A stretch of DNA of 32,000 nucleotides from Candidatus Competibacteraceae bacterium (lineage in GTDB: Bacteria; Pseudomonadota; Gammaproteobacteria; Competibacterales; Competibacteraceae). The notes under the pieces were generated by a model. It was not told where the DNA came from, made no database searches, and saw only the letters and a list, made by a program, of their open reading frames with translations. Below, one piece after another: positions 1 through 32,000 of this stretch; position 1 is the first letter of the stretch, and each line of letters starts with the position of its first letter. The stretch covers positions 83,634 to 115,633 of the forward strand of contig JADJQQ010000031.1 in the NCBI GenBank assembly GCA_016712625.1, read 5' to 3'. The translations under genes and the position numbers were made by a program.

Positions 1-297
1 TGCGCCGCCGTCGGGAGAGATGGTCGGTGCCGGTTCCGGTTCCGGTATCGACCCCACCTGTTCTGGGTGCGCAACCAACACATCCCGGATGTATGCAGCC
101 AGGTGCAGGTGATTGGCGTGTACCGTCGCTAGGACCTGCAAGGCACGCTCCGGCGTCAATCCCTCTGGGTCGGACAGGAGCGGCAGTTGTTCGATCACTC
201 GTAGCAGGGTGATCGCCGCTTCCAGCCGCTCGGACGGCAGTTCGCAAGGGACACCGACGGCGGGTTGCGCGAAAAACGGCATCGGGTGAGCAGACAT
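1..297 (-). CDS. hypothetical protein, N-terminal 99 codons only (ORF runs off the left edge of the window)
   Basis: ATG at 297 with GGAG 8 nt upstream. There are 99 stop-free codons to position 1 (MSAHPMPFFAQPAVGVPCELPSERLEAAITLLRVIEQLPLL...). It is co-directional with the PRTRC genes. It is absent from the ORF track because no stop lies inside the window. No recognisable motif. Confidence 0.35.
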   Translation of the reverse strand, partial: MSAHPMPFFAQPAVGVPCELPSERLEAAITLLRVIEQLPLLSDPEGLTPERALQVLATVHANHLHLAAYIRDVLVAHPEQVGSIPEPEPAPTISPDGGA

Positions 298-611
298 CGA
301 GCGATCTCCGGCGTGATGTTTCGAGCATCGCATCGACAGCCGAGTAGGCAAGTGCTGCGCGACCTCCGCCAATGTCGAGTGGTCGGCAGGGCATTTTTTG
401 AGTCTGTCAATTTTTCGACCGATGCTGCTCGCCGATGAGCCCTGCACCCTTAACCGGTGAAATTCCTGCCGCTCGCGATCACCGGGCCGAATGCAGTGCA
501 GGGGTGTCTTGATCCGGTCGCTTCAGGCCAGTACCGGTGTCGGATCAAATAGGTCCTCTTGCCGAGGCGCAGTGTAGAAGACTGTTTCTTCCGTTGGCAT
601 GGCGGCTGTTC

Positions 612-932
612 CTAACGATTGTGGTGCAAAAAATCGAGTAACCGGCGCAAGCCATGATATTTTTTCTTGCCCCGCCCTCGTTCGGCCCAGACGCCGGTGT
701 GGGGCCAGACATCGACCAGCGGACAACGCGGCCCCCCGGCGATCAGGTGCGCACCCGCGCCGTGGCTGTAGAGCGGGATGCCGCCCGCTACCAGGCGGCG
801 GTAGGCGGAATGGCACCGGTCGCGGTCGGTGCGACGCCGCCGAGGCAAGGCGCGGTCGGGCGGCGTGTGGGCCTCGGCCCGGCGCGGTCGGCGGCGGGTT
901 GGATCGGGGTAATAAGGGGCAGAGGATGGCAT
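612..932 (-). CDS. hypothetical Arg-rich small protein (106 aa), possible extra gene downstream of the PRTRC ThiF gene
   Basis: This is the distal part of the 612..1454 ORF. An internal ATG at 932 has GGAGA 7 nt upstream and lies 71 nt downstream of the ThiF stop. Third codon positions are mostly G/C, as in neighbouring genes. No recognisable domain. In DNA this GC-rich it could be a chance ORF. Confidence 0.3.
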   Translation of the reverse strand: MPSSAPYYPDPTRRRPRRAEAHTPPDRALPRRRRTDRDRCHSAYRRLVAGGIPLYSHGAGAHLIAGGPRCPLVDVWPHTGVWAERGRGKKKYHGLRRLLDFLHHNR

Positions 933-967
933 GGGCGTTCTCCGGTGGAGGGCATGGCCGTCCGGGT

Positions 968-1015
968 ACGGGGACGGATTTAACGACGCGGACGGGGACG
1001 GATTTAACGACGCGG
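968..1015. repeat. perfect 24-bp tandem duplication (ACGGGGACGGATTTAACGACGCGG x2) spanning the ThiF stop codon
   Basis: Read directly: 968-991 and 992-1015 are identical. The TAA stop of the ThiF-like gene (rc of 1004-1006) lies in copy 2. Confidence 0.9.
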
Positions 1016-1780
1016 TGGCCAGCCGAAGCTGGCCCAGATCTGGGGGTCGGCGCGCAACGGGCGGACGCTCAAGGTGGCCAAATCGACGAACGCCCCGTGC
1101 GTATCGAGCCGCCCCTCGCGAAACAGGCGCCACAGCAAGGTCAGCGCGATGTCGGCGACGATCCGGTTTATGGGGAGTGCTTGCCGAGCCAGTGAGTCCG
1201 CTGCCGAACAGGAGGGCGCACGATGGGCCTCGTTGAAGGTGGCCAGTTCGGGATAGAGCTGAAACACGTTGGGCACCCAGCCCGCACCCGTCCGCGCTCG
1301 CCAGTGGCCCAAAACCACTTGCGCTTCGTGTTCGTCGTTGCCCGCATCCAGCCACCCGATGGGGTTCGTGATGGCGCGTGAGAGCGCCTGTGTCCGTCGT
1401 CCCAGATCGGCACGCACCGACGCGCGATCCACGGCGGTGATCAGTAGATCGCACGCGCTATCAGCGATCCGCCGGAGAGCGAACCGGTGTGGAACCGCCA
1501 CCCAATCCAGCCCCAGCGTCAGATTGATGCGCTGGATCAGGGTTTCTGCTTTGTTTTGGCCGATCTCTCCTGGCCAGAACGCCTGGCGACCGATGTTCGC
1601 CTCACGTACTCGGTCGGGATCGAAGACCGTGACGTGTAATCCGCCCGGATGGCCAAGCGCACGCAGGGCATGATCCAGGGCGGCCAGCGCGCCAAACAGA
1701 TGCGAGCCGGTGCCGCCCGCACCGATCAACCACACCCGCACCGGGCGGTGCAACCAGCTCTCAGGAATCTGTAAGGCCAT
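1004..1780 (-). CDS. PRTRC-system ThiF/MoeB/E1-like adenylyltransferase (258 aa)
   Basis: ATG 1780 with GGAGAA 5 nt upstream. Rossmann loop VWLIGAGGTGSH and an ANIGRQ motif are typical of ThiF/E1-type enzymes. It is the terminal gene of a ParB...ThiF cassette. Confidence 0.85.
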   Translation of the reverse strand: MALQIPESWLHRPVRVWLIGAGGTGSHLFGALAALDHALRALGHPGGLHVTVFDPDRVREANIGRQAFWPGEIGQNKAETLIQRINLTLGLDWVAVPHRFALRRIADSACDLLITAVDRASVRADLGRRTQALSRAITNPIGWLDAGNDEHEAQVVLGHWRARTGAGWVPNVFQLYPELATFNEAHRAPSCSAADSLARQALPINRIVADIALTLLWRLFREGRLDTHGAFVDLATLSVRPLRADPQIWASFGWPPRR

Positions 1781-1843
1781 TTGCTTTCTCCGCTGTTAGG
1801 GATGCTTTTAGCATCGCATCCGTGTCGCTTCGGGCAAGCGGCA

Positions 1844-2503
1844 TCACGTCGTGATGAAGGGCCAACACCAGCGCCACACGACCAGCCGCCAGACCTCTGT
1901 TACGGTCTCGATGGTTTCGCGGCGACCGAACCCCACGGCGACATACACCCCATCGCCGCCGGTGGCGTCCGCTACATCGTCCTGGGCGGAGAAGGTGGCC
2001 TCCCCGAAGCCATGCGAATGAACGTGCAATACCAACTGCGCTTGAAGCGCTATTGGCAGCGGTTGATAGGCAATATGACCGGCATCGCGGCGCCTGATCG
2101 GCGGCTCAAATACCCGGTAGGTCGTGCCATCGTGCGGCAGGTAGGCCGCCCATTCCCAAGGGCAGGCAGCCACCGCGCGGCGCTTGAGATCATGCCAAAG
2201 CGAGGGCGGCGGCGGTGCGTGTCGTAAGCGCACCCCGATCCGAGCCGACCCATACGGCAAGCCGTCGGGCAGCGTTGCCAGCGGCAGGCTGGCTTCCAGG
2301 GCGGCGGTGCGTGTCTGGACGAACAGGCCATTGCGCGCCAGCACGTAGCGCGACCGCCCGTCTGCCAGCGGTGGCAGCGGTTCACCGCTGGGCGGCTGAA
2401 TCAGGGTTTCGGCGGCGGCGCAGCGCCTGATCGGCGGCTCGAACACCCCGTAAAATAAGGGGGATTGACGGGATTCACTGCACAATCTCCTCAACCCAGG
2501 CAC
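1844..2503 (-). CDS. PRTRC-system protein A, JAB/JAMM-type metallopeptidase domain protein (219 aa ORF; start uncertain)
   Basis: HSHGFGEATFSAQD matches the JAMM signature HxHx7Sx2D exactly (rc of about 1976-2026). It sits between the E2-like and E1-like genes. The only in-frame start in the ORF is GTG 2503, which overlaps the upstream gene by 29 nt and has a weak RBS. Confidence 0.8.
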   Translation of the reverse strand: MPGLRRLCSESRQSPLFYGVFEPPIRRCAAAETLIQPPSGEPLPPLADGRSRYVLARNGLFVQTRTAALEASLPLATLPDGLPYGSARIGVRLRHAPPPPSLWHDLKRRAVAACPWEWAAYLPHDGTTYRVFEPPIRRRDAGHIAYQPLPIALQAQLVLHVHSHGFGEATFSAQDDVADATGGDGVYVAVGFGRRETIETVTEVWRLVVWRWCWPFITT

Positions 2504-3206
2504 TCAATGTCCGATGGAAGGACGCGAGTGCGGCGCTCGGAAAATGGGCTGCGCCGTCTAGCCGTTGCCAAAAAGCAAAATGGGTTTCGGTGCCGATCCG
2601 CTCTTGCCCAGCCAGCATGAGCGTGCGGTCATGACTCACATGGCTAAAATGCGTGTCACAGACGGTCGCTTCCCACGCGGGAAGGGCGGTAATCGCCCCC
2701 TCGGGCGGTGGCTCGGCATTCCCCAGACACACCGCACCGTGGGCGTTGACGTTCATGAGCGGGGCATGACAGAGCATCGTGTTCGGTTGGGGGCGACCAT
2801 TGCGGGCCAGTGCGGCGCACCAGAGATCACGGCCCCGCGCCACGAACACTAAAGGCGGCCAGGGCACGCGAAAACCGAAGCGTTCGCCGTGCAGTAAAAA
2901 CCAGATCGGGGCGATGTGGGCGCGCCGCCACCAGACGGAAAAATCCCGGCCGCGCGCCAACAAGGTGTTGGGAAGCCACACGGTATCGTCCACCGGGGTC
3001 TGATCGGCGAGTGTCGCCAACCAGCCGTGCAGGTCGCGGTGGGTGAGGGGCCGACCCGCGCCGATGACCGACTGGCCGGAACGGGTGGCCCGTAACGGGT
3101 GAACGGTGGCGAGCAGCCGCCCTTGGCAGGTGTAGAGCAGGAATGCGGCGCGCGGAACGGGCAGATCGGGCAGATCGGGCAGCATGGTGAGTGACATGAT
3201 GGCCAT
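2475..3206 (-). CDS. PRTRC-system protein B, E2 (UBC)-like fold candidate (243 aa)
   Basis: ATG 3206 with GGAGG 7 nt upstream. The segment CHAPLMNVNAHGAVCLGN resembles the E2 HPN...G-x-[IV]-C-L active-site region. It occupies the expected position in the PRTRC gene order. Confidence 0.75.
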   Translation of the reverse strand: MAIMSLTMLPDLPDLPVPRAAFLLYTCQGRLLATVHPLRATRSGQSVIGAGRPLTHRDLHGWLATLADQTPVDDTVWLPNTLLARGRDFSVWWRRAHIAPIWFLLHGERFGFRVPWPPLVFVARGRDLWCAALARNGRPQPNTMLCHAPLMNVNAHGAVCLGNAEPPPEGAITALPAWEATVCDTHFSHVSHDRTLMLAGQERIGTETHFAFWQRLDGAAHFPSAALASFHRTLSAWVEEIVQ

Positions 3207-3290
3207 CGGAAACCTCCAAAACGGGGACGTGAGGAGCGGCTAAACGATGATTCAGCCTCTCACGGAATCAGCATCAGGCCAGACGGCGTC

Positions 3291-4511
3291 CTATTCAAAG
3301 GGCAACCCCTGGGCGGCGGCGTCCGCTTGGCAGGCCCCGATCAAAAGGCCCTGGCCAATGGCGAAGGCCAGCAGGGTCTCGTACAGCGCCGGGGTGTCCG
3401 GGTCAGCGCGCAAGGCCCAGCCGCACCCTTCGCTGTTGGAGAGATATTCAACTGATTCTTCCAGCCAGGTCGCTTCCCACGGCTCGTTGAAACCCAGAGG
3501 CTGGCCATAGGCCAATGGCTCCGCATCCGTCTCCACCAGGAGCGCCTGTGCGGGCGATTGCGGCCAGCGTCGGCAGGCGCGGCGCAAGGTCAAGACCGCC
3601 CGCCGCAGCCAGCGACACCAGGGCGTTGAGGCCAGACCGGGCCGGCGTCGCCAGCGCCACAGTCGCCGAAGGAGGCCACAGAGGATGATCCTGTCCTCTG
3701 GCGGGTGGCCTCGCGCGTGCCAGCGTCGCAGCCAGATCGGCTGTGGCTCATAAAAGGCGGTCTGTTGCGCCCACCACCTCTCGAACTCGTCTTGATCGTT
3801 CCAGCCAAACCAATCCGACCACGCCTCGTTTTCGCTGGCCGCCGCCCAACGGGTACCGGGATCGGTGTGACCCAGGGCGGCGATTTCGTGGTAGGCGGAT
3901 GCGGACTCATCCGCCCAGCAACCCGCCCAATCGCGCAACAGGACGCATTCGGTCAGGCGGCAGCCGATCAGGGAGAGCGTCTGCGCCACCGCCACCGCCA
4001 CCGCGGGTGGTAGCTCGTCCAGATGGAAGGTATGGGGCCAGAGATTTTCCAGCGCCAGAAACAGAGACGGGTCGTCGTCGGTATCGACCAGAGTGAGGGT
4101 GGCAAACGGCGCCCAATCCGGCATTCGGGCGGGGTCGAGGACGCAGCGGCGGGCGGTGGCCTCGATCCAGACCGGCAGTCCGCTCAGCGCCTCGCCCAGT
4201 AACCGATACAACGCCGCATTCGGCGTGGGACTGTCGAAGGCCGCGTCCAACGCGGCCTCGGTGAGCCAACCGCCCTCCACGGCCAGCCGCAGCAGCGCCG
4301 CCACACACCGCCGACGCGGATGAAGCCAGGCGTGGTAAGCCCCCTCGCGCAGCCGCGCCCAGGCGAGGCCCGTGAGATCGCGCGCCCGCCGGGGAAGCCG
4401 CAACGGATTCACGGGGGCGGCAGCAGGTGGGGCGGCAGATCGAGCGCATGAAGGCGGCGGCGTTCGCCGCCGGGTAGCGGGTCGAACAGGTGTTCCAGTC
4501 GATGGCGGCAT
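3291..4511 (-). CDS. PRTRC-system protein F-like (406 aa from ATG 4511; ORF extends to GTG 4577)
   Basis: Long ORF in the position of PRTRC protein F, between C and B. ATG 4511 has GGAGA about 7 nt upstream. Trp- and acid-rich sequence (WSDWFGWNDQDEFERWWAQQ). The assignment rests on synteny only. Confidence 0.6.
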   Translation of the reverse strand: MPPSTGTPVRPATRRRTPPPSCARSAAPPAAAPVNPLRLPRRARDLTGLAWARLREGAYHAWLHPRRRCVAALLRLAVEGGWLTEAALDAAFDSPTPNAALYRLLGEALSGLPVWIEATARRCVLDPARMPDWAPFATLTLVDTDDDPSLFLALENLWPHTFHLDELPPAVAVAVAQTLSLIGCRLTECVLLRDWAGCWADESASAYHEIAALGHTDPGTRWAAASENEAWSDWFGWNDQDEFERWWAQQTAFYEPQPIWLRRWHARGHPPEDRIILCGLLRRLWRWRRRPGLASTPWCRWLRRAVLTLRRACRRWPQSPAQALLVETDAEPLAYGQPLGFNEPWEATWLEESVEYLSNSEGCGWALRADPDTPALYETLLAFAIGQGLLIGACQADAAAQGLPFE

Positions 4512-4604
4512 CGAACATTCTCCGCGAAAACGGGTCGGTCCAGCGGGTCGGCGAGCGCGGGCAGCGCCCCTTCGCACGCCCAGGCCCGCAAGCGATCCAG
4601 GCCA

Positions 4605-4820
4605 TTAGCCATTGGTCTTGACCGGGGGCTTTTCGATGGGATAAACCCACACGCCGTCACGCTCGTAGGGTTCGCCCAGCAAGGCGTTGGCACAGTGTGG
4701 ATAGGTCGGCGCAAAGGCTTTCACCGCCTCGTGGGGCGATAAGGACGGCGCGGGGTCGGGCAGTTCGAGGCTGCCGATTTGAAAGCGACGGATCAAGGGT
4801 TGCACGGTCAGCGCGGTCAT
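4605..4820 (-). CDS. PRTRC-system protein C, small ubiquitin-like candidate (71 aa) ending in Gly
   Basis: Internal ATG 4820 with GGAGAA 5 nt upstream. The product MTALTVQPLIRRFQIGSLELPDP...EKPPVKTNG ends in a C-terminal glycine. Size and position match PRTRC protein C. Confidence 0.7.
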   Translation of the reverse strand: MTALTVQPLIRRFQIGSLELPDPAPSLSPHEAVKAFAPTYPHCANALLGEPYERDGVWVYPIEKPPVKTNG

Positions 4821-4846
4821 CAACTTCTCCTGATCATCAAGGGGGC

Positions 4847-5287
4847 TCAAAATAAACTGTCGGGATTCACGGTGAGATCGACGGCGGGCTGTGAGGTCGC
4901 CGCCCCGGCTTGACTGACGGCCTCCGCCGGGGCGGATTCCGGCGGGTCGCATGGCGCTCGCTTCGTTTGGCTAGCCTGTCGCGCCTGCCGCACCGCTGTC
5001 TCCAGGGCCGCCAGGCCGTCCGCTTCCATGCGCAATGCCGCGCGCTGGCGACCGTACCGCGCCAGGGCGGCGGGCAATTCCTGATCCAGCGCCGCTGGCG
5101 TTCCCCGCACGACCAAAGGCTGGTGCAGGGCCTCGCGGGCCGCGTGCAGCGCGGGATCGCTGGCTGCCGCCGAGGGCTTGAGCTGCGGCAGCACCAGCAC
5201 GGTCAGTACCGCCCCCTCACGGCGGAGTTCAAAATGCAGCGTTTCTTCCGCCCCAAGACAGGTTGCCAGTACGCTAAACAGAGCCAT
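4847..5287 (-). CDS. PRTRC-system protein E-like (146 aa)
   Basis: ATG 5287 with GGAGA 6 nt upstream. The product begins MALFSVLATCLGAEETLHFELRREG and has an Ala/Gln-rich C-terminus. It is the first gene after parB, as in PRTRC cassettes. Confidence 0.6.
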   Translation of the reverse strand: MALFSVLATCLGAEETLHFELRREGAVLTVLVLPQLKPSAAASDPALHAAREALHQPLVVRGTPAALDQELPAALARYGRQRAALRMEADGLAALETAVRQARQASQTKRAPCDPPESAPAEAVSQAGAATSQPAVDLTVNPDSLF

Positions 5288-5412
5288 TACGATCTCCAAT
5301 CGGTTGATATAATAGTATTTTTTCATAAGACCGACGTAGGGCAAGCACCGGCGTCGGCGGTAGGGTGTGAGGAGGTGAGCGCCTCATCGGGTGCTGACGC
5401 CGTAGGCCCGGT

Positions 5413-7209
5413 TCAGGACGCCAGGCGTTGAAAGCGCGTTGCGATGGCGTCGGGTAGCCAGGCCGAGAAATCGAAGGTCGTTTGTTCCAGCGCGGCGATC
5501 AAATCAGCCAGTTTGCCGTCGATCAGCCGGTCAAAGGCTTTCGTGTCCGTCGGGGATGGGCGCTGGGTGCGCCCATACCACGCGGCGAAGGTTTCTTCCG
5601 TCGGTGAACGGGCGCTACGGAGCAAGCCCTCGATAGCCGCTTTGGTCTGTGCGCGCCAAAACGTCGTATCCGGGCTAAAGGCGCTGGTAAGATCAATGTG
5701 AGCGACCGCCAGCGCCGTTTGCGCCGCCTGCACTGTCTCACTCTGACCTGGAAGATCACCGCGATTGGCGTCCCGATGGCGCACGAGGTGCTGCACCAGG
5801 GCGAGGCGCAGGTGCTCTTTTTGATCGGTCGTCAGCGGATAAAAGGCTGCAATCAGACCCGCGTGCCGTTGTAAAGGCGCGGTCTCCGTCAGGCCCACCG
5901 CCAGCAGGACGCTCCGTGGCGCTCCGGCGTCGCGATACAGCGCCGCCAGCGTCCACGCCGCCAGGAGAGCGGGATCACGGCTAACCGCCTTGGCGGCTTG
6001 GTGGCGTACCCACCCATCGATCCATACCTCCACTTTCTTTGGGTTGCCCGCCGCCCGCGGTGGTGGGGCCGTCACGGGCTGGGCCACGGGCCGGACATCG
6101 ACGGGGGAAGGGGTAGCGACCGGATGGGCGGCAGTGACTTTCTCGTGGTGGCAGGCCCGATCAGTACACAGCGGGGCCTCGACCCCGCCTTCCTGGCCGG
6201 GTTGGCTGGACAAACGCGCCGCGAAAGCGCGACAGGTCTGACAGGCGGCGAACTGGGCGGCCCCCACGCCATTCGACCCCGTGGCGGCTAGCGTCGTCCA
6301 GGTGTTCGGTGCGCGTTCCGTATCCAGAAACACCGACGGATACGTGGTTTCCAGTTCGGCTTTTTTCGCCAAAAGCGCCTGGCGCGTTTTTTCCGCATGG
6401 CAGGCCCGGTTCTGGCAGCGGCCTTCGCCCACCGCGTCGGCAAACAGCGCCGCCTGGCGCGTGGAATGATGCGGACAGGTCGCGCAGTCGGTTTTGTCGA
6501 AAATCGCCGCGTTCAAATCAAGCGCAAAGCCACTGATACGCGCTTTGAGCGCCGCCACTGAAATGGCATCGCTCAAGATTTTGGCCAGCGTGCCGGTCTG
6601 GGTCGCTTCCGGCAGGCCCGCCAGCAGCTCCGCATGACCGAGCTTGATCCGGCGTTGCGTGAGCGCCTCCAGCACGGCGGGGGCCGCGTGCAACAGCAGC
6701 AGACGCGCCTCCAGCTTGGGCAACGACCAGCCCAGCAGCCGCGCCGCTTCGGCCCGATCCCCTTCACAGTCCCCCACGAACCGTTGCGCGAAGCGCGCTT
6801 CTTCCGCCGCCGAGAGGTTAACGCGGAAATGCGGGTTGTTTTCCAAGTCTGCCAGCACCAGCGCCTGACGCTCATCGGCCAGACGAACCGTGACCGGCAC
6901 GGCGGACAGACCGACGGCGCGCGCCGCCCGTAACCGCCGTTCACCGGCAATCAGCCAAAAGCGCGGTGCGGCGGGATCATAGTCCGGCGCGGGCCGCACC
7001 CACAGTGCCTGCTGGACGCCATGCCGCTCGACCGACGCCACCAACGCGGCGAACTCGGCGTCCTCGAAAAAGGTGCGCGGGTTAAACTCTGGCCGAACCG
7101 CGATCCAGTCCGGCGGCAGATACAGTAACTGCCCATCGACGGCGATCAGGGGCAGGGTGGGCGTCATCACGGGTAGGGCGGGCATCACCCTCGCAAGCGG
7201 GGCATTCAT
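5413..7209 (-). CDS. parB: ParB/Srx-domain protein, PRTRC-associated ParB family (598 aa)
   Basis: ParB box LIAGERRLRAARAVGL (GERR motif) in the N-terminal third. A long C-terminal extension carries two C-x2-C...C-x4-C-H modules. It is the first gene of the cassette. ATG 7209. Confidence 0.85.
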   Translation of the reverse strand: MNAPLARVMPALPVMTPTLPLIAVDGQLLYLPPDWIAVRPEFNPRTFFEDAEFAALVASVERHGVQQALWVRPAPDYDPAAPRFWLIAGERRLRAARAVGLSAVPVTVRLADERQALVLADLENNPHFRVNLSAAEEARFAQRFVGDCEGDRAEAARLLGWSLPKLEARLLLLHAAPAVLEALTQRRIKLGHAELLAGLPEATQTGTLAKILSDAISVAALKARISGFALDLNAAIFDKTDCATCPHHSTRQAALFADAVGEGRCQNRACHAEKTRQALLAKKAELETTYPSVFLDTERAPNTWTTLAATGSNGVGAAQFAACQTCRAFAARLSSQPGQEGGVEAPLCTDRACHHEKVTAAHPVATPSPVDVRPVAQPVTAPPPRAAGNPKKVEVWIDGWVRHQAAKAVSRDPALLAAWTLAALYRDAGAPRSVLLAVGLTETAPLQRHAGLIAAFYPLTTDQKEHLRLALVQHLVRHRDANRGDLPGQSETVQAAQTALAVAHIDLTSAFSPDTTFWRAQTKAAIEGLLRSARSPTEETFAAWYGRTQRPSPTDTKAFDRLIDGKLADLIAALEQTTFDFSAWLPDAIATRFQRLAS

Positions 7210-7384
7210 CAGAGAGAACTCCGGTGGGGAAAGCTATGTTCAGCATCCCACCAAAGTGGATGGAGGCAAGCGCGGCGCGGCGATCACCCCAACCTGGCTG
7301 TAGGCTTCTCTGAATAGCGAGGCGGTGGATTAACTGGCTGGCGGGTTTCTGAAACCGCGCATGATCGCTAAGGGCAACAAAAAC

Positions 7385-7440
7385 GCATTCATGTATTTCC
7401 ATAGCTACGTATTTGTATAGCCATGTAGATACGTATTTCA
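7385..7440. promoter_or_regulatory. AT-rich segment upstream of parB with three copies of [AC][TC]GTATTT; candidate promoter/operator or ParB-binding site
   Basis: ATGTATTT at 7391, ACGTATTT at 7407 and ACGTATTT at 7431, plus CATGTA at 7390 and 7422. This is the only strongly AT-rich patch between parB (start 7209) and the next ORFs. Confidence 0.25.
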
Positions 7441-7647
7441 GTTGGAACCGATCTGCTTGCCGCCACGGGGTATGGCTCGCTATAGCGGCCGCCTCTTTCT
7501 CCCTAAGCCAGACGGATTGTCGTGTACCGTGCGCGGTGGCACGGGCCGCCATTGGAATGTGAAATTGATGGCAGGGGGGTCTCCTTATCCCCCATCCAGC
7601 ATTCATCCTCGCTTTTATATCATCTCCGTAGGACGCTGTACGCATTC

Positions 7648-8052
7648 ATGCCGCCCTGCCAACGACTATTACTCGCCCCAGCATCCAAGGTGGATTTCTG
7701 CTGCCACATCACCCAAATAGACGGTAGGCGCCTGGAGCACTTGAACCACCGTGGCAAGCGCGAGGCGTTGCTCGCCCGGCAGGCCGGACAACCGGTTTCG
7801 GCTTTGCGAGCGCTGACACTGGACCGCTATATCAGCTCCTTGTTTGAAAGCGTGAACCGCGCGGGAAACACGCCTTGGATTTTGCCGGTGGGTGTCTTCC
7901 ATCGCCGCCGTCGCGGCGTGCCATTTTGTCCGCTATGCTTGCAAACCGAGGGGTTCTGTGGGCACTCTGAACGATGCGCCTGCTTGGTAGGGGCGCTCAA
8001 TCTGGCGGTGATCCAACTGGTAGCGGATCGCTTGCCGGTCGCGGCTTTTTAA
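7648..8052 (+). pseudogene. TniQ-like (Tn7/Tn5053-type transposition protein) gene fragment
   Basis: The ORF part from ATG 7648 contains ...NTPWILPVGVFHRRRRGVPFCPLCLQTEG..., resembling the R-x-x-FCP-x-CL zinc-ribbon signature of TniQ-domain proteins. The usual N-terminal helix is missing and the sequence is nonsense-like after the motif, so it looks decayed or truncated. Confidence 0.35.
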
Positions 8053-8252
8053 CTTTGGATACTGGCCGCGGGCCGCTTCCCATTCCGCCCCAGCCAATAA
8101 TCCGGCCCGCGGATCGGCGTAGCGCCAGCTTCGAAGGACTGGCGAATGGCTCGCAGAACCGCTTTCCGCTGACCTGGTCGGACCGCAAGGCCAAGATCAG
8201 CAAGATCGTCGGTTGGACAGTGTGCGAGGCATTCCCCCGCGGCAGCCACGCG

Positions 8253-9275
8253 ATGGCGGCAGCGGTTCTCGATTTCTGGACAAGCGACTTGGCTGCCCTG
8301 ACTGAGCGCCTGAAGAAAGGAACCCCTGGACTTGAGCCCACGCTGTGCGAGCGCCCAATTCTGAAGATCGGGCAACAGCTCATCGAGTTGCCTTGGATGT
8401 TCGGTCTGCAAAACAACAGTACCGCGGCCATCAACAATCTTCGCCGTCTCGGGGCGCGCCGTGGGGAGGCCAGACTCGAAACACGCCGCATTGAGGAGCG
8501 CCTCGGCAATCAGCTTGAGTCGCGCGGATTCCGCGTCGTGCTGAACTGGCTGCCTGAGGATGACGCGCGAGCTGGCGAGGTCGATCTGATCTGCGCACTT
8601 GAGCAAACGGTGCTGGTCATGGAGGTGAAATCGACCTTTATGCGGCAGTCCCAGCGCGATGCTTGGCTGCACCGTACAACGACGCTTCGCAAGGCGGGCC
8701 AACAGGTAAGGGACAAAGTCGCCGCCGTGCGTAGAGCTTTGGCACCGAATGACGCGCTTGCCCAAAAGCTGGGAATTCGTGGAGCAAGCGATCCGCTCAC
8801 TTCGCTCACAATGCATGGCTGGATCGTCGATACCTCAATCGAATGTGATCATCAAAGGTTCAGCGGTTTTCTCAAGGTGTCCTTGGGGGAAGTGCTGATC
8901 GCCTTGCGCGACGATCACTACCTTCTCAATGATCCCGAAGGCATCTTTTCCGGTCGCTTTCTGGAACCGGGCTTTGCGCCTCCGGAAAACCCTCGACAGC
9001 AGGCAACGCTTTACCCATCCGGTTTTTCTGCCAGCCAGTTTATTCGTGTGATCGAACAGGGGGTTTGCGGGGTAAGTAAAACCTGCGGTGATCGACCGAA
9101 TAATCAACCAAACCGAAAACGTTCCATCACCAGCTTGGCCTTTGATCTGGCGTTGCGGGCGCGGTGCGAGTTCTCAAACCGTATCGCTTACCCAGTACCT
9201 GCTTCGGAACTCCGAACCAGCACCATCAGATGCTCTCGTGCCCGCGTCGCTGCCACATATTTTTCAAATCGATGA
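8253..9275 (+). CDS. NERD-like / PD-(D/E)xK nuclease-fold protein (ORF open from 7974; ATG 8253), possibly an N-terminally truncated remnant
   Basis: GEVDLICALEQTVLVMEVKSTF gives a D...E-x-K core preceded by EERLGNQLESRGFRVVLNW, which is the NERD-type layout. GC is visibly lower than in flanking genes. The 3' end converges on and overlaps the helicase gene by 88 nt. Confidence 0.45.
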   Translation: MAAAVLDFWTSDLAALTERLKKGTPGLEPTLCERPILKIGQQLIELPWMFGLQNNSTAAINNLRRLGARRGEARLETRRIEERLGNQLESRGFRVVLNWLPEDDARAGEVDLICALEQTVLVMEVKSTFMRQSQRDAWLHRTTTLRKAGQQVRDKVAAVRRALAPNDALAQKLGIRGASDPLTSLTMHGWIVDTSIECDHQRFSGFLKVSLGEVLIALRDDHYLLNDPEGIFSGRFLEPGFAPPENPRQQATLYPSGFSASQFIRVIEQGVCGVSKTCGDRPNNQPNRKRSITSLAFDLALRARCEFSNRIAYPVPASELRTSTIRCSRARVAATYFSNR

Positions 9276-11247
9276 CGTACATCGCTGCGGTCTTCCTGCG
9301 TTTGCTCGAGGATCATTAAGACGGCACGAAACTCCAGTCCCTTGATGCGCTGCATGGAGCCAAGCCGCACGCCAGGCTCCGCCTGCCCAGGATCGGCTTG
9401 CCGGGGTTGCAATTCCAACGTGCTGATGCCGGCGGATTCGAGCGCGGTGCGAATGAATCCGACGCTGGGCGTGACGCAGATCTCATGACTGCCCAGTTTT
9501 CCCTGATCGAGCAAATGCTGAATCCAGGTCACGGCGTAGTGGGCCAAAATGGTGCGGTCGGAGAATGACCGAACCTGAGGCTCGGGACCGCGGAACACCG
9601 AACGGTCTCCCGTGGTATCGGCGCTCCCGCCATCCAGATCATCCACGGGGACGCCCGCCAGCAAGCCCTGCGCCCAGCGCCGGATCTGTTCGCTGGTTCG
9701 ATAATTGATCTTCAGCCGGCGGGAACGGCCGCGCACCTCGATCCCGGCGCGGCTCAAGGGGATGGCAAGGCTGTGGTAAATCCGTTGGTGACCATCGCCG
9801 ATCAGGCACAGCGGATCGGACGGGTTCCCAGTCGTCGGCGTCAAGGCGGCGATCAGCCGGAGTGCTTCGAGGCCAAAGTCCTGGAGTTCGTCGACCAGTA
9901 CGTGCCGATAGGCGGTAAAGCCGCCCCGCTCGACCACCAGCCGCGCCTGATGGACCAGCCCCTCGAAAGTCAGGCGATTGCGCTGGTGCAACAAACGGTT
10001 GAATTCCAGGAATACCGGCCAGAGCGTCCGCCGTTGTTTCCGGTCCAGGCGCGGGCGGCCGGACCGAACCGCCGTCAGGTAGCCTTCTTCGCTGTCGATG
10101 CCCATCGTATCGATCACCAGTTCATATTCGTCGCGAATGCAGTCCCGGTCGAATCCGGCGGGCAGGGGGCCAGCCAGCACCGTGCGCCACAGGTCCTCCC
10201 GTTCGGCGTCCTCGATCACCTTGCCCTGCCAGCCGCCTCGCAAACAGATGGTCCGGGCGAGTTGATGCAGATTGGTCACTTCGATCTTCCGGGCGGCGTC
10301 CGGCGCCAGCTTCCGGATCAATTGCTCCAGGGTGACGGACAGGGTGGTGGTGTACGTGGTCACCAGCACCCGATCCTTGGGATCGCTCAACTGGCGGGCG
10401 AGATGAACCGCCCGGTGCAGGAGGGCCACGGTTTTCCGGTGCCCGCCGCGCCGTTGATCTTGATTGGACCCTGGGTCCGCCATTCGACCAGTCGGCGCTG
10501 ATAGGGATGCAGGAAGACGCGCCATTCCTCAAGGTCCTGGGAGAGGATGGCTTTCAGTTGCTCTTCCCCTTCGATCAAGACCAGGTCCATATTCATGGCC
10601 TGATCCAGATGAGTGAAATCGCCCGGACCGGCCAGCGGCGGCGTTGGCTTGGCCGGTTCGCCGAGCATTTCAGCGATAGCCTCATCCAGGGAAAGACCGC
10701 AAATCACACCGTAAAGCACCTGGATGGCTTCCTTGGGCAGATAGTCCGCCACTTCCTGGAAGGCCCCATCATTTCGGATCGCGCGCACCGCCGGGATCAA
10801 GGCCCGGGGAGTCCCCGCCTGGAACAACTCCTCGTCGCTCAGTGTGTCCAGCGGGTAATGACCGGTGGGCGTGGGGTGTTTCCGCGCCTGGGCGTCCGCG
10901 GTGGCCTGGATTTCCTGAACATCGAAGACTTGCAGGACGCCGAGGGCTGGGTGGGCCTCAAAGCGTTTGTTCCGGCACCAGCGATACGCCTCATCATGGT
11001 GATCGATGTACATGAGCAGGAAGTTGTCGCCCTGTTCCGGCGCGATGACGACCGCCCGGTAATCGTCGCCGATGCGCGCGCTGCGGACCTTGGGATCGAC
11101 GGCTTCGGCGAAAGACTCCAGGTGAATGGAGGCTTGAGTGCTGTCGTCCTGAAACTTGCGGACAAACTCGAAAACCTTTTTCTGCACCCGGATCGGCAAC
11201 CGGCCAAAGTCCTTGAGCACCTCCCGTGACAACATCAGTTTCGCCAT
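9188..11247 (-). pseudogene. UvrD/Rep-like superfamily-1 helicase with an N-terminal RelE/ParE-toxin-like domain, disrupted by a 1-nt deletion inside the Walker A motif
   Basis: Two overlapping ORFs (10387..11448 and 9188..10525) join into one protein if one A is added to the run at 10432-10435. The observed GGA AAA CCG reads GTGK-PWPS. GGA AAA ACC GTG would restore INGAAGTGKTVALLHRAVHLA. Downstream helicase motifs are present (VLVDELQDFG, INYRTS, GLEFRAV). ATG 11247 has GGAGG 8 nt upstream and lies 4 nt after the upstream stop. Confidence 0.8.
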
Positions 11248-11251
11248 GCTC

Positions 11252-14200
11252 TTATCCTCCCACCGGCAGCATGGCGCTGAGCCATGCCGTTCCTCGGGTT
11301 TGAAGGTCGGCCAGGGTGACCACACGCCAGCCCGCCGCCTGCCATTCGGCAGCGAAAGCGGCCTGATCGCCCACCACAATGACAACCCCTCCGCTCTCGC
11401 CCTCCCTTTGGGTAGGGGAAGGCGCCTTGCGCCAAGCCAGCTCGGCAAAGCAGTCGCTGGCGGCGGACCGGTAGACCTCGACTTCCGGCAGGGTGACGCC
11501 CGCCGCGGCCAGTTGCGTGACTACCGGTTGCAAGGCGGGAACGACGGCTTGCCGGATCTCCCGCCAGCGCTCATCCAGCGCCGCCTCGCGCTCCAGCTCC
11601 AAATCCGGCGCCGTTCCCTGCGCTACCTCGGTAGCGACGAAGACCTTGAACTGCTGGCGGAACTGGAACAGGTTGACCAGCGCCAGAAAACGCCGCCAGC
11701 GGTCGCAAAATCCGGGTTGCGCTCTGTCCTCGGCGGAGTCGAGCAGACGCAGCCAGACCTGGATGCGGTCGGCCAGGCCATTAATCGCATCCGGGACCGA
11801 GGCCAGCGCCAACAGATCGTCACCCTCGGCAGCCAGTTTCTCAGACACGACCCACTGGCCTTCCGGGTTGACCGACGGCATGGCAACGCCGGCGCGGTCG
11901 CGCCACCGTTCGACCGTATCGATCAGGGCGGCTTGTCCAGAGGCTGCCCCACTGCCCGCCAGCAATTGCAGGGACAGCATCAGGCATTCATCGGCCAGCC
12001 GGGTCCAGCCGGGACGATCCGGCGCCAGCAAATACGCCTTCAACTGGCTGAAACCATCGGCGGTCGCGAGCCGAACGTCTGGATGCTGGACGCCCTGCTG
12101 TCGGGCCGCGGCGAGTCGAGGCGGCAGGATCCTGGCGACAATAGGAGGCTGAAGCAGTCGGATCGGCGTCTGCGGATCGGGATTCAGATCGTGCCAGGTG
12201 ATGTTCCATACGCCATAAAGCCCGCTGTCGAGGATGGCGCGCCGCTTCCTGAAGTCGTCGGGCAGGCGGCTGTCGGCCTGGCCCGGCCGGACATGCGGTT
12301 CGAAGCCGTCCGCGAAAATGGCGACGGGTCGGATCTCCGGATCGTCGGCGGTCAGCAGGAAATCCGGCTGGCAGGGTATCGCCACGCCTTGCTGCGGGCC
12401 GAGCTTGGGTTGCAGTTCCAGCGCCCAGAGCCGGGGATGAGCGCCGACCCGGAAGCGGAACCCGAGCGCGCCCTTGATGAGGGTTCGGGTCCATTCCCCC
12501 GGCTGACCGGCGATGTCCGTGGCGACAAATTCCCGCAACCGGTCCACCAGCCGCTTTTCCAGCAAGCTGCCGAACAGCGCTCTGGCGTCAACCTGGTCCA
12601 GGGTCTTGACGAGCGTTCGCCGCTGGCCGGCCTCGATCAGACGGCCGAGCAGCCGGATACCCCGCTCCCGGCTGATCTGGTCCGACCGGTACTGAAGATG
12701 ATAGGTGCGGATGCAGCGATAGCAGCCATCCGGATCATCCTGGCCGTGCCGGCAGGGCAGCAGGCGGCAACTGCACGACTCAAGGGCGTCCCGGGCACGG
12801 CGGAGCAGATCCATGATGCCTTCGCCGGGCAACCCGGACGCACCGCCGCCAGTATCCTGAAACAGCGTTTTCAGGAAACCGGTGCCCCCGGGAACCGCGT
12901 CCATCAGCACCAGGTAATGCCTGCGCAGGCCATCCTGGGGTTGCGGTACGCTCTGGGGCATCACCAGCAAATGGCCGGGATTGCCCTGGAACCGCAGCCG
13001 GAACCCCAGCACGAGGCAGGCGGTCAGCGTCGCGATATCGTCCTCGTCCACCTCGGGCAGCAGGATGCGAATCGCCTCGGAGCGCAGTTCCCGGTACAGG
13101 TAGAACGCTTCCCACTGGTAGGCATCGCCCGGCCGGCCCTCGCTTTGCATTTTTTCGGTCTTGCGCCGCCCGGAACAACTGCGCCGATGCCTGAGTTGGC
13201 TGCGGTCGCCGTCGCTGTCGACCGTCACCCCGCAATGGACGCAGGCCAGGAATCCGGTGTCCGAAACCTGCTGATCGACGCCGAACGGGAGGCTGCCGGG
13301 GATTTCGGCAAACCCGGTGTTGACCTGGCGCAGAGCCAGCGCCGCCCGGTATTCGATGCCGAAGGGTTCCATCTCGTCCGCCACCGCGCCACTCGGCCCA
13401 TCGAGGGTGGTGTCGAAGCTGTTCACGAGGCGATAGAAGCGCTGTTCCCGCTCGTCGGCCCGGTCGCCGGACAGGCTCTCGTAATGCTCCATATAGGAGA
13501 TCGCCTGGGACCGGGCGAACTCGAGAAACCGCTTGTGCTGGCTCCGATCCTGTTGTGAATGCGCGTCCGCGGCATAGCCGCACTGCGGGCAGACCGGGGA
13601 GGCATCGGGCCGGTTGAGTTCGTCGGTCCGCCGGATATGTCCGCATTCGCCGCAGATCGCCCACTGTTCCAGCAGGGGCTGGGCTGGCGCGCCCAGCGCA
13701 AGCTGCTGGATTTCGAACGCATGGCTGTGAGTGTAGAAGCGGTTGCGGGGGGCCAGTTCCCGCAACGCCGAACCTGCGCCCCGCACCAGGTCATAGGCCT
13801 GCAATGCGCCGTCATGCTCCCGACCCGGACCGGGCCGGCGACGATGGTCGTTGTAGAGCACGCCGTTGAAATGCACCCCCCGTTCGGGAAAGGCGTAGTT
13901 CGGCAGCAACCCGTATTCGATCAGGATTTCCAGGACCGTGGTGCGATCCAGGTGGGTCTGCCTCACGCGCAGAATCCGGTTTTCCTGTTCGATTTCCCGC
14001 AGACTTTCCCCGTCGCCGTTGACTTCGGCTTCTTTCTTCTGGTCGGTGAGCCGTTTCCGCGCATTGACGATCGCCTGGCGCTGGCGGTCGAAATCCCGGG
14101 CGGCGTGGTGAATGCGCTCCCGCAGCACTTCGGCGCGGCTTTCCCGCAGAAACCGTTCCCGGGTATCCTCGCGCACGTCGGCGCTGAACCGGGCCAGGAA

Positions 14201-17200
14201 CGCGCCCTGGAGCGCGGCTTCCCGCTGGGTCGCCCAGGCCAGGAGCGATGACAGCGGTCCCTGGCCGCTGTCCAGATCCTCGACCAGTTGCCGGCCGGTG
14301 GCGGGCAGCGCCTGGATCACGCCTTCTCGGACCGCGCTGTCGAAACAGAACGCCAGATACTGGCGCACCAGCACCGCGCTGGCGTCCAGCCAGCAGCCCG
14401 GCGGTTCGATTTGGCCGGCCAGCATTTCTCCCGGGCGGCCGAAGAAGAACAGATCGTGAGGCCGCTGATTGATCACCGCCAGCACCAGCGCCGTGCCGGT
14501 GCTGCGTCCGGCGCGGCCGATCCGTTGCAGGTAACTGGCGGTGGTGGGGGGGATCGAACACAGCAGGGTGCTGGACAGATCGCCGATATCGATGCCCATT
14601 TCCAGCGTCGAGGTGGCGGTCAGCACGTTCGGATCATCGGCATGGCCGCCGTGATTGAACTGATACTCGAGCGTTTCCCGTTCCTCGGTGGTCAGCAGAC
14701 CGGTATGCTCCTGCGCAAACACGCGGCGTAAAGCGCCTTTGCGATAGCGCTGCTGATAATAGATTTGCCGGTCGCTGGAAACGATCTGCTGGTAGCGACC
14801 CTGCTCGCCCTGGTAGGCGAGGGTGGGCGCGCCGTCCCAGTCGGCGGCCTCATGCCAGGGGCGATACAGCCGCTGGCCGTTGTCGTCGCACGCATATTGC
14901 ACACCGTCGGCCCACAGGCGCGCGCCGTCGGCGGACAGGGCGATCAGGCGCTGATGGCCGTCGCGCTGCACCTCTCGCAGCAGGCCCGATTCGCAACCCG
15001 CCTCCAGGAAGGCCCGAATCAGGTCCAGGATCGAGGTTTCCGGAGTATGGGTCAGCGCCAGCGCGCGCCGCGCCCAGACGATCTGCCAGGGGGATATCTG
15101 GCCCGGCCGGGAGGAAGCCAGCAGGTGATCGTGATCCCGGTGCGGCGCCAGGGCCATCAATCGGGGCCGATAACGTCCGGCGGGCGGGAACAGTTCCCGG
15201 CCAGGAACCACCTTGCCAAAGGGATATTTGCCCCAGTAACGCTGGCGGGCGTAACTGTCGAGATAGGGATGATAGAGACCTCCACGTTCGCGCTGGCGGT
15301 GCAGGATGCCGAGCAGCCAGCGGCGGAGCCGTCCAGCGCCGGTAGCGGTGTCCCCCACCACGAGCGACGGATCGATGGCCGGCAACCGCCGGCGCACGAG
15401 GGCCACGGTAGCCTCGATGACGGCCTCATCCCAGCCCAGGGTCGCGCTGGCATTACCTTCCAGGGTCCGGCCATGGGTCAGCATCAGGCTGAATTCGCTG
15501 CACGCTTCCCAGGCGAGCCGCTGTTCGATGGCGGTGTGCAACGGGGCATCCGGAGGCGTGTTCGGGGGTTGTTCGCGGTAGGCGAGATAGGGTGGGTATT
15601 CGCGCAGATCGGGCGGCAGCAGGGTCGAGATCGCCTCCCGGAGGCTGCCCGGGCGACCCGGAACCGGTTCGCTCCAGTAGTCCAGCAGGCGCGCGCCGAG
15701 GGTGGCGAGCGGCAGTCCGTCGGCTCCGGCCTCATCGATAACCCGTTGCAAGGCCGTGCGCAGGGTGAAATGAAAGGTGCGGGCCGAGAAGAAGCCGGCG
15801 CGGTGGCTGGCGTCCTGGACGCTGTCGGTAAAGGCCAACAGTTTGGGATCGTGGTTCAGCACCGACCCGAACAGTTCATCGATGGCGACGCTGCCCAGAG
15901 TGGCGGCCTGGGCGCCGATGAACATCAGGGAATCGTCGCTGCGGCAGTGGGGGCACTTGACCGCGCCCACCGTCTGCCCGGCGGCATGGGTGCGGGTGTC
16001 CCGGTTTATCCGGACGCGGAAGGTCGGGCTGCCGGTCAGCGGACAGGGTCCCGGTCCCAGGCGCAGGACCAGACTGTCTTTGGACAAATGCCATTCCGCG
16101 ATCGCCAGCGCGCCTTGGGCGGGCGCCGCGTCATCGTCGGGATACCAGGGACTGAGGGCGACCATCCACTTCGACATGGGCCGTTCGAATCCCCAGCCCT
16201 GATAAATCCGGGCGACGTCGGCGATCAACTGAAAACCCTGGACGCCGCGCGCCTGAATCGGATTCTCGGAATCGGGATCGACCATCGCCACCCAGACCGA
16301 CTCGCCGCATTCGGTGCAGTGGGCGACCGGCAGGATACGCTGATCGGGGCGCTGCTCATCCAGCCAGCCGAAGACCGGCTGGTCGCTGACCAGGCGGCCC
16401 AGGCGGCGCAGCTCCCGGATCCACAACTGCACCTGGGTCGGGGTCAGGGGCCGGGGTGGCAACAGTTCCGCCCCCTCACCCCCGCCTTCCCCCGCGAGGG
16501 GGGAGGAGGCCTTGCGGCGGGATTCCCGGGCCTGGGCGACCAGGGCGAAGAATGCCGACAACACTTCGCTACGCGCGCCAAACTCCGGAACGGCGCGCAG
16601 GGAGGGATCGGCGGTAGCCACTTGGGCGACCAGTTCGGACCAGGTCCGGGGACCGTCCCGGGTGGCTTCCAGCAGGCCGGCGAACAGTGGTTGCGACCGG
16701 ATCCACTGGCCCAGGGCCAGCGTCCAGCGCGTTGCCGGGGTGTCATCACCCGGCGGCAGCCGGCCGGGGAACAGCGTCGTCCCGTCGTCGGTCGGGAAGG
16801 CGGGCGCGCCGAACCGGGGAGCGATCCGGCGAGCGAATTCCGGGGCGGTTTCGCCCTCGCGCGCCCGGCTGTCGCCGGGAGCCGGAACCGGGGTGAAATC
16901 GGCCAGCGGCGCCCGCAGGATTTCCTCGACGGTGAGCCGGTCTTCGCCGATCACGCATTCCGGCTGGAGCGGTTCCTCGAACAGCCGCCCGGCGAAGTCG
17001 GCCAGGCGCGCCAGCGGATCCTGGGTGGTTTCGTCGTCCCCGGCGGCAATCGTGGCGCTGGTCCCGATGCAGCACAACTCTCCCTGGGCGATGTCCAGCC
17101 GTTCCTTGAGCCGGCGGATGAGACAGGCGACATCCGCCCCCTGCGCCCCGTCATAGGTGTGCAGTTCGTCGAGGACCAGATAGCGCAGGGTGCCTTTGCG

Positions 17201-17941
17201 GTTATAGCGCCAGATGGCCTTGTCCTTCGGGCGCATCAGCAGGAAGTCCAGCATTTTGTAGTTGGTCAGCAGAATGTCGGGCGGCTGGTCCTGCAACATT
17301 TGCTGGTCGGTAATGGCCCGCCAGGTCTTCTCCACCGCGCCGTCCAGCTCGATGGCCATCTCCCGGATGGCGCCTTCCTGGGTTCGGTTGGGATTGGCGG
17401 GATCGAAGCGGCCGGTGTAGAGGCCGACGCGAATTTTGGCTTTCCGCGTGGGTCCGGTTCCCCAGCACAGGGCCGGCGTCCGGAAGATTTCCTCGGCAAA
17501 GCGCCCGGCCTGATCGGCGGCCAGCGCGTTCATGGGATAGAGGATGATCGCCTTGATGCCTTTCCGGCCGGCGCGGTGTTCGCGATAGCAGTGATCGAGA
17601 ATCGGCACCTGAAAACACTCGGTTTTACCCGAGCCGGTGCCGGTGGTAATCAGGGTTGAGGCCGGCTCTTGTCCTTTCGAGGTCAGTCGCCGCCAGGCCA
17701 GCCATTGGTGACGGAAGGGGAGAAAGGGAACCGGCAGGTCGAAGAACCGGTTGCCGTGATCCGCGGCCGGGCGAAAGGGCCGGCGAATCTGTACCCACGG
17801 CCCCTTGAACAGGCCGTTTTCCGGGTCGTTGATGAAGCGCCGCAGGGCTTCTTCGTCGTCGCGCCGGCGAAAATTGAACGTGGCTTCCAGATAGTGGATA
17901 ACCTGCTGGCGAATGTCCTGAGCGAGGGTGGCGGGGAGCAT
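11252..17941 (-). CDS. 2229-aa DEAD/DEAH-box (Lhr/DrmA-like) helicase fused to a DUF1998-like (DrmB-like) zinc-ribbon module and a ~480-aa C-terminal extension
   Basis: Motifs read in the translation: TTGTGSGKTE (aa ~99-108), LVLDELHTYDG (DELH, ~256-264), GTSAT, LLAFTDSVQDASHRAG, TATSTLEMGIDIGDL and YLQRIGRAGR (~1108-1146). These are followed by LLPNYAFPERG, CGECG-x18-CPQCG, CVHCG and CSCRLLPC-x10-CYRC (~1345-1745), typical of DUF1998 modules. The C-terminal part contains QPDFLL...VAIFADGFEPH. Confidence 0.9.
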   Translation of the reverse strand: MLPATLAQDIRQQVIHYLEATFNFRRRDDEEALRRFINDPENGLFKGPWVQIRRPFRPAADHGNRFFDLPVPFLPFRHQWLAWRRLTSKGQEPASTLITTGTGSGKTECFQVPILDHCYREHRAGRKGIKAIILYPMNALAADQAGRFAEEIFRTPALCWGTGPTRKAKIRVGLYTGRFDPANPNRTQEGAIREMAIELDGAVEKTWRAITDQQMLQDQPPDILLTNYKMLDFLLMRPKDKAIWRYNRKGTLRYLVLDELHTYDGAQGADVACLIRRLKERLDIAQGELCCIGTSATIAAGDDETTQDPLARLADFAGRLFEEPLQPECVIGEDRLTVEEILRAPLADFTPVPAPGDSRAREGETAPEFARRIAPRFGAPAFPTDDGTTLFPGRLPPGDDTPATRWTLALGQWIRSQPLFAGLLEATRDGPRTWSELVAQVATADPSLRAVPEFGARSEVLSAFFALVAQARESRRKASSPLAGEGGGEGAELLPPRPLTPTQVQLWIRELRRLGRLVSDQPVFGWLDEQRPDQRILPVAHCTECGESVWVAMVDPDSENPIQARGVQGFQLIADVARIYQGWGFERPMSKWMVALSPWYPDDDAAPAQGALAIAEWHLSKDSLVLRLGPGPCPLTGSPTFRVRINRDTRTHAAGQTVGAVKCPHCRSDDSLMFIGAQAATLGSVAIDELFGSVLNHDPKLLAFTDSVQDASHRAGFFSARTFHFTLRTALQRVIDEAGADGLPLATLGARLLDYWSEPVPGRPGSLREAISTLLPPDLREYPPYLAYREQPPNTPPDAPLHTAIEQRLAWEACSEFSLMLTHGRTLEGNASATLGWDEAVIEATVALVRRRLPAIDPSLVVGDTATGAGRLRRWLLGILHRQRERGGLYHPYLDSYARQRYWGKYPFGKVVPGRELFPPAGRYRPRLMALAPHRDHDHLLASSRPGQISPWQIVWARRALALTHTPETSILDLIRAFLEAGCESGLLREVQRDGHQRLIALSADGARLWADGVQYACDDNGQRLYRPWHEAADWDGAPTLAYQGEQGRYQQIVSSDRQIYYQQRYRKGALRRVFAQEHTGLLTTEERETLEYQFNHGGHADDPNVLTATSTLEMGIDIGDLSSTLLCSIPPTTASYLQRIGRAGRSTGTALVLAVINQRPHDLFFFGRPGEMLAGQIEPPGCWLDASAVLVRQYLAFCFDSAVREGVIQALPATGRQLVEDLDSGQGPLSSLLAWATQREAALQGAFLARFSADVREDTRERFLRESRAEVLRERIHHAARDFDRQRQAIVNARKRLTDQKKEAEVNGDGESLREIEQENRILRVRQTHLDRTTVLEILIEYGLLPNYAFPERGVHFNGVLYNDHRRRPGPGREHDGALQAYDLVRGAGSALRELAPRNRFYTHSHAFEIQQLALGAPAQPLLEQWAICGECGHIRRTDELNRPDASPVCPQCGYAADAHSQQDRSQHKRFLEFARSQAISYMEHYESLSGDRADEREQRFYRLVNSFDTTLDGPSGAVADEMEPFGIEYRAALALRQVNTGFAEIPGSLPFGVDQQVSDTGFLACVHCGVTVDSDGDRSQLRHRRSCSGRRKTEKMQSEGRPGDAYQWEAFYLYRELRSEAIRILLPEVDEDDIATLTACLVLGFRLRFQGNPGHLLVMPQSVPQPQDGLRRHYLVLMDAVPGGTGFLKTLFQDTGGGASGLPGEGIMDLLRRARDALESCSCRLLPCRHGQDDPDGCYRCIRTYHLQYRSDQISRERGIRLLGRLIEAGQRRTLVKTLDQVDARALFGSLLEKRLVDRLREFVATDIAGQPGEWTRTLIKGALGFRFRVGAHPRLWALELQPKLGPQQGVAIPCQPDFLLTADDPEIRPVAIFADGFEPHVRPGQADSRLPDDFRKRRAILDSGLYGVWNITWHDLNPDPQTPIRLLQPPIVARILPPRLAAARQQGVQHPDVRLATADGFSQLKAYLLAPDRPGWTRLADECLMLSLQLLAGSGAASGQAALIDTVERWRDRAGVAMPSVNPEGQWVVSEKLAAEGDDLLALASVPDAINGLADRIQVWLRLLDSAEDRAQPGFCDRWRRFLALVNLFQFRQQFKVFVATEVAQGTAPDLELEREAALDERWREIRQAVVPALQPVVTQLAAAGVTLPEVEVYRSAASDCFAELAWRKAPSPTQREGESGGVVIVVGDQAAFAAEWQAAGWRVVTLADLQTRGTAWLSAMLPVGG

Positions 17942-17944
17942 GGT

Positions 17945-18370
17945 TTATGGCCCATGATCCCAAGGATTGATCAACATTAACGGAGCCGCCGCAAAGTCTC
18001 GAACATTGCGCGTGACCAGAGCCAGGCCGTGCTCGACCGCCGTTGCCGCGATGATCGAATCGAAGGCCGCCATCGGCTTGCCCATCGCCTCCACTTGGGC
18101 GCACAGCTCGCCCCAGTAACCGGCCGTATCGCCGGTAAAGGGCAGAACGCGCTCGCCCAGGCTTGCCTGAAGCTGATCCAGCCAGACCAACAACTCGCTT
18201 TTGCGGCGGGAGACCGGCAATTTGGCAACGCCGCGGCGCAATTCCGCCAGCGTCATCGCTGCGACAAACAATTCGTTCTCCGCCCGCGCATCGACCCAGG
18301 CCAATACGGTGCTATTGGGGGCCGGTTTCACGAATTCCGACAACACGCAGGTATCGAGCAGATACTTCAC
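17945..18370 (-). CDS. vapC: PIN-domain toxin, VapC/FitB-like (141 aa, GTG start)
   Basis: VKYLLDTCVLSEF..., ...LAELRRG... and ...DSIIAATAVEHGLALVTRNVRDF supply the conserved PIN acidic residues. GTG 18370 overlaps the antitoxin stop in a GTGA junction. The stop TAA (17945-17947) lies only 3 nt before the ATG of the 2229-aa helicase. Confidence 0.85.
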   Translation of the reverse strand: MKYLLDTCVLSEFVKPAPNSTVLAWVDARAENELFVAAMTLAELRRGVAKLPVSRRKSELLVWLDQLQASLGERVLPFTGDTAGYWGELCAQVEAMGKPMAAFDSIIAATAVEHGLALVTRNVRDFAAAPLMLINPWDHGP

Positions 18371-18609
18371 CACTCGATCTCTCGCACCGGCTCGGCCGAG
18401 CGTTCCAGGTCCAGCGGTTCGCCGCGCGGGGCGTTCCGCAGCACCTCCCGCAACGAGAGTCCCGAGCACAGGCGGCGGAATTCGGGCGCGGCGATCACCA
18501 CCACGGCCTCGGCGCCGCGCCGGGTGACCAGTTGTGGACCTTCCGCCAGGGTGCGATCCACCAGTTCGCTGAATCGGCTTTTGGCTTCCTGTAACTGCCA
18601 GGTGTGCAT
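18367..18609 (-). CDS. Phd/YefM-type antitoxin (80 aa)
   Basis: MHTWQLQEAKSRFSELVDRTLAEGPQLVTRRGAEAVVVI is a typical Phd/YefM N-terminus. The 4-nt GTGA overlap with vapC is classic type II TA geometry. Confidence 0.8.
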   Translation of the reverse strand: MHTWQLQEAKSRFSELVDRTLAEGPQLVTRRGAEAVVVIAAPEFRRLCSGLSLREVLRNAPRGEPLDLERSAEPVREIEW

Positions 18610-18738
18610 GAGAGGCCTCGATGACTGAAATCAGAAACTAGTCAGTCCGGTCAGATTGATGGGATTGCACGCAACTGTCAACCCATCATCGGAAATCGGT
18701 TGCCAAAAAGACTCAGTAATCGTTTGGCTTTTTGCCAG

Positions 18739-19221
18739 TTACTCGCCGATGCTGGCCAGTACCTTGGCGACCAGCCCCGGACTCAGAAAAAGACCAGCAG
18801 CTTGAGCCTGCATGATCCAGGGGTGCGCCTGTTTAATGAGGCCCTGTTGTCGCGCCAGCAGAATGACGCCCAGGGTACCCACCAGTGGGACATGATGCGC
18901 ATGGGCGCAGGCGCGACCTGCTTGATCGTCGAGGATCGCGATACGGGAGTTTCCCAGGCAATGAGCGATGACTTGCGATTCGCCCGCGCCCAGTCCCCAG
19001 GCGGCAACCGTCGTCGGCAAAGGTAGATTCGGTACAGTTCGCCCCTTGGCCCATTGTTGGGTCGTAGCCGCCGATGGGTCTCGATGTAGTCCGGCGCCCA
19101 CTTCCGCAATCACCGCTGCTGGAATCAGGGCGGCGGGCGCCAGGTTTTCGAGAAAATCCAGCCGGTTAATCCGGGAAAGGATGATCAGTGGCGAGGCGTT
19201 CACCACCCAGGCGTCAGGCAC
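18739..19221 (-). CDS. DUF3368-type PIN-like putative toxin (160 aa)
   Basis: N-terminus AWVVNASPLIILSRINRLDFLENL... resembles the DUF3368/COG2405 PIN-like family. It overlaps its upstream UPF0175-like partner by 8 nt. Confidence 0.7.
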   Translation of the reverse strand: MPDAWVVNASPLIILSRINRLDFLENLAPAALIPAAVIAEVGAGLHRDPSAATTQQWAKGRTVPNLPLPTTVAAWGLGAGESQVIAHCLGNSRIAILDDQAGRACAHAHHVPLVGTLGVILLARQQGLIKQAHPWIMQAQAAGLFLSPGLVAKVLASIGE

Positions 19222-19465
19222 GGCAGACTTCCTCGATCATTTCTTCAGCCGAGTATTGGCCAACGGGGATACGCCGACGGGCGAGTTCATCAATAAATTC
19301 GGCCCGGGACAATCCAGCAATTTCAGCCGCTTTATCCTGGGCGAGCTGGCCTTGGGCATACCAGTGGCAGGTGGCCGCTAACAGAAGTTCTTGGGCAAAA
19401 TCGCCTGGCGCTTTGCGAAGAGCGCCATAGACATCATCGGGGAGATTCAAGGTGATCGTTGTCAT
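19214..19465 (-). CDS. UPF0175-family putative antitoxin (83 aa)
   Basis: Internal ATG 19465 with AAGGA upstream. MTTITLNLPDDVYGAL...AQGQLAQDKAAEIAGLSRAEFIDELARRRIP contains the HTH-like segment typical of UPF0175 partners of DUF3368 proteins. Confidence 0.7.
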   Translation of the reverse strand: MTTITLNLPDDVYGALRKAPGDFAQELLLAATCHWYAQGQLAQDKAAEIAGLSRAEFIDELARRRIPVGQYSAEEMIEEVCRA

Positions 19466-19577
19466 CTCGGTATCCTTGCGGATTGAAAGTAGCAATGGGT
19501 CGGTCTGGTCAGCTTGATCGGGGCACGCCATGCCGCACGCCGGTTTTGACCTCTGCGCCCCAAAGGTATGACCGCAA

Positions 19578-22500
19578 TCATTGCTGTCCCCTGAATACTT
19601 CATATGCCACCCGATAATCCTCTTCCCGGTCAACCGGGGTGAAGGGCGGGTAAAAGGTCCGGGTGACGGTCTGGCGGCCGTTGTCGCTGGGCCAACTTAC
19701 CGTGATCGGCTTGCCGCGATAGTTCAGGGCGGCGTCGCGGAAATCAGCGTTGGGCAACAGCAGTTTCAGGGCGTCGCGTAATTCCTTAGCCCCGGCGTCC
19801 TTGCGGGTGGTGGTCGGGAGGCGGCGACCGTGGGCGTCGAACAGGTCCTGCCGCTCGTAGCCGCGCATGACCGGGAACTGCACCTGATAAATGGTGATGA
19901 GCTGCTTGAGCGTCAGGCCGAGGGCGAGCGCGACCAGTACGTCAATTTCCAGCAGCGCCTGGCGGCGGGCGAAGTCAGTGCGGAGCGCCGAGCCACGCTG
20001 CCAGTCGGCGGTCAGGGCCGACCAAGGGGTTTCCAGGGCCAAGCGGGGGTCGGGGGAGGTAAAGGTGTCAGCGTTGTACGCCGGAGTAAAACAGCAGCGC
20101 CAAACATTGGCGTAATGCTGGGTTAGAGCCGCAAGTCGCAACAACCTCGCGCTGGCTAACTCTATGACTGGACCCTCGATCAAGGGCAATCCACGCAAAT
20201 CATCTTCATGAATATTCGAGCGTCCCTTGACCTTGATGATGAAATCGAAGGCAATTGAACTCGCTGCGGCAGAGAAAATGAGTAGCCATCGTTCATCGAT
20301 GATACTGACAAACCGGACTGCGTTGATTCCGACAATTCCCGGAGCCGACAAAGTTCCAATGAGTGTCCGCTCATTCGCTGGTTGACCCATCGCCCGAAGA
20401 GCAAACTTCGGAAAAGCTGATAATGGCCTCGGCAACCTCCGCATCGCGGGATCGTCCGGCACACCCTGCTTAATCTTCACCTCTTTGAATTTCTCTGCAA
20501 ACTCCGTGCGGTCGGGACGATTTTCGTGGGCGAGCAGCCAGGCAACAGCAGCATCAACCTCGCCTTGCCACTCCGTAAAGTAGCCGAATAGGCGGGCGGT
20601 GCGGGTGCCCGGCAGGTTCGGGTCGATGCCGTAGCGTTGGAGAGGTTCGCCCAGCAACGCCTCATAGGCCGGCACCGCATCATCAGCGACAGGCCAGAAC
20701 CCCGGAACGCTCGGTTTCGGCCATTCCGGGATTGCGGCATAAAACCGGGTCAGGTCGCCCTCCCGATCACCGGGCCGGTAGACGGCGCGCGGCAGGAAGT
20801 CATCGGGAATGGCCGTCAGGTCAATGTCGTCGTAATGACCGTTGGCGATGCAAGCCGTGCGCGGGGTCTTGTTGAACGGATTGCCGACGTAGAAGTGCGG
20901 GCCGGAAAGTACCCATTGATCCGCCGTCTGCGGCTGGAAACTGGGGTCTTCCTGCCGGGTAATGATGCCGTCGCGCTGGCTGTTGCTCTCGTGGAACATC
21001 TCGGTCGCCAGGTATTCGCCCTCCAAATCACCAAGCCGCCTGGGCGCATCGGCGAATTTCCTGAGCACGGCAAGTATTTCCCGGCTGTGTACTTGGGGCA
21101 AGCGGGCCTGTAAAGCGAGCGTGTCCGGCTTTTCAAACAGCCGGGCGAACAGGGCCAGTTCGGTTTCAGTGATGGTGACCAGACGTTGGCAGTGACCACG
21201 GGTTTCCCATTCGCCCGCATCGTTTTTGATGCCGGGGATGGGGTCTTCCGGACGGTCGTGGCGCTGCGACGCGGTAATCGTGATGGGATCAAAGGCGTTG
21301 AACAGGGCGACGAAGCGCGGCGTGACTGGCGCCCCCCGATAGATGTTGAGGCTGAACGCCATCACGTGGTGTACATCAGCGAACAGAATCTTCTCATTCT
21401 TCATCTGATAGTGAGCGAGCAGCCGCCGATAATACTGCTCGCGGAATTCCCCACCCTTCGGATCGTCGAACACGCCTTCGGGATGCAGCAGCCCAGCCAC
21501 CCCGACCGGCGACAAGAGGCCCCAACTCCGCTCGATGAAATTCTTGTAGAGGTTGGTCTGCACACCCACCAGCGCCGGGTAGAGCGCGTGGCTGTTGAGG
21601 AACGCGGACGCTCCCTCGCCCAGGGTGAACCGGTCCCGATAGGCCGCCCACCGCCCGGCCTCCTGCAACAGCCGGGACCGCGCTTCGTTATACCCGGCGC
21701 TCCTGGCCGCCCGCACCCCCAGCAGCGGCTGCCATTCCGCCAGCAGCGGCGCGTCGTTCCACGACACCTTGAGCCACGGCGGATTGCCGAACATCAGGTC
21801 AAAGCCGCGTGGAGTGTATTCATCTCCCCCCTTTCGCAAAGGGGGGAACTGAGTAGTTGATGTTGTGAGGGAGTAAGCTGGCCCCAGCACTTCGGGAAAC
21901 ACCAGCTCCCAGTGGTGAAACGGCTGCTCCTTAAGCACGTTGCGCCCGTGGGCGAACCACGGCACCAGCGCCGCCGCTTCCCCGGCATCCAGCACCCCGT
22001 CATCGAGGGTCGCGGCATACAGCGCCTCGACATTGAACGCCTCGCCTACCCGCATCTGCATCATCGAGCGGTTGGCTTCATTGAGCCGGGTCGTTTCCAG
22101 CAACAATTCCACGCTCGCCAGCCAGGCGTCCCGGCTCGGCAATTCCGTGGCCCAGTCCAGCGGCCAGAACCACAGTCCGCACCAGGCGTCCATGACCAGC
22201 TTCAGGCGCTGGAAGGGACCGGACTCCGCTTCCAGCTTCGCCTTCACCGCCTCCTGGCTGGCCAGGGTGGGGCCCGGCGCGAGCGCTGCCGCGCTTTCCG
22301 AAGGCGTCGGCCAGACGCTGGCGGTGCAGGCGGTTCGGGCCAGCGCGCCATGCCGTTCCGCCGCGTAGGCCGCCCACAATTCGTCGATGCGCGCCGACAA
22401 CGCCAGGGCCAGCTTCGCCTCCTGCCCGGTCCACTTCTTCCTGACCTGCTTTTTCTGCCACTCGGCGACGTGGGCGCATTCCGCGGGCCAGTGCGCCTTC

Positions 22501-24959
22501 ATCAGCTTGTCGCGCCCGGCGGGGGCCATCTCCTCGTCCCAGACCAGGAAGTGATAAACCTCATCCGCGCCGCGCGATTCGCCGGGCGCCAGCAGCCGGG
22601 GAATCGCCGTGTCCTTGCCGAAAAAATCCCCGTCGGTGAGTCGCTTGACCTTCCACACCGCGCGCCGGGCGCCGATCAGGCTGTTGCCGGCGCGCAGCCG
22701 CAGGCCGAACCAGGGCACCGCGCCGAGGCAGTAGAGGTCCGGCCCGCCGCCGTTTCCGTCGCCGCTTTCCCGGACGCGCAGCCGGTGCATCGAGCCGAGC
22801 CACAGCGACAGCGCGCCGAGTTCGACGGCGGTCGGGTTCAGGTCCACGCCGTAGACGTTGCGGGTGGCGATCCAGTGACGCACCCGGCGGTGCTCGTCCT
22901 CGTAACGGTCCGGGGCGATGGTCTGGCCGGTCTGCTGCTGCTTGAGCTTGAGATAGGCGTGGGCCAGTTGCCGGGTGGCTTCGTTGATGAAAGCCGCCGA
23001 ACCCATGGCCGGTTCGCACAGCGTCAACCCCAGAATCGCATCGGCCCGATCCGGCGTAAGGTCCTTCAGCCGTTCGGCCAGCACTTCCCGCACCAGCGCC
23101 TCGGTCAGCACTTCCGGCGTGTAGTAGGAAGCGGTCTCGGCCCGGTCGATGCCGTTCAAATGCAGGATGAACTCACCCTTGCGGTAGATGCGCGGCTTGC
23201 CGGTGCGGCGTTCGAGGATGAGTTCGCCGGGTCTGAACAGCTCTTTCTGCGCTTCCGGCACGAACCAGGTCGGCAGATCGGCGGGAATCGCATCAGCGAA
23301 GACGCCCGCCGGGGCGCCGCGCCGGGGCGGCGGGGCTTCATCCTCGGCGTCCTCACCTTCCTCCTCGTCGCCGGCGCTCGCGTTCTGCTTTTTGGTCGAG
23401 CACACCTGGATCAGGTTCTCGGTGGCGAAAAATCCCTTCCACGACAGCAGGCCCTCATAAACCGCGCCCAGTTGCACGACGCCGAGATTGCCGTAATCAA
23501 TGCGGCCAATCGTGCCGGTCTTCTCATCAACGCCCATCGACAGACAGCGGATGACCTGCTGCAACACGCGGTTGGGCAGCCGGGTCCGGTCCAGCAGGGG
23601 CGTGGACTGCGGATCGAACAGCGTGGCGGTGAGCGGCTGGATGGTGAAATGCCGGGCATAGCCCGCCGCCAGTGCTTCCCCCCGGCTGCGCAGCGGCAGG
23701 CTTTGCTGACCGCCGCCGAACAAGTCGTCCTGATGGGCGAACATTGGCGGCGAGTCGGTGATGGCCACGTCCGCCGGCGGCGGGTCCTGGCCGAAGCCCT
23801 GATGGATCAGCGCAAACAGTTTCCGCAGATGCTCGTGAAAATAGGCCCCGTTCTCGCTGGTCACGCCCGGCTCGCCCAGATCGGCCAGATCGCGCAGCGC
23901 CTCCAGGCTGTAGCCGAGCCGGTAGACCTCCTCGTTGATCGGCAACGCGCCGAGATCGCTGGCGTGAGCCTCCGCGTACAGGCAGAACAGCAGCCGATAG
24001 ACAAAGACCAGGGCTTCACGCCGCAGAATCTCGGCATCAATCTCGCGGCGATCATCGGGCAGCGCCGGTTCGTCATCGCCCAGCCGCAGATAGGACAGCT
24101 TGCGATTGCGGCGATCCTCCACCCAGGCGTTGGCGATGGCGGTGATCGCCTCCCGCACCTGGCCTTGCAGGGCCTTGGACACGCCATGGGTGAATCGGTG
24201 GCTCTGGCCCTGCAACCGTTCGTGCAAGGGTTCTTCCGCTTCGGCCTCGGGGGCCAGCGTCGCCGCGCCCAGCAAGAGCGCAATCGCCTCGAAGGCCCCC
24301 GCTTCGCGCCGTCCGAAGGCGTCGTCGAGATCGAAGCGCAGGTAGCGCCCCTGCGCCCAGGCGTGCCGGTCGAAGAGCTGAATCTGGCTGCCGGACAGCA
24401 GCATCAGCCAGCGCGGCGCGTTCTCCTGGCGGAAGATCAGCGGCAGCGCCTCCGACCAAAGCCCGGCGAAGGATTTAAACGCCTCGTCCTCGTCAGGCGG
24501 CAGCCGCTCGACGGCCTGATCCAGCGGGTCTTCCGGCATGGCGTCCGCCGGCAGGCTGGTGTCGGGCAGGCAGAACGGGGTTTCGGCCACGACCAGCCAG
24601 GGCCGGCCGTGCCGGTAAAGCCGCAGCAGGATCGGCAGCCGCAGTTTTTCCGACGCCAGCGCCAGGGGCTGGCGGTCGAGCGTATAGCCCAGCGCCTGCA
24701 CCAGTTGCCCGTGCCAGCCGGCCAGTTCCGCGTCGGTCGCCCCGACCCGCAGCAGCGGCTGGTCGTAATCCAGCGCCTGGGATTTGGCGCGAAAGTAGGG
24801 TTCCGACAACGCCGCCAGCCGGCGGGCCGGGCTGGCGCTGCCCAGCGGACGCCAAGCTTTGAGGATCGGCTCGACATCCTTCTGAAACTGGCTGTCGAGA
24901 TAGTGAGCGGCATAATAGTCGCCGATGTTGTGGATGCTGGTGTCCAGGGCCATTTTCAA
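19578..24959 (-). CDS. 1793-aa gamma-class N6-adenine DNA methyltransferase, Eco57I/DrmMI/PglX-like (alternative ATG at 24953)
   Basis: Motif I-like [15 protein letters not shown] (rc of about 22990-23022), then [20 protein letters not shown] and catalytic motif [14 protein letters not shown] (NPPW = rc of 21774-21785). Motif I precedes motif IV, which is the gamma order. About 600 aa precede the methylase core and about 740 aa follow it. The start overlaps the SNF2 stop. Confidence 0.9.
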
Positions 24960-27900
24960 ACGCCCTCAATGGCCAGCACCAGGCGCGTGGTGGCTTGGGG
25001 CGCGGCCTCGAAGTGGGCGTCGCGCCAGTTCTCGCGCCGGTCCTTAAGGTAACGCTTGATCTCGTCCTTTTCCTGTCGGAGCTGCGCGGCCTGCCGGCTG
25101 TCTGGAACCAGCCCGGCCAGGGTTTCGTCCAGCTTGGCGATGCGGCGGTCGCGCCAGTGCGCCAGGCGCGCTTCTTCTTTTTCAAGCATGGGCTTGATAG
25201 CCTGCTGGCGTTCGGTTTTGAGCATGTTCAGGGACTTCAGGCTTTCCTCAACCGCCGCGACGACGAAGCCCTGGAGAATCTCCGAGGACAGCGCGCCGCG
25301 CCGGCCGGTATCGGCGAGCTGGTCGAAGCGGGCGCGGGCGAGTGCTTCCTTGAGCGGCTCTTGGTGGTAACGGCCGCCTTTGCGGAAGGAAATGGCGTGC
25401 GTATCCACGATCAGTGGGGTCCCAGCGCGGGAGCTGATTTGGCCGATGAAGCAGAAGCAGAGTTCGCCGGGTTGCAGGTGCGGCGAGGCGATCAGCGGGG
25501 CTTCGCCACGGGGCATCAACATCATCAGCCGCTCCGCCAGCCAGCGCAGGACCGGATGCTGCTCGGTGAGCAACAGCTCGTTGCTCCACTGGCCCTTCCT
25601 CGCCAGCGCGGCGCGGATAGCCAGGTTGACTCGCTCCGGGTCGGTGGTGAAATGGAATTCTCCCTGCTCGGGCCAGGCTTCTTCCGGCAGCGCGGTGGCG
25701 CCGAAGATCACCCCATCCTCGGCATCCGGCGCGCCCAGCCGACGCCGGAGTTCGGGCGGTGGGGCAAACATCCAGAGATTCCCGGTTTTTTCGAGATCGC
25801 GCCAGCGGTGGTCGCCCATTTCGTCCTTCAGGTAACGGTAGCCAGCCTCCAAAAACCGGGCGTCGTCGTAGAGCCGAACCCGCGAATTGTCAGTGGATAA
25901 GCGTTCGCTCCCCGCGCCCGCTCGCAGAGGGGTTGGGGGTGAGGGCGGTGAAGTGGGGGAGAGGGCCGGCGCGGGCGCGTTGCCCAACAGAAAAGCCAGA
26001 AAATCCTCATGTCCGGCCAGATTCGCGGCCATCAGGTCCGCTTCCAGGCCGGCGCTCTCGGCGGTTTGCGGAGTGGTTCGGTCGAGGAGATCGGCATCAC
26101 CTGCGAGCAAACCGTTCTCGGCGATGTAGGCTTCTTCCGCCTCGGGGTCGTACAGTTTGAGGACGCTTTCCCCGGTGCGGGTGCTGCGGTTGATCTCCTC
26201 CACCTTGGCGACCAGGCGGGAAAAGAGTTCCTCGTCGCCCTTCAGTTCGCCTTCACGGGTGCGCACCATCAGATAACGGATGACCGGAGGGCGGCGCTGG
26301 CCGAAGCGGTCGATGCGGCCGTTGCGTTGAATCAGCGTGATGATCGACCAGGGCAGATCGTAGTGAATGATGTTATGGCACTCGTGGTGCAAGTTCACGC
26401 CTTCGGAGGCCACATCGGTCGCTGCCAGCAGACGCATCGGGCTGCTGCCGGTACCGAAGGCTTCGACGGTTTTGGCGAGCGTCACGTCGGGCTGGCCGCC
26501 GTGGATGATGGCCAGGATCTGGCCCGGCTGGTCTTCGTGCCGGTCGCTGAACGGGAGGCCAAATTCCCGGGCCAGCTCGCGCGCCAGCGCCGCCTGGGTG
26601 ACGGTGCTTTCGGTGAACAGCAGGATGCGTGGGCTGTCGGGCCGGCCGGTCCAGCCTATGGCGCGCAGCTCGCGCACCAGCAACTGGAAGCGGCTGGTAT
26701 AGGCGATGGGGAGGGTCGCCAAGCGGTTTCTGAGCGCCGTGAGCGCAGTCGCCTCATCTTCCCGATCCGGGCTGGCGCCAAGGTGGGCGAGGCGCTTGAC
26801 CACAGTGGACAGGCACGCCTCGGGGCTGCTCAGGAATCGCTTGTACAGGCCCCACTGAATGATGGCCTCGGTTTTGAACTTTCCGGTTTTCGCCTGGCGG
26901 CGGAGCCGGCCCAGTTCCGCATAAAGGGCTTCTTCCTCCGCGCTGGCTTCCACTGTCGTGGACGACAGCGGCGCCACCTGACGCTCGGCGAACTGATCAC
27001 CGGCCTCGCCGCGCACGTCTTCCTTGAAGCGCATCAGGAAAAATGGCGCGATGTCTTCCGGGCCGTATTCGCGGAACTTGGGGTCGGGAATAGCCGACCA
27101 GTCGAGCAGCGTAATGAGCCGGCCAAAGGTTTCGCGGCGACCGTTGTGGGGCGTGGCGGTGGTCAGGATCAGGCTGTCGGTGCGGCGGGACAGCAGGCGC
27201 GCCAGACGGTAGTTGAGCTGCTTCTCGGGGTTGGCTGCGGCGGCCACATTGTGGGCCTCGTCGATGACGACGACGTCCCAGCGGGTATCCTCCAGAAAAT
27301 GGCGATACCGGCCAATATCCTTGAGGGTGTCCATCGAAATGATGACGCGGTGGTAGACCTCGAACGGGTTTTTCGACGCAGGAATCCGCAGGCGCAATTT
27401 GGCGACGCCGGCCGAGTCGAGGCGCACCAGCGGAATCGCGAAGCGGTTCCAAAGCTCAGCCTGGAATTGCGTCAGCATCGACTTCTTGGCCAGCACCAAA
27501 ATGCGGCTGGCGCGGCCACGACGCATCAACTCGCTCAGGATCATGCCCACTTCAATCGTTTTGCCAAGACCCACCTGATCGGCCAGCAGGAGTCGAGGTC
27601 GCATTTGCAGCAAAGCACGGTGTACCGCTTCCTGCTGGTAGGGCATCGGCTTGAAGGCGCCCAGGCCCTCAACCTGCGGCTGGGGATCGGTCAACGGCAT
27701 CTGCCGCAACTGGGCTTCCAGGAACAGCCGGGCGCGGTCGAGATACCGGGGTCCCCCGTCGCGGACCAGCCGGGTCGCGCGTGGATCGATCGGGATGATG
27801 TCATCCAGCAGCGTCAAAAACGCCGCTTCATGGCCGCGCACCAAGTCATCCGCGCCGACGCAGCGGACGGTCTGAAAGTGCTTTTCGGCGCTCACGCCGG

Positions 27901-27964
27901 TCACCAGCCATTCGGCATCGCGGCAGAGAACCCGCATGCCGGGGGCGATCACGGGTTGGGTCAT
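24956..27964 (-). CDS. SNF2-family helicase/translocase, DrmD-like (1002 aa from ATG 27964; ORF open to 28021)
   Basis: [15 protein letters not shown] (motif I), VVIDEAHNV (DEAH, motif II), LTATPHNG (III), [12 protein letters not shown] (V) and [12 protein letters not shown] (VI). The TGA stop at 24956-24958 overlaps the TTG and lies 2 nt before the ATG of the methylase gene. Confidence 0.9.
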
Positions 27965-28087
27965 CGGAAGCCTTTTTGTTGTTCTGTGACGCGCCTGACT
28001 ACGTTCGAGCAAGGCAGGCACTAGTATGTCTAAAACGGGCTAAGCGAAACAGATCATCGAAAACCGTGGAGGCGATGCCTTTGGCGG

Positions 28088-28450
28088 TTGGCCGCCTGCA
28101 CCCTGCTGGAGGCGGGCGACATTCCCATTGCCCAAATCGCCGAGCTTGCGCTGCGTGAAGGACAAAGCTCGAACCCTTTGTATCGGGTCCACCGCTGGTT
28201 TGCTCGCCGGGTGGGCTCTCAGTTCCGTTCGATCCTCACTGCGCTGACGCTTCCCCCTGACAAGGCAGACGCCTTTTGGGATACCTATCTGGGCAGAACC
28301 TCCGTGCATGGGCGCTGTTGTTCTCGACCCGTTCATCGGCGGAGGCACAAGTCTTGTAGAGTCCATGCGCTGCAACGCCCGGGTGATTGGTCTTGATATC
28401 GACCCGGTCGCGACCTTTATTACCCGTTTTGAATTGGCCGCCTCCCGGAT
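28088..28450 (+). pseudogene. N-terminal fragment of a SAM-dependent DNA methyltransferase (DUF1156/COG1743-like), frameshifted and truncated
   Basis: Frame 1 reads LLEAGDIPIAQIAELALREGQSSNPLYRVHRWFARRVGSQFRSILTAL. Frame 2, from 28308, reads GAVVLDPFIGGGTSLVESMRCNARVIGLDIDPVATFI, a motif I of the DPFxGGGT type. The two frames join if one G is removed from GGG 28310-28312. Similarity stops around 28450, where a REP hairpin follows. Confidence 0.5.
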
Positions 28451-28464
28451 ACCTTATCCATCAT

Positions 28465-28500
28465 CCGACGCCACCAAAATGGCGGGCCATGCCCGCCCTA
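28465..28500 (+). repeat. REP-like element copy 1 (core ATGGCGGGCCATGCCCGCCCTA, hairpin GGCGGGC-CAT-GCCCGCC)
   Basis: 7-bp stem 28481-28487 / 28491-28497 with a 3-nt loop. The same core recurs at about 29336 and about 29379 in the same orientation. Confidence 0.65.
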
Positions 28501-28527
28501 CTTGCTACTGTCCAAGCGATCAACCAT

Positions 28528-28934
28528 TCAGGTCAGAACTTCAAATCCCACAAACAGGAAATGATGGTCGAACGCAAAGACCTGGCTGACATTACGCGCC
28601 CTCATTAGGGCGAATGACGTACAATCGGTGAGGCTGAATTCTTGATCGGCGTACTTCTCTTGAAAATATCCCAAGCGACACCGAGTAGTTCTTGGTTAAT
28701 CGGCGCTATCTCAGTCAACCTGCTTCGCAGCGTCGTTTCCCAGAAGGCCACAGCGGCCGTATATCCGACCCGATAATGCAACCAAGTCACCGTCTCATCC
28801 ACGATGTAATCGGAAGTGAGCAGCCTCGCCTTCTCATTGCGAAGCCGGGTTTGAATGGTTAGCGCAGCGGGATGGGATTGATCATTGCGGGTCAGGAGTG
28901 CCATCCAGGCATTGGTATCCACAAAAACGATCAT
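28528..28934 (-). pseudogene. PIN-domain VapC-like toxin with a 1-nt frameshift
   Basis: MIVFVDTNAWMALL...DYIVDETVTWL...IFKRSTPIKN is in one frame. The expected C-terminus SLTDCTSFALMRARNVSQVFAFDHHFLFVGFEVLT is in the next frame, ending at TGA 28528-28530. The observed AAGAATTCAGCC would read through if it were AAGAATTTCAGCC (about 28640). Confidence 0.65.
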
Positions 28935-28943
28935 GGTCTCCGT

Positions 28944-29198
28944 TCACCGGTACAGATAAAGATCGTGATGCAAAGAACCATCGGGCACGTCGACTTTGAA
29001 ACGACCGATCAGATCGAGCAAGGGGTCGTGATCCCAGTCCGGTTCGGTTTGAACCGCATCCGTCTGCGTCAACACGTCTTCAATCGCAAAAACGATACGG
29101 TTTGCGCCATGCTGTATCAGTAGATGTCGAGGAATGCGGATCACAAGATCACCCTGTTCATCGTATTCCATGATAGCACCTGCATTCTGGTTACCCAT
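28944..29198 (-). CDS. putative antitoxin partner of the frameshifted PIN gene (start ATG 29198 or 29171)
   Basis: A small ORF ending 9 nt upstream of the PIN start. The product is ...MEYDEQGDLVIRIPRHLLIQHGANRIVFAIEDV...HHDLYLYR. The call rests on position and size. There is only weak resemblance to AbrB/SpoVT-type VapB antitoxins. Confidence 0.45.
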   Translation of the reverse strand: MGNQNAGAIMEYDEQGDLVIRIPRHLLIQHGANRIVFAIEDVLTQTDAVQTEPDWDHDPLLDLIGRFKVDVPDGSLHHDLYLYR

Positions 29199-29321
29199 AC
29201 ACGGCCTCTGCAAGTGAATTGCTTCAGATTTTTCAAGATTATACGCCGGGTAGAAGATTGCGCCAGGTAGCGCGTAGCCAGGTAGCCGGGTAGAGTGGGC
29301 ACCGCCCACCTATTCTATCTT

Positions 29322-29358
29322 CCGACGCCCCGGACATGGCGGGCCATGCCCGCCCGAC
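29322..29358 (+). repeat. REP-like element copy 2
   Basis: CCGACGCCCCGGACATGGCGGGCCATGCCCGCCCGAC, with hairpin 29338-29344 / 29348-29354. It shares the CCGACGCC prefix with copy 1. Confidence 0.65.
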
Positions 29359-29375
29359 TCATTGGCAATATGATT

Positions 29376-29405
29376 GAAATGGCGGGTCATGCCCGCCCTA
29401 CCCTG
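29376..29405 (+). repeat. REP-like element copy 3
   Basis: GAAATGGCGGGTCATGCCCGCCCTACCCTGAC, with hairpin 29381-29387 / 29391-29397 (one G-T pair). It overlaps the 3' end of the RAYT pseudogene. Confidence 0.6.
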
Positions 29406-29800
29406 ACCCACCGAAATCGGTTTCTGGGGCGGTCGCGGCGTCTCCACCGCCCCAATTCGCCGCATACGTCCCCACCGCCACAGATCGATGGAACGTGGAA
29501 TACGGCCCATCGCCCACTCGCGTGACGTGACCGTGCTTCACCGGATTCCAATGGATATCATCGACATGGCGGTTGAAATCGTTGGGGTCGCGGATTGGAC
29601 GCTCCCAAAACCGCCGCTGCCCAATCGTACTTTCCCGGTGTTTTTCCTTGGACGGGTTCATCCATTTCTCTCAATGGAATAACGTCCGCGCCCGTTTGGA
29701 AAATCCAACCTTGATCAATCCCCACCGCTTTGAATTAATCCCCGTCGTCTGGCGGTCATGTCCACACGCAATGGGTTTGTCGTCTATTCGGGCGAAGAAT
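29398..29800 (-). pseudogene. REP-associated tyrosine transposase (RAYT, IS200/IS605-like Y1 transposase) pseudogene
   Basis: QRRFWERPIRDPNDFNRHVDDIHWNPVKHGHVTRVGDGPYSTFHRSVAVGTYAANWGG matches the conserved RAYT C-terminal block. Upstream in the same frame, ...SKRWGLIKVGFSKRARTLFH is followed by an in-frame TGA (about 29672-29674). No intact HUH region is visible further upstream. Confidence 0.65.
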
Positions 29801-30536
29801 GTTGTTCGGTAGCAAACGGTGTTGAACCCATCAGCGTGCGTGTTTTGGCAGAGACGCTGACTTACGACCTGTGTATCGGGTCACTGCGGAGCTCACCGCT
29901 TAAAGTCCATTTTCTCACGTTAAACATATTACGTAACACGTATCCAGACGGATTTTCATGGGTAAAATTCAAGATTCCCCGGATAATCTTGAATCATGAA
30001 AGTGGCCTAAATCCTCTAAAAAGCCCACTATTGAATGGGGATAATTTCTTGACAACGATAATGCACCGAGACGTTCTCCCACTCAAAGTCTTTGCTTCCG
30101 ACACCTGATGGAGCAATTTCTTGGGGTACTCCTCCTACACCCCGGAATAGGATTGTTATCGTACCAGCCCAACAAGCAGGTTTGAAGGCAAACTCGCACG
30201 TCTCGCCCATTGAGACCTACCCTGGCTAACCCACCCTACACAGCATCTGCAACTGAGTAACTTTTACCCTTTATTTATCGCTACTTTGATGTTATGAATC
30301 CTCCGTGGAGGGTTTATTGGCTTGCTCGTGGAGCCAGCTCCACTAGCAGTCGGACATCAGGGGGTGGTTTGATACCGTACCGAGCTAATACGGTAGTTAT
30401 TTGGGGTGGTGCGGTTTCAGCACCGGTACATCAATGAACCAGCTTTTACCCTGCAAGGTTGGCTGCACGGCAATACCGGCCGCACCCAGTTCAGTAGCAA
30501 GCGCGCGGGCGGTGGCGGCAGGTTGCTCAACACGAA

Positions 30537-30932
30537 CTACCGATGGCATTCGCAGGTTCTTGATACGTGGTTGAACGGGCTCATCGTTGGGAGCGTTGCC
30601 GAGGATTCATGATGAGAGATGATCATAGGAAGAAGCGCAATGCCTACTAGCGCCGCCAAGCCGGACAGCAGGGCCGGACGCTTCCACCAGGATTGACTTG
30701 ATGTAGCGCGTTGCAGTGCAAACAAGAGTCGTTCCCGACCCTGGGTCAGCTCAGCGGCCGAGAGTTCGTGGATAGGCGAAATTGGTTGAGACAGAATCGC
30801 CTGTCGTAGCGCTTCAGCCTCCTGGCGGGTACGCGAATCTGCGTTGGGCACGGTGCGCCCAGCCAGTAGATTCAACCAATCTTCATCATCCTGCTGGGGT
30901 AGACGTAAGTCATTGTCGATCATTGTCGTCAC
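30537..30932 (-). CDS. hypothetical single-pass membrane protein (131 aa ORF), probably frameshifted near its 3' end
   Basis: Acidic N-terminus (DDEDWLNLLAGRTVPNADSRTRQEAEALRQAI), then a hydrophobic segment RPALLSGLAALVGIALLPMII. The start is GTG 30932 or ATG 30923, with no clear RBS. A protein-like tail continues in another frame to 30397. Confidence 0.35.
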   Translation of the reverse strand: MTTMIDNDLRLPQQDDEDWLNLLAGRTVPNADSRTRQEAEALRQAILSQPISPIHELSAAELTQGRERLLFALQRATSSQSWWKRPALLSGLAALVGIALLPMIISHHESSATLPTMSPFNHVSRTCECHR

Positions 30933-30963
30933 GGTGTTGCCATAGTGGTTCAGAGAGAAGGGA

Positions 30964-31092
30964 GCTGAATGCTGGGAACCTCTAAAAAAACCCAGTCTTG
31001 GCGTGATTTTTCAACGTTATAAAAACTCAATGAAGTTGCAAACATCGAAAGATTCGAATTCGAGGTTTTTTAGAGGTTCCCAGCATTTCAGT
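30964..31092. repeat. pair of ~28-bp imperfect inverted repeats separated by ~70 bp (MITE-like or large hairpin)
   Basis: Left arm GCTGAATGCTGGGAACCTCTAAAAAAACC (30964-30992). Right arm GGTTTTTTAGAGGTTCCCAGCATTTCAGTC (31064-31093). The arms are complementary apart from two 1-nt indels. The spacer contains the palindrome TCGAATTCGA. Confidence 0.7.
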
Positions 31093-31163
31093 CAACGGAT
31101 GGCTCATCACAGTTTGTCAAAATTGTTCACCTAATGATCCAACAAGACGCCTTGAAAAGGGAT

Positions 31164-31206
31164 TTGTCAGGTTCAATAAAAAATATTTTTGCAGCAACCT
31201 GACAAT
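31164..31206. repeat. 10-bp perfect inverted repeat TTGTCAGGTT / AACCTGACAA around an A/T-rich 23-nt spacer
   Basis: Read directly: arms at 31164-31173 and 31197-31206. Confidence 0.6.
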
Positions 31207-31415
31207 TTGCCTTGTAGTCGCTCTTAAATCTTAAGATTGATTTTCAAATTGCAGAACCCGCAGAAATTCCCCCCAATAGACGACCTATCACGCGGCAGTG
31301 ACCCGCGGGGTCTGCAACGAGTCAACCAGGTTCCATTGGGTAGTTTGATTGCCTCTTCCACCTCCTCCAGGCGATTGGCGATGATGGCACAATATGGCCG
31401 CAAAATAGCCCCTAT

Positions 31416-31497
31416 CCAAGCATCTGAAAGTGCTAATTCAGCCCAAGGCATCTGAAAGTGCTAACCAGCACCAAGCATCTGAAAGTGCAATTCAGCA
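31416..31497. repeat. three tandem 27-28-bp direct repeats, CCAAG(G)CATCTGAAAGTGC(T)AAYYCAGC(A), iteron-like
   Basis: Copies at 31416-31442, 31443-31470 and 31471-31497, followed by a degenerate partial copy (GGGCATTTGG). The shared core is GCATCTGAAAGTGC. Confidence 0.8.
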
Positions 31498-31615
31498 TCC
31501 GGGCATTTGGCCGTTGAACGCGCGTTTTTCGGGAGGTGCGAAGGTTTTGCCATGCGCGTAATCATCGCAACTATTGGACTAATTTAATAATTATCTCTCA
31601 GTTAGATAGAAGTAA

Positions 31616-31653
31616 GGGTCAACTCAGAAAGCGCTGGAAAATCGTACGCTAAG
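31616..31653. mobile_element. Tn3-family (Tn21/Tn501-group-like) 38-bp terminal inverted repeat
   Basis: GGGTCAACTCAGAAAGCGCTGGAAAATCGTACGCTAAG is 38 bp, begins with GGG and ends with ...ATCGTACGCTAAG. From memory, this matches Tn501/Tn1721-type IRs. The tnpA-like reading frame terminates inside it (TGA = rc of 31624-31626), as in that group. Confidence 0.7.
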
Positions 31654-31842
31654 CCGGTTGCAGCGGCCGTAGCGGCCTGAATTTACCTGCGCCGATCTTG
31701 GCGCTGCTGCGCCACAGAGGTAATCGCCGGTCAGGTTGATGTGCGCCCAGCCCAGCGGCGACAGGTACTGCAACAGGGGCATCATTAACGGCTGGCCGTG
31801 GCCGCGCAAAGCGTTCGCGGCCCGCTCCAGATAGACCGTACC
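31624..31842 (-). pseudogene. tnpA: 3'-terminal remnant (~70 codons) of a Tn3-family transposase gene
   Basis: The translation ...[41 protein letters not shown] matches the conserved extreme C-terminus of Tn3-family TnpA (WNTxYL...[15 protein letters not shown]). Similarity is lost upstream of about 31842, where the sequence turns AT-rich. Confidence 0.7.
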
Positions 31843-32000
31843 GCATGTGGAAAAACTAGCATGTTTTGCCTATCACATATACGCTCGATTATGTGATGGT
31901 GTGAACGAAAAGCTCCCGCTGTCAAAAAAATGCCATAACCCGTCATTTTAGTCTAAGGCATTTAAAGGGTGTTTTTGGATAGAAATGTGACATTCAATAC

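Follow-up and report, generated by a model that had tools for sequence, protein, structure and literature searches.

An intact PRTRC cassette of a divergent Competibacteraceae type and its proposed role in ubiquitin-like conjugation for a mobile element

The window analyzed here, a stretch of 32,000 nucleotides from a Candidatus Competibacteraceae bacterium, contains on its reverse strand seven closely packed co-directional genes in the order ParB-E-C-F-B-A-ThiF, which raises the question whether this cassette encodes a ubiquitin-like conjugation system and whether the bacterium or a mobile element would profit from it. Gene order and direction were as given in the initial annotation, and positions 1004-7209 run exactly from the stop codon of ThiF to the start codon of ParB. 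The spaces between the genes do not exceed 125 nt, indicating a compact operon, and the reading frames of A and B share 29 nt. PRTRC corresponds to type 6d among the operons of Iyer, Burroughs and Aravind (2006), for which Ubl, E1, E2 and JAB functions were predicted at that time (Iyer et al., 2006; PMC1779556). The ubiquitin-like reading, put forward in the initial annotation as an inference, is therefore not new, and the Pfam names Prok_Ub, Prok-E2_D and Prok-JAB already reflect this prediction. No experimental or biochemical study of any PRTRC protein was found in the searchable literature, in agreement with the description of the cassette as functionally uncharacterised, which is also stated explicitly in a paper from 2026 (PMC13366799). 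New in our analysis are the optional nature of protein A and its association with C-terminal extensions of protein C, the hypervariable but always filled F slot, and the occurrence of the cassette core in temperate phages.

The proposed assignment to the PRTRC families was borne out for ParB, E, B and ThiF, which exceeded the curated cut-offs of the NCBIfam models, and in weaker form for A and C, which matched significantly but remained below the trusted cut-offs, whereas F matched no model (Table 1). The E-values, ranging from 4e-105 (ParB) to 1e-6 (C), and the recurrence of the gene order in other loci argue against a chance match. Of 102 fetched loci, 47 showed the complete order, most of the remainder being truncated contigs, and it was also present in pMOL28 and in Xanthomonas plasmids. 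All seven open reading frames are intact and retain every conserved catalytic residue, and the key residues of ThiF, B and A are invariant or nearly so among about 100 related loci. The cassette in the window is an intact PRTRC member of a divergent, Competibacteraceae type. With the known PRTRC cassettes (TIGR03734-03738 and TIGR03741-03742; pMOL28 of Cupriavidus metallidurans CH34, with the phn island of Delftia sp. Cs1-4 as a further example) it shares the seven genes, their order and the conserved residues, and also a Ubl of small size whose C-terminal Gly is conserved, a JAB protein whose N-terminal domain is alpha+beta, a helical protein that diverges rapidly, and an E2-like protein without the classical His but with a conserved His after the Cys. 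It differs from them in the tail of C, which reads PVKTNG instead of (V/A/I)G(T/A/V)KG, in A and C scoring below the curated cut-offs, and in an F that TIGR03742 does not recognise.

Table 1. Genes of the PRTRC cassette in the window, with profile scores and the respective cut-offs.
Product	Length	Position	Strand	Support
PRTRC ParB-family protein	598 aa	5413..7209	-	TIGR03734 352 bits vs cut-off 278.6
PRTRC protein E	146 aa from ATG at 5287	4847..5287	-	TIGR03741 50.5 bits vs 37.95
PRTRC protein C, ubiquitin-like	71 aa	4605..4820	-	Prok_Ub 37.8 bits vs 25; TIGR03738 28.6 vs 45.95
F-slot protein	406 aa	3291..4511	-	hhalign to PRTRC_F 96.1%
PRTRC protein B, E2-like	243 aa	2475..3206	-	TIGR03737 154 bits vs 131.45; Prok-E2_D 96.7 bits
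PRTRC protein A, JAMM	219 aa	1844..2503	-	TIGR03735 81.7 bits vs 101.8, E 5e-23
PRTRC ThiF-family E1-like adenylyltransferase	258 aa	1004..1780	-	TIGR03736 266.6 bits vs 144.75

The gene for protein C has the ribosome binding site AGGAGA, and its product ends in KTNG, with the stop immediately after the Gly71 codon (4608-4610), leaving a free C-terminal Gly. The tail PVKTNG was found in 20 of 21 subfamily homologues, and 53 of 81 C proteins, including all window-type copies, stop exactly at the conserved Gly. An AF2 model of protein C (pLDDT 81) has the order strand-strand-helix-helix-strand-strand and is compatible with a beta-grasp fold; its top match in Foldseek was protein G B1 (E 0.38), and none of the solved Ubl structures was matched by the C profile.

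ThiF contains IGAGGTGS at residues 19-26 (GxGGxG at 1703-1726) and NIGRQ at residues 62-66 (1583-1597). Among 91 sequences, G20, G22, G23, G25, D54, N62, R65, Q66, K77, D118, R123, D145 and C191 are invariant, and it is the spacing alone that suggests Cys191 (codon 1208-1210) as E1 catalytic cysteine in the crossover loop. In the PDB, the ThiF family profile matched the Uba1, UBA3 and SAE2 adenylation domains best (E 7e-13 to 9e-10), with the structures of ThiF and MoeB ranking below them. In protein B, residues 147-162 (HAPLMNVNAHGAVCLG, containing Cys160) include the presumed active-site stretch P149-x-x-N152-x7-C160-x-G162 (2721-2768, reverse strand), of which P149, N152, C160 and G162 do not vary among 83 distinct sequences, while H189, C-terminal to Cys160, is conserved in 92%. 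The motif that had been called HPN/Cys-like holds for P149, N152 and Cys160 but not for His147, which is not a family feature, its column being occupied by V, E, H or R. The conserved motif of the predicted E2 is P-x-x-N-x7-C, and the lack of a conserved classical His in the E2-like protein of the PRTRC type was described before (Iyer et al., 2006; PMC1779556). No PDB sequence matched the B profile at E<=10. Each of the 81 loci with C and B together encodes an E2-like B with invariant Cys and Asn.

Protein A combines an N-terminal DUF2016/JAB-N domain with the conserved R52 (Pfam DUF2016, 45.1 bits) and a JAMM site composed of E117 and H162-S-H164-x7-S172-x2-D175 (1979-2020, reverse strand). 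Residues 162-175 (HSHGFGEATFSAQD) are an exact HxHx7Sx2D, the JAMM residues reach 95-98% conservation among 66 sequences, and Pfam Prok-JAB scored 24.3 bits, just under its cut-off of 25. All motifs quoted in the initial annotation, GAGGTG and NIGRQ in ThiF, the stretch around Cys160 in B, HxHx7Sx2D in A and the terminal Gly of C, are present, and the residues it had chosen as catalytic, among them Cys160 of B and the C-terminal Gly, are the conserved ones. Its reading as Ubl, E1-like, E2-like and JAMM components fits Prok_Ub, Prok-E2_D, DUF2016 and the near-cut-off Prok-JAB as well as the type 6d prediction. The JAB protein A is optional in PRTRC loci. Wherever C was longer than its Gly, A was present (36/36 loci, comprising 34 genomic or plasmid loci and two phages), and where A was absent, C stopped at the Gly (14/14 loci; Fisher p = 1.4e-4, uncorrected for phylogeny, with roughly 4-5 independent lineages per side).

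The F slot is filled at every locus, but its sequence is hypervariable. The protein in the window, which would have 428 aa if GTG at 4577 is the start, has a disordered N-terminus followed by a mainly helical domain (AF2 pLDDT 81.8, pTM 0.78), and no fold match was found in the PDB. It had no NCBIfam or Pfam match, TIGR03742 being silent even at E<=10, and was not matched by an HMM of canonical F. In hhalign, the probability of homology to canonical F was 75.6% with a shallow profile and 96.1% with an 86-sequence profile (E 3e-9, 314 columns), with coinciding LxLP, W, P, T, E and DD/EE positions. Based on profile-profile comparison alone, the F-slot protein is very probably a highly diverged PRTRC protein F. 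Protein E starts with a conserved domain of roughly 100 aa, followed by a linker rich in Ala, Pro and Gln and by the conserved C-terminal tip NPDSLF, a tail architecture that is kept over about 60 loci. ParB contains the Pfam domains ParB_N and HTH_ParB and, at residues 89-95, a GERRxRA box; in its long C-terminal region we read two CxxC...Cx4C motifs.

We consider it fairly likely that the PRTRC cassette is a ubiquitin-like conjugation system in the service of a mobile element. The mechanism is deduced from the conserved residues and from the characterised relatives Bil, Bub and Cap2/Cap3, which have the parts list in common with PRTRC and perform conjugation. Protein C would be produced already mature with a free Gly71, which the single-domain ThiF may adenylate via its GxGGxG, NxxRQ, K77 and D118 site. 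C would then probably be loaded on Cys191 of ThiF as a thioester and handed to Cys160 of protein B, whose Asn152, eight residues upstream, may correspond to the Asn of the HPN motif in classical E2 enzymes, and B would join C to an amino group of a putative target. Protein A is predicted to cut after the Gly of C, with a function in maturation where C has a C-terminal extension. With a C that ends at its Gly, as in the window, A could act only as deconjugase or proofreader, which may be the reason that some relatives can do without it. The F slot is never empty and, under purifying selection, evolves rapidly; of all the components, F would be the likeliest to act as a specificity factor or to be the target itself. 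By conjecture, E resembles an adaptor, in that a disordered linker joins its folded head to a docking tip, and ParB might tie the conjugation module to the DNA of the element.

Bil (BilABCD; operon type 6C, with type II Bil being the CEHH operons, whereas PRTRC is 6D) likewise has separate genes for Ubl, E2, JAB/JAMM peptidase and E1, and its thioester-based conjugation to lysines has been demonstrated, but it lacks ParB, E and F partners, and PRTRC ThiF differs by being a single domain. Bub (6E/DUF6527) has a Ubl with conserved C-terminal Gly and E1 and E2 homologues as well, and in type I a JAB matures a Ubl fusion; however, its E1 and E2 lack catalytic cysteines and use oxyesters, whereas Cys191 of ThiF and Cys160 of B are invariant in PRTRC, and the DUF6527 protease is absent from the window cassette. 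Type II CBASS Cap2/Cap3 similarly unites E2 and JAB with an E1 adenylation domain on mobile elements. The ThiF profile matched Cap2 in the PDB (E 5e-7), and the PADLOC E1-E2 models gave weak hits in the window cassette. In contrast to the dedicated Ubl of PRTRC, Cap2 is an E2-E1 fusion that conjugates the CD-NTase, and the PRTRC cassette has no nucleotidyltransferase.

As the bacterial Ubl/E1/E2/JAB operons characterised so far are all antiviral (Bil and type II CBASS, Bub by context), the cassette might alternatively be a host-protective module of a defence island that conjugates C to a phage protein. This would be consistent with an arms race driving the variability of F and with the neighbourhood in the window, where NERD, UvrD-like, DruE-like, PIN, type IIG RM/DrmMI-like and DrmD-like genes adjoin the cassette. 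However, the described position next to a defence operon is true for the window but not conserved, since in L014, a copy with 97% identity, IS elements take the place of defence genes beyond window position 7695, and the block bearing the cassette occupies different genomic contexts in different samples. A location on a mobile island was not supported by the window itself, in which no integrase, tRNA or transfer genes were found. ThiF genes were detected in 381 of 72,556 plasmids, of at least 95 kb in every record among the matches listed. None of these 381 copies exceeds 45% identity to the window ThiF, whose nearest genomes are Competibacteraceae MAGs (64-72% identity). On plasmids and related contigs, the neighbours are ssb, dnaN, topA, HU, parA/parB and DUF932 genes, hence usually functions in replication, partition and establishment. 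The temperate phages Dina and BgVeeders33 themselves carry the E-C-F-B-A-ThiF core in their early regions, and together with the linkage to ParB and the absence of PADLOC models matching A, B or F (ThiF had weak hits only), this makes a host-protective role rather unlikely. Host-protective defence systems also ride on prophages and plasmids, so that carriage by mobile elements is compatible with defence. Most likely, the cassette benefits the mobile element in establishment, maintenance or inter-element conflict rather than the host against phages.

With its similar-size single-domain adenylyltransferase, one invariant Cys and a small partner ending in Gly, PRTRC also resembles ThiS/ThiF and MoaD/MoeB, and ThiF and MoeB structures were among the PDB matches. 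A sulfur-carrier pair, in which a thiocarboxylate of C would serve the modification of small molecules or nucleic acids, is nevertheless very improbable, given the invariable company of the E2-like B, the usual JAMM peptidase, the additional ParB, E and F, and the higher scores of eukaryotic E1 adenylation domains. Biosynthetic neighbours are lacking in PRTRC: no cysteine desulfurase, rhodanese or cofactor-biosynthesis annotation was found in four annotated plasmid regions, nor were such genes among the precomputed Pfam hits of related metagenome contigs. ThiF and MoeB carry Zn-binding CxxC pairs; these are not evident in the PRTRC ThiF sequence. [quoted passage not shown] For the window copy itself we regard this as improbable, because its reading frames and catalytic residues are intact and at least four separate metagenome assemblies contain copies with 97-98% identity. 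In comparison with relatives at intermediate divergence (L011 and L008, 54-87% protein identity), dN/dS was 0.13-0.37, lowest for C and highest for F, showing that all seven genes are under purifying selection.

The initial annotation had placed seven co-directional genes in the order ParB-E-C-F-B-A-ThiF at 1004–7209, and these are indeed present on the minus strand (see table). Reading of the sequence also recovered all quoted motifs at their positions: IGAGGTGS (residues 19–26) and NIGRQ (residues 62–66) in ThiF, the active-site stretch HAPLMNVNAHGAVCLG (residues 147–162) in B, the JAMM stretch HSHGFGEATFSAQD (residues 162–175) in A, with Glu117 upstream of it, and the end of C in ...KTNG with a stop codon directly after Gly71. 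Assignment to the PRTRC families by HMM search held in part. ParB (TIGR03734, 352.4 bits, cut-off 278.6), ThiF (TIGR03736, 266.6 bits, cut-off 144.75), B (TIGR03737, 154 bits, cut-off 131.45) and E (TIGR03741, 50.5 bits, cut-off 37.95) scored above the NCBIfam cut-offs, and B additionally reached 96.7 bits on Prok-E2_D. A and C gave significant matches below the cut-off: A obtained 81.7 bits on TIGR03735 (E 4.9e-23, curated cut-off 101.8), exceeds the threshold of Pfam DUF2016 and has an intact JAMM motif, and C obtained 28.6 bits on TIGR03738 (E 1.2e-6, cut-off 45.95) and 37.8 bits on Pfam Prok_Ub, above the cut-off of 25. F did not match TIGR03742 (cut-off 58.4), even at E≤10. The same gene order is annotated in pMOL28 of Cupriavidus metallidurans CH34 and in a Xanthomonas plasmid, and labelling with our own HMMs found it in 47 of the 102 related loci fetched for comparison, the remainder being mostly truncated contigs or lineage variants. 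It is close to certain that the window cassette is PRTRC (ParB-related, ThiF-related cassette), and the window copy is a real, intact and divergent member of this known, named cassette. Such a copy adds little alone; its value lies in comparative rules, namely the tie between A and extensions of C, the universal but hypervariable F slot, the putative docking tip of E and the invariant C191 of ThiF and C160 of B. These rules make PRTRC function directly and cheaply testable in tractable hosts (pMOL28, Ralstonia phage Dina).

Features of the cassette, of the adjoining genes and of the phage-borne cores
Feature	Coordinates	Strand	Remarks
ParB	5413–7209	minus	598 aa; ParB_N and HTH_ParB (Pfam)
E	4847–5287	minus	146 aa
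C	4605–4820	minus	71 aa; good RBS; Prok_Ub (Pfam)
F	3291–4511	minus	406 aa, or 428 aa from GTG at 4577
B	2475–3206	minus	243 aa; Prok-E2_D (Pfam)
A	1844–2503	minus	219 aa; 29-nt overlap with B; DUF2016 and Prok-JAB (Pfam)
ThiF	1004–1780	minus	258 aa; ThiF domain (Pfam)
NERD-like protein	7974–9275	plus	
UvrD/GajB-like helicase	9188–11448	minus	split into overlapping ORFs 10387–11448 and 9188–10525
DruE-like helicase	11252–17941		2229 aa; MrfA Zn-binding domain
PIN protein	17945–18469		
Type IIG RM/DrmMI-like enzyme	19578–24959		1793 aa
DrmD-like SNF2 helicase	24956–28021		
PIN/VapC-like ORF	28605–28934		by eye from translation
REP-associated (RayT-like) transposase-like fragment	29398–29661		by eye from translation
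Phage core, Ralstonia phage Dina (L102)	947–5299		
Phage core, Burkholderia phage BgVeeders33 (L103)			

The reading of the cassette as a ubiquitin-like (Ubl) conjugation set, with C as Ubl, ThiF as E1-like, B as E2-like and A as JAB/JAMM protein, is supported as a prediction, and it is prior knowledge published in 2006. It agrees with the prediction for operon type 6d, which combines an E1-like protein, an E2-like protein in which the classical His is absent but a His following the Cys is conserved, and a helical protein that diverges rapidly (Iyer, Burroughs and Aravind, 2006; PMC1779556). That study lists 6d in R. metallidurans, Rhodoferax, Azoarcus, Bacteroides and Anabaena, and the present analysis found PRTRC on these very replicons. 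Type 6B corresponds to what is now called type II CBASS, 6C to type II Bil and 6E to Bub; for each of these three types, a conjugation pathway has been shown by experiment or argued. For PRTRC/6D, the literature searched contained annotation-level mentions and no experimental study was found, in line with its initial description as functionally uncharacterised; 6D is the single bacterial Ubl operon type of 2006 for which this holds. Many text matches to 'PRTRC' were false, as they named pRtrCIAT899 plasmids or the promoter PRtrc1O. A recent preprint (10.64898/2025.12.11.693706; bioRxiv, 2025) expands PRTRC as 'Pilus Retraction/Contraction system' and relates it to type IV pili, which is a misreading of ParB-related, ThiF-related cassette.

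Affiliation to one of the characterized systems was rejected because their defining features are absent. The E1 of Bil (BilABCD) is a multidomain protein (IAD-AAD-CYS), whereas PRTRC ThiF consists of one 258-aa domain. E1 and E2 of Bub (6E/DUF6527) are devoid of the catalytic Cys residues, whereas Cys191 and Cys160 are invariant in PRTRC, and no cassette protein matched DUF6527, the serine protease of Bub, in Pfam. In type II CBASS, Cap2 is an E2-E1 fusion accompanied by a CD-NTase; here, E1 and E2 are encoded by separate genes, there is no nucleotidyltransferase and the PADLOC E1-E2 models gave weak matches of at most 25 bits. A sulfur-carrier function was likewise rejected because of the presence of E2 and JAB proteins.

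The catalytic residues are strongly conserved across the family. In 91 distinct ThiF sequences, G20, G22, G23, G25, D54, N62, R65, Q66, K77, D118, R123, D145 and C191 are invariant, so that the E1 adenylation site is complete (GxGGxG, D54, N62-x2-R65-Q66, K77, D118 and R123). Cys191, which lies within a PSCS motif, is the candidate E1 cysteine for a Ubl thioester. Searched against the PDB, the PRTRC ThiF profile matched best to the adenylation domains of Uba1, UBA3 and SAE2 (E 7e-13 to 9e-10), with weaker matches to ThiF and MoeB (4e-8 to 5e-7) and to Cap2 (5e-7). For B, the comparison of 83 sequences bears out part of the proposed HPN/Cys-like motif: P149, N152, C160 and G162 do not vary, W178 and E179 are almost invariant and H189 reaches 92% conservation, but the column of His147 varies between V, E, H and R. 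Asn152 is located eight residues upstream of Cys160, and an N-to-C spacing of eight is that of the classical E2 HPN...C arrangement (UbcH5, Ubc9, Ubc13). Sequence and profile searches of B against the PDB gave no match (profile at E≤10). The HxHx7Sx2D JAMM motif claimed for A is present together with E117, and R52, E117, H162, H164, S172 and D175 are conserved to 95–98% in 66 sequences. In the window, A contains the peptide VFEPPIRR twice, at residues 20–27 (2423–2446) and 131–138 (2090–2113). As the first copy starts at an alternative GTG (2446), the annotated N-terminus of A may contain a duplicated segment.

The C-terminal tail of C reads (V/A/I)G(T/A/V)KG in the family and PVKTNG in the subfamily of the window. 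C stops exactly at this Gly in 53 of 81 family members, and the initial proposal of a free C-terminal Gly without processing is well founded for the window protein, where Gly71 is followed by the stop and 20 of 21 subfamily homologues also end in Gly. Other C proteins run on for 2–7 residues (Cupriavidus and Paraburkholderia types, e.g. AGAKG-AYAQI) or for 46–67 residues. A is present in all 34 loci with an extended C and in the two temperate phages with extensions of 62–63 aa; conversely, C ends at Gly in 14/14 loci lacking A, which belong to Bacteroidota, a Pseudomonas megaplasmid, Deinococcus and one Competibacter-like contig. The association has a Fisher p of 1.4e-4, yet it comprises just ~4–5 independent lineages per side. 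Such a pattern is expected if cleavage by A occurs after Gly and if the functional end of C is the free Gly carboxylate, and from these comparisons A would be needed solely where C has a C-terminal extension. In its AF2 model (pLDDT 81), C shows the element order strand-strand-helix-helix-strand-strand, compatible with a beta-grasp fold. Foldseek found nothing significant for it in the PDB (protein G B1 domains were best, E 0.38), and profile and sequence searches of C against the PDB found no solved Ubl. In C proteins of the Georgfuchsia/Sulfuritalea type (L031, L036–L040, L049 and L051), an extension of 56–59 aa follows VGTKG and mostly terminates in another basic-Gly tail (VVRKG, VIRRG, VFRKG), with RKE or RRS ends in L036–L038; this second tail may represent a second cleavable or conjugatable end. 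Taken as one joint mechanism, we consider it rather probable that ThiF would adenylate C, that C would be relayed as thioester through C191 of ThiF and C160 of B, and that A would cleave after the Gly of C.

Protein F, encoded between C and B, is highly diverged. On TIGR03742, the F protein of pMOL28, serving as positive control, scored 286 bits; the F-slot proteins encoded in the window, on the Xanthomonas plasmid and on a Pseudomonas megaplasmid obtained no score, an HMM built from 53 canonical F proteins did not detect window-type F, and none of ten distant matches from the F profile search matched TIGR03742 either. Profile-profile comparison with hhalign gave 75.6% probability for a shallow window-type profile against canonical F and 96.1% (E 3e-9, 314 colinear columns) for a window-type profile of 86 sequences, with coinciding LxLP, W, P, T, E and DD/EE positions. 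This comparison, and no other method, supports a probable remote homology of window-type F to PRTRC_F. An ORF of 303–487 aa lies between C and B in 81/81 loci having both genes. [quoted passage not shown] AF2 models F confidently from residue 62 on (pLDDT 81.8, pTM 0.78), and Foldseek found no structural relative in the PDB (best E 2.2). In a viral structure library, F matched a single entry, an uncharacterised 384-aa Caudovirales protein, with E 1.6e-4 but a TM of just 0.3, and this match is uninterpretable alone. In L016, a related locus that is otherwise 98–100% identical to the window, F shares 91.6% amino acid identity with its window counterpart, and dS within the segment 3291–5287 is 0.114 for F and 0.079 for E. 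The genes flanking E and F have a several-fold lower dS of 0.005–0.02, and this synonymous excess suggests recombinational replacement of the E-F segment.

The layout of E is common to ~60 loci: a conserved head of ~100 aa is followed by a long disordered linker, either acidic or rich in Ala/Pro, and by a short, conserved hydrophobic tip at the C-terminus, which reads NPDSLF in the window, TDLASLL in Cupriavidus, EDNLFA in Georgfuchsia-like loci and GLWE/ALWD in Gallionella. By analogy, this layout recalls SSB-tail or clamp-binding docking peptides. Genes for dnaN or ssb adjoin the cassette in three of the related loci (L002, L004 and L018). The C-terminal region of ParB (residues 242–353, window 6151–6486) contains two similar Cys motifs, CATC...x19...CQNRAC and CQTC...x21...CTDRAC; H-x-EK comes after each of them, and they may form tandem zinc-binding modules.

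PRTRC is widespread and occurs on plasmids, on many chromosomal islands and in some temperate phages. Its ThiF gene is present in 381 of 72,556 PLSDB plasmids, all listed records being at least 95 kb in size, and none encodes a protein more than 45% identical to window ThiF. On plasmids and related contigs, the cassette neighbours include ssb, dnaN, topA, HU, parA/parB, DNA methylase and DUF932 genes. The temperate phages Ralstonia phage Dina and Burkholderia phage BgVeeders33 (33–39 kb) carry E-C-F-B-A-ThiF without ParB in their early regions, beside regulatory and replication genes; in BgVeeders33, all core genes except ThiF are annotated as hypothetical. A, B and F matched no PADLOC model. 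Together with the plasmid neighbours and the phage-borne core, this favours a role that benefits the mobile element over one in host antiviral defence, which appears less probable. An element-serving function would broaden bacterial Ubl conjugation biology beyond antiviral defence. The more far-reaching proposal that PRTRC is a Ubl conjugation machinery which plasmids, ICEs and temperate phages retain to their own advantage is doubtful as a whole. Under this proposal, F would be an E3-like substrate selector, or else the decoy or target of an arms race, E would act as an adaptor that docks through its tail, ParB would direct the reaction to element DNA and the JAMM protein A would mainly mature pro-Ubl forms; if true, 6D would work in element establishment or inter-element conflict and not in host antiviral immunity.

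The nearest genomic relatives of the window cassette are found in Candidatus Competibacter and Competibacteraceae MAGs (ThiF identity 64–72%), and copies with 97–98% identity occur in several metagenome assemblies; no near-identical DNA was found among the PLSDB plasmids. Window positions 566–7695 match one of these relatives, L014, at 97.4%. Past 7695, L014 continues with IS elements and the window with NERD, UvrD-like and DruE-like genes, indicating that the cassette resides on a block that occurs in different contexts. No tRNA, integrase or transfer genes were found within the window. Relative to the loci L011 and L008 (54–87% protein identity), dN/dS ratios of 0.13–0.37 place all seven genes under purifying selection. 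Window-type cassettes frequently lack components: L003, L008 and L011 have no ThiF, L004 has no A, and A is reduced to a fragment in L006, where a methyltransferase-like ORF is inserted, and in L022, where it has a dN/dS of 1.2. L011 has additionally lost E and half of ParB, and L024–L026 are solitary ThiF genes.

A promoter and terminator scan of window 400–8000 was uninformative. Directly downstream of ThiF, a conserved ORF of 106 aa is located at about 610–930 on the minus strand (12278–12598 in L014); it had no NCBIfam match and is gene-called in the 97–98% identical copies. On the other side, the location of the cassette beside defence genes, as initially proposed, is borne out by a large cluster at 7974–28021. 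Within this cluster, the first ORF of the UvrD-like helicase (10387–11448) ends near a Walker-A-like GAAGTGKP, and the split may reflect a frameshift or a pseudogene. Between 28000 and 32000, the GC content falls from about 0.65 to 0.48–0.55.

Follow-up and report, generated by a model that had tools for sequence, protein, structure and literature searches.

Gene content and identity of the locus

Which defence system, if any, is encoded on the minus strand between positions 11252 and 27964 of the window (the whole stretch of 32,000 nucleotides that was analysed)? ORF and profile analysis revealed an SNF2 helicase, an N6-adenine methylase, two toxin-antitoxin (TA) pairs and a DExH/DUF1998 helicase, all tightly packed, with a UvrD-like gene coming next. 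An earlier note on this DNA had described a co-directional gene string that it regarded as class-1-DISARM-like, in an "undescribed architectural variant" of a methylation-linked defence system. The string was recovered with all its coordinates and motifs, and the relation to class 1 DISARM was borne out. The features are as follows.

24956..27964, minus strand: armA, BrxHII/RapA-like SNF2 helicase, 1002 aa from the ATG at 27964
19578..24959, minus strand: armB, giant PglX-like N6-adenine DNA methyltransferase, 1791-1793 aa
19214..19465, minus strand: UPF0175-family antitoxin, 83 aa, predicted cargo (Pfam UPF0175, 4e-22; PADLOC PDC-S70)
18739..19221, minus strand: DUF3368 PIN-like toxin, 160 aa, predicted cargo, partner of the UPF0175 antitoxin (Pfam DUF3368; PADLOC PDC-S70, 1.9e-43, full length)
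18367..18609, minus strand: Phd/YefM antitoxin, 80 aa, predicted cargo (Pfam PhdYeFM_antitox, 1.3e-13)
17945..18373 (one end approximate), minus strand: VapC PIN toxin, about 141 aa, predicted cargo (Pfam PIN, 3e-14)
11252..17941, minus strand: armC, YprA-family DExH helicase with fused OB-CON-DUF1998, 2229 aa, with a C-terminal PD-(D/E)xK-like domain
9188..11247, minus strand: armD, GajB-like UvrD helicase with a RelE-like domain fused at its N-terminus, 686 aa with the frame restored, two ORFs in the window
10436..10438, minus strand: 1-nt deletion (GGG to GG) inside the Walker A codons of armD (GAAGTGK/T), from alignment with relatives L001 and L002

The name ARMADA type II was given in September 2025 to the combination of an SNF2 helicase, a PglX-like methylase, a YprA-like helicase and a RelE-UvrD protein (Bell et al. 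2025, PMC12458937), and the searchable text of that paper reports its defence activity as validated in two E. coli strains (see also PMC13463889). All four window proteins could be aligned collinearly and over their full length with E. coli ArmA-D, the identities being 32-36%. The aligned genes came from E. coli S43, in which DruE immediately precedes them, matching the published island. The order of BrxHII/SNF2 helicase, PglX-like methylase, YprA-like helicase and GajB-like helicase was kept in the window, with four TA genes interrupting armB and armC. We therefore read the locus, with a probability of about 90%, as ARMADA type II, an anti-phage system of armA-armB-armC-armD that is carried by a mobile element, adjoins a PRTRC cassette and holds two independent TA modules in a variable armB-armC cargo slot. 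The gene string is thus not a new kind of system, since ARMADA type II was first described in 2025, and the view of it as undescribed has to be given up.

The reference copies are those of E. coli NCTC 12900, ATCC 8739 and EDL933 (z5899-z5902) (PMC12458937; PMC13463889). The window locus shares with them all four genes and their order, the lengths being 1002, 1791, 2229 and 686 aa against 952, 1637, 2113 and 704 aa. The catalytic motifs on which the E. coli tests were done (Walker A/B, NPPW) are conserved. Both loci encode a UvrD protein with a RelE-like domain, have a motif region of putative Vsr type after DUF1998 and are carried by a mobile element. There are also differences. The window locus holds 1.6 kb of TA cargo at the armB-armC junction, which is free of cargo in the E. 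coli copies; the final ~300 aa of its ArmC do not align with E. coli ArmC; it has no adjacent Druantia III or Zorya II; its armD is frameshifted; and its host is a Competibacteraceae-type gammaproteobacterium.

ArmA and ArmB

The longest ORF of armA spans 24956-28021, and its true start is likely the ATG at 27964, which gives a length of 1002 aa that relatives L013 and L069 share. Pfam SNF2-rel_dom and Helicase_C both matched ArmA, in keeping with the earlier description of an SNF2 helicase heading the string. ArmA was 35% identical to its E. coli counterpart in an alignment of 993 columns (E=3e-163), and it carries GLGKT at 151, DEAH at 254 and a further 11-residue motif at 565.

The start of the armB ORF overlaps the armA stop by 4 nt, as had been noticed before; the overlap disappears if the alternative ATG at 24953 is used, which lies 5 nt after the armA stop. 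Pfam assigned ArmB to Eco57I, and its matches to PglX profiles in PADLOC and NCBIfam were weak. Identity to E. coli ArmB was 36% (E=0), with conservation of EPAMGSAAF (at 649) and of the motif IV NPPW (at 1059) that had been recognised earlier.

ArmC

The giant helicase matched Pfam DEAD, Helicase_C and MZB/DUF1998, the last at residues 1642-1744. Helicase and DUF1998 thus occupy a single 2229-aa ORF, as the earlier note had seen in describing DrmA-like and DrmB-like parts in one polypeptide, and the LPNYAFP motif (at 1346) and multiple CxxC clusters (six CxxC) were also found, along with GTGSGKT at 101 and DELH at 258. The alignment with E. coli ArmC scored 847 bits, with 32% identity over 1961 columns. 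In contrast, that with E. coli DruE scored 75 bits and was confined to the helicase core motifs. From these alignments ArmC appears closer to E. coli ArmC than to DruE or DrmA. The suggestion that the helicase might be DruE-like was right in part: PADLOC placed it nearer to DruE models (best DruE3/DruE1, 1e-89) than to DrmA (1e-14), but it is far nearer to ArmC and has no Druantia partner.

The PD-(D/E)xK domain at the C-terminus of ArmC is called Vsr-type in the ARMADA literature as far as its searchable text goes. The corresponding motifs in the window protein are PDF at 1859 and FADGFEPH at 1876; PDF and FxDGFxxH were invariant across 30 ArmC homologues, and the region containing them was 37% identical to its E. 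coli ArmC equivalent (6e-20). The hhalign comparison with E. coli Vsr placed the motifs onto Vsr residues 42-71, weakly, with 16% probability. Pfam MTES_1575 was touched by two of the 15 ArmC family members, also weakly (E=0.04). Neither Foldseek against the PDB nor an HMM search of PDB sequences gave a match for the ArmC C-terminus.

ArmD and its frameshift

The UvrD-like gene had been assigned to the last (drmC) position of the operon. It is present there, although it lies outside the range given for the operon and is split into two ORFs. In alignments with E. coli ArmD, its N-terminal part matched residues 7-266 and its C-terminal part residues 262-646; the protein also matched Pfam UvrD and PADLOC GajB. 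The start codon and a Shine-Dalgarno sequence were located. In the AF2 model of residues 1-272 (pLDDT 81.6), the ~40 top Foldseek matches were all RelE, YoeB, YafQ or HigB, with rmsd values of 2.3-3 Å among the top matches and target-normalised TM scores of 0.6-0.77 against RelE, YoeB and YafQ. The model indicates that the ArmD N-terminus folds as RelE/YoeB, as ARMADA type II requires. JGI names two ArmD homologues 'RelE'.

The contig L069, which is 99.3% identical to the window, contains the extra G and has an intact armD of 686 aa. Because so close a relative is intact, the lesion in the window reflects either a mutation that inactivates the gene or an error of assembly. If the frameshift is real, this copy is probably dead for defence, and it may still be methylating.

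A variable slot between armB and armC

The two TA pairs that the earlier note placed between methylase and helicase are indeed there (17945-19465). Their standing as part of the architecture was not upheld, as they lie in a variable cargo slot. PADLOC assigned the UPF0175 and DUF3368 pair to PDC-S70, and 3 nt (ACC) separate the VapC stop codon from the armC ATG. Both the UPF0175 gene and the 141-aa VapC gene were called in L069.

The gap was surveyed in 33 distinct loci in which the end of armB and the start of armC could both be seen. It was shorter than 250 nt in 16 of them and 0.5-5 kb in the other 17, where the inserts lay on the same strand and were nearly all known or candidate defence modules. 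These included GmrSD, CBASS, SMODS, Gabija, AbiE, ImmA/IrrE, DUF3800 and AAA_13, as well as a Schlafen-like protein, Fic, an AAA ATPase with an S8 protease, a DEAD helicase with a DprA/SLOG protein, and PDC-M55. Pfam matched nothing in several of the slot ORFs. In L013 and L001, whose backbones are 97% identical to the window, the cargo was different, with homology ending at window position 19172 and resuming at the armC start. Three different cargos occur on 97%-identical backbones, with the armC start codon as the constant right-hand boundary. L013, L002 and L074 retain the UPF0175 gene at the slot's left edge.

These comparisons point to the TA pairs as cargo, not components of the system, and as stabilising or stand-alone modules; they are probably co-transcribed with armC. 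It is about an even chance that the armB-armC junction is a dedicated, orientation-constrained slot that takes up and exchanges unrelated defence or TA modules, making ARMADA II a carrier operon and a small intra-operon defence island. Slot cargo may be expressed together with armC-armD and is possibly coupled to them in function. BREX loci with embedded accessory genes offer a likeness here, having a PglX-like methylase, a BrxHII-like helicase and unrelated defence genes, including GmrSD-type BrxU, embedded in the operon. The window locus differs in lacking the PglZ, BrxC or BrxL core, and its embedding takes place at one fixed junction. The searchable text of both ARMADA papers (PMC12458937, PMC13463889) does not mention a cargo slot.

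Alternative readings and relation to known systems

Class 1 DISARM (DrmD, DrmMI, DrmA, DrmB, DrmC) likewise runs from an SNF2 helicase through a large N6-adenine methylase to a YprA-family helicase with DUF1998, and both systems are presumed to be methylation-linked. A non-canonical member of that class, with drmD, drmMI, a fused drmA-drmB and UvrD in place of the PLD nuclease DrmC, would agree with the PADLOC matches of ArmA to DrmD (1.9e-84) and of ArmB to DrmMI (2e-45), and NCBIfam DISARM_DrmD was the best family for ArmA. The ARMADA papers themselves, in their searchable text, call ARMADA DISARM-related (PMC12458937, PMC13463889). However, the DrmD match reached 292 bits against a cut-off of 610 and the DrmA models 19-28 bits against 950-999 (NCBIfam), and the DrmMI match of ArmB was far weaker than its PADLOC match to REase_MTase_IIG (5e-185). 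In PADLOC the helicase preferred DruE to DrmA, and it appears to belong to the Druantia/ARMADA branch. Helicase and DUF1998 are fused, whereas DISARM has separate DrmA and DrmB genes. PADLOC found no DrmC among the nine main ORFs, and the HxK(x)4D motif was absent from every credible ORF, so the earlier remark that no PLD gene is present was correct. The conserved fourth gene, the RelE-UvrD fusion, is foreign to DISARM. We consider this reading very improbable; a class 1 identity is contradicted by the features that define the class (separate DrmA/DrmB, DrmC, equivalog-level DrmD/DrmMI).

In PADLOC the methylase fell best into REase_MTase_IIG (5e-185) and the helicase into DruE3/DruE1. This would also fit independent systems that are neighbours by chance: a type IIG restriction-modification enzyme that stands alone, a DruE helicase as in Druantia, and unattached helicases of the SNF2 and UvrD kinds. 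Many loci do contain unrelated genes between methylase and helicase. The helicase resembles that of Druantia type III (DruH-DruE) in its giant YprA-family core, fused DUF1998 and zinc-binding CxxC clusters. The window locus nevertheless lacks DruH and C-terminal PLD domains and has a methylase and an SNF2 partner; PADLOC matched none of DruA-D, DruM/F/G or DruH in the window ORFs, and E. coli DruE scored as low as given above. The synteny survey proposed earlier found the four-gene cassette co-localised in ~50 loci from several phyla, with the order constant whatever the slot content. They include Desulfonema, Alcanivorax-type contigs and Bradyrhizobium, and ~45 metagenome loci, in which ArmD almost always comes after ArmC. 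The genes abut or overlap in Bradyrhizobium and E. coli. In E. coli all four genes are required, and deletion of any one abolishes defence, according to the searchable text of PMC12458937. Chance assembly is accordingly very hard to credit.

It is very improbable, too, that the cassette mainly serves its mobile element, either by methylating and protecting element DNA in transfer and establishment or by excluding rival elements. In the window it adjoins a complete PRTRC cassette; RadC, DUF932, SSB, YqaJ and integrases lie beside it elsewhere, and the published E. coli copies are described as mobile-element cargo in the searchable text of PMC12458937. On the other hand, the same text reports that E. 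coli homologues cloned alone protect against 13 of 80 phages, and the slot cargo consists of anti-phage modules. Such a role is in any case compatible with defence.

Proposed mechanism and significance

As far as the searchable text of the ARMADA papers goes, the four genes of E. coli ARMADA type II together give direct protection without abortive infection (PMC12458937; PMC13463889), and defence depends on the ArmB NPPW as well as on the ATPase motifs in ArmA, ArmC and ArmD (ARMADA literature). By analogy with PglX and DrmMI, ArmB would place an m6A mark on host DNA and take part in self/non-self discrimination. ArmA (SNF2) and ArmC, a YprA-type translocase, might load on incoming unmodified DNA, which the putative PD-(D/E)xK (Vsr-type) domain of ArmC would cut. 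ArmD, with its RelE-like domain and UvrD motor, might act as an essential accessory motor.

The main value of the result lies in filing the locus correctly, as 2023-era tools label it as fragments (DrmD-like, type IIG, DruE-like). It represents a complete ARMADA type II system in an activated-sludge Competibacteraceae-type bacterium. Being far from the tested E. coli copies, it broadens the family and supplies divergent sequences on which mechanism can be studied. About half of the sampled ARMADA II loci hold other defence modules at one fixed internal position, which raises the question of whether the cargo is co-regulated or synergistic with ARMADA. Since several slot ORFs lack a Pfam match, the slot is also a cheap place to seek new defence genes. 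In the decayed relatives on contigs L074-78, the TA genes were kept while armC-armD were lost, illustrating how TA cargo can outlive its carrier.

The operon belongs to ARMADA type II

The ORF listing and profile searches confirmed the co-directional minus-strand string described in the earlier note, running from an SNF2 helicase and a methylase through toxin-antitoxin (TA) pairs to a 2229-aa helicase, with overlapping or nearly abutting gene junctions. Profile searches of the three large proteins, as it had proposed, returned matches for each of them. It had also reported a UvrD-like gene, which is present and lies just beyond the range it gave for the operon. The genes, named here after their ARMADA type II counterparts, are listed below.

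Arm genes in the window
24956-28021, minus: armA, SNF2 helicase ORF; Pfam SNF2-rel_dom and Helicase_C; motifs GLGKT, DEAH and [11 protein letters not shown]
19578-24959, minus: armB, 1793-aa methylase ORF; Pfam Eco57I; motifs EPAMGSAAF and NPPW
11252-17941, minus: armC, 2229-aa helicase; DEAD, Helicase_C and MZB (=DUF1998); six CxxC motifs
9188-11247, minus: armD, UvrD-like gene

Two TA pairs, UPF0175/DUF3368 and Phd/VapC-PIN, follow armB, and only three nucleotides (ACC) separate the VapC stop from the armC ATG. A promoter and terminator scan gave signals at or below chance. The window has about 65% G+C and is closest to metagenome-assembled genomes of Candidatus Competibacter and Contendobacter. 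No exact record was returned for the ArmC sequence, and the 16.8-kb region had no megablast match among PLSDB plasmids.

PADLOC (2023) gave mixed labels: the SNF2 protein came out as DrmD, the methylase as REase_MTase_IIG, the large helicase as DruE and the last gene as GajB. The string had been read as a class 1 DISARM-like operon, but the locus lacks the split DrmA/DrmB and the DrmC that define class 1 DISARM, and its proteins scored far under the cut-offs of the NCBIfam DISARM models. The claimed absence of a PLD gene was borne out, as the motif scan and PADLOC found neither a PLD motif nor a DrmC match at the locus. Druantia, suggested by the DruE label, was rejected because its partner genes were missing from the PADLOC matches and because ArmC matched the DruE of the E. 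coli strain S43 island with only 75 bits. In this island, located by blastn and used as our reference, DruE is followed by four arm genes, and it is these that resemble the window proteins. ArmA showed 35% identity to its E. coli homologue (E=3e-163), ArmB 36% (E=0), ArmC 32% over 1961 columns (847 bits), and ArmD 35-36% when aligned in two pieces. The cassette was named ARMADA type II in 2025, with a strict gene order (PMC12458937). In E. coli it protected directly against 13 of 80 phages, and all four genes, the Walker motifs and NPPW were essential (PMC12458937); the E. coli findings were confirmed with EDL933 in an mBio 2026 paper. The window locus is thus ARMADA type II. What had been observed in the earlier note stands and its interpretation holds in part, but the new architecture that it proposed had already been published under this name.

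At least 7,948 ArmC homologues were found at E<=1e-10 (7,948 of the 8,000 candidates scored), and the best 120 listed were all at least 49% identical and nearly all full length. The synteny survey suggested for the 2229-aa protein showed an unchanged four-gene order in relatives from Desulfonema limicola, Alcanivorax-type contigs and Bradyrhizobium, where the SNF2 protein has about 980 residues, the methylase about 1750, the helicase about 2200 and the UvrD-like protein about 680-705. Two metagenome loci (L061 2971-18151 and L062 4871-20143) carry the order armC-armD-armA-armB, without armB upstream of armC, in contrast to the strict order reported for ARMADA II. In L007 (1-8038), whose backbone is otherwise identical to that of L006, a 1005-aa ResIII/RE_endonuc protein and a 738-aa protein replace armA and the 5' half of armB, and a C-terminal ArmB piece of 1154 aa is left over.

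A variable cargo slot between armB and armC

The most interesting feature left after this identification is the armB-armC junction. The TA pairs of the window are cargo in a variable slot, and represent one instance of it. Among relatives whose ArmC falls within the 84-97% identical group, L001, L002 and L004 carry PDC-M55 A/B/C genes in the slot, and L013 carries UPF0175, an AAA ATPase and an S8 protease. In more distant loci, the slot holds GmrSD in Alcanivorax-type contigs, Fic with IS200 in Desulfonema and a DEAD helicase plus a DprA/SLOG protein in L014, and it is empty in Bradyrhizobium and E. coli.

We surveyed 49 metagenome loci. Combined with the window and the previously obtained loci, these gave 33 distinct loci in which the end of armB and the start of armC were both visible. 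The gap was below 250 nt in 16 of the 33. In the other 17 it measured 0.5-5 kb and was filled by ORFs that were almost exclusively co-directional and packed up to the armC start. By Pfam, the cargo included GmrSD_N, CBASS (DncV-like, AGS-C and SMODS-associated NUDIX), SMODS with DUF6602, Gabija (OLD-TOPRIM ATPase and UvrD), AbiEi/AbiEii, HTH-ImmA/IrrE, DUF3800, AAA_13, a Schlafen/AlbA_2-HATPase protein and a UvrD-like 986-aa protein; several slot ORFs had no Pfam match. The metagenome scan was seeded with a C-terminal fragment alignment and so covered only about 4.7 kb upstream of armC, leaving armB out of view in at least 13 loci. In such loci, AbiEii, an AAA_15/DUF3696 protein and a KAP NTPase were among the genes upstream of armC.

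When the window was compared with L013 or L001, homology ran through armB and UPF0175 to position 19172 and resumed exactly at the armC start. Searching for repeats on either side of the slot revealed no att-like or IS-like boundaries, so recombination in the flanking arm genes is the more likely route of cargo exchange. The searchable text of the ARMADA papers (PMC12458937; mBio 2026) does not mention the slot.

Five further contigs (L074-L078; e.g. L074 5024-7135, against window 20059-9061) retain the final 460 nt of armB together with UPF0175, a DUF3368 remnant of 52 aa and Phd-VapC. The armC-armD segment is cleanly deleted (window ~17954 to 9276), and an integrase and IS elements take the place of armA and most of armB. 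In these contigs the TA genes have survived the loss of the defence system that carried them.

State of armD and armB in this copy

The armD gene starts at an ATG at 11247, with a GGAGGA Shine-Dalgarno sequence ahead of it. A GGG-to-GG deletion at 10436-10438, within the Walker A codons, disrupts the gene. Contig L069 shares the TA cargo of the window and is 99.29% identical to it over 20.5 kb. Only three indels separate the two: an intergenic one, a 9-nt one in armB that keeps the frame (window 23355), and the G in armD. The armD of L069 is intact (686 aa). The ArmD Walker A lysine is essential in E. coli (PMC12458937), and a real frameshift would therefore disable defence. Alternatively, the frameshift may be an assembly error, since armB is fragmented into several ORFs in related JGI contigs whose backbones are otherwise identical. 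In L015 (965-6220) and L016 (987-6218), which have an ArmC identical to the one in L014 and L017, armB is split into 3-4 ORFs; this reflects either decay or long-read indel errors, and calls for caution in reading the armD frameshift. The genes most diverged between the window and L069 are UPF0175 and Phd, at about 4% compared with 0.2-0.8% in the arm genes.

Terminal domains of ArmD and ArmC

Profile alignment of the ArmD N-terminus with single RelE and ParE sequences (hhalign) was uninformative, so a structural route was needed. The AlphaFold model of residues 1-272 (pLDDT 81.6) matched about 40 RelE/YoeB/YafQ/HigB structures, with target-normalised TM values of 0.6-0.77 and rmsd of 2.3-3 Å. 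The N-terminal homologue search returned only proteins of up to 474 aa, an apparent length effect of the tool rather than biology. Against PDB sequences, the sole match of the N-terminal profile was the N-terminus of the Legionella Dot/Icm substrate Ceg14 (PDB 9sxc and 9xch), with ArmD residues 5-73 (window ~11029-11235) aligned at E=1.4e-4.

After DUF1998, ArmC carries invariant PDF and FxDGFxxH motifs in a region homologous to the one that the ARMADA authors called Vsr-type in E. coli ArmC. Our own tests of this fold were weak or negative, and we regard the domain as a putative Vsr-type nuclease. Foldseek found nothing significant in the PDB for the C-terminal model (pLDDT 88), nor did a nuclease-core profile against PDB sequences. 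When 15 nuclease-core fragments were scanned against Pfam at E<=10, the sole match was MTES_1575, in two of the 15 (E=0.04). Residues ~1920-2229 (window 11255-12180) were predicted to fold confidently, with pLDDT mostly above 85. These last ~300 residues are common only to homologues at least 50% identical, fall outside the alignment with E. coli ArmC and had no fold match in the PDB. They may represent the additional, degenerate nuclease-like domains of the literature, or something else.

Surroundings of the cassette

A complete PRTRC (ParB-related, ThiF-related) cassette lies directly beyond armD and spans 1004-7209 on the minus strand.

Genes of the PRTRC cassette
5413-7209, minus: ParB
4847-5344, minus: PRTRC E
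4605-4952, minus: PRTRC C
3291-4577, minus: 428-aa ORF with no family name
2475-3206, minus: PRTRC B
1844-2503, minus: PRTRC A
1004-1780, minus: ThiF

This cassette marks a plasmid- or ICE-like element; the window contains no tRNA gene. In other loci the neighbours include RadC, DUF932, SSB, YqaJ and integrases, and together these surroundings agree with the published description of ARMADA as carried by mobile elements (PMC12458937). A 433-aa ORF on the plus strand (7974-9275), whose match to NERD is sub-threshold, is convergent with armD and shares 88 nt with its 3' end; L069 has this ORF as a called gene as well.

On the other side, G+C drops to 0.48-0.55 between 28 kb and 32 kb, which suggests a module boundary. 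The plus strand has a short N6_N4 methylase-like fragment at 28308-28589. A probable third TA-like pair (28605-29198, minus) lies close upstream of armA and consists of an 84-aa ORF without a Pfam match and a 109-aa PIN-domain ORF; it is also called in L069.

What the first reader, a model, noticed from the sequence alone, without database searches (positions are those of the whole stretch)
11255..13924. DrmB-like DUF1998 module and an extra ~480-aa C-terminal region with a Vsr/DUF559-like endonuclease signature fused to the helicase
In the 2229-aa product the helicase core ends near aa 1150. Aa ~1340-1750 carry DUF1998-type features: LLPNYAFPERG, CGECG...CPQCG, CVHCG, YLVLMDAVPGGTGFL and CSCRLLPC...CYRC. 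A further ~480 aa follow. Within them, PCQPDFLLTADDPEIRPVAIFADGFEPH (rc of 12293-12370) has the D-F...[hydrophobic]x-D-G-x-x-x-H layout of DUF559/Vsr-type PD-(D/E)xK domains. The position usually held by Glu is Phe/Ala here, so the domain may be inactive or divergent. Inference: a built-in nuclease-fold domain could replace the missing PLD nuclease (DrmC). The extreme C-terminus (VVIVVGDQAAFAAEWQAAGWRVVTLADL) looks like a small separate alpha/beta module.
Basis: partly seen in the sequence, partly recalled or inferred. Interest (0 to 1): 0.65.

Follow-up and report, generated by a model that had tools for sequence, protein, structure and literature searches.

The report
ARMADA helicase ArmC's built-in Vsr nuclease

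Summary
The 2229-aa ORF (window 11252-17941, minus strand) has a helicase core, a DUF1998/MZB zinc module (aa 1642-1744) and 485 further residues.

The protein is not a DISARM DrmA-DrmB fusion. It is ArmC, the YprA-family helicase of an ARMADA type II system (Bell et al. 2025). The operon reads armA (SNF2), armB (PglX-like methylase), armC, armD (RelE-UvrD). Each product is 33-36% identical over most or all of its length to the matching protein of the E. coli ATCC 8739 locus that was tested experimentally.

Aa 1789-1925 form a Vsr-type PD-(D/E)xK domain. E1795, Q1844, D1860, D1878, H1883 and D1896 are at least 99% conserved in 142 diverse relatives. They map onto Vsr E25, Q42, D51, H64, H69 and D97. 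The "missing Glu" is also Phe in Vsr itself, so it is no sign of inactivity.

The last ~110 aa fold as a degenerate Vsr-like module. About 190 aa in between stay unassigned.

ArmC's nuclease has not been tested by mutation or in vitro in the papers I read. Side observations: armD carries a 1-nt deletion in its Walker A motif, and the armB-armC junction is a recurrent slot for toxin-antitoxin and defence genes.

The parts
24956..28021 (-). armA: SNF2/RapA-like (BrxHII/DrmD-like) helicase. The ORF is 1021 aa. The alignment to E. coli ArmA begins at M20, so the true start is probably near 27964.
   Evidence: Pfam SNF2-rel_dom and Helicase_C. Best PADLOC model is DrmD, 1.9e-84. 35% identity over 987 columns to E. 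coli ATCC 8739 ArmA.
19578..24959 (-). armB: PglX-like N6-adenine DNA methyltransferase (1793 aa) with an NPPW motif (FGNPPWLKV).
   Evidence: Pfam Eco57I. PADLOC type IIG REase-MTase and DrmMI models. 36% identity over 1450 columns to E. coli ArmB. Motif read.
18739..19450 (-). Inserted toxin-antitoxin pair 1: UPF0175 antitoxin (19214-19450) and a DUF3368 PIN-like toxin (18739-19221).
   Evidence: Pfam UPF0175 8e-23 and DUF3368 5e-8. No such genes lie between armB and armC in E. coli.
17945..18609 (-). Inserted toxin-antitoxin pair 2: Phd/YefM antitoxin (18367-18609) and a VapC-type PIN toxin (17945 to about 18370).
   Evidence: Pfam PhdYeFM_antitox 1.3e-13 and PIN 3.2e-14.
11252..17941 (-). 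armC: YprA-family DExH helicase-nuclease, 2229 aa. Walker A GSGKT starts at aa 103 and DELH at aa 258.
   Evidence: Pfam DEAD, Helicase_C and MZB. 33% identity over aa 1-1920 to E. coli ATCC 8739 ArmC aa 1-1804; only the helicase motifs align to E. coli DruE.
13019..13924 (-). ArmC aa 1340-1641: the region ahead of the zinc module, starting with the LLPNYAFPE motif and carrying extra CxxC pairs (CGECG/CPQCG, CVHCG). By analogy it is the OB-CON part of the YprA canopy with zinc-binding inserts.
   Evidence: Motifs located. LLPNYAFPE is shared with E. coli ArmC. The domain scheme comes from Bell et al. and was not tested here.
12710..13018 (-). ArmC aa 1642-1744: DUF1998 / MrfA zinc-binding domain (MZB).
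   Evidence: Pfam PF09369, 7.7e-10, above its gathering score.
12167..12577 (-). ArmC aa 1789-1925: Vsr-type PD-(D/E)xK nuclease domain, predicted active. Candidate catalytic residues and their codons: E1795 (12557-12559), Q1844 (12410-12412), D1860 (12362-12364), D1878 (12308-12310), H1883 (12293-12295), D1896 (12254-12256).
   Evidence: Conservation at least 99% in 142 cluster representatives. hhalign against an 11-sequence Vsr family profile: Prob 74%, P=2.8e-5, pairing D1860/D1878/H1883/D1896 with D51/H64/H69/D97. Pfam MTES_1575 matched by 10 of 45 members. AF2 model pLDDT 87, with PD-(D/E)xK and Vsr/DUF559 proteins as top Foldseek hits.
11588..12166 (-). ArmC aa 1926-2118: conserved middle domain of unassigned fold. 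It has five helices followed by an alpha/beta part, with D2068, N2090, Q2093 and F2094 near-invariant. The literature calls the corresponding region of E. coli ArmC an inactivated EEP domain.
   Evidence: AF2 secondary structure. Conservation in 76 sequences. No Pfam, PADLOC or PDB sequence match. No EEP protein among the top 50 Foldseek hits.
11255..11587 (-). ArmC aa 2119-2229: terminal alpha-beta-beta-beta-alpha-beta module (AELAW ... GDQ ... GW-R-V). Probably a degenerate, inactive Vsr-like domain, with no counterparts for H69 or D97.
   Evidence: AF2 topology. Conservation is mostly W/P/G plus E2167. hhalign to Vsr matches only the last helix and strand, P=0.0016, Prob 16%.
9188..11247 (-). 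armD: RelE-like N-terminal domain fused to a UvrD/GajB-like helicase. A 1-nt deletion between window 10435 and 10436, inside the Walker A codons (GTGK|TV), splits it into two frames. Restoring the base gives 686 aa.
   Evidence: tblastn with E. coli ArmD: aa 7-266 in one frame and aa 262-646 in another, 35% identity. The 97%-identical MAG L002 reads GGGAAAACC where the window reads GGAAAACC. Pfam UvrD-helicase on the repaired protein.

Best explanation
The region is the C-terminal 890 residues of ArmC, the YprA-family helicase-nuclease of an ARMADA type II anti-phage operon (armA-armB-armC-armD), in a Competibacteraceae-like genome.

Behind the helicase core lie, in order:
1. The DUF1998 zinc module (aa 1642-1744), preceded by the presumed OB-CON region.
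2. A Vsr-type PD-(D/E)xK endonuclease domain (aa 1789-1925) that keeps the full Vsr catalytic set: E1795, Q1844, D1860, the backbone position A1877, D1878 in place of Vsr H64, H1883 and D1896.
3. A conserved ~190-aa domain of unassigned fold.
4. A degenerate Vsr-like end module.

Shown here: identity of the system, domain boundaries, conservation, and the mapping onto Vsr.

Inferred: ArmC translocates on phage DNA using ATP, and the Vsr-type domain uses Mg2+ to nick or cut the strand that the motor delivers. This would resemble the helicase-coupled PLD nuclease of its closest characterised relative, DruE. Also inferred: ArmA and ArmB (SNF2 motor plus adenine methylase) supply self/non-self discrimination or loading, and the inactive end module serves as a structural or DNA-binding partner of the active one.
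For: System identity:
- ArmA, ArmB, ArmC and ArmD are 35%, 36%, 33% and 35% identical, over most or all of their length and in the same order, to the E. coli ATCC 8739 ARMADA II proteins. That locus was tested experimentally.
- armD follows armC within about 40 nt in most of the 75 (of 78) related loci that have it downstream.

Nuclease domain:
- The family has 986 cluster representatives.
- E1795, Q1844, D1860, D1878-G1879, H1883, D1896 and R1900 are at least 99% conserved in 142 representatives.
- Profile-profile alignment to a Vsr family profile gives Prob 74% and P=2.8e-5, with D51, H64, H69 and D97 in register. The middle-domain control gives P=0.28.
- MTES_1575 is the only recurrent Pfam hit, in 10 of 45 members. 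A true DUF559 protein also hits that model.
- The AF2 model (pLDDT 87) has the alpha-beta-beta-beta-alpha-beta core. Its best structural neighbours are TnsA, BsoBI, DUF2726, a VSR homing endonuclease and DUF559.
- Vsr catalytic roles are taken from PMC4081097 and PMC2677866.

Literature:
- Bell et al. and the mBio 2026 paper describe ArmC as carrying a predicted active Vsr-type nuclease plus inactivated EEP and Vsr domains.
- ArmC Walker A/B mutants abolish defence.
- DruE is a helicase-coupled nuclease.
Against: - No single structural or sequence hit to Vsr is strong. All Foldseek E-values exceed 0.02, and Vsr itself is not among the listed hits (the best 50 of each search).
- HMMER profiles find nothing in the PDB.
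- hhalign covers only the 49-column core.
- Vsr's zinc site (C66, H71, C73, C117) is absent, and H64 is replaced by Asp.
- Nuclease activity of any ArmC has not been shown in the papers I read. Only its ATPase motifs were mutated.
- In this window armD is frameshifted in Walker A, and the E. coli K266A Walker A mutant loses protection. This particular copy may therefore not be functional, unless the deletion is an assembly error.
- The EEP assignment of the middle domain could not be reproduced.
Confidence: 0.8

Rival explanations
1. The Vsr-like domain is a non-catalytic sensor or DNA-binding module, for example one that reads mismatched, modified or distorted DNA. The killing activity would come from another component, such as the RelE-like RNase domain of ArmD or an unlinked nuclease.
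For: H64 of Vsr is replaced by Asp and the Vsr zinc site is missing. No ArmC nuclease mutant has been reported. Related YprA helicases of Druantia I/II carry inactivated Vsr domains.
Against: Six polar residues at the Vsr catalytic positions are at least 99% conserved across 142 representatives that are no more than ~50% identical to each other. That pattern is what catalytic sites show. The degenerate end domain of the same protein shows what loss of the site looks like: it has only structural invariants. D-G-x-x-x-H is also the DUF559 form of this motif.
Confidence: 0.12
2. The locus is a DISARM class 1 variant in which DrmA and DrmB are fused and a nuclease domain replaces DrmC.
For: DrmD, DrmMI and DrmA PADLOC models do match ArmA, ArmB and the helicase C-terminal lobe of ArmC. 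The literature notes the DISARM-ARMADA relationship.
Against: The best PADLOC hits for the helicase are DruE models (1e-89), while DrmA models reach only 1e-14 on ~80 residues. Alignment to E. coli ArmC runs over aa 1-1920. A RelE-UvrD armD gene, which the DISARM class 1 gene set listed (DrmD, DrmMI, DrmA, DrmB, DrmC) lacks, sits directly downstream here and in 75 of 78 relatives.
Confidence: 0.03
3. The protein is a Druantia DruE, as the top PADLOC model suggests.
For: DruE3 and DruE1 are the best PADLOC models. The best PDB sequence hit is 9tu7, a 2108-aa DEAD/DEAH helicase that may be a DruE (its identity was not checked).
Against: PADLOC-DB v2.0.0 (2023) predates ARMADA. The best-scoring matched stretches reported for the three DruE3 models all lie in the N-terminal helicase region (aa 67-336); a DruE1 and a DruE2 model also match from aa ~1085-1100 to ~1750-1790. 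The C-terminal 480 aa match no PADLOC model. Against E. coli DruE only aa 74-318 and 1077-1225 align. The window's genes beside armC are armA, armB and armD homologues, not Druantia partner genes. Druantia III DruE carries PLD domains, not Vsr.
Confidence: 0.03
4. The operon in this window is a decaying, non-functional copy, so the nuclease domain is a relic regardless of what the family does.
For: There is a 1-nt deletion inside the armD Walker A codons. Two toxin-antitoxin pairs separate armB from armC.
Against: armA, armB and armC are intact ORFs of 1021, 1793 and 2229 aa. The deletion lies in a G run next to an A run, a typical assembly-error site, and the 97%-identical MAG has the intact sequence. 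Inserts at the armB-armC junction occur in 28 of 43 evaluable relatives, so they are compatible with retention of the system. The EHEC study found a reduced requirement for ArmD.
Confidence: 0.15

Closest known systems
ArmC of ARMADA type II (E. coli NCTC 12900 / ATCC 8739 / EDL933; Bell et al. 2025, PMC12458937; mBio 2026, PMC13463889)
   Same: The four-gene order armA-armB-armC-armD is the same. Identity is 33% over aa 1-1920, including the Vsr-type domain. All candidate catalytic residues are shared (E. coli E1689, Q1732, D1748, D1768, H1773, D1780). The tail is nearly the same length (~480 vs ~470 aa) and shares conserved residues through to the end (D2068, N2090, Q2093, W2170, G2204-W2205).
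   Different: The sequences are divergent (33-36% identity) and the host is a high-GC gammaproteobacterium of the Competibacteraceae. Two toxin-antitoxin pairs sit between armB and armC, where the E. coli genes overlap. armD is frameshifted. The locus lies next to a ThiF/JAB/E2/ParB cassette rather than in the tRNA-Phe/Leu islands described for E. coli.
E. coli Vsr (very short patch repair endonuclease; PDB 1CW0)
   Same: The core motifs are shared: PDF, then hydrophobic-I-F-x-[HD]-G-x-x-x-H, then D-x-x-[KR]-R, then G-W/x-V. The counterparts of E25, Q42, D51, T63, H69 and D97 are conserved, and Phe stands at the position where DUF559 has Glu.
   Different: H64 is Asp. The Cys/His zinc site is absent. 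An extra three-stranded sheet and a 16-residue loop lie between the Q and the PDF strand. The domain is fused to a 1750-aa helicase rather than free-standing. Nothing suggests T:G mismatch specificity.
DUF559 (PF04480) and REase_MTES_1575 (PF18741) nuclease domains found at helicase C-termini
   Same: The D-F ... D-G-x-x-x-H ... D-x-x-R layout is shared. MTES_1575 is the only Pfam family hit repeatedly by the ArmC domain.
   Different: All hits fall below the Pfam gathering score. The Glu of the E-x-D-G motif is missing. hhalign to a thin DUF559 profile gives P=0.06.
DruE of Druantia type III (helicase-coupled nuclease; 2026 cryo-EM preprints)
   Same: It belongs to the same YprA sub-branch and is also a large helicase plus DUF1998 with a C-terminal nuclease. 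It gives direct, non-abortive defence.
   Different: DruE has tandem PLD domains and works with DruH. ArmC has a Vsr-type domain and works with an SNF2 helicase, a methylase and a UvrD-like helicase.
DISARM class 1 (DrmD, DrmMI, DrmA, DrmB, DrmC)
   Same: It has an SNF2 helicase, a PglX-like methylase, and a YprA-type helicase with DUF1998.
   Different: In DISARM the helicase and the DUF1998 protein are separate genes and the nuclease is a separate PLD protein. DISARM has no armD equivalent.

Membership tests
ARMADA type II defence system | A YprA-family helicase (ArmC) of the ARMADA clade. | tested here: met
   BLASTP to E. coli ATCC 8739 ArmC gives 33% identity over aa 1-1920 vs 1-1804 (844 bits). 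Against E. coli DruE only two short helicase segments align. No phylogenetic tree was built.
ARMADA type II defence system | A BrxHII/RapA-like SNF2 helicase (ArmA) and a PglX-like methyltransferase (ArmB) upstream, on the same strand. | tested here: met
   35% identity over 987 columns to E. coli ArmA and 36% over 1450 columns to ArmB. Supporting Pfam and PADLOC hits.
ARMADA type II defence system | Strict order A-B-C followed by a RelE-fused GajB/UvrD-like helicase (ArmD). | tested here: met
   An armD homologue starts 4 nt after the armC stop and is 35% identical to E. coli ArmD. It is broken by a 1-nt deletion in Walker A. Two toxin-antitoxin pairs interrupt the B-C adjacency. The RelE-like assignment of the N-terminal part rests on homology to E. 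coli ArmD; Pfam gave no RelE hit.
ARMADA type II defence system | Protection against phage that depends on all four genes. | not testable with these tools
   Shown only for the E. coli loci.
Vsr-type PD-(D/E)xK nuclease | Catalytic-site residues equivalent to Vsr E25, Q42, D51, H69 and D97, plus the T63 backbone position and H64. | tested here: met
   E1795, Q1844, D1860, H1883 and D1896 are at least 99% conserved. hhalign places D51, H64, H69 and D97 in register. The E25 and Q42 equivalences come from motif inspection (SxLEKR, L-E-L-Q). H64 is replaced by invariant D1878.
Vsr-type PD-(D/E)xK nuclease | Significant sequence or profile similarity to the Vsr family. | tested here: inconclusive
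   hhalign gives Prob 74% and P=2.8e-5 over 49 columns against an 11-sequence Vsr profile. There is no Pfam Vsr hit and no HMMER hit in the PDB.
Vsr-type PD-(D/E)xK nuclease | Restriction-endonuclease-like alpha-beta-beta-beta-alpha-beta fold. | tested here: inconclusive
   The AF2 model (pLDDT 87) has the expected order of elements. The best Foldseek hits are PD-(D/E)xK proteins: TnsA (prob 0.87), BsoBI (TM 0.51), DUF2726 (prob 0.96), a VSR homing endonuclease and DUF559. All have E>0.02, and Vsr chains are not listed.
Vsr-type PD-(D/E)xK nuclease | The structural zinc site of Vsr (C66, H71, C73, C117). | tested here: not met
   The corresponding stretch reads DGFEPHVRPG and has no Cys. This bears on membership in Vsr proper, not on the fold class.
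Vsr-type PD-(D/E)xK nuclease | Mg2+-dependent DNA cleavage. | not testable with these tools
   No biochemical data on ArmC were found.
DUF559 (PF04480) | A match to the Pfam model, including the E-x-D-G-x-x-x-H motif. | tested here: not met
   No DUF559 hit in 45 members at E<=10. Phe stands at the Glu position. hhalign to two DUF559 proteins gives P=0.063.
DISARM class 1 | Separate DrmA and DrmB genes and a PLD nuclease DrmC. | tested here: not met
   The helicase and DUF1998 are one ORF. The ArmC tail gave no PLD match in Pfam at E<=10, and none of the window ORFs scanned gave one. Not every window ORF was scanned. DrmA models match only ~80 residues.
Inactivated EEP domain reported in ArmC type II tails | An EEP-like four-layer alpha/beta sandwich between the two Vsr-type domains. 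| tested here: inconclusive
   Aa 1926-2118 are conserved. No EEP protein appears among the top 50 Foldseek hits of the 480-aa model, and there is no Pfam hit.

The most novel reading that the evidence does not exclude
The armB-armC junction of ARMADA type II operons may be a dedicated, recurrent landing slot for small toxin-antitoxin and defence modules. In 28 of 43 evaluable relatives it holds 0.74-4.6 kb of same-strand cargo. The cargo includes PIN, ParE, MqsA, AbiE, GmrSD, AIPR, Schlafen-AlbA_2, HNH, DUF559 and kinase genes. This window holds two toxin-antitoxin pairs there. If so, ARMADA would act as a carrier operon whose cargo is co-transcribed with, and perhaps functionally coupled to, the ArmC helicase-nuclease. 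A second, smaller possibility is that the active and degenerate Vsr-type domains form an intramolecular pseudo-dimer that turns a Vsr-like nickase into a double-strand cutter.
Probability: 0.3. Interest if true: 0.55.

Novelty: new member of a known kind. Interest (0 to 1): 0.3.

Why it matters
For this window it settles the annotation. The locus is an ARMADA type II system on an integrative-element-like island in a Competibacteraceae-type genome. It is neither DISARM nor Druantia, although 2023-era defence-finder models label the helicase DruE.

For the field the gain is modest but concrete. The nuclease of ArmC is only predicted so far. This analysis names six near-invariant residues, maps them onto the Vsr active site, and gives their E. 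coli ArmC equivalents (E1689, Q1732, D1748, D1768, H1773, D1780). The effector hypothesis can therefore be tested directly in the existing E. coli assay.

The analysis also shows that the whole ~470-aa three-part tail is conserved across many phyla. Finally, it brings up a possible cargo slot inside the operon.

Tried and rejected
- **Sequence searches of the tail.** Pfam, PADLOC and PDB searches with the 480-aa tail alone found nothing. HMMER profiles of the nuclease domain (11 and 45 sequences) against PDB sequences found only chance hits.
- **Foldseek on the whole tail.** The 480-aa model gave only weak matches to TnsA and EcoRV, so I remodelled the domain alone.
- **hhalign against E. coli Vsr alone.** Prob was 17-44%. 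It improved to 74% only after I built a Vsr family profile from ten plasmid-borne vsr genes.
- **hhalign against two DUF559 proteins.** These happened to lie in related loci. The result was P=0.063. The test has low power, because Vsr against the same profile gives P=0.45.
- **Terminal and middle domains against the active domain.** hhalign found no signal.
- **EDL933 record.** NC_002655 is not in the E. coli collection. I used ATCC 8739 instead.
- **Druantia and DISARM labels.** Both rejected; see the rival explanations.
- **tRNA integration site.** No tRNA gene was found in the window.
- **First insert survey.** The first count of armB-armC gaps was contaminated by fragmented armC genes. I redid it with explicit armC starts and armB ends.
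Full report
**1. What is in the sequence**

The window has one 2229-aa ORF on the minus strand, at 11252-17941. The nuclease-like motif PCQPDFLLTADDPEIRPVAIFADGFEPH is aa 1856-1883, which is window 12293-12376.

Pfam finds three domains:
- DEAD, from aa 78
- Helicase_C, aa 1076-1147
- MZB, the DUF1998 zinc module, aa 1642-1744

So 485 residues follow the last recognised domain. On their own these residues match nothing in Pfam, PADLOC or PDB sequences.

**2. What system this is**

Two large genes lie upstream on the same strand.
- A SNF2/RapA-like helicase at 24956-28021.
- A 1793-aa PglX/type-IIG-like methyltransferase at 19578-24959, with an NPPW motif.

PADLOC (2023 models) labels the big helicase DruE, with DrmA models far behind.

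Bell et al. 2025 (PMC12458937) describe ARMADA systems. Type II has a strict gene order: ArmA (BrxHII-like SNF2), ArmB (PglX-like methylase), ArmC (YprA-like helicase), ArmD (RelE-fused GajB/UvrD-like helicase). ArmC carries a predicted active Vsr-type nuclease at its C-terminus, often followed by inactivated EEP and Vsr domains. The mBio 2026 paper on EHEC repeats this description.

I fetched the E. coli ATCC 8739 locus, which was tested in that work (L083), and compared proteins:

| Protein | Identity to E. coli | Extent |
|---|---|---|
| ArmC | 33% | aa 1-1920 vs 1-1804 |
| ArmB | 36% | 1450 columns |
| ArmA | 35% | 987 columns |
| ArmD | 35% | downstream ORFs |

Against the neighbouring E. 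coli DruE only two short helicase segments align. The locus is therefore ARMADA type II. It is neither DISARM nor Druantia. The nearest genome hit is a Candidatus Contendobacter MAG at 97% identity.

**3. The nuclease domain**

Twelve homologues of the tail (~40% identity) came from the first protein search. An exhaustive profile search with aa 1789-1929 found 986 cluster representatives at E<=0.001. Nearly all complete ones are ~2000-2300 aa with the domain at about 1650-1900.

In 142 representatives the following are 97-100% conserved: S1792, E1795, Q1844, D1860, F1861, D1878, G1879, H1883, D1896, R1900 and D1918. W1912 is at 96%.

E. coli Vsr reads ...AIE25KRL...FRVQ42...PD51F...VIFT63H64GCFWH69...ERD97RRD...GWRV. 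Published work names D51, the T63 carbonyl, H64/H69, D97, E25 and Q42 as its catalytic-site residues (PMC4081097, PMC2677866). ArmC reads ...LLE1795KRL...LELQ1844...PD1860F...AIFA1877D1878GFEPH1883...PDD1896FRKRR...GVW.

A profile of the 142 domains aligned to a Vsr family profile gives Prob 74% and P=2.8e-5 over 49 columns. I built that profile from E. coli Vsr plus ten plasmid vsr genes. The alignment pairs D1860 with D51, D1878 with H64, H1883 with H69 and D1896 with D97. The middle-domain control gives P=0.28.

The only Pfam family hit repeatedly is REase_MTES_1575, in 10 of 45 members with a best E of 9e-4. A genuine DUF559 protein also hits that model.

The AF2 model of the domain (pLDDT 87, pTM 0.81) has a helix, a three-stranded sheet, then strand(PDF)-strand(IFxDG)-helix(DDxxKRR)-strand(VW). 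Its Foldseek neighbours are PD-(D/E)xK proteins:
- TnsA (prob 0.87)
- BsoBI (TM 0.51)
- phage DUF2726 proteins (prob 0.96)
- a VSR homing endonuclease
- DUF559

This is not a sign of decay, because Vsr itself has F62 at that position. There are two real differences from Vsr: Asp replaces H64, and the zinc site is lost.

**4. The rest of the tail**

The tail is 451-485 aa long in 72 of 78 related loci with a complete gene end. It aligns to the end of E. coli ArmC in a 76-sequence alignment.

Aa 1926-2118 are conserved (D2068, N2090, Q2093, F2094), but I could not assign a fold. No EEP protein appears among the Foldseek hits of the 480-aa model, and I had no structure-prediction jobs left for a separate model.

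Aa 2119-2229 are predicted as alpha-beta-beta-beta-alpha-beta. Their invariants are mostly structural: AE2167LAW, GxQ, G2204-W2205. They align to Vsr only over the last helix and strand (P=0.0016). This fits a degenerate Vsr-like module but does not prove one.

**5. How it probably works**

Shown: the architecture, the conservation and the orthology.

From the literature:
- ARMADA II protects directly, without abortive infection.
- It needs the Walker motifs of ArmA and ArmC, the Walker A motif of ArmD and the NPPW motif of ArmB; the ArmD Walker B and ArmB GxG mutants lost activity only partly.
- The related DruE is a helicase-coupled nuclease that acts at ssDNA-duplex junctions.

Inferred: ArmC translocates on phage DNA and its Vsr-type domain cleaves the strand delivered to it. 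ArmA and ArmB discriminate or load. The inactive end module supports the active one. No ArmC nuclease mutant or in vitro assay has been reported in the papers I read.

**6. Other things seen**

- armD (9188-11247) has a single-base deletion between 10435 and 10436, inside the Walker A codons. The 97%-identical MAG has the intact sequence.
- Between armB and armC lie two toxin-antitoxin pairs: UPF0175 with DUF3368, and Phd/YefM with PIN.
- Among 43 related loci where both gene ends are visible, 28 carry 0.74-4.6 kb of same-strand cargo at this junction and 15 carry none. The cargo includes PIN, ParE, MqsA, DUF5615, AbiEi, AbiEii-type ATPases, GmrSD, AIPR, Schlafen-AlbA_2, HNH, DUF559, a Ser/Thr kinase and IrrE-HTH.
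- The left flank encodes ThiF, JAB/DUF2016, a prokaryotic E2 and ParB. I read this as an integrative-element context, from prior knowledge rather than from a tool result.

**7. Verdict**

It is wrong in frame (DISARM) and in its doubt about activity. The kind has been described since 2025, so this is a new, divergent member of a known kind. Interest is low to moderate. The residue map and the cargo-slot observation are the parts that add something.

Noticed in passing
window 17945-19450 (minus strand); related loci L005-L081: Two toxin-antitoxin pairs (UPF0175 + DUF3368; Phd/YefM + PIN) sit between armB and armC. In 28 of 43 evaluable related loci the same junction holds 0.74-4.6 kb of same-strand cargo. 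The cargo includes PIN, ParE, MqsA, DUF5615, AbiEi, AbiEii-type AAA_21 ATPases, GmrSD, AIPR, Schlafen-AlbA_2, HNH, DUF559, a Ser/Thr kinase and IrrE-HTH. In E. coli the two genes overlap. This looks like a recurrent insertion slot inside the operon.
   Followed up: partly
window 10435/10436, within armD (9188-11247, minus strand): A single-base deletion (GGG to GG, next to an A run) inside the Walker A codons (GTGK|TV) splits the RelE-UvrD helicase gene into two frames. A 97%-identical MAG (L002) has the intact sequence. It is either an assembly error or an inactivating mutation.
   Followed up: yes
window 1004-7209 (minus strand): The genes here are ThiF-like E1 (1004-1780), DUF2016 + JAB (1844-2503), prokaryotic E2 family D (2475-3206) and a 598-aa ParB-like protein (5413-7209). 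This is a PRTRC-like cassette, which I know from prior knowledge as typical of integrative and conjugative elements. It suggests the ARMADA operon rides on a mobile island.
   Followed up: partly
window 7974-9275 (plus strand): A 433-aa ORF on the opposite strand lies in a lower-GC patch (0.59-0.60 vs ~0.65). It has a weak NERD (nuclease-related domain) hit (E=0.0014, below the gathering score) and a D...E-x-K-like motif (EVDLICALEQTVLVMEVKS).
   Followed up: no
window 28000-32000: GC drops from ~0.65 to 0.48-0.55 directly upstream of armA. This stretch contains a PIN-like ORF (28605-28934) and short fragmentary ORFs. It may be the island boundary or another inserted segment. No tRNA gene is present in the window.
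   Followed up: no
L052:4355-4774 and L076:4135-4575: Free-standing DUF559 nuclease genes (Pfam 2.5e-30 for L052; L076 assigned by 37% identity to it in tblastn) lie in the armB-armC slot of two relatives (Scytonema and Desulfoferrobacter). They sit next to an ArmC that already carries a Vsr-class domain.
   Followed up: partly
L002 and L004, upstream of armC: In the two closest relatives (97% and 78% identity in the ArmC tail), about 3.9 kb separate the armC start from the UPF0175/DUF3368 pair, against 1.2 kb in the window. The junction cargo therefore differs even between near-identical operons.
   Followed up: no
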